Shown here piece by piece: positions 1 to 64,000 of a DNA stretch of 64,000 bases. Every line of letters begins with the position of its first letter. The first letter of the stretch is position 1. A model generated the notes under the pieces. That model made no database searches. It had not been told where the DNA came from and saw nothing but the letters and a program-made list of their open reading frames with translations. Location of the stretch: positions 10,354,001 to 10,418,000 of the forward strand of contig JBHGNT010000020.1 of the NCBI GenBank assembly GCA_043228905.1. Direction: 5' to 3'. Both the position numbers and the translations under genes were made by a program. The DNA is from Azolla caroliniana (taxonomy: Eukaryota; Plantae; Polypodiophyta).

Positions 1-1
1 T

Positions 2-1495
2 AATTCAAATCAAACCCAAAGTTCACTTCGAGGGTTGTACGATGAAGGCAAAGATACGGTAGAGGGTTTTTCTATGGATTCACCATTTGGTTTGTCAAGG
101 AGGTTTGACTATGTGAAGAAGTCAAGCTCAGACGAGAATTCAATTCAAGATGTCAACAGGGAAGAGGTGACTATGGTAGAGGGTCTGGATATGGAGTCAC
201 AATTTGGTGAGGTAAGGAGGTTTGACTATGTAACAAAATCAAATCAAATGAGTAATTCATCTCAAAATGTAAGCGATGAAGAAGTAGCTACTGTAAAGGT
301 TTCCGATAGGGAGTTACAATGTGATGGGTCAAGGGTGCTTGAATTTGTCCAAATGTCAAGTCAAGTTCAGAATCAAGATCCAGATGTAGACAATGGCTTG
401 GTTATGGAGTCACAAACTCGTAAGCCATGGAGGTTTGACTATGTGAATAAGTTAAGTCAAGCCTGTAATCCACAGGATCTGTATAGAGATCTCGATATTG
501 AAGGAGTAAAAATGCTAGAGGGCTTGGGTATAGAGTCAGGATCTAGTTGGTCAAGGGTATTAGGGTATGCAAAGAATTCAAGTCAAGATCAGAATTCTTC
601 AGACGAAGGGTCAACTTCTAACAGAAACTATGTGCTACCCGTATTTACTGATGATGCATTGAGTGGGGCTACATCTATTAGTAGGACATTTTGCAAAAGG
701 TGTTGCTGGGGTCAAGAAAGTTTGATACACTCTAGAAAATGTTTCGATGATAATCTGTTGACTTATGTCAAAGAACCCTGTGATAGATATGCTAAAGGAA
801 AATTGGGTCTTTGTGGATTGCACGGGGCTCTATTGGAGGATCGAAGAGTGCATGGAAGTGCTACTTTCGAGAGAGTAGGTTCACTGATGGGTGAAGCTTT
901 CGAGTTGATAGACAAGAAAGAGAACTTTCTATCAATCTTTAAAGAAGGTCAACACTGTGATGGTGGTAATGATTGCAATGATCATAATGGTTGTGATGAT
1001 ATGATAGCCGGAAGCTTTAAAGGAGGTCAACATTGTGATGGTGGTAATGATTGCAATGATCATAACGATTGCGATGATATGATAGCCGGTGAGGAATATA
1101 TGTTTGAATCAAATTCACCTATGATAACTAGTGGAGAACAAGATGATATAGTTCAAGAGGATACTCAGCTTTCTCCTAAAGTAGCAATATTCTCATCAGA
1201 TCTTGGAGTACCTTACCAGATGTTGACCTTCGACACTTCATCACCTGGGGTCTCACTTAAGCAAGAAGGAATTCCAAGGGTAGGTTCTATTTTGAAGTCT
1301 CGTATTTCATCAGGTAATATACTCAGGCCTTCGGCCATGCAAAGGTATGCATCTCTTAGGAAAAGATCAGACTCTGGCCAAAAACACAAAGCCAATCTAG
1401 AGGAGGATGACAATATTTTTGATATGTCTTCTTTGGATCTACCAGATGAGAGAGTACATGGTGGCAACATAATGTCACTTCTAGGTGAAATGTGA
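2..1495 (+). CDS. 3' part of a divergent loricrin-like / WRKY19-like zinc-finger family protein (At1g64140/At5g64550 type); the frame is open to the window edge
   Basis: KRCCWGQ...PCDRYAKGKLGLCGLHGALLEDRRVHGS and the C-terminal LPDERVHGGNIMSLL match the family motifs KRCxWG...PCxxFARGKxGLCxxH...DxRVHGG and PEGRVHGGxLMxLL. There is no stop from position 2, so the listed TTG start at 35 is probably not the real start. Confidence 0.75.
   Translation, partial: NSNQTQSSLRGLYDEGKDTVEGFSMDSPFGLSRRFDYVKKSSSDENSIQDVNREEVTMVEGLDMESQFGEVRRFDYVTKSNQMSNSSQNVSDEEVATVKVSDRELQCDGSRVLEFVQMSSQVQNQDPDVDNGLVMESQTRKPWRFDYVNKLSQACNPQDLYRDLDIEGVKMLEGLGIESGSSWSRVLGYAKNSSQDQNSSDEGSTSNRNYVLPVFTDDALSGATSISRTFCKRCCWGQESLIHSRKCFDDNLLTYVKEPCDRYAKGKLGLCGLHGALLEDRRVHGSATFERVGSLMGEAFELIDKKENFLSIFKEGQHCDGGNDCNDHNGCDDMIAGSFKGGQHCDGGNDCNDHNDCDDMIAGEEYMFESNSPMITSGEQDDIVQEDTQLSPKVAIFSSDLGVPYQMLTFDTSSPGVSLKQEGIPRVGSILKSRISSGNILRPSAMQRYASLRKRSDSGQKHKANLEEDDNIFDMSSLDLPDERVHGGNIMSLLGEM
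938..1093 (+). repeat. In-frame 78-bp tandem duplication (FKxGQHCDGGNDCNDHNxCDDMIAG x2)
   Basis: Two near-identical units start at 938 and 1016. Confidence 0.95.
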
Positions 1496-2395
1496 GGTCT
1501 CAAGAGCGTTAAACAACATTGCGTACCCACATCTGACTCATAGAATGTTAAATGTCAACTAGTTTTGTGGTTTTTGATGTGAATAGAGCTATGTACATAC
1601 TTTTTATGTTCTCTTAATGGGAAATTTTGGTAAGCCAACTTTCCCCGTTCGAACATTGTAAGAAGGGCGCAAGAGCTTTGTAGTAACGGTATGGGATATC
1701 TTAATTAGGAGTAAAGCTTTGAATATTGCTATTTGAAGAAGTGAACGGACATCTTGTTGAGATTATTGAGATTGGGTTCACCATATTGACACCTTTTATA
1801 GATAAAATGTTGAAAAAAAAACATGTATTCACGGGGCATGGTTAGGGGAGGGTTAGATGGCAAAAGCATGTCTGTGTGGGATTGGTTCAAACTCCACTAG
1901 GTCTAAAATTTATGACGTTTTCATGGGTCGGATTAGGGCAAGATGAATGTGGAGGTAGGCAGCTGAACCACAAGATTCCAGTACAACCCACGAGTAATTT
2001 GGGAGAGATAAAGGAGGATCGTTCCACATTTTGGGAGTGATTGTTTTGCATGGTGGTTGTCACTCATAGTGGGCTGAGAAATGAAGAAATTTTGCGAAGG
2101 TGGAGGTAGACAATTGGAGCACATGAGACCTAAGGGCAATAAAATTGTGAGATTCAAATATGCATGAAAGATGCAAGACCTTGAAACTTGATAAATGAGT
2201 AATGTTACTTGTTTTCGGTTGTAAATTACAATGCTACGTTACTATTGAAGGTTTGTGTTTTAGAACATTCTAGTTCACTCTTTTCCCATCCATTTCACAA
2301 AATTTCTTGACTAGGTCCTCGCATTGTTAGATATGTGGGGGGCTCTTAAGATTGACATGAATCTAGGAAGGCGTTCCATTTGATGTGCTATATTT

Positions 2396-3420
2396 GAGGG
2401 GATATATAGTTCAAAGAGAGATAGATGGAAGATTGGGTGTATCGCAAGGTGATTTAAGTTAAGATGATATATGACAGTGATATATGATAGAGTTGATGTA
2501 GGGGATTCGAAAAAGTAATATATGTGGCAACCTAAAACGTTGGAACAATGAGCTAAAAGAAAAGAAGACAAGAAACTCCTCCATGTATAAGCATATAAAC
2601 ACAAAGAGAACTTATACTTCACACAAGTGATTTAAGAGGTTGGTTGCCATTTAAATGAGAGAACAAGGAAATCTGTGGTTAACAACAGGTTGTACAACCT
2701 AGAACAAAATTATGCTATTATAGAAAAAGATGTGCAAGTGTGGGTATGTTAGATGTTAGACACACATGCAAACAAATGCTCAACACATACACAAATCAAG
2801 GAAAAAAAGGTTATGCAAGAATCAGTTGATGCAAAACTAGAAGAAAGGAAAACAAAAATATACTTGACAATAGATTTTTTTGTGACAGATTGAAACAATT
2901 GAGAATTTATTTGACTTCCTATTCTTCATAATCATGAATTTCAACGAGTGTTGTTGGTTTTGGAATGTGACATTGTATATCCAAGGGGATATACATTTCG
3001 AAGAGTGATACATGGAAGATTGGATGGATCATCAAGTGACCTAGTAAGCTAAGATGTTAGATGGTAAGGTTGACTCAGGAAACTCACAAAAGTAATATGT
3101 GTGACAACCTACAACACCAGAATAATAAGCTAAAAGAATGACAAAAAATGCCTCAATGTAAACACAAAGAGGACATGTACTCAACGTAAATGATGATCCA
3201 AATATTAAGCATGTGATTGTTAAGGTTTAATACCATTTAAACAGAAAAACGAGGAAATTTGTAGTTTAACAATTGGCGGTAAAAGTTAAAAACAAAACTA
3301 TGAAAGGAAAGGAGTGCATATGTAGGACATTAGATGGATAAGCAAACACATCGTTGCCACATACACAACTAAATGACACAAAGGCTACACAAGTGTTCAT
3401 TGATCTAAATTCAAGAATAA
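2396..3420. repeat. Old degenerate direct duplication, about 590-bp period
   Basis: Colinear blocks ggggatata...atggaagattgg...aaaagtaatat...caaccta...taaacacaaagag...ccatttaaa...ggaaat occur at about 2396-2860 and 2984-3420. Confidence 0.6.
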
Positions 3421-4549
3421 GAACAATCAATGATGCAAGTAACGAAATCTAATATGCAAATGAGCAACAACCTACATTTTCAATGTCAAGCAAATGTTGT
3501 TAAACCTATCATCCATCAAAGGGTCTAAGGTTTAGGGCACATCTTTGTATTGATGCCTCCACGTGATATCATAGTTGAAGAGTCTAGATTGATGTATACC
3601 CTATTGTTGGTGAGTCGGGCGAGAGTGGTTGTTAATTACTCTCGAGCCACTATTGCTCTTATAAAAGGAGGTTGATGCACTACTGTAGAATAGGATGTTA
3701 TTACTAAGGTTTATACACACATCACTTACATACCCATTTAGCAAATAGTTTGTTATGTGCAACTTATTGAACAACACCTTGCAGTGGCTAAAAAGAAAAA
3801 TATAAATAGGTGAAGCCTCTCTTATTATTTGTTTTTGTTTGTTCTATTACTATACTTGTGGCATTTCCTAGCTCTCTTGTCATCTCTTGTGCTCTCTCTT
3901 GCTTTGAAGCTCACTTTTGGTCTCCTACTATGCTAGGCATAATTGGATATATTCCTAGCATAGTTCTAAAATTGGTCTATAGTCGTACAATCAAGAATCT
4001 CAAGGTAAAGATAGACAAGTGCAATTGCTTGTTGTATAAATCAATTTACAAGTCCCTATCATAGTATTGCTTGAAAGTTCCATGTCAAATACCAAGCTCA
4101 TTTCTATAAACATGTAGAACATTGGCATTAAAAATCTTCCGTAGATGGGTTCGAATCAAAGTAGATATCTCCATCATGATCTCTAATTCCCAATGCCCCA
4201 TTTGAATGAGGCTACTCTACTTTCTCCGGCATAAGAAAACAATCAATTGAATGATGTAACTTAGACCAATCCAACATTTGCACGTATACCTACCAATAAT
4301 CAATTTGATTGTGTTGATAAGAACCATGCATCCTTAAACATTTTACCTATGTTGCGGAATCAATAACTTTAAGGAAAAATGATAATAACAACTCTACGAA
4401 TTGACAAAATCTAAAATATATTAAAAAACTAATATTTTTCTTAGATATAACAATTTACACAACTTTGAATGATTACCTTTATGTGAGGAATTTGTTTTGA
4501 CAACTTGCAAGCTTCAACTGGATGCTTGGTTCAAAGCACTCTATCATAG

Positions 4550-5099
4550 CTTTAACAATTCTAACATTATAAAAAATGGCTATTTTGATTATAGGCAGGT
4601 AGTTGAGTTACCTACAACCAACTAAAAAGTTGTTTTGTTATCCATGAAGATGCATACTTGACCACTGAAACAATCTTCAAGTGATCCTAAATAGTTTTTA
4701 TCAAAGTGGGTTGCATCTCCAACCTCTGGTTTAAACAAATATGAAGTTGAAATGAACAAAAGCAACATCAATAGATTCAGACTGTAGATTTGAGGTTGTC
4801 ATTTTACCTCTCTAGCTGAATGTCAAGATTGCTCAAGATCCCTCCATAGTCTCTCAAGGACAAGGGTAATATCTCAAGGATACAAGAGGATACACAAATG
4901 TATAGCTGCTCTTCTAACGATGAAAAGATGCGGAACAATTTGGGAATTTATTCTTATAAATGTGCAATAGTACCGGATTGCTTATTACAAATGGTGTTCC
5001 CTTATGGCCCAACACTAATGGTTTTACATGTAGAAAACACAATGGAAATAGTGTGATTGACTATGTGTTACTTTCCGAACTTGGTATTTTGGATCGTAG
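4550..5099 (+). mobile_element. LINE apurinic-endonuclease domain remnant; left boundary approximate
   Basis: Translates to NGVPLWPNTNGFTCRKHNGNSVIDYVLLS, an APE FT...S.IDY motif, and is cut by the Copia LTR at 5100. Confidence 0.65.
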
Positions 5100-5643
5100 T
5101 GTTGAGAGATCAAGCTCAACTTAGTTTAGTTAGTTAGTCAACCATGTAACTTTGTAGTTACCTGGATAGAATCTAGTTAGAAGTGTTGATTATAACGCCT
5201 TAAATAAGACCTTGTACTTAAGTGGGATATTCTAGATCCTCCACTCCTAAGTACATTTAATATAGGACTTACACTTTTGTACCTATATTATCCTCACACA
5301 TGTGCACCCTTGCACATGAGATGTATATATACCTCATTGTAGGTATTTGTTGAGAATCAAGATCAACTTGGTATAGTGTGTGAACTCACCTTGAGAGTGA
5401 AGAGACACTCCAACAGTCAAGAGTCACCATTATGTCACCACTTTGTATTCTAGCATTTAGTATGAGTCATAGAATCATATTCTATGACACATAACTTATG
5501 AGCTTTCACATTCCCCATGCTCCATGAGGCTTGTAGTTAATAAAGAGAGAGGGTGACTACATAAAGCACCCTCCTCCCACCTTGTATAATGTTGAGTCTT
5601 TCTCCTTTGTCAATATACTTTTACCTTGCGTATTCTCTTTGTT

Positions 5644-5678
<35 letters not shown>

Positions 5679-5844
5679 CACACACACAACTCACATCTCT
5701 TCCGCTTCACAAGAATCCATCTCTTGATTCTTTACATGGTATCAGAGCGATTTGGTAGCTCGATCTAGCCCATTCGCCTCATCGTGATCGTGTGGTGTGC
5801 TCCACGCCGACGACCAAGAACCGGCTCATCGCTATTGTAGCTTC

Positions 5845-6303
5845 GCTACATAGCTCGCATTCAAAGAGAGAAGAAGAAGAAGAAGAATCGACATAATGAA
5901 TACTCAAATGGGGAGCGCTCTCCCTACCGAGAAGTTGGATCGAAACAACTTCACATCTTGGGAGTACAAGATGCACCAATACCTTGTCGGACAAGGCGCT
6001 ACATAGCTCGCATTCAAAGAGAGAAGAAGAAGAAGAAGAATCGACATAATGAATACTCAAATGGGGAGCGCTCTCCCTACCAAGAAGTTGGATCGAAACA
6101 ACTTCACATCTTGGGAGTACAAGATGCACCAATACCTTGTCGGACAAGGCGCTACATAGCTCGCATTCAAAGAGAGAAGAAGAAGAAGAAGAATCGACAT
6201 AATGAATACTCAAATGGGGAGCGCTCTCCCTACCGAGAAGTTGGATCGAAACAACTTCGCATCTTGGGAGTACAAGATGCACCAATACCTTGTCGGACGA
6301 GGC
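5845..6303 (+). repeat. 3 x 153-bp tandem repeat spanning the leader and gag start
   Basis: Units start at 5845, 5998 and 6151; each contains the gag ATG. Confidence 0.95.
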
Positions 6304-9300
6304 TATTGGAGCTACATTAAAGGAGCGCATGAAGACCGACCCGCCGAAGCGGCTCCCGGATACGCGACATGGGAGCAAGCCGCAAGCCGTGTGATGTATT
6401 GTTTGGCGACATGTGTTCACGACCACATGCTCGGTTACATTCGAGAAGCCAAGACGCCGAAGGAAGCGTGGGAAAATCTACGAAAGATTTTCGCCGCCAA
6501 CACGACTGCGAGGAAGCTTCAACTCCGCCAAGAGTTGAACAACATTCAACAAAGGGATATGTCCATCACAACATACACCTTGAAGATCAAGGAGCTTATC
6601 GACTCGCTCGGCTCAATAAGCATAAGTATAGATGATGATGAGATGGTGCAAATATGCCTCGGCGGCCTCGCACCATGGTTCGGCGCGATGCGAACCGCCG
6701 TTCTAGCACGAGAGAAATCTCCCTCCTTCGTCGAGCTCCAATCAATGCTATTGGTCGAAGAAAACCACGTGCGTACAAGGAGCAATGAGTCGGAAGGCCA
6801 CATGCTCTACACGCACTCTAATGGAGGAAGAGGACGTGGACGAGCGAGAGGCCGATTTGGCCAAGGACAAGGCGGACGAGGTCTGACCTACGACAACAAC
6901 TCCCAATTTCGGCCACAAAATGGAGGCCAACGAGGAACCTTCGCAAGAAGGGGGAGCTTCCACTCCGGCCCGAGCCGTCAAAATGCAACCGAATGAGGAT
7001 ATTGCGGAAAGCTCGGCCACCACGAAGAAGAGTGCCGAAAGAAGATGCGTGAATCGGCTTCCACAAGCCGACAACTCATGAATTACGTGCACAATTCCGA
7101 CTACGAAGAGTATAGCGGAATGTACGGGCACAACTCCGACTACGAGGATCGTGGCGGAATGTATGCATACAACTCCGACTGTGGCGGAATGTTCATGATG
7201 AAACATAGAGCAAAGTCTATGTCGGCCTCTACCTCAACTAGTGCCCTCAATCCGGAGGACGTATGGTTTGTTGACTCCGGAGCCTCAAACCATATGAAAT
7301 CCCACAAAGAATGGTTTCTCGAACTTCGAGAGCCGGAGCGACCCGGTTATGTCGAAACTGGAGATGACACTATGCACCCGATTCGGCACATCGGCAATGT
7401 TCCGTTTGGTGAAAGAGGTAAGCAAACATACATTAAAAATGTCTTGCATGTACCCACCATCACAAAGAATTTGGTCTTGGTCGGCCAAATGGTTAAGCAA
7501 GGGATGCAAGTACGATTCGACCAAGAAGGGTGTTTCATCGAAAAAGAAGGCCGAATCATCGCACGTGGTAGAAGAGAGGGCCGAATGTTCATTCTCGATT
7601 CGCACGAGATGAAATCCGCCATGTTCGCGAAAAGCACGAAAGCCGAATCCGACATAGAGCTATGGCATAAGTGAATCGGCCACATCAATCTCAACAAACT
7701 CAAAGCAATGAAATCGAAAGGAGTTGCCATCGGACTCCCGACATTCAAAGAGAAGGAGATTGAAGGTGTATGCGAAGCGTGCCAATTCGGCAAGCAACAC
7801 CGACACCCATTTCCGAAGGAACCGAATGTGAGCAAAGGCGTACTCGACGTAATTCATTCCAATGTATGGGGTCCGGCTCAAACGGCGACATTCGGCGGAT
7901 GCCGATATTACGTGCTCTTCATCGACGACTTTTCTAGGCACACTTGGATCTACCCGATGCGGCAAAAGAGCGAAGTGTTCGGACACTTCCAAAATTTCAA
8001 GAATGAAGTCAAGAAAGCCACGGGCCGACATGTATGATGCCTTCGATCGGATGGCGACAAGGAGTACCTCTCGGACGATTTCACGACGTATCTCCAAAAG
8101 GAAGGAATTCGGCGAGAATTCACTTGCCGACACACTCCGCAACAAAACAAAGTAGCCGAGTGAAAAAATCGGCACATCCTCGAAGTAGCGCGGGCCATGA
8201 TGAACGAGAAGCATATGCCCAAGTCATATTGGGCCGAAGCGGAAAATACGACCGTCTACCTAATGAACCGGTGCACAACATCCGGCGTGCACGAGGCTAC
8301 TCCGCACAAAAGATTCTTCGGAAAGAAACCGAACCTACACATGTTCGGATATTCGGTTCCATTGTGTACATGTACATCCCCGACGAGAAGCGTCAAAAGC
8401 TCGACCCGAAGTCGGAGAAATGTATCCTCGTAGGATACTCACTGGAGCAAAAGGGGTATAAGTGCTACAACCCCTCAACTCGAAAATCTCGGGTAAGTCG
8501 AGACGTCGTCTTTGACGAGTCCGCATCCTGGTACGCACCAGAGACAACTTCGACTCCGACCCCGCTCGACTCGGAATCCACCGAACAAGAGGTAGAGGAC
8601 GAAGATCACCTTACGGGCATGTTCGAAGAAAGTCCGATCACGACCCGATTGAGCGGACCACAAGAGCCTTTGAGCGATCAAAGCACATCACGGCCTAGCC
8701 CGAAGATGGACAAAGGCAAGGCGAAAATGGCGGAATACGAAGACGATCGCTTCACCGACAATGAGTCAACTCACTCACTTGACAGTGAGTTCGGTGGTTT
8801 CGAGGTACCAATCGGAGCAAAGAAAGCCCTCATCTCTGCAAATGAAAAGCTCCGCCGATCCACTTGTGAAAAGAACCCCGTAAGCCGATTCGGCTACAAC
8901 GATTATATGGCGTACCATTACGCCTTTATGATGAAGGTAGCAATAGTACGGGAGCCGGAAACCTTTTCCGAAGCCGCAAAGGACCCGCGATGGATCGAAG
9001 CAATGAACGAGGAGATGTAGGCACTACGGAAGAACGAGACATGGGATCTCGTTCCCACCTCACCGCACAAAAAGGCGATCGGATGCAGATGGATCTACAA
9101 AGTGAAGTACAACGCGGACGGTTCCGTCAACCGCTACAAAGTTCGACTCGTAGCGAAAGGATATGCTCAGACACATGGCATCGACTATGAAGAAACCTTT
9201 GCCCCAGTGGCAAAGATGACGACGGTGCGGACCATAATTGCGATTGCCTCGGCGAAAGGGTGGCACCTCCATCAAATGGACGTCAAGAACGCCTTTCTAC

Positions 9301-10583
9301 AAGGCGAATTAGAAGAGGAGGTGTACATGATCCAACCACCCAGCTTCAACTTGAGCACCCATTCGAAAGCTATATGCCGACTCAAGAAGCCACTCTACGG
9401 CCTCAAGCAAGCACCGCGTGCTTGGCATTCGAAGATAACGCAATATCTTCATCAAATCGGCTTCCGTATGTCAAAATCGGACAACTCCCTCTACATACGA
9501 AGCGATTCCGCAAGTCCGATCGTCATCATTTTATATGTGGATGACCTAGTCATTGGAGGTGAGCATCTCGTCGAAATCAATAAAGTCAAATCCCTCCTTT
9601 CCAACAAGTTCGAGATGACGGACATGAAGGAGCTCCACTACTTCCTCGGCATCGAGGTAATTCGGACTCCGGCCGGAATCATGATCTCTCAACGGCACTA
9701 CATCCTCAACTTGTTATACAAGTTCGGGATGGCTGAGTGCAAATCTGTGGCAACCCCGCTCGATCGTAATATCAAACTAGATGCGAACTCCGGCACCAAA
9801 GCGTGTGAGCCGACTCAGTATCGGCAACTCATCGGGAGTCTCATCTACCTCACGATCACATGACCCGATCTGAGTTATCCGGTCGGTCTCCTTAGCCAAT
9901 TCATGCAAACACCGCGTGATACTCACTTGGATTGCGCTAAGCGAGTTCTACGCTACGTGAGCGACATAATGGATTGCGGCATCCTCTACAAGACCGCGAT
10001 GCCAATACAACTCGAGGGGTACAGAGACGCCGATTGGGCCCGCTACAAAGCTGATAGAAGATCAACCTCCGGATTTGTTTTCTCCCTCGGTAGCGGAGCA
10101 ATATCCTGGAGTAGCAAGAAGCAGCCTACCGTTGTTCTTTCTAGTACAGAGGCGGAATACAGGGGTGCAACCGTAGCTGCGTGTGAAGCCGTATGGCTCA
10201 AGAGGATTTTGAAGGATCTGGGCGTACCCATCAAGGATCCGACTTCCCTTTACTGCGACAACATGAGCAATATCTATCTGGCTCGGAATCCAATGTTCCA
10301 CGCGCGGACAAAGCACATCGAAGTGCACTATCACTTCATCCGAGAGTGCGTTTTGGCTAGAGATGTCGACCTACAACACATAAGAACCAATCTTCAAACG
10401 GCCGATATCTTCACTAAAACCTTAGGAGCCGACAAGCTATGGAAATTCATGAACGATCTTGGATTGACGATCCCTGACCTGCCAAGCTTGAGGGGGAGTA
10501 CTGAAGACACTACGCACAACGAAGAGCCGATCTACCGCGCAAAGCCGCGAAGAAAGACGCAAGCCGAAGCACAGACTTCGTAA
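6202..10583 (+). pseudogene. Copia gag-pol polyprotein with stops and one frameshift
   Basis: Gag, zinc knuckle (*GYCGKLGHHEEEC), WFVDSGASNHM protease, FIDDFSR integrase, LYVDD RT and KHIEVHYHFIRE RNase H. Confidence 0.95.
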
Positions 10584-11011
10584 CTACGCACAACGCAAGC
10601 TGGAGCACGGATTCCGCAACTCCGCATAAAGCGAGTCGACGCGGACTCTGGAACGCGAGTTGAAGCGGATTCTGAATACCGTCTGAAACCGACCCGACTT
10701 GAGCTTGAGGGGGTGTGTTGAGAATCAAGCTCAACTTGGTATAGTGTGTAAACTCACCTTGAGAGTGAAGAGACACTCCAATAGTCAAGAGTCACCATTA
10801 TGTCACCACTTTGTATTCTAGCATTTAGTATGAGTCATAGAATCATATTCTATGACACATAACTTATGAGCTTTCACATTCCCCATGCTCCATGAGGCTT
10901 GTAGTTAATGAAGAGAGAGGGTGACTACATAAAGCACCCTCCTCCCACCTTGTATAATGTTGAGTCTTTCTCCTTTGTCAATATACTTTTACCTTGCGTA
11001 TTCTCTTTGTT

Positions 11012-11064
<53 letters not shown>

Positions 11065-14000
11065 ACTCACATCTCTTCCGCTTCACAAGAATCCATCTCT
11101 TGATTCTTTACAATATTTTTATATTTGACGATGATAATGCTAATTTAATATAGTTACTCATCCCCCATCTTGTGTTGTTCATAAGTGTATCTTCCTCTCT
11201 CTCTTCCTCTCACACACATACACACACACATATCACTTAATCTTCCGCTTATTAACTTAATCACATAATTAGGTACTAATTAACCCTTGCTTAATTACCT
11301 TATTCTTAACATGGTATCAGAGCGTGTGGTTTAGAAAATCCGCTAAGCCCACCTGACTCTGTGATTGTGTGTTCGAGACGCCAATGACAAAATTTGGCTA
11401 TCCGCTACCTTAGTGCCGCTACGTAGCACGTGTACGTGATCGAAGGAATAAAAGCAAAAGAAGAGAAGACACTACAATCAACATGAACACACAAATGAGT
11501 AGCTCGCTCCCAAGTGAAAAGCTAGACCAGAGCAATTATTCATCTTGGGAGTACAAGATGACCCAATACCTTGTCGGCCAAGGGTAGTGGAGCTACATCA
11601 ACGACGCACAAGAAAATCAACCCGACTCAAAGAACGCTGACTACGCAACATGGGAGAAAGCGGCGAGTCAAGTCATGTATTGATTGGCAACACGTGTCCA
11701 CGACCACATGCTAAGCCACATTCGAGATGCCAAGATGCCCAAAGAGGCGTGGGAGAACTTAAAGAAAATGTTCACCGCCAACACAACCGCCCGAACGCTT
11801 CAACTCTGACAAGAGTTGAACAAAATTCGCCAAAAAGACATGTCTGTGTCAGACTACACTGCCAAGATCAAGAGCATTTGCGACTCGCTTGGCTCCATCA
11901 AAATAAACGTCGTTGAAGACGAGATGGTTCAATTATGCTTGGGCGGCCTCACACAATGATTCGACTCGTTGAGGACGGGAATCTTGGTGAGGGAATATCC
12001 TCCTTCATTCTTCGACCTTCAATCAATGCTAATGGTTGAAGAGAACCACATCTAAACCAAAACCAAGCCATCGGAAGGACAAATGTTATTCTCGAATTCG
12101 GACGGTGGCCGAGAACGAAGTCGAGGCGGTAGAAGAGGTCGATTCGACCCATCACACGAAGGGAACTCAAACCTTCGACACAAGATGGAAGCCATCGAGG
12201 AACCTTTGGAAGAAGGGGGAGCTTCCATGCCGAACAACGTCGGAAAAATCGGCCACCATGAAGTGGAGTGTCGGAAAAAGAGAAGCGAGTCGGCTTCGAC
12301 AAGCCGACAACTCACAAACTACGCCAACAACTTCGAATACGACGACTACGGTGGTCTATTCATAATGAGACATAGAGCGAACTCTATGACGACTTCTGAC
12401 TCAGCAAGCACCTCCAATTCGGAAGACGCGTGTGGTTCGTCGATTCCGTCGCCTCACATCATATGACGTCACACCAAGAGTGATTTCGTGACTTATGAAC
12501 GTCGGACCGACTCGGCTTCATAGAGACGGGAGACAACACCACACATCCCATTTGGCACATCGGCAATGTCCCATTCGGAAAAGAAGGGGAACAAACTTGC
12601 ATCAAGAATGTCTTGCATGCGTCCACAATAACGAAGAATTTGGTCTCGGTCGGCCAAATCGTGGAGCAAGCCATGCAAGTCCGCTTCAACAATGAAGGGT
12701 GTTTCATTGAGAAAGATGGCCGACTCATAGCCAAGGGATGGAGAGATGGTCGAATGTTCATCCTCAATTTGAACGAGGTGAAATCGGCCATATATGCCAA
12801 AGGTCTCAAAGCTGAGACAAACATCGAGTTGTGGCATAGAGAATTGGCCACATAAACCTCCAACGGCTCCGAGCTATGCAATCAAAGGGAGTTGTCATCG
12901 AACTTCCGACATTCGAGTCGAAACGAGTTGACCGAGTATGTGAAGTGTGCCAACTCGGCAAACATCATCGACTCCCATTTCCAAAGGAGAGCTCCGCAAG
13001 CAAAGACCTTCTCGACGTCATACACTACGGCCCAAATGCAGACAATCGACGGATGCCGATACTACGTCACCTTCATCAACGACTACTCCCGCTACACGTG
13101 GATCTTTCCGATGAAGAAGAAGAGCGAAGTGCTCTCCCACTTCCAAAAACTCAAGGGCCAAGTGGAAAAATAAACCGATCGACACATTCAATGCCTACGA
13201 TCGGGCGGAGGAAAGGAGTACTTCTCTGATGAATTCACCTCCTACCTCCAAAGTGAAGGCATTCGGAGAGAATTCTCGTGCCGACACACACCCCAACAAA
13301 ATGGAGTAGCCGAAAGGAAGAATCGGCAAATACTCGAGGTAGCACGCGCCATGATGCATGAGAAGCACATGCTGAACTTCTATTGGGCCGAAGCGACATC
13401 CACAACCGTCTATCTCATGAATCAATGCACCACTAATGGAGTGCATGAGCTAACTCCATACGAGCTCCTCGTCGAAAGGAAGCCAATCCTATCGCACCTC
13501 AAGGTGTTCGGAAGCATTGCGAATGTATGCATCCCGAACGAAAGCCGACAGAAGGCCGACGTGAAGTCCGAGGAATGTATCCTCATAGGATACTTGTTTG
13601 AGAAGAAGGCATACAAGTGCTATAACCCTTCGACTCGAGCGGTTTGGGTGAGTCGAGACGTAGTCTTCGACGAATCAGCATCTTGGTATAAGCCCGATTC
13701 GGCTCCACCCGACACGATAGAGGAAGAGTTGAACGCCAACTCAGAGGATGATATTCGGCCAAGCCCTTCACTAAAGGACTGTCCAAGCTCTACCAAGCTA
13801 AGTGGACCACACGAGCCTTCAAGCCTTCCAAGCACGTCACGGGCAAGTACGACCTTGGACAAAGGCAAAGGTAAGATGCCCGAATACGAAGTCAACAGCC
13901 CCGACGACAGTGATTTGGATGCATCGACTCGCTCACTAGACAGTTAGTTTGGTGTACCCATCATGCAGACACCTGTAGTAAAGAAGGCGCTCACATTAGC

Positions 14001-14594
14001 AAGCGAAAAACTTTGACGCTCATCTAGAGCTAAGAACCCCGTCACTCGGCACGGCTACAATGAATACATGGCCCATCACTATGCCTTTGCGATGAAGGTA
14101 GCGGCCGAACAGAGCCCAAGAGCTCCACCGAAGCGGCTCGTAACCCACGATGGGTGGAAGTGGTCGACCTTTGCCCACACACTACAAGCCTTCGTCACCG
14201 GCTTGAGGGGGAGGAACCGAGATTGCCACGATGAAGAAAACCGAAGGCCGGACGGAAGCACATGAAGCCGATGAAAGCCAAAGCGGATGTCGGACACCTC
14301 ACACTGGAGCTTGAGGGGGCGTGTTGAGAGATAAAGCTTAACTTCGTTTAGTTAGTTAGCCAACCATGTAACTTTGTAGTTACCTAGATAGAATCTAGTT
14401 AGAAGTGTTGACTATAACACCTTAAATAGGACCTTGTACTTAAGTGGGATATTCAAGGTCCTCCACTCCTAAGTACATTTAATATAGGACTTACACTTTT
14501 GTACCTATATTATCCTCACACATGTGCACCCTTGCACATGAGATCTATATATACCTCATTGTAGGTAATTTTGTATTTGATGATGATAATGCTA

Positions 14595-15582
14595 TCTCTT
14601 TCCGGAAAGATGATGTGTTGTGGTTGTCTTTCACATAAATCTCCCTTCTTTACAATTGAAGATATATGCATAGGACTTAAGAAATTGGCATCTCGAAAGG
14701 CAAACAATCTTCAATGTATAAAAGATGAAATGCTCAAATGGACAGGAAAGGAAGCACATGCATGGATAAGCGATATGTTTAATCATGCATTGTAACATGG
14801 TATGCCGTACGATGGATTACAAATTGGAGATTCAAACCTTTACATAAAGGTGGAGATGTAAATAATGTAAACAACTATCGAACCATCATGATTGGCTCGC
14901 TAATAGCAAAACTATTTGGATGTATAATGGAATCAAATATAAGTGCATGGGATGAAAAAAAATGGTAAGAGAGCTTATGGACAACCTGGCATTCAAAAAC
15001 ACCATAACACCATTGATTAACACCATTGATCACCTTGTCACCCTTCAAGTATTAATGGAGGAAAGTTGCCTTGGAGGTAAAGCTTTATATTGTTGATTCA
15101 TAGACTTCAAGAACGCTTTTGATATGGTACCTCGTGAGTATCTTTGGAGGTGAATAGAAGAACTCGAGGTGCCAAGCGAATATATGCTTGCAATATCCTG
15201 AATATGTGAGAAGGTTATATGTTGTGTGCGTAAGAGCGATAAACTTTCAGATTTTTTCAATAGCACTATTGGTGTTAAGCAAGGATGCCCACTCTCACCA
15301 ACTCTATTTGGTCTATGCATTGCTGAATTGAAGGAAATGGTTGCCAAGTTTGTAAAGGAAGAAGGTGTTGACGAAGTTGCAATTGGGAATGTCGTCATTA
15401 TGCTTTTGCTATATGCAGATAATGTAGTGTTTTTTGCAAATACTTTAGGAGATGCGCAAAAGCTTATGAAGACATTGGAAAATTTTTACATACATAATAA
15501 ATTAAGTGTCAATAGCTCTAAAACAAAGATTATGCTTGTGAACAGACAAAAAAGAGATAAACCATGCATTATGTACAAATAG
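14595..15582 (+). mobile_element. LINE reverse transcriptase remnant (non-LTR; RTE/RTEX-like by inference)
   Basis: KPLHKGGD..NNYRTIM, FIDFKNAFD, GVKQGCPLSPTLF and LLLYADN motifs. Confidence 0.85.
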
Positions 15583-16522
15583 ACACCAAGATTTTATCAA
15601 AATAAAATGAAGGTTGAAAAATGATCATGTTTTTTCAGGCCTAGTTATGCTAGAAATGCATTTATTGATACAACCACGCACAACATTGACACATGCTTTT
15701 TTAACAAGGATTATATAGAACAACGTTTCACCCATTCACAACTCTTTCAAAGTGTCATGACACAGTGACATCAAATACATAGCTCACGCCCGTTCGTGTT
15801 CCCGATGAGCACCACACATTGTCGCTCACATCCATCAGTGTTCTAGTCTCCGGTAAGGACTGCACATGGTCACTCATGCCCGTTGTCGCGAAGTTTCGCG
15901 CGTGTGTGTTACTTTGGCAGGACCACGGGGGTCTTGGACTAGGGATTACTCAAGGGATAGAGAAGACCCGAGGTTTGCTTTACAACAATACTACTTCCCA
16001 ACCCCTTCCCGAGCAAGGGCTCGTTACCCTTTTTTTTTTGTGAGGCCGGTGGCTTTCGTTGATCACGACTCGTCGACATTTCGAGATCACCGCACGAACC
16101 AAGTGATCAAACGGGTACACGCAAAGATGAGCACGCAAGATGAACGCACAAGGGGACAAAAACACAAACACGAATGCTTGTACGTCTTTGTGAGGAGGAG
16201 AGGTGCATGGGCACGCCCGAACACTCCCTCATCATAAGACGTCGAACGTACGAGGAAGACACAAAACACACGCACAAATGCTCGTACGCCTTTATGAGGA
16301 GGAGAGGTGCATGGGCAAGCCCGAACGCTCCCTCATCACAAGACGGTCGAACATACAAGGAAGTCACAAACACACACACAAATGCTTATACGTCTTTATG
16401 AGGAGGAGAGGTGCATGGGGACGCCCGAAACGCTCCCTTGTCAAAAGATGACCGAACGTACAAGGAAGACACAAACACACACATAAAATGATCGTACGCC
16501 TTTATGAGGAGGAGAGGTGCAT

Positions 16523-17265
16523 TGTCGTAGTGTGAATCACACACTACGTGAAATATGTAAAATACTATATCCGATTTAAAGTACATATAATAAATAAAAT
16601 AAAATATTAAAATGATTTATTACATACATAGGGCAAGATTCAAACACTATATCTCCACATAGACAAACCCCAACCTTACCATTGTACTAACTTATCCTAA
16701 GTGTTCTAAGTATAGATTTAATACGTATAAGACCTTTATTTACGTCTACCTTTATTAAACGGAAAGTCATGCATTTTTTAGAATGCGTGAATACTTTATT
16801 TATAAGAAAAATGTACACCAATAAAAAAAATGACTCGTGCACATTTAGCGAGCATGAGCACTATATTTACGAAATAAAAGCATAGTGTAAAAAGGCAACT
16901 CATGTACATTTAGTGTGCATGAACACTTTAGAAAAAGCATAAAGCTATGCTTAGCCTCTTCCATCCTTATATAAGGAGGAGAGAATGATGTATGGGGGTT
17001 GTTGATTATTTTTACAAGGATTTTGATAAATCTAATATATTCGTGGGATTCACGATTTTTTCCATCTATTTCTCTCTTACATTCTAAGTATCAATTAGTA
17101 CACTATACTCATGGGATTCACGAGTTTCATATCTTCCTTCAAATATTTCTCTTTCTTGCAATCCATTCATAAGGAGCCTTATCTCATATTCTTCTTTCTC
17201 CTAGTCCAAAACCTTAGTGGTTCCCACCCGACTCACGCAACGATCCGGAGCCGAAAGGTACGACA
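16523..17265 (+). mobile_element. Solo LTR F1 (strand inferred from a TATA-like motif)
   Basis: TGTCGTAG...TACGACA termini; 4-bp flanks GCAT/GCGT. Confidence 0.8.
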
Positions 17266-17269
17266 GCGT

Positions 17270-18097
17270 TGTCGTAGTGTATTTCGTACACTACGTGAAA
17301 AAGTAAAAATAATATAACCGATTTAATTACATATAAATAAATAAAATAAGAATATTAAGATATTTATCACCAATAAATAAAATAAGAATATCAAGATATT
17401 TATCACGTACATAGGGCAAGATTCGAACCATGTACCTCCACGTAGCCAAACTTCAACTTTACCATTATGCTACCTTATCTTTATTGTTCTATAAATAGAT
17501 TTAATAACTATAAGTGCTTTATTTGCGCCTACCTTTATTAAAAAGGTAAATCATGCATTTTTAGAGTGCGTGAATATTTTATAGAAAAACGCAAGCAACT
17601 AAAAAGTGACTCATGCACATCTAGCGTGCATGAGCACTATATTTAGCAAATAAAAGCAAGGATTAAAAAAGCATCACATGCACATTTAGTGTGCATGAAC
17701 ATATTAGAAAAAAAAGCATGTAGCTATGCTTAGTCTCTCCCATCACTACATAAGGATGGGGAGCACAATGTAATAGGCGTGTGAAATATTTGGAAATTGG
17801 ATATATTTCCGAAAACACCAACCGATTAATATAATCGTGGGATTCACGAAAATAATATAATCTATACTTGTGGGATTCACAAGTTTCTTATATCTTTCTT
17901 TCAATCTAAATACATATTCTTATCTAAATATTGATTAATCGAATACAATACACTCGTGGGATTCACGAAATTTCTATCTCTCTTTCTAATAATCTATTCA
18001 TTACTAGCCTCATCTCATATTCTTCTTTCTCCTAGTCAAAAACCTTGGTGGTTCCCACCCGACTCACGCAAACGATCCGGAGCCGAAAGGCACGACA
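17270..18097 (+). mobile_element. Solo LTR F2, diverged relative of F1
   Basis: TGTCGTAG...CACGACA termini; 4-bp flanks GCGT/GCGT. Confidence 0.8.
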
Positions 18098-21000
18098 GCG
18101 TGGGCAAGCACGAACGCTCCCTCGTCACAAGACGACCGAATGTACAAGGAAGACACAAACACACGCACAGATGCTCGTACGTCTTTATGAGGAGGGGTGC
18201 ATGGGCACACTCGAAACGTTCCCTCATCACAAGACGGCCGAACGTACAAGGAAATTACAAACACACGCACAAAATGCTCGTACGCCTTTATGAGGAGGAG
18301 AGGTGCATGGGCAGCTCGAAATGCTCCCTCGTCACAAGATGGCCGATCGTACAAGGAAGACACAAACACACGCACAGATGCTCGTACGCCTTTATGAGGA
18401 GGAGGGGTGCATGGGCACGCTCGAAACGCTCCCTCGTCACAAGACGGCCGAACGTACAAGGAAGACACAAACACACGCACAAAATGCTCGTACGCCTTTA
18501 TGAGGAGGAGAGGTGCATGGGCACGCTCAAAACGCTCCCTCGTCACAAGACGACTGAACGTACAAGGAAGACACAAGCACACACACAAATGCTCGTACGC
18601 CTTTATGAGGAGGAGAGGTGCATGGGCACGCTCGAAACGCTCCCTCGTCACAAGACGACCGAACGTACAAGTGGATGAGAACAAAGAAAGAAAGAAACAC
18701 GAATGATATTGGTGAAAGAAATAAATACGTGTTCGATTCCAACGCAAGAGGACCCTTTATAAAATAGGGTTTGATTACAATGGCAACTTCTAGTTAACCA
18801 CAAGCTCAATCAAAACATAAATACTAAATGCCCTTAGAGACAAGAGCAAATCTGAACACGATGAAGACGAACACATGAGCACCACCAAAATGCCAACCCC
18901 AACGAACCACGACCACCCGAACGGTGAGCACACGGGCTCACAACGACGAACGGGGCGAACCAACGTTGAACCAACGAAACTTGGGCTCACAAGCACTTCG
19001 GGTGCCAACGCGAAGAAGACGAGCACGTGGCGATGAGGGGATGAAGAGGTATGAGATGAAGAGAAGTGGTGAAGAAGAAGATGAAGAGCTCCAAAGGAAA
19101 AATGGCGATAGTCTCCTCCTCCCAAAACGTCCTCCCAAATGAGCCCCCTCGACCTCCTTTTATAGGAAAAAAAGAAGGGGGGTCGCCAATTTTGTCTTCA
19201 ATGCAAAAGGAATAACATTCCTTAAATCACACTACATTGTAAGACCAAATTAGAACCATGCACCTCTAGCTATAAGTTAATGTGACTATCCACTAGCCCA
19301 TCAACTCTCTCTTATATAATATATAATTGTATCTCTACAAATTCATAGCCTATCTCCTCTCTACTTTTTATCTTTCCTCTCTCTTACTTTTACACGAGCA
19401 TCTATACATCATTTCCACCTTTTCTTTTCCCTTTTTTTTTGCATGTGCACAATTAATCTCCTTTGTGTGCACACACATTGCACATGAACATTTTGAACCC
19501 CCCCCCCCCCCCTTCGCCGCTTTTTCCCATTCTTGAGCACGCCACATCACGACATCCACCCCCACCAAACCGCACATCCTCCGGTATTTGCCATGGCGGG
19601 CTGAGGGTGGTCAATAGTTCATTTCCTCCTCCTCATTGACCCCGTGGCTTGTTGTTTGCTCACCTTTATCTTCGTCAAGGTCATCGAGATTTGGCTCCCT
19701 GTCGTGTCGCTTTTTGAAGATTTTGACCCGCTTCCCTGCTATGGGTACTACTAGCTTAGTTCCATCGAGTTTAGCGAGATGGTAGGTAGCATTATCGTTT
19801 GCACTCGTTACATGTACGGCCCGAACCATCGCTTTGCGAATTTCTGCATCGAGCTATGTTGATTGTCGAGACTGCTATCATACACAATCACCCAGTCTCT
19901 TTCTTTGATCTTCCGAGGGCGTAGTAGGTGTGTCTTGTCGAACCGGGCTTTGTTACTTAGCCTAGCCGCTTCTAACCTCTCTTTTGCCAACTCCAAGTCT
20001 TCGGGTCTTCTCTCAAGTTGCCTTATCCTTGTTGCTAGAAGCTCTTCTCAACTCATCTTGTTTTCCCACGACGCAATTGTGTCTTCAATGGGCATCACCG
20101 TCTTTTGTTTGTACATGAGTTCAATTGGCATGAAACCTGTAATTGAGCTATGAGTTGTTTTGTCGGCCCACAAGGCAGAAGGTAGTAATCGAGGCCAATC
20201 CCCGACTCGCCCATCGCAAGCTCTTACAATGGCTTTTACAATAGGCCCGTGTCCGTGTTCTATCTTTCCATTAGCCTTCGGGTTATAAGCGGTTGTGAGA
20301 GAGAGCTTCACTCTAAGTCGTTCAAAGAGCTCTGTAGCTTCGTGAGTGTTTAGCTCTCCTTTGTTGGCCACTATCTTTCCCACACATCCGTACCGGCAGA
20401 TGACATCCTCGAGTAAGAATTTACACACCCCCGCCGTCGTTTTGTTTGCTAAGGCTCGCCCTTCTACTTGGTTTGTTAGGTCTTCTCTTGCTAGCACCAA
20501 ATATTTCATTTGGCCCACTCCCATCGGCATCGAAACCAAATCCACCATCCATTTGAAGTGTATGGTGAATGGGTAGGTCGGGTGCAACTCGTCCCTATGG
20601 CGTATGTTGGAGTGTATCTGGTAGCTTTCACATGTCCCCACGAAATGAGCGATATCCTTGTACATTCCCAGCCACCAATACTTCTCCTTTAACTTCTTGA
20701 ATGTTGCCCATGTTCCTCTATGGCCCACCCAAGGACTCTCGTGGAAATTAGACACCAATGTTGTCTGGTCCTCTTCCTTTATGACCACTCATTGTGGCGT
20801 CCCCGTCCTTCTTTTTGGGTGCCTCTAGAGGAATCCCCCCGTAGGAAGTACTTGTACGCTTTCTTTCGGACTCTCTGTGCTTCCTCCTTCAACCATGAAC
20901 TATCCACCATCATTGAGCTTAAGAACTTGCCAATGTGTAGCCACTCCCCTTCATATTCACTTTCGTTGAAGGCGTGGAGTACTCGCACATCTCGATCATC

Positions 21001-23099
21001 TATAGACGCTTGGGCCATCTTAAAGAAGTAAAGACGACATCCTCATCTTCAGACACCATGTCACTTTCACCCTCGAATCTTGCCCTCGATAGCATATCTG
21101 CCATGGGATTGTTCTTCCCTGAAATGTGGCGAATCTCCGAGTTCATTGATTTGATGTAAGCAATCCATCTTAGCATAGCTAGGTTAGGTGTAGCACATCC
21201 CGAAACCATCCCTAGGATTGGAAGGCAATGCGTCTCTATTACCACCTCTGACCCAATTAGGTAACCTTTATCCGCCTTCACTGCGGACACAATACCCCAA
21301 AGCTCACGCTTTACTTGGGCGTATCCTTGTTGTCGCTCGCTTAAGACCTTGGCTCCGAACCGGATGGCGTAGCGTGTACCATCCTCTCCTTCTTGGTTGA
21401 TGACCCATCCGATCCCTGTTGAACTTGTATCTACCGTCACGTAGATGGGCACCCCTTCCTTGTATACGGCTTTTCGTAAAGCTGGTGCCGCTACCAACAT
21501 TCCTTTGAGCCTCTTCATTGCCTCTGTGTGCTCTTCCTCCCACTTGAACTTCCGCCCCTTCTTGAGTAGCCCATACATGGGCTCAACTAGGTGAGTGTAG
21601 TGTGGGATCCAGATGTGGTAGAATGCACAGGCACCAAGAAATCGCCTCACCTCTGTTTGCGATTTAGATTCTTCCCTCATGTCTGTGATGGCGTCCACCT
21701 TTGCCGGTGATGGCTTCTGTCTGTATGCCCTGCACAATTGTCCCACCACAAGAATCTCCGGTTGGCTGAATGCCGATTTCTCACCCGAGAAGGTCAAGCA
21801 TGCATCTTCGAGTCTTTGTAGAACCTTCTCGCAATCGGAGATGTGATATGCCACAAAACGTCTACAGCCATCCTCGTCCCAAGGTTTCATCTTTCTCCGC
21901 TTCAGAGCACCCTTTTATGGGGATGTCATCGAGGAATGGCATGGTGATGTCGGGGATGCAGTCTCTCAATACCTTGTTCATTGCATTTACCATGTGGGCT
22001 ACAGAGTTAGTGCCTCCTTGTGGCAAGGTACACATTCGTACTAGGCCGATAGGGGTCCGCATCGTCGTGATATCCCTACTCTCCACAACTAGTTGGAATT
22101 GATCATACCCTGAGTATAGATCACTGATCGAATAAATAGACCTTCTAGCAAAGGCCTCGACGAATTTGTCAACGCTCGGCCCGACCCCTGCATTTCGAAT
22201 TGTCACTTGATTAATAGGTTGTAGGTCCTGGATGAAGCGTAAGCTGTCGTTCTTCTTTGGCACAGTGAACCACCGATTCGAGTATGGGGCGCTTGATGGC
22301 TCGAGGATACCCATCTCGATCTTTTCCTTGAGTAGTTCAATCAACTTCGGGATGTGAGCTCTCGGAACCAGGATTGGTTTGATGTTCCACGGCACATGCG
22401 GTACCGTAAAGATCACCATTGGCTCCACGATCTTAGGGTTTACGCACCCTATCTCACCCAACGAGAAGGTGAAAGCCCTTCCGTGGCTTTCGATCATCCT
22501 TCTAAATCTTTCCTCCTCCCTAGGCAATAGGAAGCCACCCCCACCAATCCGGAGCTTCTATCATGTCTCGTCGGTGAACCTCGTGTAGTGACAGTCCACA
22601 TAGTCTTTGTCTTCCTCGGGAACCTCAGTTGACAATGCATTTACAATTGCGGGCTTTGTCACTTCTTGCTCCGTCGAGAGCCGCTTCCTCTTCATTAGGT
22701 TGATGATGACCTCGTGGAATTCTTTCTTGGCAATTTCGAGGACCCTCACAGACTAAACTCTACGCGACTATCGAGGATCCTTTCCACTTCTTGGACCCTT
22801 CTTTCCGCTTCATCCGCTTCTTCTGATTTGAACTTTCCCCTAGAGAGGCTTCCAAGGATTGACAGCCAAAAGTCAAACTCTTTCTCCTCTTGCCTCCTCA
22901 CCTCTTTCCCCACTCGGATCCCAGCCAACGCTGAGTAGTGGACGGCTTCAACATGTCGTGCTTCATCCTCCTCCATTAGCCTTCTCATGCCCCCTTGGCC
23001 TTGATTCATTTCCAAGGGGCGCCTTGTCTCTGTCGAATAGACCCTATTGTTCCAAAGATAGACCTTATGGTTAACTCAAAGTTATCACTGTTGTGCTTC

Positions 23100-23608
23100 C
23101 TATCGCAACTTATAAACCATAATCCATAAAGGGATTTTCTTGTAAATATTAATATCTAATGTTTTCATTTGGTCTTAATCTCGTGTTAATTCGTTAATTG
23201 TGTATTAATCTCCCTCTTGTTAATTCGACGAACATCCACACCCAAGCATTCGTGTCTCAAGAACTTCCGACTTTCACTAGGTCCTCCCTTCGAGACCATT
23301 CTTCGACTTAAGGTTTCTTCGATTAGTCTTTTCATCGACCTAGTCTAGTCGTTTCTTCAACTAAGATTTCTTCGACGAAGGAACCTTTGACTAGTCTTTC
23401 CTTCAACTAGTCATTTCTTCGATTAGTCGTTTCTTCGATAACTTTCTTTGACATTTTCTTTCTTTGAATCCTTTCTTTGAGTAGTCATTCTTCAACTAAT
23501 CCTTTTCTTCGACTTGCTCCCCTTTTTTATCATCCATCTTTTTGATTCCCTGGTCCAAGATCCCCGTGGTCCCACTCAAGTACCACACATACGCGCATTT
23601 ACGTAACA
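23100..23608 (+). mobile_element. Partial LTR related to the G family, opposite orientation, with short ttcttcgactagtc repeats; left boundary approximate
   Basis: 23548-23608 is the reverse complement of the 15884-15950 terminus (shared ggaccacggggg.cttgga); ends GTAACA. Confidence 0.6.
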
Positions 23609-25973
23609 CCAGATTATAATAATTGGTTGGGTTAGTAATGATTTCCACTAGGTTACTACGACTTCTCAAGTTACTTGGCTAGAGCTAGGTTAGTAAAGTC
23701 ATGGCAGGATTGATCCAAGTTAGCCAATCCATCGGCGGGGTTAGTCATATCATGGCTGGATTGACCCGAGTTTGGCAATCCTTGGGCTAGGTTAGAAAAA
23801 CCATGACATTAAAATGACCGGGTTAGAGATTACAATGGCCGGGTTAGAACATCCAAGTTCCTATGTTAGTTGTTACAAAGGCTAATCAGAGCCGGGTTCG
23901 TAGCAAGTCACACACTTTTTTTTGGATAATGATCTAATGATGCAAATCCCATGCAATTATTGAAACGCGCCACACAACATCCGTGACCGTGATTCCCTAA
24001 CGAGGCTTCTTTATGATTTGGTAGCAAATAGACTCATGGGTGTTTAGGTTGTGTTGTTGAAATTTGGGGACAAGGAGCTTTCAATCTCTGTGAGCCTTGC
24101 TCTGTTTGCTATGTCTCGATGGCGAGAGGGGAATAGTCATATAAGAAAAAAGGGGATTATGAATTCCCCTTTTCATATAATTTTTAGAGATAATTTGAAA
24201 AAAGTGTCATTGTGTGAAACATTTTATAGCAAGTCACAATGTGGGGCAAATAGCGTTTTCCTAAATATAATCAATAAATATTAATTTCAAAAGTCTACCC
24301 TAATGCATACAAACTTAAGCACACCCACAATCACATATATATAAATAAGTATAATTGCAATTACACAAACATATGAATATGCATATGCACGCATAAGTAC
24401 ACATATTTACTTGCACACCAATTTCACATCCATATATATGCACCCTAACATACAAACTTGTACGCATACGCATTCACGTGCTCATGCATGTGTGCACAGA
24501 TTTAATACAAAAACATGGGCACACACACACACACACAATTTATAAACTAAACAACATTGTTATTAAGAATAAAAAGTATACATGCTAAGACATGAGGGCA
24601 AGAGACAAAATGCTAAGAATATAAGGTTTTATAGTCAAGCCAAATCAACATCTACTCTAATGTTGGCAAAGAGTGTAGGTTTTGGTGTTAGACACTCAAT
24701 TAAGCTACGCTTAATCACCCTTCAACTAAAACACATTAGCTTTGTAGTCTTAATAACTATTTTGAAAAGATAAGACGATATGAAATACATAAATTAACCC
24801 CAAGAGTTTAATTGCTAATTAAAGCTCAACCACTTCATGCAATTTAGCCTAAGTTCTAACTTCTAATTAACAATGATTTTGATTGGGACATAGGGCCTAG
24901 AGAAGGTTTACAAATGGATGATTAGAGAGGATTTTTTTTTTAAGAAGGAAGAACTTGTTCCAGAAATATCAAGAAATTAAAGAGTTGTGATAAAAAAGTT
25001 CTAAAGTGACTTTTATATTCTCATTAGTCTTGGCCTTTTAACACTAAGTGATTTTTCTATTTAGTTTCCTTCTCCCTTGTTTCTTCCATCCACTTCTTCG
25101 TAGTTCTCTTCTTATTTGTCCACATCTTCTATGTTTTCTTGGTTACCAATGACATTGCTTATGTCCTTGCAATATGCATTGATGTCTTATGTGATAAGAG
25201 CTTAACATCAACCCTAACCTAGTGGGTGCATATTCTAGGGTGCATTTGGCAATCAACAATCAAAATCATCAAGATTGAAATGCGAATATTTAAGGAAAGG
25301 ATAGAGTTGAGAATGTTAGTAGGGAACGGAAAGGAGCAAGAGTGGTGTTGGGTGGGAATTGGGGGCATTATGATGGGCTAACGCTAGTGAGGTAAGCATC
25401 AAGAAAGACTCTAGAGTTCGAGTCAAGTCAAAGAGGGCAAGGAGAGTGGTCCAATATGAGCGTTTGAGAGGGCGGAGTAAAGTATGTTTTGGGAAGGTGT
25501 GTTGGAGGCATTAGATATTGATGAGGGGTGAAGGGTTTGAGGCATTAGATATCGATAGTGGATTGGGTTTCAGCCAAATCAAAAAGCAAAAAACCATGGC
25601 TTGTCCATTTAGATGGTTTGATTCAATTTGTGTAGGTTTAGAAATTTGCAAACTATTTGGTTTGGCTTGGGAGGTCATGGGTTTGCTTTGCTTTGCTTTG
25701 AGCCTTTATCAACTTAATGATTTGTGGTTTAAATGACTTCAAATTATGGCTCAAATGGATTAACGGTTGGCTTCAAACCGTGGCATAAACAGTTTAATTG
25801 TTTGACATGATTTGAATGTCTTCAAACCATGTCTTAAATGGCTTCATTAGTTATAAATATTTATTCAATACGAATTAATGTTACAAACTTAAGAGTTGTA
25901 AACTATTAACATATTAAACTATAACGTTTGGAATCCAATAGAATGTTTAGGAGCAAATTTTTGTTAGAGAATT

Positions 25974-26929
25974 TAACAATCGGCAATGATTCGGTTTGGT
26001 TCGAGAGTGTCAAAACCAAACCAATTTAAAATCGAACCATTTAAAAATTTAGAAATGTTAAGTAATTAGGTAATTAACTAGGGTTAATTAGAGACTAATT
26101 ATATGGTTACGTTAAGCAGCGGAAGATTAGTATGATATGCACGTGAGAGTGTGTGAGAGGAAGAGAGAGAGAGAGGAAGTTACACTTATGAACACGAAGA
26201 TAAATGGGGGATGATTGACTATATTGAAAAGTGTCATCAACTTACAAAAATACCCACAATGAGGTATATATACAACCCATGTGCAAAGGTGCACATGTGT
26301 GGGTAGAACATAGGTACTTATGTGTAAGTCCTACATTAAATGTACTAAGGAGTGGAGGATCTAGAATATCCCACTTAAGTACAAGGTCCTATTTAAAGGC
26401 TTAAGGTCAACACATTAACTAGATTCGATCTAGGTAACTACTAAGTTACATGTGTTGACTAACTAGATTAAACTAGTTGAGCTTGATATCTTAACAAGAA
26501 ACTTGAACCAAATTGAACCACGTACAACCATTTAAACCAAAACCCGTTTAAAGTTAACCGTTACAAATAATCCAAACCGTTAAACCGTTAGGTGAAAATT
26601 CAAATTTTAAAATTTTAAAATTTTAAATTTTCATTATTTCAATTTTCAAATTTTCAAAATTTTAAAGCTTTTTCCTAATATTTGAGAATTAGGCTTTAAA
26701 ATGAAAAGGTTGAAGAAATATTTTAAGAAAATCAAATTGGTAACCCTAAACCATCAAACCATTTAAACTGAACCAAACCATTCACCTTCCAAACCAAACC
26801 AAATTGTGGCTTAATGGTTAAACAGTTTATAAATCTCTTAAACCATTTCATTTTAGCTTGGAAACCCCACAAAATTTTGGTTGAAATGGTTTTGCAGTTC
26901 GGTTTGATTCCTAATTGAAAGCAATGTTA
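25974..26929. mobile_element. Degenerate hAT-type MITE of the same family as 62341-62774
   Basis: Starts TAACAATCGGCAATG.TTCGGTTTGG, has many AAACC/GGTTT subterminal motifs and ends TGTTA; no TSD recognised. Confidence 0.65.
26056..26496 (-). mobile_element. Solo LTR of the outer-Copia family inserted in the MITE
   Basis: Reverse-complement homology to 5100-5347 + 11118-11311; TGTTAAG...CTTAACA; perfect TSD AGAAA. Confidence 0.93.
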
Positions 26930-29248
26930 CTGGGTGTCGACGATCGTGACTTGTCAGCAAGAGAGGGAGAAAATAGAAAAAGATGAAGACAGAATGTAGA
27001 CACACACACACACACACACAGAAGAAGAAGAAGATTGGAAATGGAAATGAGTTTATATTATAAGAGAACAAGGGTGACAAAAGTAGTATAAGGGGCTAAA
27101 GACTAGTGTTGAACCGAATGAGTTGTGATAAATGTATGGACACCTATTTATAGGTCCTTATGGAGTATTCTAGAATGTTCTAGAATACTCTAAATATCTT
27201 GTAATAACTAGCATAATTATTTTACCTATATATTATATATGTTATTATAATGGTTAAAGGTTTAACACATAGACCAAGAAATTGTGGGTTCGAATCCCTG
27301 TAATCCAAAATGTATGTCTTCAAGACATTATCTCCCTTTTTCGACGACAAGTTCCACGAGTCGGAAGACAAGTGTTCGCACTTGGCGTATGGGGATATTG
27401 TTGTGAAATGCAACAACCATGTCGGAGGCATTAGCAACATGCTCGGTAGTCTCCCATGTTAGATCATTAGGTGTATAACCTAACTAGTCAACCAAATAAT
27501 ATAGTTTGTTGCAAACGATCTTGGAGTTCGAGAATGGCAGCAACTTCATATTCAGAGCCATCAGAAACTTCGATTGAAGGTGGGGGTGATGTAAGACAAC
27601 CCGAAATAGAGTTTGTTGTGTAGGGTTCCAAAAGTGAAACATGGAAGACCGCGTGAAGACGTATATGAGGTGGACGATCAAGGTGAAATGCCACATCATT
27701 GACCTTAGCAGAGATCACATATGAGCCAAAACGTTGATAATCAAGTTTGCAACAAGGTCTGGTGGTTCTAATGCTACCTTCTTGTTGTTCGGCCGACAGT
27801 CAATTACTATACGTAGCCAACACAATAGGTCGAACGTTCCGATCCGAACGTTCTATCAAGATGATTGTGGTAGAAGGATGGATAGACAAACTAGTTAGCA
27901 AATAGGACTTGCTACTTGAGTAACCTTGATTGACTATAAGATCTTAATATAATACTTAGTGAGCAAAACAATTCAGAGGTCGACACTTCGAATAACAATG
28001 AATAGAGAGACATGTCAACACAGAGATACTCTAACCACTAACTATATTAATTTCCAAAATAGAACGATAACTTTACAATGCTTTCGGTCCCTCATTTATA
28101 GGTAAAACCGAGAGTGTCTCTTTCCAAGATTGCACCTGTCTATATTCGGCAAGAACTAGCACAAAATTGTTTAACTAATTCTAATATATATTTTCTACTT
28201 GGCAAAATAAATATTGTTGATTCATTGATCCGACTCCGACTCTTCTATACTTCCGAACATCTTCAACTCTGACCCTTTCACACTTGTCCGATTTTGACAT
28301 CCCGACCTTGTAGCTAAGCAGCTAACACTTGGCACGCTTGTGGGACAGTGCCTTGCATGGTCGAACCCCTTGTCATATCCTACATCTGATTTGTTGTGGA
28401 GTCGGGGTCGTCGTTGTCATGGAGAATGTCGAACAATGACGGTTCTTCTTCTGTTCCATGATTGGTGTCAGTCACATTCGTGTGTTTGTCCTGCCTTTTA
28501 GCATCTTCAACCTGTGGTTGGTCAGTAGAAGCTCCAAGTTCTACAGCCTGCTGCCGACGTTCTCATTTGTAGCCATCTAAGTGTACCGAAGTGTCGATGT
28601 CATGGGCATCAAATTCCTCCATAAGGTGTGTGATCTCCTCCCTATGGCTGGTCACTAGTTCATACAAGTCGCAGGCAAGGTCTTCTTGGACCACTATAAT
28701 GGCTTCTTCGCTCACCTTGAAGAATCATTGGCCCTATTTGTTACGGTTATCCCTGTCAGCGCATAATAATTGCAGTTTTGTTGCCTGCACCGACCAGGTC
28801 TTCCAACCGTTATCGAGGATATCAGTGACCAACTTGAGTGTTTTTAGCTTGTGAGCCTTTAGGATTTGTCGAACTTTGTCTTTGCCCATATTGACCTGAG
28901 ACTGCATCGTGGCCAGTTCCTTATGCATCTCGACTATCTAAGCATCTGTCGACCCTGGTTATGTCATTAATTTCGCTTCGGCAACTAGTAAGGCCAACCG
29001 TTTGTGTTCATATTTCATTTCGAGTTTGCCACAAATACGTGTTAATGCAGTATTTGACGACTTGAGGCGTTCCTTCTCCTTGCTCATACCTTGTCGACAC
29101 CGTTCTAGACACAGTCATAAATGCTCGAAATGATCGTTTTTTCTACTATATACGACAAAATCATCAAGGAATACCTGCATAAATGCAGGGATATAATTAG
29201 TGAAAATTTCCTGAATAACACTTTGAAATGTCGCCGGAGTTGTTTTTA

Positions 29249-30597
29249 GGGAAAAGCAGCAGGATACCCCTGGAAGTTTGTTTATTTACCAACATGCCCC
29301 TAGAAGTTCCAAATTTACCAAACTACCCCTATATCCAAAAAAATACACTTTATAAAGTAATTATACACTCAAATCTACAAGCCCTATTTACTAGAATACC
29401 CTTCAAACACAAATTTCTTACTACCATATCCCCCCCCCCCCCCCCGTCATTATATATGTATGTATGTGTGTGTGTGTGTGTGTAGATAGAGAGAAACAAA
29501 TATCAGAGATACATATTAATAGCTCATAATAGAAGCTCATCTTTTTAACAAACAACTAGTAGAGGAGCACAGAGAAAAAGAGAGGAAAAGAACATTTAGA
29601 GAGAGAGAATTGATTACAAACATGGTGTGCAACCGCAGCAGAAGAAGAAGAAGAAGAAGAAGGTTAAAAATAGTTGTAGTTAGTGACCATTACCATTACA
29701 ATCACTAATCTTTCTACCTGTCTACCCTAATTATCCATTCATCCATCTATCCGTGTCTGTGTGTGTGAGCGTGAGTAGCATACATATATATAGAAGTCAA
29801 TGGAGGTGGTCCAACCTTCCACATTCATGTTGAGTAGTAGCCTGAGGAGCTTATCTTCAGATTACCTCACCCTTCTGGACTGTGGCCCTGACCGATTCGT
29901 GGACATTGCTTTCTGCATAGACAGCCGAACCTATGCCCTCATCTACGCCCATTGTTGCATCATGTCGGCTCGCAGCCCCTTCTTCCGCCTCATCTTCTCC
30001 CCCTCTTCCTCTTCTACTTCTTCTTCCTCCTCCTCCTCCTCATTTTGCAATTCTTCTACCTCCTCCTCCTTTCATCCGCCTCAATCTCATTCCCCACTAT
30101 GCTAGTAGCATCTCTGTGAGCCAATGCTACCCTAACCAACAACAGTCTAATCTTCAGGGCCAGAACCAGATTGTTTCTTCTTCTATCACCGGGAGTCCCG
30201 CCAGCAATTCTCCAACAGGTATATTGAGTAACTAGGAGGCCGGTGCAGCTCAAATCCATGGGGACAAAGATGTCATTCCCGTCGATATAGTCTCATATGA
30301 TGCATTTGTTGCTTTGCTTTGCTTCCTCTACACCGGCCAATTGATCATCGATCCATCCTCTACCAAAATACTAGGCCCCGCACTGCCCCTTCACTACAAT
30401 CTACCGTATGCCCCGAACATGGTAAAAAGAAATTTGTGTTTGAAGGGTATTCTGGTAAATAGGGCTTGTAGATTTGAGTGTATAATTACTTTATAAAGTG
30501 TATTTTTTGGGACATAGGGGTAGTTTGGTAAATTTGGAGCTTCCAAGGGCATTCTAGTAAATAGACGAACTTCCAAGGGTATCTTGGTACTTTTCCC
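29249..30597. mobile_element. Pack-MULE (non-autonomous Mutator-like element)
   Basis: About 170-bp TIRs GGGAAAAG... (29249-29419 / 30427-30597); 9-bp TSD TTGTTTTTA/TTCTTTTTA; removal restores RT MMFGLKTTPATFQ of B. Confidence 0.95.
29800..30360 (+). pseudogene. Captured 5' fragment of a BLADE-ON-PETIOLE/NPR-family BTB/POZ gene
   Basis: SLRSLSSDYLTLL..FVDIAF..AHCCIMSARSPFFRLIF...VIPVDIVSYDAFVALLCFLYTGQ parallels the BOP N-terminus; stops and frameshift; no ankyrin region. Confidence 0.88.
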
Positions 30598-30833
30598 TTC
30601 TTTTTAATCCAAACATCATTACGACTGCGACAAACACTCCCCATTTCGTGACAAATGTTGTCTTTTCCTGATCTTCTGGGTGCATTCAAACCTGATTATA
30701 GCCATTAAAGTTGTCCAGAAAGCTGTAAATTTTGTGACCTGCCACTACATCCAAAACTCCATCCGTAAATGGTAATAGAAATGCATCCGTTATTATGGCC
30801 ACATTCAACTTCCTATAGTCGACACATACCCGG

Positions 30834-31541
30834 TGTCGCGTTGTTACGCGCGTGCATGTACAAAGAGGCGGGACCACGGGGGCCTTGAACCGAAGAGCGA
30901 GAGAGAGAGAGAGAGAGAGAGGAGAGGAGAGGAGAAGAGAAGAGATTTGCAAATACACAAATGGGAGAAGGAAAGAGAAAGAAACGACACACTTAATTAC
31001 AGTAACAATCGATTACAATATCAAGAGATTACAAACTCTAACGATTACAACCGGCAAGGCGGCGATGGACCCGACACGGGGATCCTACTCACGCACACAG
31101 ACAGAACACACTGGACCCCATGAAAAAAGAAGCGTAGAAGGGAGAGCCTCTACTGGCAGCGCACGGGCTACCCCCGAAGCAGAGGCGTCGAACTCCCAGC
31201 ACCCACAGAGAATGACGATCCGAGGAGGAGAGAGAGCTCGGCACTCGGTCCTGCAACCCTTCGTCCTCCCTAACGCGCGATCCCTTTTCTTCCTTCTCTC
31301 CCTCCTTAAATAGTTCGCAAAAAGGGGGTGCCCCTTTCTCCCTAGTCAAAACCGCTTTATTCCCTGTCCCTTTCGACAGAGATACGCACAATCCCTAATA
31401 AATGTATACTACCTAGTATTTACATCAGCCGATCCAATTATGAATCATGTTCAAAACATCAATTCACGCGTCCACCCATGTAAGAGCCGGTTCATGCGTC
31501 TTTTTCTCCAATTCCGCCTATGGCCGGTTTTCTTCACGACA
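30834..31541 (-). mobile_element. Solo LTR related to the G family, inserted in RT of B
   Basis: TGTCGCG...CACGACA; 4-bp TSD CCGG/CCAG; removal restores KKNGKIRVCVDY. Confidence 0.88.
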
Positions 31542-31767
31542 CCAGATCTTTCCATTTTTCTTGGGTACGACTACAATTGGACTTAACCAACCTGTCTTTT
31601 TTACTGGTAGAATAAAACCGACCCCTGAGGAGTTTGTTGATTTCCTCCTTAACTTTCACAGTATAGTTCAGATTTTATTTGATACTGATAGGCTTGATCT
31701 AATCCCTTCATGTCTTCAAATGACCAAGCAAACACATCTTTATATTGACGCAATAAATAGGTCATCT

Positions 31768-32568
31768 TGTTAAGAAACAAGTCTCTCCGGATGGGAAGTG
31801 AGAAGAACAGTGTTGATGAGCAAACTCGGCCGAGGCCAAATCCAGATGTGGAGTACCCGGTGAGAACCGGATGAGGAGTACCCGGCTACGGAAGACCCGG
31901 TGAGAACCGGATGACGAGTACCCGGCAAGAGCCGGATGGTGAAGACCCGGTGAGAACCGGATGTGGAGTACTCGGCAAGAGCCGGATGGTGAAGACCCGG
32001 TGAGAACCAGATGTGGAGCACCCGGCAACGGAAGGCCCGGTGGGAACCGGATGACGTGTGCCCGGCAAGTGCCGGATGATGCAGGCCCGGTGAGGAGTGC
32101 TCACCGAATGAAGGGACATATTCATAAATATGTTTTCTGAGAGTCCATCGAGCCTATATTTGTAAATAGCTGAAAAGTCATATTAGTATAAATATGACTT
32201 AGAGCAAACTTAGTATATGTGTTGTTGTCATTCTTGTTGGCGCTAGATTAGAGAGTGAGTAATAGTGTACAGAGAGAGAGAGAGAGAGAGAGGATGAGGT
32301 CGTTGCCTCTATTGTAACCGCCGCTTGTGGCGAAGATCGTGAGCACGAGGTCGTTGCCTCTGTGAGCTCACTGTTGTAATCATTGTGATATAGTGATAGT
32401 TTGGAGTCTGTGAACTCCCGTGGTTTTTCCCTCTCAGGGTTTTCCACGTTAAACATCCTGTGCACTCTTCTCTCCTTTGTGTCGTGCGTTCATTATCCGT
32501 TTTCTGTGTTTGATTTTAGACTCGGTTGTGGCCGAGCGTTGTTCATCAGGAGCGTGTAGTTCCTGTCA
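31768..32568 (+). mobile_element. Solo LTR of the Copia C family with CCGG-rich tandem repeats
   Basis: TG...CA; perfect TSD CATCT; homology to the LTRs at 35439 and 48764. Confidence 0.92.
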
Positions 32569-33820
32569 CATCTTTGCTTTATTAGCTGGCTCCATTTCCT
32601 TAGCTATTAGGATGGTCTTGGGTTTGGCGTCAGCATCAACTAAGTTTAAGTCTTCGAGTGCCGATGCTTGAACTCTTTGGGACACCTGCATCTCCCTTTC
32701 TGTGGCTTCCTGTTGCAGTCATAATTCCTTCAATGTTTTGTCATCCTCAGAAACATCTTCTTCTTTATCTTCTTCCCCCATATAAGGCGTAAGTGTCTGT
32801 AAGATGTCTACTTCGAATAGTGGAATGATCTTTGGATTGTCTTCAAAATATCGATCTTCTTCGAACTCACTCAAAACTTCCATCATATTTACTACTACAT
32901 GAACTGGTGAACATTGTCGAGTCGTACTGACCTTTTCATGTGTTGACATCCAAATTTTATTCTTTCCCTTTTGGAATGTTAAGGTGTTCTTGTTCCAATT
33001 CTGTTTAATATTTGTTGTTTTAAACCAAGGTCGTCCTAATCATAATGGATATGCACCTGGTGCCTCCAAATGAAGTACTATTGCCCATATTTGAAAAGTG
33101 TGACCCACTACAACGATATCTAATTGACGAATTAATCCCAACGGTCGGATTGTACTCGTGTCAGCCATTCTTAACCAGAAAGGACATGCATCCCATTTGG
33201 TAATTCTGAGCCAATCACATGTGAACTTATTGATCACATTTACCCCTGATCCGTCGTTGACAATAGTGTCGGTGACTTCCTGACCCCGAATCACTTTTTT
33301 TATTGATGGACTCTGTTCATCCATTATTGTCGATCCGGTGATCAGATTGTTGTAATTAACCAACACTTTTTCAGCCTCATTCTTCACAATAATTGTTGCA
33401 ACCTTCGTGAACTTGGGCACTAATTTTAATAATCCCGTCAAGGGTAATGACACTTGGCAATCTGCCAAGATTTTCCATGTTTCTTCATCTTCAGTCGACG
33501 TTTGTTGTGCCGATTGTCCAACTGGTTGTGCATCGATGGATGCCGCATTGTCTTGTATCATTCTGGCGACATTGTTGTTGTTGGCGTCCTCAACCCATTC
33601 CTTAGCCGCCTTTTGTACTGCTTCCTACACCTCCCACTCCGATTGTTTGCCTTTACTATGAGTGGTTACTTGTTCTATTTCCGATACCACCATATTTTTT
33701 GTCGGTGCCTTCCCTTCATCTTTTGTCGGGCATTGATTTGCATACTGTCCATCTTTTTTGCATATGTAGCAATTTGGACCTAATGAGCCACTAGATTCTC
33801 TGGGTTCATAATGTGGTCGA

Positions 33821-35198
33821 CGAGCATCCTGAGATTCAGAATTATCCTTGTCTCTGGAATCATGTTGCAATTGTCGAGACCCTTTCGGCTTTCGGTTGTC
33901 ATTAAATCAACGATTTGACAGTCGATTATCCTCATTTCTTTTATAGTTATTGGACCTTGGGTCGTCCTGATAACGACTTCCCCTGTAGGGTTGTCGGTTA
34001 TTGTTATCTCGTCGGGGTGAGTGGTCCCGATCATAATTCCCGTTGGTAGTCATCTTGACGATCCTCATCATATCGGTCATTACGCTGATATTCACTACGT
34101 CGATAATCGTCTCTGCGATTATCCACTCGACGGCCATCATTCCGCCGGTTATCATCTCGCCGCTCTAATTGATACCGATCATCATATTTTGATCAATCGT
34201 CATCATGCGACCAATCCCGATTTTCCTGATAATTATTTTCAAGATGAATTTGCCGAACCGGTGCGACTGTTCTATTGAGCATATTATACTCACACTGCTC
34301 GACTGAATGAGCTTTGGAATGGCAAATTGTATAATAAGTGCGTAGACTACACTCTATTGTCGAATGCCCTATGTTGAGGCAAGTAGTACATTGAACAACT
34401 TGCCAGAATTTGAGCTCTTCTAATGTAGTAAGTTCTAATGTAACGCTGACATGTTCATACTTGTCTTATTGTGTGTTTGATCCATTGCCATAGCCTTATC
34501 GACCACTTACGAGCATCCTGAGATTCAGAATTATCCCTGTCTTTGGAATCATGTTGAAATTGTCGAGACCCTTTCGGCTTTCGGTTGTCATTAAATCGAC
34601 AATTTGATGGTCGATTATCCTCATTTCTTTTATAGTTATTGGGCCTTCGGTCGTCCTAATAACGACTTCCCCTGTAGGGTAGTCGATTATTGTTATCTCG
34701 TCGAGATGAGTGGTCCCAATCATAATTCCCATTGGTAGTCATCTTGACGATCCTCATCATATCGGTCATTACGCCGATATTCACTATGTCGATAATCGTC
34801 TCTGCGATTATCCACTCAACGGCCATCATTCCGCCGGTTATCATCTCGCCGCTCTGATTGATACCGATGATCATATTTTGATCGATCTTCATCATGCGAC
34901 CGATCCCGATTTTCCTAATAATTATTTTCAGGATGAATTTGCCGAACTGGTGCACCTGTTCTATTGAGCATATTATACTCACACTGCTCGATTGAATGAG
35001 CTTTGGAATGACAAATCGTACAATAAGTGCGTAGACTACACTCCATTGTCGAATGCCCTATGTTGAGGCAAGTAGTACATTGAATAGGTTGCCGGAATTT
35101 GAGCTCTTCTAATGTAGGTAAGTTCTGGTGTAACGCCGACATGTTCATACTTGTGTTATTGTGTGTCTGATCCATTGCCATAGCCTTATCGACCACTT
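33821..35198. repeat. 689-bp tandem duplication within gag of B
   Basis: Units start cgagcatcctgagattcag at 33821 and 34510. Confidence 0.93.
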
Positions 35199-38100
35199 GC
35201 TCCAATGATTGATTCAAGAAATCGAACACTGCTAGGGTTGTTCGAAGCGGTTCACATATAGCCTCCAAGAAAATATCCTTTAATTCCTCTTATGGAATTG
35301 GCCACGAAATTTGCTTTAATTGTTCGAATGACTCGAACGCTTTTTTCCCGTTCTAGGCATACCAATTTGCCGACGGCCCGTCAAGTGATAAGATGAACTC
35401 AACAATTTTTTATTTTTCCTCGGTTGCTGCTGACAGTTTGAAAGGAATATTGTTTCCTAAGCTATGCTCGGTCACAACCGAGACGTCGGATCAATCATAG
35501 AAAACAGGGATATGGTGAGATGTAGCTTACACACGAAACAGTAAAGAAGAGAGTGCACTGGATGTTAACGTGGAAAACCCGAATCTGGGAAAAACCACGA
35601 CAGCCCTCAGACTGCAAAATATCACTATATCAAGATTGCAACAATGGGGCACAGAGGCAACGACCTCTTGCTCCCTCGCATCGCCACCAGGCGATTACAA
35701 CAGAAGCAACAACCTCTTCCTCTCTCTCTCTCTCTTCTCTGTACACAGTTACACTCTGAATTATCGCCACAACGATAATAACACAACCAACTCTACATCA
35801 TACTATTAAGTTTGCCCTAGGTCATATTTATACTAATATGACTTTCGGGCTATTTACAAATATAGCCCCAGTGGGCTCTCTGGAACATATTTACATATAT
35901 GTCCCTTCCATCCGATGAGAGGTTCTCACTGGGCCTGAAACATCCAGTTCTCACCGTGTCTTCCGTTGTCGGGTACTCGTCATCCAGTTCTTCTCACTTT
36001 CCATCCAGAGGGACCTGTTTCCTAACAAACTCCCCCTTCACTCCGGCATGGAATGTCGTACTAGTCCGATCCGCTTCCGACATGCATCTAGCTTGTCGGG
36101 TATCAGTACTTTGGTCAGCATATCTGACCCGTTCTCGGCCGTGTGGATCTTCATCAGTGCGAACTCTCGATCTTCTACTCGCTCCCGGATCCAGTGATAC
36201 CTACGTTGGATGTGCTTCGTCCTGGAATGGTACGCTACGTTCTTAGCAAGGTGGATGGCACTTTGACTATCGCAATAGAGCCGGTATTCATCTTGCCGGA
36301 TATCGAGCTCTCCAATGAAGTCCTTCATCCATAATATTTCTTTGTCGGCTTCCACAGCCGCCATGTACTCTGCCTCCGTGGTTGACAACGCAACCGTCTT
36401 CTACAGCCTCGACTGCCATGAAACAGCTCCCCCTGCATATGTCATTACATACCTGGATGTAGACCGGCTGGTATCCACATCAGCCGACATGTCCGAATTG
36501 ATAAAACCGTCAAGTTGAGGTTTACCGAAGCCGAATCAAAGACACATATTCGAAGTGCCCTTCAGGTACCGGAGTATCCATTTGACCGCGTTCCAATGCT
36601 CCTTGTCGGGATTGCTCATAAACCGGCTCACCACTCCGACTGCGTATCCAATATCCGGTCGAGTACACACCATTGCGAACATTAAGCTCCCGATGGCAGA
36701 AGCATATGGAACCTTCATCATATCTGCCTTCTCTCCTCTCGTCTTTGGGCTTTGCTTACCGGATAATCTATAATTTTCCAGGAGTGTCGATCCAACCGGT
36801 TTTGCTTCTAACATGTTGAACCGCTGAAGCACCTTTGTCACGTATTTCTCCTATGACAACCGCAATTGTTTCTTTGACCGGTCCTGGATGATGTGCATCC
36901 CCAGCATCTGTCTTGCCGGACCCAAGTCTTTCATTGCGAAAGTTCGGTTGAGAGCCTTCTTCAGCATCCGTATTTTGGCTTGGTCCCGTCCGATGATCAA
37001 CATGTCGTCCACGTACAGAAGGAGTATCAGGAAGTCGCCTCCTTCGAACTTCTTCACAAACACGTAGTGATCGGCCTGCATCTTGTGGTACCCTTGATCG
37101 GTCATGAAGGAGTCGAACTTCCGGTACCATTGTCGGGGAGCCTGCTTCAGTCCGTACAGGCTCTTCTTCAACTGGCAAACCAGGTGCTCCTTCCCTTTCT
37201 CCACGAATCCTTCCGGTTGCTACATGTAGATCTCCTCTTCGAGGTCACCGTGAAGGAATGTCGTCTTCACGTCCAACTGCTTTACCTCGAGTTCCATGCT
37301 TACCGCTATACTCAGCATCGTCCGGATGGAGGTCATCTTTACTACCGGGGCAAATATCTCGTCGAAGTCCACACCCTTCTTCTGTTGGAACCCCTTCACC
37401 ACGATCCTGGCTTTGTATCTCGGGGGGTTGCCGGCATCTCCCGGTTTCAACTTGTACACCCACTTGTTTCGGAGTGCCCGCTTTCCTTTCGGCAACTCCA
37501 CCGATTCATATGTATGGTTCTCATGCAGGGAATCCATCTCATCCTGCATGGCACTTAACCATTTGCGGCTATGGGCATCACTTTTAGCTTCCTCGAAGCT
37601 TTCTGGCTCCCCCTCATCAGTTAGCAGCACATGCTCTGCATCTGGAAATCTCTAGGGGGGCCTTCTCTCTCTGAGACGATATCTCTGTCTTTGGCTTTCG
37701 GCAACCGGCTCCTCTATTTGTTCTTCATCCGAATCTGATTCGGGATCTTGGCCGGTTCCGGTTTCACCTATTCCTTCTTCTTTGGCCTGTCTTGTCTCCT
37801 TACCGTCACCAGCCGGTTCATCGAGTGCTAACCGGTCTCTTGCCGGTTGGGTCTGCTCATCGTAGAATCGATCCTTACCGGTCGACTCGGAGTTCATTAT
37901 CTTCTTCTCTGACTCCCAGTCGGCGAGCGTCTTGTCCTCCATGAAGATAATATCTCGACTCCGGAATACCTTCTTGTCAACCGGATCCCACACTCGGTAG
38001 CCGAACTCATCATCGCCGTATCCGAGGAATATGCATGGCCGGGTCTTTGGATCCAACTTTCCTCTCCGGTCCTTAGCAACATGCACGTACGCGAGACACC

Positions 38101-38585
38101 CGAACACCTTTAGATGCCGGTAGGACACTTCCTTACCGGTCCATACTCTCTGCGGCGTGTCTCCGTCCAAGGGTACTGAGGGTGATCTGTTTATCACATA
38201 TGTCGTCGTCGACAGTGCCTCAGCCCAAAACTTCTTGGGTAATTTTGCATGCGCCAGCATACTCCGGACCCTCTCCATTATGGTCTGGTTCATCCTCTCG
38301 GCCAACCCGTTTAGTTCCGGCGTCTTCGGCACGGTAAATTCGAGCTGGATTCCCTTCGAGCGACAGTACTCCTCGAACTGCCCCCGGTATTCACCTCCAT
38401 TATCTGCTCGAACCGCCTTCAGATTTCGGCCGGTTTCTCTTTCCACTCTCGCGTGGAGCTCTTTGAAGACAGATAGCACCTGATCCTCGTCTTCAACGGT
38501 GTGGCCCACAAACTCCTGTTGTGGTCATCTATGAACATCACGAAGTACTGTGATCCTGCATGTGACTTCGTGTCCACTTGACACA

Positions 38586-41500
38586 TGTTACCGGCCGGCA
38601 AAGGAGTCCAGAGTGGGAAACGGAGAGCTAATTAAGTAGTAGGAATGTGGTTGTAATTAAGCTATGAGTGTGGACGGACGGACCGGAAACGGTATGCCGT
38701 TCCGGATCCGGACCGATCCCGAACAGGTGCGGATGGCACCGTTTTGTAATACAGACTGGAAACCTATTTAAAGGCCCGGATACAATGTAATAGTTAGCGG
38801 TTAATTAATGAAAGCTTAAGCGTTGTTATCTCTCTGTGTTAATTGTCGTTCTGTCTTAATTGTTATATCTTACGCGTGTTATGAAAGACGATCCTAATAA
38901 GTAACTTAATTAAGTCAGATTAAGCGTTGAAGTCTAATCCGGTTGCCGTAACACCCTTTGGTGAAGTGTCTCTCGTAGACACCCTGTGTTAGGCCATTGT
39001 CCAACCCGAAGAGTTAACACAGTTTTTGGCGACCACGATTCCTGTTTTTGCAGCGAACGACGGCACGGATGGATGTCTAGATCAACGCACGACCTGGTTA
39101 CAGATCGAACTCGGCGCCTTGCCAAAAGGCAAAGGAGACGCGAGGCTTTCCAGCAAGCGGCGCAGGAAATTAGAGCGGATCGCTCGTTTTCCAACGTAAT
39201 CCGGAGAGTAGAGGAGGACTCCCTCTGGTTACAGCAAACATCGCACCCGGACGACGGCAGCAGCCTAAGCAGCCTCTGGGAAACCGAATCCCTTCTCCAC
39301 GCGTTGGCAAACGGAGAAGGCGAAGCAAAGGCCTTTTCAGCATATGAATCAGACTCCGAAGGGGAATACAGCGTGCACACGAACTACCGTAGCAGCAACG
39401 AAACCCCGGGCGGACCGGAGGACGAAGGATCGAATACCTTACCGACACCGGAACCGGAACCGGAAGTGCTAAAGCTGGAACCCCCGCAACCAGCAGAGGA
39501 AGAACGACCTCCGACACCGGAAGTCGAAGAGGAGAGGCCTCCGTCACCAAAGGAAGAGAAACAACCGACACCGAAATCAAATCGGGAAAGACCACCGACA
39601 CCGGAGAAAATTCCGGAACGAGCACCAACACTACCAGCCCGCGCACCGATACCGGACGACGACATGCCGTTCCAGTACTCTGTTGGGAGACAGGTCCCTC
39701 CGGATGGAAACGGCATGAGGAGAACCCGGCTACGGAGAGCCGGATAATACAGACCCGGTGAAGACCGGATGAGGAGTACCCGGCTACGGAGAGCCGGATG
39801 GTGCAGGCCCGGTATGAACCGGATGAGGAGTACCCGGCTACAGAGAGCCGGATGGTGCAGGCCCGGTATGAACCGGATGAGGAGTACCCGGCTACGGAGA
39901 ACCGGATGGTGCAGGCCCTGGTACGAACCGGAGGAAGAGACATATTCGTAAATATGTTTCTGAGAGCCCATCGAGGCTACATTTGTAAATAGCCGAAAAG
40001 TCATATTAGTATAAATATGACTTAGGGCAAACCTTTTAGATGTGGTTGTAGTTGTTGTTACTTTTCTTGTTGGTGCAAAAAGAAGAGAGAGCACGTAATA
40101 GTGTACAGAGAGAGAGAGAGAGAGAGAGAAAGAGGTCGTTGCCTCTACTGTAACCGCCGCCTGTGGCGAAGAGCGTGAGTCCGAGGTCGTTGCCTCCAAG
40201 AACTCACTGTTTTGTACATTCATACATAGTGACAGTTTGCAGCCTGTGGGCTGCCGTGGTTTTTCCCCTAGTTTGGGGTTTTCCACGTAAACCTCCTGTG
40301 TAGTGTGTGTGTATCTTCCTCTCCTTTGTATCGTGTTTTATTTCCCGATTTTCTGTGTATGAAAATAATCTCGGTTGTGGCCGAACGTAGCGCATAAGGA
40401 ACGTTCGGTTCCCGTCATACTCCAAGTATAGAGATGATCCGGACGCGGAAGCTCATGTGCACGCCTTTGAACAGACATGGGAAGCCAACCATGTGTCCCA
40501 GCGATTGACACCGGAGGAAGAAGAACGCTCTAAGATAGCGGAGTTTGGCGTCACATTGGAGGGACCGGCAGCAAGATGGCGCCGGACGCAGGACCCGTCT
40601 ACCATCAACACCTTTGCAAATTTAAAAGCTAAATTCTTGCATTTTTTTCAAAAGGAGGTGGACCAGACCGTAATGGTAGGCTTATTTTATACCATCCGGC
40701 AAGGGGCAGGGGAGAGCATTCCCCAATTTGTCATCCGGTTTCAACGGATGCATAGTCAGCTTGCCCGTGCACCCCCAGAAGAGGAATTACGGACGATATT
40801 CCTAAACGCGCTCCGGGAACCCCTACGCACGGTTTGCACGGTAATCGACTTCCGCACAAGTACCATCGACCAGGTCATTGACCGGGTGAGAGAGATGGAA
40901 AAGACAAGCTCCTGGCTCACACTGGGAGCACTTCAACGGGCGTTACCGTCCGATGAAGACCTCCGGTTTCGGCAAGCAATACAGTGCACAACCTGCTTGA
41001 ATTCCGGACACTCGGCTCTAGAATGCACTATGAGGACGCAATGTGTAATCTGTCAATCCAAGAGCCATACGACGGATAGGTGCGAGTATAATCTGTTGAA
41101 TCGGCAAGCACCGCCCGTCCGACAAATTGAGCCACGTAGCAACCGGGATGAAGAAGACGAACGCTGGCGGCGAATGGACCGTGACCGACCGGCACAGGAT
41201 GTCCGGTTTGGCAAGCGACGGGAAAATGATGTCCGGTACGGTGATCGGCGGGATAACTATGACCGGCATGATCGGTACCAAGATTACAATAGACGATACG
41301 AACATTACGACCGGGAGCACTCCCCCGGGTATCGTCAGCAACGGGAGGAATACGGCAGATATAACGGGCAACCCCGTCAAGAGTACCGTAATAAGAAGAG
41401 CTATAACAAAAAACAGCATTTTAAAAAAGGCGGCTACCCCCGGGATCCGGAACAAGGAGCTCCAAGTAGCCAACCGGTACAAAACCCCGCGCGTACCGTA

Positions 41501-42791
41501 GGACCTGCCCCGGGTACAACAGACAATGCCGAATCTAGCAATACCCGGAAGGCCTACTGCTACTACTGCCGACAAGAAGGCCATTATAGTAACCAATGCC
41601 CGGTGAAGAGCTATGAAAAACGACCGGCGGTAAATATGGTAGTCCTTGAGGTGGCAAACCTGCAGCAGGTGACCACAAGGTCGAAGGGCATGGCCAAAGA
41701 ATGGGAGACACAGGAGACCATCCGGAAACAAGCAACGGAATGGGTAAAGAAAGCAAACGAGCAGAATGTCACAGACTTACAGCAGCAAAAGGAGAACACC
41801 ACAGGGCTTGCCGGCGGCAGTCACTCCGAGAACGAGACATGGCAGGCGTTGCAAGAATGCCAGATTACGTTACCACTAGGAAGACTCCTACAACTCGTGC
41901 CAAGATTCACGGAAGGACTGAAGACAGCCATGACGGCAGGAGAACCATCACCGGCACCGGTACTCTTCTCGAATCCGGAGGAGGGACCAACAGTGGTAGA
42001 CACCAGCAGTCCGGTAATCACTGCCATTGTAAAAGGGAAAGAACTCCCCAGCACAATTATAGACGAAGGCTCTGGGTAAATGTAATAAGCCTCCGGACGT
42101 GTGATGACCTAGGAATCCACGAGTGGGAGCCGTGTCCGTTCTGGTTGCGGATGGCCGATACAAGCTCAGTGCGGCCGACAGGATTAATACGGAAATTAGA
42201 AGTCACCGTCGGCGGTCATACATTTCACATCTCAGCCGTAGTGCTACAATTACAGGCACAAGGCGCATACCCGCTATTGTTGGGGCGGCCATGGTTGAAA
42301 ACGGCACATATCAAACAGAATTGGCGAAAAAATATAATTACCTTCCGGCGAGGAAAAGCCAAGGTACGGGTACCAACACAGCCAAGGACGAGCACTGGCA
42401 AGGAATGTACACCGTTGTATGCGGAATGCGTCAACATGCTAGAAGGGTTAGCGGACGAAGAAGAAGCTCAATACCTGCAGGAAAACCCGAAGATCATACC
42501 CCTCTTCGAAATTGACATTGCCGAAGCAGTAGCACCATACTTACCACAACCGGAAGAGGCTGAAGCAGAACCGGATAAAGACGCAATCCGGGAGTTACGG
42601 CAAGCGCAGGAAGCGTTGGAACGGGAAATGGCCGTTTCACAGCGCGTGAAAGCGTCGCAACTGGAAGAGGTGAACCTAGGCACCACAGACGAAGCAAAAC
42701 CGGTGCACATCGCCAAGGAGATGAAGTCCGAAGACAAAACGGCGATGATAACACTTCTCACGGAATTCCGCGATGTGTTCGCCTGGTCATA
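38586..42791 (+). mobile_element. 3'-truncated Gypsy element D, relative of B: LTR 38586-about 39019, PBS TGGCGACCAC, gag-protease 39073-39680 + 40423-42791
   Basis: Gag homologous to B gag, CYYCRQEGHYSNQC knuckle, IIDEGSG protease; ends at the RT start DVFAWS. Confidence 0.88.
39681..40417 (+). mobile_element. Solo LTR of the Copia C family in gag of D
   Basis: TG...CA; perfect TSD TACTC; removal restores MPFQYSKYRDD; about 57-bp tandem repeats. Confidence 0.95.
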
Positions 42792-45700
42792 ACGTGTGTG
42801 CATGTGGATGGATACGAGGAGGTGTGAGTGAGTGTCCAGTATGAATGCTCAATGGGGCTTACACCCCTATGTATCTATCCCCTCTTGTACTATTTAACCC
42901 CTTATGGGGAATGAATGAAACATGAATGAACATTTCTCTATCTCTCAATCTCTCTCTTGTCATCTCTCTCTTCTATCTCCCCTTACGTTGAACCCCCTTG
43001 GGAGGGGGGTGGAGCCATTCTAGGCACCACCCCCCACCCCGCAATGCTTCTCTATATGATCTCTCTCACCATCATACTCTCCATCACCATGTCTATCTTC
43101 ATTACCAATCATCATAGTTATCATTCATCATCATCGTCGTCCTTAACCCTAACCCTAAAACCTACAACACCTTTTGGCGACCCCCCTTTGGAGATGGAGT
43201 CAAAGAATGATACGCGGATGTGCAAGCCATAGCGACTAAGTGTAGGAAATGGTGAAACGCGCAAATGACGGTGAATATGTTGGAGGAAGTCTATGGAGGA
43301 ATGCATGAATGGCAACAATGTTTGTGCGAGGTTGCGATTAGTGTCCATTTGCGTGTTTCCGAAAGCGGTTAGTGACAATGTGCGTGTTCTCAAAAGCGTG
43401 GTGCAAGATGCACGGCTGGATAAACAGCAACGCAAAGGGAACTGGTGCCAGCACGACCAGAAAGAGAAGCCCACCAGGAGACTGCGGAGAAAGTCGCAGT
43501 GTGTGGAGCGGAGACCGGTAGGATGTGCTGAGAATGCACGGGCAATGGTTCCAGAAGAAACAACACGGAGAGAGTCGGAACCGGAATCGGAACAAGAACT
43601 AGAGTTGGTTAACACCGAAGGACCATAAAAGACAGAGAAGAGATGCAAACGCAAACCAGACATCGACGACCAGAGAAACCAACAGCACCGGAAAGACACG
43701 GTCGGAGACACCTAACAAAGAAGAAGACCACCGGACAAACAGAGACATGGATGTCGACTGCGATAGAGATATCGCACAAAGACCATGGGCAATGCAGAAT
43801 GGCGGAACCAAAGACAAAGTCCCGGAAGGCCACGGCCAACCAGACAGACACAGCCAGAAAAACGAAGGACCGGACTAGATCAGACGAACGATCAGACGAA
43901 ATGGGGAGTCGACAGAGGCGACTGGCAAACCCAGACGGAGACAAAGACACCGACATGACATAGCCAGAAACGGAGAAGTCAGACGAGACGACGTGATGCA
44001 AAAAAACCACAGACGGGGGCTAGAGAAAAACACATAAACACAATGATGGAATGGTCCGGATAGAAGAAACGGAAAAAAAAAACGGAATGAACCGGACGGA
44101 TACAACCGGAAAGACATGGCCGTTTGTGCCGAACAACAACGAAGATGGAGACGACCGGACAGCAGTTCGAGCGGTCAGATAGGCCGGACGGTGACCGGAC
44201 AGGAGCAACCAGAGCGGCCGAAGAGCGGCTAGAAGGGCCGGAAACCGATCGAAATATCCGGACAGTGGCTGGAGCAGCCGAAGCGGCCGGAGGGCTGGAC
44301 AAGGCCGAAGAAACAGACACAAAGCCGGGATGACGTCCGGACAGTGGTGTGGCTGGAGAGTGACAGGAACGACGGCCAAATAGCAACAAAAGCGGCCATA
44401 ATAGCCGGACGACGCCGGAAAGCCCGCTGGAGTAGATGGCCGAGTGCAGACTGGTCGGATAGGGCCGACAACGATGACATCCAAATGGCGGCGACGTAGG
44501 ACACTGACAACCAGATGACGGCCGACCTAGGCAAAAACAGTGATGGCGACGGCTGGACGGGGCGATAGAGACAACGACAACGACGGAGATGGTCGGACAT
44601 GCGCCCGAATAGTGGACGGGCCAGATCGGACGAACACAGTCATATCGGACAACGAAGAACAACCGAAGTGGTTGGACAGGGCCGATAGAGACGGCAAAGA
44701 CGCCTGACCACGGCCGGAGAATCAGCGGCCAGAACGGCAACAAAGCCGGGATGATGACTGAACAAAGCGGCTAAACGATGGACCTCGGCCAAAACAGACG
44801 GCCGACTGCAGATTTGCCGGATATGGCTGACAAGGCCGGCGACAACAACAAATGGAGACGGTGATGACCGGACAGGGCCAGATAGACAGGCGCCGGACAA
44901 TGACCACATACGACGACAATGGCGGGGCCGGACAGACATACATAGCAAAAGACAAAGCGAGGGAGATGGAGACAGCGATGACAGAGACGGAAACAGCCAG
45001 CCAGACGGGCCGGACAGAGACGGTGACTGTGCCGGCGACGCAGACGCCGAATAGTGACAGATGCCACAAAGTGATGGCGACAGGGAGTGGCCAGAGAACG
45101 GTTAGAGCGACCGAACCGGCGGCTCGATTGTAAGAAGGCGGGTGGATGAAGTGGCGGTGGTGGCATCAGCTGAACAATGGACAGACGTAGAACAAACAAT
45201 GGACACACCGAGAAGAAATACTGGTGGTCGCAGAAGAAATAGAAAGAAAACAGAGAAAAGAAGAAGAGAATGTAGCAGGAAGAGAACATAGAAGAAGAAG
45301 AGAAGGCACAGAACAGAGGATGGAGAGAGGAGAGAAAGGACGACAAGAAGAGAAGCAGGAAACGAAAGCAGAAAGAAGACGAAAAAGATGAGGGATACGC
45401 ACCAGAGAGAGTGCAATAACGGACCACAACAATAACCTAGAGATAAAGACAAAGTCAAAGCATTACAAAAACAAGAAGACAGGAATGGATAAAGACGAAA
45501 TTGAAGCAGAAGATAGGACGGGAAGAAAAATAGAGAAAGGGCAAGAGAGAATGATAGGGGTATGGAACATAATTTTAAAACATGAGGGTATTTGATAATA
45601 TTTCAAAAACAAAGGGTAGCAACCTAAAATTTCATAAACTTGAGGGCACCGACAAAATTGTAAAAACTCATCCACCTAAAGAAATGGATGTGATCAACAA

Positions 45701-46467
45701 CGACAACTCACACAAAATTAAAGGAAGAACACACATACACACAACATGCTTTTGGACCCATGATGAAGTTTGTAAGCCGACAGAACGAGAATGTTTGTGT
45801 CGCGGACGATTTGCTGACCGACAAAGATGTTCGAGTCAAGCATTCCGATCGAGGGAGTCGATCGTTGAAAGGGTCGATGGAAGTTCCGGTCGAAGAAATA
45901 TCATCATCAAGGCATGTGGGATCGACGTGCAAGGCACTTTCCCACGGGCATGCCATATTGTGTTACCCCGTACGAGATGTACAGAGAGTCAAGTGTGATG
46001 ATCGAGGGTCGAATGTTATCATGATGTTGTTGTGTATGTGTAGGAGGCATAAATGTAATTGTGAGTCTATACGTATGTGAACACATGCACACGTGTGTGC
46101 ATGTGGATGGATACGAGGAGGTGTGAGTGAGTGTCCAGTATGAATGCTCAATGGGGCTTACACCCCTATGTATCTACCCCCTCTTGTACTATTTAACCCC
46201 TTATGGGGAATGAATGAAACATGAATGAACATTTCTCTATCTCTCAATCTCTCTCTTGTCATCTCTCTCTTCTATCTCCCCTTACGTTGAACCCCCTTGG
46301 GAGGGGGGTGGAGCCATTCTAGGCACCACCCCCCACCCCGCAATGCTTCTCAATGCACATGATCTCTCTTGCCATCAATCTCATACTCTCCATCATCATC
46401 ATAACCACCATGTCTATCTTTATCATGATTATCATCGTCCTTAACCCTAACCCTAAAACCTATAACA
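42792..46467 (+). mobile_element. Non-coding LTR element E (LARD-like): truncated 5' LTR 42792-43169, 3' LTR 45961-46467
   Basis: Near-identical LTR copies; PBS TGGCGACC at 43175; 2.8-kb purine-rich interior with no recognisable protein motifs. Confidence 0.85.
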
Positions 46468-46748
46468 ACACACATCAGTATGCACCAACTCCAGTGGTGC
46501 ATTACGTCTCATCGGTGGCCTCGATCGGAAGGAGGTCCGGTTTTGTTTACCGGCCAGACAATCAGTGCACTTCTCCAAGTGCACGTTCTTCACTGGAATG
46601 AGGTTGTCATCGGCAAGCCTCTTCATCCCCTTCACGCTCATGTGACACAGTCTCTTGTGCCACAGCTCACCGACAGTGTCGAAAGCCACGTTCACTTCTT
46701 CCGGGCATAACCGGGCATTCATCAGGTACAACGTGTTGACCTTCCAGG

Positions 46749-47018
46749 TGACGGAAACCCAACGTTCCTTATGTGCAAGGCTCGGCCACAACCGAGCTTA
46801 GAATGATACACAGAAAACGGGAAAAACAACGCGACACAAAGAAGCAGAGAATACACAGGAGGTTTACGTGGAAAACCCCAAACTAGGGGAAAAACCACGG
46901 CAGCCCACAAGCTGCAAACTGTCACTATGTAGGAATATACAACAGTGAGTTCACTGAGGCACCGACCTCGTGCTCACAAATCTTCGCCACAGGCAGCGGT
47001 TACAACAGAGGTAACGAC

Positions 47019-47067
<49 letters not shown>

Positions 47068-47511
47068 CAGTTACGCACACTAATCTCATGCAAAACAGAA
47101 AAATGACAACAACTACCTTAAAGGTTTGCCCTAAGTCATATTTATACTAATATGACTTTTCGGCTATTTACAAATGTAGCCTCGATGGGCTCTCAGAAAC
47201 ATATTTACGAATATGTCTCTTCCTCCGGTTCGTACCGGGTCTGCGTCATCCGGCTCTCCGTAGCCGGGTACTCCTCATCCGGTTCACACCGGGCCTGCAC
47301 CATCTGGCTCTCCGTAGCCGGGTACTCCTCATCCGGTTCACACCGGGCCTGCACCATCCGGCTCTCCGTAGCCAGGTACTCCTCATCCGGTTCACACCGA
47401 GCCTACACCATCCGGCTCTCCGTAGCCGGGTACTCCTCATCCGGTTTCGGCCGAGGCCGATAGCGGCACTGTTCTTCTCCCAACCCATCCGGAGGGACCT
47501 GTCTCCCAACA
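46749..47511 (-). mobile_element. Solo LTR of the Copia C family inserted in element C itself
   Basis: TG...CA; perfect TSD CCAGG; about 57-bp tandem repeats 47245-47445. Confidence 0.95.
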
Positions 47512-49124
47512 CCAGGCCGGAGCCACAATCAAGCTCCCTTTGTTGAACTTCATAACACCGTTCCGGATGCTACCTGTGTGGCCTTCATCATCTAGCCGAC
47601 CGGCTGATATCAGGTTCAGTCGAACCTCCGGAATGTGTCGGACATCCTTCAGCAGCAGCTTGCATCCGGTTGGTGTTGTCAACCACACGTCTCCTATGCC
47701 GACAATTCGGCATGTACCTTCATTCCCCATTCGGACACAGCCGTGATCACTGGCTGAGTAGGATGAGAAGCATTTCCGGTCCGGGATAAGGTGGAACGAC
47801 GCTCCAGAGTCGACCACTCAGGTCATCTCATCGTTGGCAAGGTTTAGCTCACTCTCCTCGGTGATGAGCATCAACTCTTCTTCACTTGCCGCAATTGTCG
47901 TCATTCCCTTCCGGTCCGGCCCCCTCCGGTCTTTACCATTTCGGTCCAGTGTCCGCTTCGAATCGGTACCGTCGGTTTCCTTGTCTTTTCGGAAGTGCCG
48001 ACAGTTCTTCTGGAAGTGTCCCGGCTTGCCGCAATAGAAGCAAGTAGGCCTCCCCCTTGACTATGACCGTGTCCCCGACTTTTCCCGGTTCTGGGGACCA
48101 CGGTTCCTTTGCCTTCCACGTTCCGATTCGGTAAGGAGCGCTTTGGAGTTGGGGTTCATATCCTTGTCTTTCCAACGCGCCTCCTCATCTAGCAAGCTCG
48201 ACTTCACCCTTGCTAGGGATAACTGTTTCCCTTCCGGCCTGACATTGCCCAAAGTGACAACCAACGTCTCCTAGCTATCTGGGGGGAACCGAGAAGGAGT
48301 AGTGCTAGTACCTCATCGGCGAGAGGTACTTCCAATGATGTTGCTTGGTTGATCAGCCCCTGGAAGACATTCATGTACTCCGCCATGCTGGAGTTGTCTT
48401 GGTACCGGAGTCTTACTAGCTTCCGAAATACCGAAACCTGATTAACAGCATTTTTGTTTTGAAACATAATGCCGATCTTCTCCCAAAGCTCATGAGCCTT
48501 GCTCTCTTCATTGACTTTGTTGTATAGACTCATGTCGATGAAGCATCGTATGTACACAGTTGTCTTCATGTGCATCACCTCCCATATCGTGGCATCGATT
48601 TTGTCCGGTCTCTTGTCCCCGAACTAAACCGGCAACCAAAGATCTTTAACCACGAGCATGTCCCTCATCTTCGACTTCCACACTAAATAGTTGGAGCCGG
48701 TGAGCTTGAACATGCCTCCCAACGAATCGTCCATTTTTCTGTGTCGTTTCACTCTTACCAGTTTGAAAGGAATACGGTTTCCTAAGCTATGCTCGGTCAC
48801 AACCGAGACGTCGGATCAATCACAGAAAACAGGGATATGGTGAGATGTATCTACACACGAAATAGTAAAGAAGAGAGTGCACTAGATGTTAACGTGGAAA
48901 ACCCAAATCTGGGAAAAACCACGGCAGCCCTCGGACTGCAAAATATCACTATATCAAGATTACAACAATGGGGCACAGAGGCAATGACCTCTTGCTCCCT
49001 CGCTTCGCCACCAGGCGGTTACAACAGAGGCAACAACCTCTTCCTCTCTCTCTCTCTCTTCTCTGTACACAGTTACACTCTGAATTATCGCCACAACGAT
49101 AATAACACAACCAACTCTACATCA

Positions 49125-49656
49125 TACTATTAAGTTTGCCCTTGGTCATATTTATACTAATATGACTTTCGGGCTATTTACAAATATAGCCCCAGTGGGC
49201 TCCCTGGAACATATTTACATATATGTCCCTTCCATCCGATGAGAGGTTCTCACCGGGCCTGCAACATCCGGTTCTCACCGGGTCTTCCGTTGCCGGGTAC
49301 TCCACATCGGGTTCTCACCGGGTCTTCCGTTGCCGGGTACTCGTCATCCGGTTCTTCTCACTTCCCATCCGGAGGGACCTGTTTCCTAACACAGTCGTTG
49401 TGCCACATGGTACTATTAAGTTTGCCCTTGGTCATATTTATACTAATATGACTTTCGGGCTATTTACAAATATAGCCCCAGTGGGCTCTCTGGAACATAT
49501 TTACATATATGTCCCTTCCATCCGATGAGAGGTTCTCACCGGGCCTGCAACATCCGGTTCTCACCGGGTCTTCCGTTGCCGGGTACTCGTCATCCGGTTC
49601 TTCTCACTTCCCATCAGAAGGGACCTGTTTCCTAACACAGTCGTTGTGCCACATGG
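49125..49656. repeat. Tandem duplication of the LTR end plus 19 bp of flank
   Basis: Units 49125-49410 and 49411-49656; the second lacks one 40-bp subrepeat. Confidence 0.9.
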
Positions 49657-52600
49657 TTCATGTCCCATGTAGTCAGAAAATCTCTTATATGCGCTTCCGC
49701 ATCAGTGCCATCTCGATATTTCAAGTAAGGGTAAGGCATAGTGTCGTCTCCCCAAAATCTCATAAAAAGAATTGTGATCAGACTGCTCCTCGTCTGAATG
49801 ATTATCTGTTAAATTTGGAATTCTACTCTACTCCCGATTAGCTTGTTGCTGATGTTGATGGCTTTGCTCGAAATTGTCAGCACTACCTTTTGCTACACAT
49901 TGAGACTCTTCTCGTGTGTGAGGACGTTTATGGCTGACAGGTGTTTTTAGACCAGACGACATCAATTCCACCTTGTTCTCTGCCTACTGCAGATGTAACC
50001 GGGCATGCCAAAATTATTGTGTTGTTCGGCCGACAATCGATTACTGTACGTAGCAGACACAATAGGTCAAACGTTCCGATCTGAACGTTCTATCAAGATT
50101 ATTGTGGTAGAAGGATGGATAGATGAACTAGTCAGCAAATGGGACTTGCTATTTGAGTAACCTTGATTGACTATTAGATCTTAATATAATTACCTAGTAA
50201 ACAAAACAATTCAAAAGCCGACACTTGGAATAACAATGACCAAAGAGACTTGTCGATATAGAGATACTCTAACCACTAACTATATTAATTTCCAAAATAG
50301 AACGATAGCTTTACAATGCTTTCAGCCCCTCATTTATAGGTAAAACCAAGAGTCTCTTTCCAAGATTACACCTGCCTATATTCGGCAAGAACTAACACAA
50401 AATTGTTTAACTAATTCTAATATATATTTTCTACTTGGCAAAATAAATATTGATGACTCATTGATCCACTACGTCGATCCGACTCTGACTCTCTATACTT
50501 CCTAACATCGTCAACTCCGACCCTTTCACACAAGTTGTCTAATTCCGACATCCCGACCCTGTAGCCGACCAACTTACACTTGTAAGAACCATACTTGATC
50601 TCCTACGTGTTAGTTTTTGGATGGTTGCCAGAAAAGAGTTTGCAAGAAGTATGTAAGAGTTTGGACATGTGCCGCCAAAATTTTGAGATGAACTAGGAAC
50701 CCCGATCACTTATAATATCATCTGGAAGACCATGATGCCGAAACACCTCCTGCATGAGTAAATCGATTGTCACTTGGCTAGTAATGGCCTTTGTGCATGG
50801 AAGAAAATGGACCATCTTCGTAAAACGATCTACTACCGTGAGAATAGAATCAAAACCCTTGGAAGGTGGAAGATTTGTAATGAAGTCCAAGGAAATAAAT
50901 TTCCATGGCTCTCAGGAATAGGCATTGGTTGTAATAATCCATATGGATGATGTCGAGGTTTTTCTGATCGGCAACATCTATCACAACTAGGAACATATTC
51001 CGTAACAAAATGTCAAAGTTGTGGCCACCAATATCGGCAAGAAATTAATTCAAAAATCTTGTGGGTGCCGAAATGTCCAGCCATTGGTGTGTCATGGAAG
51101 TGTTGTAAGACTTGCACTCGTGGAGGACCATCAAGAACATACAATAGGTTTTGTTTAAACAATAAACCACTATGCCAATGGAACTGAGTCATTACGAGGG
51201 TTTTTCGACTGCGAGGAAGAAGCACGATCTGGGACGATATGATCCAAAACATCTTTGACGAATTCATCAGTGACCAAATGATCGCGTATGGCATCGAGAA
51301 GACTTGAATCTCTAGGTGTTGTTATGGCATTAGATGCCAATAACCGTAGACGAGTAGGATTTGTTTTTTATGCTCAAATGTTGGTTCACTTGGACAAAGT
51401 TCCATATAAGAACGTCGAGGATGAAGCATTTTGTTGTGTTGACATGTTCCAAAATAAGCGTCATTGTAAATGCTCACTTTAAAATTTAAAATGCTTCGGT
51501 TGCATCTGAACTCCATATGAATGGTTGATTTTTGTAAGTGAGTTGAGTGAGCGGAAACACGACCTTGGAATCATTTTTAATAAATTTCCGGTAAAAATTT
51601 GCAAACCCGAGAAAACATTGCACATCATGCACTGAAAGGGGCGTCTGCCAATCTAAAATTGTTTGAATCTTTGTGAGGTCCATAGAGATACCATCTGATG
51701 ATACAACATACCCCAAAAATTCCACTTGATTCTGACCGAAACTGCATTTTTCTAATTTTGCGTAGAGTCCATATTCTCATAATCGACATAGTACCTGAAA
51801 AACATGTGTATCATGCTCCTCTTGGGTCTTTGAGTGAATCAAAATGTCATCCAAGTAAATTATAATGAAGATATCGAGAAAATCTCGAAAAATATCATTC
51901 ACCCCATATGTTGAAAAACTGCAGGTGCATTCATGAGACCGAATGGCATCACAATATACTCAAAATGTCCATAGCGAGTGGGAAAAGTAGTCTTCCATTC
52001 ATCCCCCGGAAGAATCCGAACTATATTATATGCACAGCGAAGGTCCAATTTCGTGAAATATTTTGCTCCACTAAGACGTTCCTATAGGTTCGAGATTAAT
52101 AATAGAGCATATCTATTCCGGATAGTCAGTTTGTTTAACCCTCGATAATCCATGAGCAACCGAAGAGACCCATTCTTTTTCTTAACGAAGAAGATGGGGG
52201 CACCATCAGGGGATCTAGAATGCCGGATGAATGCGTTGCCAAATTCTCTTCGATATATTCCCAAAGAGTCTCTAGCTCTACAGGTGAGAGATTATAAATT
52301 GGCCCCCATGGAGGTTCTTTCCCTGGCTACAAATCAATAGGGCAGTTGTATGGCCAATGCTCCGGCAATGTATTGGCCTTCACCTTATCAAAGACATCTG
52401 AGAACTCTTTGTATTTCCCTGGTAGTTGGATGTCCAACTTCTATAAGATGGATGATGGAGTTGATAATATTGCGAATACGAACATGTCCTCGTTCCCTCC
52501 TTCCTTACGTAGAGAGATGTTCAATATCTTATGGGATCCAGTATCTAATGTCAGAGATTTGAGAGATGCAAGTTCTATTCTTTTTTTCTAAGACTCCTTA

Positions 52601-54263
52601 ATTGTTCATTTTATCCGATCAATGTTCGGGTTATGTAGTTCAAACCAAGAGAGACCTAGAACTAGTGGATGTTCTAAATTACAAATAATATTGAAAGATA
52701 AATTATGCTTGCCAAATCCCCAAGAACTACTCAAATTGGCTCGAACACTTTCACTATATCACACCTGATGCTATAGGGCAATCATCAATGACTCCTACGG
52801 CTACTGGGTTCGGGAGCTTATTCAAGAAGATGTTTTGTGTCAATGCAAACTCACGATCCATGAAACAAGAGTTGGCACTGGAATCTAGGAGGGCAGAGGC
52901 TAGGACCCGATGACATGTAAATGTGCTAAGCTCAACTTGTGCAGAAAAAACTCTACCAACTTGATTTGATGAAATGGAACCACGACTAGGAACTAACTCT
53001 ACATATCTAGGATAGTCCAACCAAATGGCTCCTATTTTGTCTGGACTTACTCGTTTAACACATCCTCTAATTGGCTCAAGACATCGAATCTATTCTCATG
53101 ACATGGGCTATTAGTCTTACTTAGGTTATTAGAAGTAATAATAGAACTCGAAGTACGGTTATCATGTGCACTTACTTGATACTTGACATGTGGGTTCATG
53201 TGGACAATTCACGGCTATATGTCCCGGACCACCACAATACAAGCATAGGCAGTGCGCTCGACGTCGTTGTTTCTCAACATTTGATAATGGCCCTCGATGT
53301 TGTCTTAACTCTATTTCCATCAAAGTTGGTCCATCCCTCATAATGGGTTTGGGAACTTGTGGAGGAGTTGTGACAACTAAAGCGTATGTTTGTTCTGGTT
53401 GGTGGCGTAACATTTGTTGGTGCTCAGAACGTCGCTCAAATAGACGATTATGACATCGCACAACTCGACTAATTGCCTCTTTAAGAGACTTCGGATCTTC
53501 GTGGAAAGTAAGAAGAAGATCTTTGACATCGTTACGCAAACCCCTAACGGAACTGATCCATTAAGGCCGCCTCATCCCAAGGGATATCACATGCCAAGAG
53601 ATGGAAATTTGCTGCATAAGCCAACGCGGGACGATCTACTTGTCGAAGTCTTCGAATCTTGTTTATTGCCGTCTTAGTGTTATCAGTGTCTCCAAAGCTA
53701 GCTTGAAACTCCTTAATGAACACCTCAAAATCCTCTAACAACGGTCATTTCTTCTCGAGAAGTGGTGCAAACCATGCTAATGTTGTACCATTTAGCAAGG
53801 TTCCTACTAATCCCACACGAGTAGCTTTAGTTGGGTACCGATTGGCATGTAGCTGAATCACCAAACGTACTTGATTCAGAAAACCTCGAAACAGAGATTT
53901 TGTACCATCAAACTTGGCAGGAAGGCTAATCTTTGGTTCTCTAGAGGACTTCGGAACCCTCGCAGTTTGTTCTCCTAATGTCAATATAGTAGCCTCGAGT
54001 TGGTGAACCCGTTGTGATAACTCTTTATATTGATGAGCTTTCTCAGTACTTATGTGTTGTAGGCTCCCAAGTAGCCTTTGATTTTCTTGCTCTAATGCCA
54101 CAAAATTATTTGTGAGCATGTCGAGCTCAAAAAGGACACGTATATATTCCTTCTTGCTAACAGACTCCATGACTTATGAGGAAGGGAAAAAGAAAGAAAA
54201 AAGAAGAAAGCTTGCTAGGTTTATTAGAAGAGGAAGGAAAAAAAAAGATATTCGGTTCAAACT

Positions 54264-54265
<2 letters not shown>

Positions 54266-54328
<63 letters not shown>
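54266..54328. repeat. (TG)n microsatellite
   Basis: Directly visible. Confidence 0.98.
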
Positions 54329-54336
<8 letters not shown>

Positions 54337-56551
54337 AGAAAACTGGAAATGGAAATGAGTTTATATTATAAGAGAACAAGGGTTACAAAAGTAGCCTACA
54401 GGGCTAAAGACTGGTGTTGAACCAAATGAGTTGTGATGAATGTATGGACACCTATTTATAGGTCCTTATGGAGTATATATTCTAAAATGTTCTATAATAT
54501 TTTAGATATTTATAATAATCATGAAATATTTTAGAATGTTCTAGAATACTCTAAATATCTTGTAATAACTAGTAATATAATTATTATGACTATACATCAT
54601 ATATTTTATTATTATAATGGTTAAAGGTTTAACACATAGACCAAGAAGTTGTGGGTTCGAATCCTTGTAAGCCAAAATGTATGTCTTCATGACAATGGGT
54701 ATAAAGCGAGTGTCAATCATCATTTAAAAATCATGTTAGCAAGATTGAAGGGGAAATTGCAACAAACCTCTACAAGCACATCAATTTTTGACATGTGGAA
54801 CCCTTATTTTGGTTGTAGGAGAGACCACCCTCAACTACAACCCAAGATATTTGGAAAAGAATGGTTGACTACCATTTGCAAGGGAATGTCCATTCATTAA
54901 GCTAGGGGAGATATTAACAATTACCATACATTCAGTCATTAGTCAGAGTTTAATGAGCAAGTGTGATGCTTGCAAAAGAATGCTTGACTAACATTTGTAA
55001 TATTTTTCCTACAACATAAAGAATTTGGAATTCATATAAGGTTGCAACATACGCTTGATGATCATTGTAATAGTCGACCTAAAAATAGAGGTTTTGGAAC
55101 TCAACTAAGTTTAGAAGATATGCTTGACCATCATTATTACCCATCTTTGTCAATTAGCTCGGAATCTTTAAGTAATAATAGAAAATTGCAAGCCACAACT
55201 CTTATTCTCTTAGGGTTTTAGTCTTTAGAACAATCCAAAATACCTTTTAAGATATTTTAGAAGTTCATCAATTCATGGAGGGCATCGAGTCTTGGCATAT
55301 AAGTATTGAGAACAATTCGTAGAATTTTAGCGGTTGGCATGGCATTGGGTCACTTGGTTGACAAATAGAGACAAATTCTAATGCCCAGAAGTACTTGAGC
55401 TTGGGACCTTGAGTACTCCTTAGATAACTTGAAACTCACTCAAATTGTTTCTTAATAATTCTAGGTTTGAATCCATAAGCTATTAATGAAATATGACATG
55501 TTAAAATGTGTTTAGGACTATTGTAAGTGAGCTCTAAAGGTTGGAAATACTTTGTGCATACCAGTTCCACGCATATACCTTCAACTTGTTTACAACGATA
55601 TCAATGTGTTAAGATGCATGAACGTTTGAGATTGCTTTGTGATTTTTAAACAATTCACACTAGAAATCACTTGTGATCTTAATATTGTGATGATGAACTA
55701 TAATGCTAGCTTGGATGCTTTATTATGTTTGTCAAAGTGAAATGATAAATTTTAGTTAACGTGCCCATCAAATTGAGTAATAGCCTCTCCTTGATTGAGT
55801 GAGTCATGATGATAAATTTATCGATATTTTTTCCCACTTTCCTTCAATACATACATTCAAGGGTTTGAGAAGAACACAAACTTCTAACATTTTTATGTTA
55901 TTGACTAACACATTGTGCAATTCAACTTGTACACGCTCTTCACCATAACAAGCCAAAATAAGGGGCACATTTATGAGTATATAGCTGCTCTTATCCACTT
56001 CGAGGTAGCTTGAACTTGGATTATTCTAGAAATTGGTGCATAAAATAATCTTTCTAATGTGACAAAAGTTTGTGTTCGTATAATAGATACTAGTCAAATA
56101 TAACCTACATTTGTCTACCAGTTCAGGTCAATATTACTTCGCCAAACTTATGTCGACTTCATAATTACCTAAAAGAATTCTATAACATTGTTTCTATATA
56201 AATAAAAGTGAACTTATTATATGGCTTTTTAGCATATTGTTTGATTTAAGGAACATGCTCTTATTAGAACTCAGATGCAAGACCTCTTGTTCCACTACTT
56301 GTCTAGGTCCTTTGTTCACAATTTTCAAGTTTCAACCCATGACATGTATACATCTTATAATCATGACCATCATTTCCCTCTTTTGAACTAAGACACTTGA
56401 TATAAAACTTGTATAAGCCCACATTGACTCAACAAACATTGTGTTTTTTTGTGATTGAACATAATTTCAGTTTTTTTCCTTGTACATATAATGTCTCTAC
56501 TTTGTGAGAACCTGAACAATTATGTTAGTAACTTGAATGATTTTCTGTCAA

Positions 56552-56756
56552 CTTATCTTTTCCCAAATGCTTACAATGTTGAACTAAAACAATACAAAAG
56601 TGTTTTTCTTTTCCCAAATGCATACAATGTTGAATTGAAACAACACAAAAGCGTTTTTCTTTTCCCAAATGGATACAATGTTGAATTGAAACAACATGAA
56701 AGTGTTTTTCTTTCCCCAAATGCATACGATGTTGAATTGGAACAACACAAAAGCAC
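56552..56756. repeat. 4 x 51-bp minisatellite
   Basis: Unit cttttcccaaatgcatacaatgttgaattgaaacaacacaaaagtgttttt. Confidence 0.93.
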
Positions 56757-58541
56757 TTTAGATTGGGAGCTATGGCAATTGCATCTTTCAACTTTTTTAA
56801 AGTTCTTTTGGTGCTCCCTTTCAACTTAATAGATTTTCCTTTTCCTTGACATGGTTGCTATTTCAAGGTTATCCAAAGCGTCAACAAAAGCTTCAATACT
56901 TCATGGATAATAGTAGGACTTTATATTGGTTTATACGTGCATTAACCTTTCTTGGCTAACAAAAAAGTATTCACAGGTCATCACCCTACGTGGACAAGGA
57001 TAAGAATTTTGTCACATCAAGATTGACCATGTGTCAACTCGTTACTCCATTGCGTTTATGTGGCACTTCATGAACTTTGGACTTTTCAATCATTTACATC
57101 TATTCTCACCTAGGTCGATATAAAATGGTACTATTTCCTATTTACATATATGCATTATATATATATATATAGAAAGATGGTTCAAGCCTCACACATACAA
57201 GATTTTCTCAATCCACAAATTTAAATATTTGGATAGCTGGCAAAAATAAAGTTGTTGTTGAGTCACCTAAAATATCATGTCTACCTAACCTCACCTTCTA
57301 AGACCCCTTCCTCCCCCAAAGACTTATGTGCAAGTGTTTGTTGCTCACCCAAAGATGATTTGCACCCATTCTAGAGGGGAATGTGATAGATTTGATTACG
57401 TAGGAATTCCAAATTTGGATATGACAAGAATGCTCATGATGATAATAAAAAGTTGAACAAGTTGCCAAGGGGATTTATACAAGGAATGTATATGATTGGA
57501 ATATGGTTCAATGATGATATACTAGCATTTCCATAAATGCAAATAAACATTTTTTATGCATACACACACACACACATATAACGAGAGACACATTGATAAT
57601 CAAGTGGATATATGCTAGTTGGAAAAAGTTGTCCAAAAATCATCTACCCTTATGATCCTTCACATACCTTGTGAAAATAGGTTGAGTGAGAGAGGACCAA
57701 TCGGTGTAGGTCATTGGAAAATGTCCCCCACCCAAGATCAAACATTACTGAGGTGCACATCGTTTGGTAAAAAAGATTAAACGCCTATATTTCTTGATGT
57801 AATGTAAATAGAATAGTTACAAATGTGAGGCAAAACATATAGGTTTAGGTCATTTGATAAACATTGTCTAGCAAAATATGTTGGAGTGGAACCCCAATTT
57901 CTTTACTTAATAAAAACATGGCTTAATCTCCATGACGGGAATGTGGTGGAACTGGTCCAAGTTTGCAAGTAAATAAAAAACATTCCTTAGTCTTTGAGGC
58001 CACACATAGTGAAATGTGGAAAATCGAACTTAGTTCTAAGTTAATAAAAATATAGCTTAGTCATCAGAGGCCATTTAGTGAAATATGGTGTGATCTTTGT
58101 AAGTCATCATCTCATGAAATAGAGCATGAATGTACTTGGGTTTGGGTCAATAAAAAATTTGGTCTAGTCTCTACAAACCACATCTAATAAAATATGAAGA
58201 ACATGATTTGTGGTTCAAAATAATGAAGAATATGGCTTGGCCTATCATATCATCTAGTGAACCAAGGTTCAAATCAATAAGATATATGGATTAGCCTATC
58301 AAGCCATCTTGCGATATTTGATGAAATTGAATTGGGAAGAGGGTTAATAAATAAAAAAGGCTTATCCATCTCTATCTAAAAGAAGAAAATATTCTGAAAT
58401 CCCCTCAAATCAATTTTTTTAAATATTTTCCTCTCCTCTATCGCCCTATATCTTCATTAATACTATTCTTGTGACCATTCCTTTCAAACACTCCTAAAGT
58501 TAGCAAATTGTGACAACCCAAGGTAATGGATTGAACCTCAC

Positions 58542-58544
<3 letters not shown>

Positions 58545-58594
<50 letters not shown>

Positions 58595-58625
58595 GGAGAG
58601 AGGGAGAGAGAGAGAGAGAGAGAGA
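58545..58625. repeat. Compound (TG)n(GA)n microsatellite
   Basis: Directly visible. Confidence 0.97.
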
Positions 58626-59419
58626 TGAGTTTGTAGAGCGATTTAGGGGAATGCCATAGACATATTAGTTACATGCCCAACTGTAAAACTATTTAGGTTG
58701 TTAATAGTTATGTCAACAACTTTGGGCATCATTAATTGGGAAAATATGTGTCACCCTTTCAATAGGTTTTGGTTTGGAGAGTCAGAGCTTTACCCTCTCC
58801 ATAGTATAGGATAGTACTTGACTACCTTAGGTATTGGGGGTTTGTGGTACATTTGGAATCTAAGAAATGGAGTTTTATTTGATGATCTCCATGGAGTACC
58901 ATGACAATGACATCATCTCGAGGGAAATTTTATTTGGCAATTCTCACAACTTAGCTTTATGGTCACCTTGTCCTTAGAGTTTCCTTTATGTCAGCTATTA
59001 TAAAACACGTTAGAGTATTTAGCTTGCCATAAGATCCTCACTATTGTAGTAGGGACAGCAAGGATTTTTTGTTTGTGGTGTTGTTTTATTATGTAGACCA
59101 CTTAGAGAGAGAGGGAGAGAGAGAAAGACACGCGTTTTGGAAGGGAGGAATATATTTCACAATGTTGAATGTTGATCACTTGATAGGTATACAATGAGTA
59201 TAATCATCATTGTCATCATGCAACCCAGCTCATTTCCAACCAAAAGTTTTTCTATTTTTCCTTACCCATCATCTTTTCTAGGTTGTTTTTTTTAAACACA
59301 TAGCCAACCTTTTATGTGGGTCAAGGATGGGATCAAACCATCAAAATCCTACTAGAAAGTATTATTGGTGTATATGTAAAAATATATATTATACTCTGTG
59401 CACGGTGCACTCTCAAAAC

Positions 59420-59425
59420 TATAAA
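59420..59425 (+). promoter_or_regulatory. Candidate TATA box of the GASA gene
   Basis: TATAAA about 98 bp upstream of the ATG at 59518, followed by a CT-rich leader. Confidence 0.6.
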
Positions 59426-59517
59426 TTAGACCATAAAACTCGTATTGGGCACATTGCAAAAAAATCAAGCTCTCTATCTCTCTCTCTCAACTCTCTCTCT
59501 ATTTTTCTCTCTATCCA

Positions 59518-61873
59518 ATGGGGAAACTCTTTGTCGTAACCCTCATAGTTCTCATTTCCATGGTAAACAACCTTACCTTAACATTCTAATTATAACCATC
59601 CTACACTCTACTTATTATGGTTGTGCTACTAATGTTGTATGAGGTCATGTGTATGATTTATTCTATTGGTTTTGATCCTTACATCATTCCCAGTAAATTC
59701 GATGTTATCTCATGTCCTTGTTGCTTGTTACATGTTCAATTACTACTCACTAGTAATGCTACATTTGGCTTTCTAACTTTCACTTGCTATTTTTGTTGGC
59801 TTTCTTTGTTTCTTTATGGTGCCTTTTATGAATGTAAGCAATTGAAACTACGATACCTAAAGAATCCAATATGTAGCAAGAGTATAGGAAAGATGAACCT
59901 AAATTAGTTGTGTTGTTAATCTTTGAACTATGGTGTATGAGAGAAAACACGTGTTTTCCCTTTGAGCACATTCTCAACACATCAAATCTAGTGTCCTCAA
60001 CGTCATTGTATTGTGTGATTCATTGTCCCATTGTCTTGACGTGAACTAAAGTAACACAATGATACAAAGTTATAATGTGAATTCATCTTGTTCCATTTAA
60101 GACAAAGTTGTTATGAAGATACACATAACCCAAAGAGGATATAGATTGAACCATAAGCTCATGGATCACCACAATTTGGACTCTCCATGGATAATTGTGG
60201 TCTGAAACATATCCTTAGGTTTAAATTGTGGCATATAAAGAGTTAAATTTAAGGTCTCTAGTCTACCACTTCTCTTGCACATGATTGTGTCCAAAGCATG
60301 AGCTTGTTGGTGTCGGTTGATGGATGCCATTATCCAAGTATACCTCAAGTAAAATGTAATGAATATGTTACATATATCCATATCATACTTTGATATATTA
60401 AAAACTTTCTTCGAAACATTAGCATTGTGTGAAGAAGGTAATTTTTATAAACTTTATATACATAGCTCTCAGCTTTATAACCTTCCTTTAAATATATATA
60501 TACATGATAAACGTCATATTGCAATTGAGAGTTTGAGACTGAGAATACTTTTTATTAATGATGCCTAGTATGATGGTACATGATTAAATGACAAGATACT
60601 CAACTTGTCCTCTTAGATTCTAAACTAACTACATCAATCAATATATTAGTCATCCACATCTACTACGCTAAGAGACTCGACCTAGTTTAATGACATGCTT
60701 GCATTCATAACCGTGATCTTAAATATGGTATGGTTTTTCATGCAATTGTCTTTAAGTGATGAATCAAGTTTTTATCTCACGTTCAACTACATTACCACAT
60801 TTATGCATATAGAAGTTGAGCAATGTAACCTTACGTGTTTTTAAGCAAAATATTGTGGAGACGCATAAGTTTCTTAAATGATTATGTGAGAAGGAAGTTC
60901 TTTCGCACATACTCCTGTCAATATGATTATATTTTTCTAGTGTCATGCTTCTTCTAGCACACGAAATCACATACTTTTAGGAAATTCAAAATGCAAGAAC
61001 CTCCACAAATCCTATAAGAAGAACATGGCCAAATGCTCCAATCACTATTTTAACTGTTCAACAACTAATCATTTACGTGTTAGAGTAAATTTTGATTCTA
61101 TTTCTACAACTTGTCAATATTGATCTTCATGCTAGTGTTACTAAATGTGATCACTATTCTTATTTCACCTTTTGCTTGTTTAAAAAGTTTAAATCAAACT
61201 TTTGAGGCATTATTATAGTTCCATCATCCTCTTTTCAAAAGGTGTATGACCTTTGTTAGGAGGTGATATAGAAAACATGTCAAATGCATACTACATAGCA
61301 CACATTTATAAATGGCATCTTAAGACATATAGCACACATGTCATGAACTCACTTGGCAAGTTTGGCATATGTTGTGGTGAAGACCATTATTATTATTTTA
61401 TTGTGACATAATCTTATTCTTCATTGTGAAAATACTTGTAGGTACTTCTGGTGGACGCTCATATGCCATATCAGCCAAGTATCAGTAAGTTATTACATCA
61501 TATGTTCCTAAAAAGGAGAATAAAAAGTTGTGTAAAGCATGTAGCTTGTTTGAATGGGATATATTGCTTGCCCCACAACCAATGTCACTACATCAATAGA
61601 ACTTCCAAGAACTCTTATTAGATCTTTACAAATAGGTGACATATTTCAAAGCTTGGCCTTTATACTGATCACTTTGTTGATTTGATCACAGATTGTGGGA
61701 GTGCGTGTGCATATCGTTGTAGCAAAGCGAGTCGTGCTAAGCTTTGTCTCAAGGATTGTAATATTTGTTGCCAAAAGTGCAACTGTGTACCCCCTGGCAC
61801 ATCTGGTAATCGTGAAGTTTGCCCTTGCTACAACAACCTCAAGAATTCAAAGGGCCAAGGCAAATGCCCCTAA
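59518..61873 (+). CDS. GASA/Snakin cysteine-rich secreted peptide, 89 aa; exons 59518-59562, 61442-61484 and 61692-61873
   Basis: GT-AG introns in consistent phase give [39 protein letters not shown]...CVPPGTSGN...KCP, i.e. a signal peptide and a 12-Cys GASA domain. Confidence 0.92.
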
Positions 61874-62340
61874 TTATATAATATGTTGCCAAGATTGTCC
61901 AATAATAAATCAAAGGGCATTATGGCATGCCCTTGATTATCATGCCTTTCATTTAAAAAATAAACATCCTTACGTACATTTTTGTGTACGTCACTCTGAA
62001 GTTAACTCTCGTATATTCTCTTGTAATATGTTTGATATATAAGAATAGGGTAATAAAGCTTTTTTTGTAACACATTTCCTTATCTTTGAGCTAGTGGAAA
62101 TAAACTCCTTGTTTTTTGTTAATATAGAAACTAGGTATATACCAAAATTGATTGGAACTAAGGCTACACATATTGCATCCAATCCCTCATTTATCTTTTT
62201 ATCTAAATTCATATGCTTTAGTTATTTTGAATAAAAGGGTCACAACCCACCTTGTAAAATTCAAAATATAGCCATGCATATTAGCAAAAAGTCAAGGCTC
62301 ACTTTAAATGGAGATATATGTAATTAGGAAAGGTTTCAAT

Positions 62341-62774
62341 TAACAATCGGCAATGGTTCGGTTTGGTTTGAGAGGGTCCAAACTGAACTGTTTAGAGATG
62401 TTGAAACCTAAACCAAACCAAACCATTTAAAAAAATTCAAACCGTTAAGCCATTAAACTGGTAAAACCGCGGTTTTGTGGTTCGAGTTCGGTTTTCAGCC
62501 TAGATCAAATTTTAAAAATTTCCCAATATATGAGAATAAGGCATGAAAATGAAAAGATTATTTTAATATTTTAATTGTTTTTAAAAAATTTTAAAAATAA
62601 AAAATAAAAAATAAGAAAACTGTTAAACCGTTTAAACCACGATTTTTAACTGTAGAAATCGAACTGAACCGTTTTAAAAAACCCAAACCTGAACTGAACC
62701 GTTTAAAGCATTAAGCCGTTAAGCCGCAATTTCGCGGTTCGGTTCGGTTCAAATTGAACCGTTGCCGATTGTTA
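62341..62774. mobile_element. hAT-superfamily MITE, 434 bp
   Basis: TIR TAACAATCGGCAATGGTTC / GAACCGTTGCCGATTGTTA; perfect 8-bp TSD GTTTCAAT; AAACCG subterminal motifs. Confidence 0.95.
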
Positions 62775-63262
62775 GTTTCAATGTTAACAAATCAATCGTA
62801 ATATTAGATTAAAAGAAGTGTATGTTTATGTGCCCTTTATTTTCTTCAAGAGATAGTGAAACATTGTGTATACCTTTTAATGTGAAATATGTGTTGATGA
62901 ATATCATCAATATTTCTAATTTGAAATATATGAGCAAGATTTATTGCTATTGTTTTTTAGTCTATTTCAAAGGGTGACAAATCTATAATTAAATTTAAAT
63001 TGCCTGTAATGAAATAAATGTATATATATACCGGCACACATTTGTGTTTTGACTACATGCACTATGAAATTAGTACCCATGTAGAGACAATGCCAATGCA
63101 TGCTAATATCACCTTAATTTGTGTGAGGGCATATATTCATATGCAAATTTAATTGTTTATATGCTCCATATATATGTGAAAGCAAATGTATGTTTTTTTT
63201 TTGAACAAAATATCCTTCCATTAGTTAAAAAAAAAGGCATATCAACTAGAACCTTAAGGAAC

Positions 63263-64000
63263 ATCACGCAATCTGGACCTATGCTTTGATTTGTGACCTC
63301 ATGAAAGAGATGAAACACTTCGTCGGGCCTTATCTAAAGATCCAGTGATGCTACAAGCTCTCAATGAGCAAATGAATCACGCAATCTGGACCTATGCTTT
63401 GATTTGTGACCTCATGAAAGAGATGAAACACTTCGTTAGGGCCTTATCGAAAGATCCAGTGATGCTACAAGCTCTCAATGCGCAAATGAAAGTCATGAAG
63501 TTAGGAAAGAGCCCTTCAAGCTGCATCCTTTCTAGACATTTCACGGCCTCTTCACCGTACCCATATTCAACATAACCAGAAATAAGCGAATTCCACGATA
63601 CATTGCCTCTAGCTGATAGTAGTCCGATGACTGGAGTAGCATCTTCAAAAATGCCACGTTTAGCATATGCATAAACTAGAATAGCCACAAGCCAAGGATC
63701 TGAATCAAGTCCCCTTTCAGTGATCTCATTATGGATTTCTTGGCCTCTTCTGATAGTGCTTTTAGGTTTATGCATGCCTTCAAGGTGCAAGTATAGGTCA
63801 CAACATTCGGCAAAGAACCTTGAGATTGCATGTGTGAGAAACATTCCAACACCTCTGTGCCTGCTCCATATTTCGTGTAACCTGTAATAAGAGCATTCCA
63901 GGAGACCACACCTCGACATGGCATCAGATCAAACGTTTTCTTTGCCTCTACAAGAGACCCACATTGGCATACATGTCCACAACAATGCTTCTTACAAAAG
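63263..64000 (-). pseudogene. PLS-type PPR gene fragment, frameshifted and truncated, continuing beyond the window
   Basis: VVSWNALITGY, PNVVTYTCTLKAC, VSWNSLISGY and PNFMTFICALRAC lie in two different frames; an approximately 113-bp tandem duplication (63263/63376) is at the 3' end. Confidence 0.8.

Follow-up and report, generated by a model that had tools for sequence, protein, structure and literature searches.

Retroviruses and LTR retrotransposons are, to our knowledge, generally taken to prime their plus strand from a polypurine tract (PPT); primer variation has so far been described mainly for the minus strand. In the canonical scheme, as set out in the available parts of the work on HIV-1 and Ty3 (PMC3185511, PMC2665208), the element has LTRs, a 5' PBS and an RT with intact RNase H, and the primer ends 2 nt from the LTR. 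The Ty3/gypsy clade described here is alike in all these respects but, where the canonical elements have an RNase H-resistant PPT, carries instead a copy of a tRNA end with a hairpin, hereafter the cassette. Drosophila gypsy and yeast Ty3 have a two-site or bipartite PBS (PMC1635307, available in part); there the site is complementary to the tRNA on the RNA, pairs with internal tRNA arms and coexists with a PPT, whereas the RNA of the clade is identical to a tRNA 3' end (tRNA-sense on the coding strand at 15/15 loci) and has no PPT. The Helenus TRIMs (TRIMp3; Kojima 2024, PMC10886601) also contain tRNA-derived sequence in an LTR element; according to the accessible sections of that paper, however, their tRNA-like part is a Pol III promoter inside the LTRs, both PBS and PPT are present, and the author excludes a priming role for it, while the cassette lies outside the LTR of elements without a PPT. 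The self-priming elements Tf1 and Tcn1 likewise encode a substitute for a standard primer, but in the portions available of the two sources (PMC6317226; bioRxiv 10.1101/2022.12.06.519325) it is the minus-strand tRNA that is replaced and the PPT that is kept, the reverse of its absence in the clade. Neither a tRNA-primed plus strand nor a tRNA-end copy at the PPT position is described in the open-access literature searched; closed journals, Repbase and REXdb supplements may differ. What the present analysis contributes is a comparison of two elements (B and E), the retention of the cassette by the non-coding E, the covariation of its insert, one exceptional locus (L037) and a rival explanation acting in cis.

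Nested LTR elements fill the window (the whole 64,000-nt stretch of plant DNA analysed), which also contains a piece of a PPR gene at 63.4-63.9 kb. The original prediction concerned two Gypsy elements of the window, E and B, and held that both lack a PPT before the 3' LTR and carry a homologous tRNA-like motif there. Element E, together with element D to which it is joined, shows the following features:

38581..38585: ACACA target-site duplication of the D+E insertion, left copy
38586..42791, plus strand: D, the left half of the D+E insertion (LTR, PBS, start of gag-protease-RT)
38586-39019, plus strand: D LTR
39020-39026: 5' LTR-PBS spacer of D
at 39027, plus strand: D PBS
about 39680-40417: copia-type LTR interrupting D's gag-protease-RT start
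42792..43169, plus strand: remnant of the E 5' LTR, first 130 nt missing, fused to D's RT
43170..45915, plus strand: E internal region, A/G-rich
43170-43174: 5' LTR-PBS spacer of E
43175..43186, plus strand: E PBS of TGGCGACC type, 5 nt past the 5' LTR
45916..45955, plus strand: E cassette, resembling the 3' third of a tRNA
45916-45920, plus strand: T-stem 5' arm of the E cassette
45921-45925, plus strand: loop of the E cassette
45926-45938, plus strand: 13-nt insert with hairpin in the E cassette
45941-45945, plus strand: T-stem 3' arm of the E cassette
45946-45955, plus strand: 10-nt tail of the E cassette, ending in CCA
45956..45960, plus strand: E spacer TATTG, 5 nt, between CCA and LTR TG
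45961..46467, plus strand: E 3' LTR, TG...CA, with a TATA-like box at LTR position 229
46468..46472: ACACA target-site duplication of the D+E insertion, right copy

D's RT joins E's truncated 5' LTR at 42791/42792, and the block at 38586-46467 sits in a copia integrase whose reading resumes across the site. Two unrelated LTRs, D-type on the left and E-type on the right, thus lie under the single ACACA duplication (window 38581-46472), and the insertion is likely to be a recombinant cDNA from co-packaged RNAs. That D and E form a single insertion suggests that E travels with D-type machinery. E itself is non-autonomous, without coding sequence of its own: its internal region (43170..45915) has no Pfam match and no similarity to the pol or the extra ORF of the relatives described below. 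Its LTR pair is identical at 262/264 nt over the part compared. E is oriented on the plus strand, since its TATA-like box was found on that strand only (both were scanned), the D half of the same insertion is on the plus strand, and the motif is sense in 15/15 loci. The D LTR, scanned on the plus strand only, has a TATA-like box as well. We rejected a minus-strand placing of E, in which the motif would be a plain PBS, on account of the integrase-anchored loci, the D+E insertion and the TATA-like box. At position 45950 the window has A, where G makes up 90-96% of the contig depth in 4/4 runs.

Element B, on the opposite strand, comprises:

27783..28327, minus strand: B 3' LTR, with a TATA-like box at LTR position 227
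28330..28370, minus strand: B cassette, with a 14-nt insert and the tail AAGCGTGCCA
28590..29084, minus strand: remnant of the C-terminal part of the clade's sense 3' extra ORF (47% aa to L008)
29088..35439, minus strand: pieces of gag, protease and RT, interrupted by a tandem duplication and by nested insertions
49638-49772: further gag piece
49999..50010, minus strand: B PBS TGGCATGCCCGG, 9 nt past the 5' LTR
50011-50019: 5' LTR-PBS spacer of B
50020..50578, minus strand: B 5' LTR

As had been claimed, the orientation of B is fixed by its gag, protease and RT pieces, all on the minus strand; its TATA-like box also occurs on the minus strand only (both strands scanned). The LTR pair shows 491 matches, 51 mismatches and 20 gaps, and the outer flanks (CTTCT / CTTGT) agree at 4/5 positions. 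B lacks RNase H and integrase owing to a deletion that spans mid-RT to the end of the 3' extra ORF, but its 3' end is authentic, because some 500 nt upstream of it match the end of the clade's extra ORF.

The two junctions read as described: the E motif is followed by tattg and the LTR TG, and the B cassette, on its sense (minus) strand, by AG and the LTR TG, a 2-nt spacer. No PPT was present at either: the longest stretch of purines within 40 nt of the LTR is 4 nt in E and B alike, while three copia 3' junctions of the window have runs of 7, 7 and 10 nt. Another Gypsy element of the window has an ordinary G-rich tract before its LTR. The homology of the two motifs was also borne out: aligned over 39 nt, they are 82% identical with a score of 41, reached by 0/5000 shuffles (shuffled maximum 32), and the E and B LTRs do not align with each other. 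The extent first given to the E motif, 45922..45960, marks the right site, but the conserved unit starts further upstream, at 45916.

The cassette reads GTGGG, a variable loop of 3-4 nt, GA, an insert of 13 nt (14 in B), GT, CCCAC, RRGCGTG and CCA. In tRNA terms it consists of the T-stem, the acceptor strand and CCA, the 3' third of the molecule, less one base and with a 13-nt hairpin inserted at a point equivalent to tRNA positions 58/59; with the insert removed and one C restored, it gives the T-arm and the acceptor 3' strand of a tRNA. The tRNA identity of the PBS-like motif was presumed to be tRNA-Arg. The insert-less pattern with the added C was found at the 3' ends of ARAGORN tRNAs in 33 of the 40 viral loci scanned (76 found), and the matching viral tRNAs were of mixed isotypes (Arg in 4/33). 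ARAGORN predicted no tRNA gene in the window or in 24 loci, and no Rfam tRNA match occurred within window 27500-51000; the cassette is tRNA-like in its 3' third only, with no recognised cloverleaf. Four matches to its 21-nt core pattern in prokaryote genomes were discarded as chance, since they lack the upstream T-stem and hairpin.

The insert hairpin covaries, in line with the covariation check proposed at the outset: in the unadjusted MAFFT alignment three pairs change on both sides (14 cells), a level reached by 0/500 shuffles, although kinship among the loci inflates these double-change counts. Pairing falls from 86% to 36-53% when the structure is slid along the alignment, and GC, UA and CG are all seen at one pair. 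The outer stem, by contrast, shows no double-sided change in any sequence aligned. Folding energy is no better than that of shuffles on either strand (z about -1.5 to +1.4), and B's cassette does not adopt the modelled fold, which keeps the CCA tail outside the stem. These results speak against the GGCAC...GTGCCA hairpin that had been put forward as one possible primer: its GGCAC half is not kept in other families, the covarying pairs belong to the inserted hairpin of 3-4 bp, and the modelled CCA tail lies outside the stem.

Relatives were collected by a search with D's protease-RT frame, which led to two full polyproteins (P0002 and P0003) whose integrase ends were aligned; metagenome loci were then fetched by the integrase anchor alone (the best 80 of 251). 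Seventeen of the 80 extend at least 2,900 nt past the integrase, the other 63 being too short for the junction. Among the 17, 13 contain the full cassette in sense, L015 and L017 end inside it, L047 ends in the extra ORF, about 600 nt before the cassette of its relatives, and L037 reaches an L059-type LTR with neither cassette nor PPT. This last locus (L037:4118-4815) represents a sister family of the L059 group on a low-coverage contig, and the 700 nt that precede its LTR have no match among the loci or in the window. All 15 integrase-anchored loci showing the motif have it in sense, 2.9-3.9 kb downstream of the integrase, and several also have a normal PBS between LTR and gag. A PPT is absent from 15/15 motif junctions (longest purine run 3-4 nt). 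The spacer between CCA and LTR is 2 nt in B and in 13/13 complete autonomous loci, and 5 nt in E; the 15-nt 3' core of the cassette has 13 matches in 324 kb of loci, all of them sense and followed by NG and TGTT. The motif-bearing loci form five groups, about 68-78% identical in integrase DNA, within which near-copies are not independent; counting E and B as well, different families have kept the motif where a PPT would be, as anticipated. A second CCA-ending match, located about 900 nt past the integrase within the extra ORF of L003, L004, L044, L045 and L046, was not counted.

The extra ORF lies in sense between integrase and cassette, is conserved in the clade with 900-1170 aa (e.g. L064:2524-5430) and matches no significant Pfam family. 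The longest 3' ORF is sense in 10/10 loci, the extra ORF ends 48-135 nt before the CCA in 8/10 loci examined, and the distance from integrase to LTR is 3.0-3.9 kb. Lying outside the ORFs, the cassette is not shaped by coding, and it is retained by the non-coding E. Logan contigs over the E and B junctions were taken from four public runs (three studies). Those over the E motif show at least three variable sites inside it, join it at 45915 and run on from 45956 into the starts of other LTRs. For the B motif the summed contig depth, which does not equal copy number, is about 18- to 130-fold above that of the flanks, with loose ends at both borders. Because the depth borders are sharp, these contigs show that many host families have the cassette in common and nothing around it. 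Viral contigs contained no relative and no copy of the motif. The cassette is real and clade-wide, and almost surely functional.

The clade belongs to the non-chromovirus Ty3/gypsy LTR retrotransposons, with direct TG...CA LTRs and a target-site duplication (TSD), the order GAG-PR-RT-RH-INT and a tRNA-type PBS. P0002 and P0003 have Pfam matches to gag, zinc knuckle, RT, RH and INT in this order and in one frame; the protease was seen only as a DGGSGVN motif, and the catalytic motifs of RNase H are intact. Neither polyprotein contains a chromodomain family, hence not a chromovirus, nor an archaeal RNase H (aRH), unlike Tat/Ogre/Retand; PF13456 is present in P0027 and P0028, which branch apart. 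B and D match P0002/P0003 proteins at 44-89%, and the closest named proteins, at about 50%, are those of Riccia, Adiantum and Marchantia. In a quick IQ-TREE phylogeny (62 rows, named database proteins, midpoint root, SH-aLRT supports, L054 left out for low coverage), the motif-bearing loci group in one clade (SH-aLRT 100), nearest to unnamed proteins and then to elements of Adiantum nelumboides; proteins of angiosperms and Pinus and those with an aRH branch elsewhere.

Judged only by the feature table of Neumann et al. 2019, and within the part of PMC6317226 available, the clade fits none of Athila, Tat, Phygy and Selgy in full. With Athila, Tat/Ogre/Retand, Phygy and Selgy it shares a single GAG-PROT-RT-RH-INT frame without chromodomain, with plant non-chromovirus Ty3/gypsy elements a long 3' region with an extra ORF, and with Athila and Ogre/Retand a 5-bp TSD. 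Tat, however, has the aRH that the clade lacks (the PBS of Tat/Ogre/Retand being tRNA-Arg or tRNA-Lys), and Athila (PBS tRNA-Asp/Asn), which likewise has neither aRH nor chromodomain, is listed with an antisense extra ORF whereas that of the clade is sense and 900-1170 aa long. Phygy and Selgy differ by a TSD of 4 bp instead of 5 bp and are short elements whose polyprotein covers nearly the whole internal part, in contrast with the 3.0-3.9 kb from integrase to LTR in the clade. The same part of PMC6317226 describes no PPT-less group among the plant non-chromovirus Ty3/gypsy lineages.

A canonical PPT ends 2 nt before the LTR TG, as does the cassette CCA, and this is where a plus-strand primer must end. 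Since the CCA lies at the canonical PPT end and nothing else at the junction appears able to prime, position and conservation make it quite probable that the plus strand is primed at the cassette site. The earlier idea of non-canonical priming may therefore stand, a tRNA-type primer being the best reading, without its GGCAC...GTGCCA hairpin. We consider it probable that the clade and its dependent non-autonomous elements have swapped the PPT for such a primer, so that both strands would start from a CCA end; this judgement covers jointly a second host tRNA on the minus DNA and an element-encoded tRNA mimic. The 5' PBS, which starts with TGGC and is 10-12 nt long, lies 4-9 nt past the LTR in B, D, E and nine loci, compared with 2 nt at the 3' junction, and its spacer begins with C, the mirror of the G before TG. 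For the first form of primer, in which the cassette would be a binding site on minus-strand DNA for a host tRNA that primes the plus strand in trans, our preference is tentative and a little short of even confidence. The cassette has a small hairpin, as covariation demonstrates; after RNase H had cleared the RNA, the minus DNA is predicted to fold into a stem-loop that leaves a single-stranded TGGCACGC... site of 10-11 nt beside the LTR. The acceptor end of a host tRNA would pair with this site, as it does at the clade's 10-12-nt 5' PBS, possibly over up to 17 nt with one bulge. RT would then extend from the CCA, RNase H would later remove the tRNA, and integrase would trim the 2-nt overhang. 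This model requires a host tRNA ending in ...GGCGUGCCA.

The element's own cassette RNA might also serve, although this cis alternative is in our view distinctly less likely: the RNA would refold as a T-arm-like hairpin, escape RNase H while held on the minus DNA by its 10-nt tail, be cut after the CCA by the RNase H specificity that removes tRNAs, and prime the plus strand. The behaviour of the tail argues for the trans model and against the mimic, since the 5' PBS alternates between TGGCACGC and TGGCGACC types while the tail stays fixed, with its last 8 nt invariant in 13/13 complete loci and B, a pattern that suggests a fixed partner outside the element. The only bases seen at the two variable positions of the tail are G and A, which on the minus strand are C and T and can each pair with G in a tRNA. 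The transitions that break the stem are G-to-A in 4/4 cases (L062 twice, L064/L065 and B), which leaves a G.T wobble in the minus DNA, whereas the RNA would have an A.C mismatch. The inner hairpin is also better populated as minus DNA than as sense RNA (mean pairing probability 0.66 vs 0.41 in 12 sequences), its probability falling below 0.3 in 6/11 non-B sequences as sense RNA and in 0/11 as minus DNA. This evidence on the strand is thin: the events are few, G-to-A is the commonest decay in methylated DNA as well, and C-to-T and G-to-A rates are equal at B's CpG, so that G-to-A may also represent methylation decay here. Conversely, the cassette is one base shorter than the tRNA end deduced from the PBS of the clade itself, so that perfect pairing with the tRNA stops at 11 nt, and its T-loop part is degenerate and variable in length; both count against the trans model and cost the mimic nothing, its RNA being already in place and perfectly complementary. 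Position 59 is T in the L015/L017/E group, and the compensating change within the cassette of L015/L017 favours internal over tRNA pairing there. With a 5' PBS of only 10-12 nt, RT likely sees an intact T-arm and a short hybrid, a shape that the RNA would copy. A host tRNA on DNA would, moreover, be a substrate for the intact RNase H (PMC2665208), PPT and RT co-evolve (PMC3185511), and in HIV-1 the use of RNA primers other than the PPT is suppressed (PMC2665208), as far as the accessible parts of these papers go. The trans model is further weakened by folding energies at shuffle level, by B's failure to adopt the modelled fold, by the mixed isotypes of the viral tRNA matches and by the L037 junction.

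That L037 junction, together with the 5-nt spacer of E, would suit a different cis signal (packaging, dimerisation, strand transfer, or an integrase or RT pause), with the plus strand primed by another RNA remnant or a nick. Drosophila gypsy indeed has 3' tRNA-binding sites dispensable for cDNA synthesis; yet, in the part of PMC1635307 available, the Drosophila site is complementary to the tRNA on the RNA whereas the cassette is identical to it, and such a signal, which we regard as improbable, would leave the missing PPT and the fixed distance from CCA to LTR unexplained. The three remaining readings we hold to be very improbable. The 3' tail could pair with the element's own 5' PBS and replace the tRNA in minus-strand priming, as the 11 consecutive matches between them in the L003/L048 group would allow; but the run is 8 nt in four other loci, 5 in B and only 4 in L035 and E, so the tail is independent of the PBS, the TGGCGACC-type families largely refute this reading, and it supplies no plus-strand primer. 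Were the motif instead the PBS of an antisense transcript, with a separate RNA template for each DNA strand, the tRNA would sit on RNA and so be safe from RNase H, and the C/T variation would fit G.U pairing. Against this, all ORFs are sense, the TATA-like boxes of three LTRs were seen on one strand only (E and B scanned on both strands, D on plus only), and full-length sense and antisense RNA would form double-stranded RNA. Finally, the lack of an ORF in E itself, and a purine-rich reverse complement of its PBS region, would fit a misread orientation, with the motif an ordinary PBS, or a non-functional relic; the orientation part of this reading is already refuted by the sense motif 2.9-3.9 kb past the integrase in 15 loci, several with a normal PBS before gag, and the cassette pairs covary.

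A successful, high-copy clade without PPT means that the PPT rule can be broken, and provides a natural system in which to ask how RT and RNase H pick the second-strand primer; the trans and cis models predict opposite RNA on plus-strand cDNA. Elements like these, above all non-coding ones such as E, can be given the wrong orientation by annotation software that relies on PBS and PPT, because their better match to a tRNA is found at the 3' end, on the other strand.

Several further observations concern the neighbouring elements. A 15-nt string is common to the PBS region of E (43173-43189, plus strand) and the unrelated Gypsy element F (19174-19190, minus strand), where it lies upstream of a TATA-like box, apparently in F's LTR; it may be due to chance. 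Downstream of the F integrase, arrays of a tandem repeat with a unit of roughly 105 nt occur twice (window 16142-16522 and 18098-18671). A Gypsy RT-RNase H remnant, 26-42% to P0003, occupies window 51423-52201 on the minus strand. B's gag contains a 690-nt tandem duplication (94%; window 33820-35198), and its RT hosts an insertion with 180-nt terminal inverted repeats, 91% complementary (window 29248-30598), which resembles a derivative of a DNA transposon. Several related LTRs of copia type, with internal repeats of 51-54 nt, are nested in B, D and copia C, at the following positions:

31768-32568: copia-type LTR
35434-36027: copia-type LTR
39680-40417: copia-type LTR
46748-47480: copia-type LTR
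48759-49657: copia-type LTR
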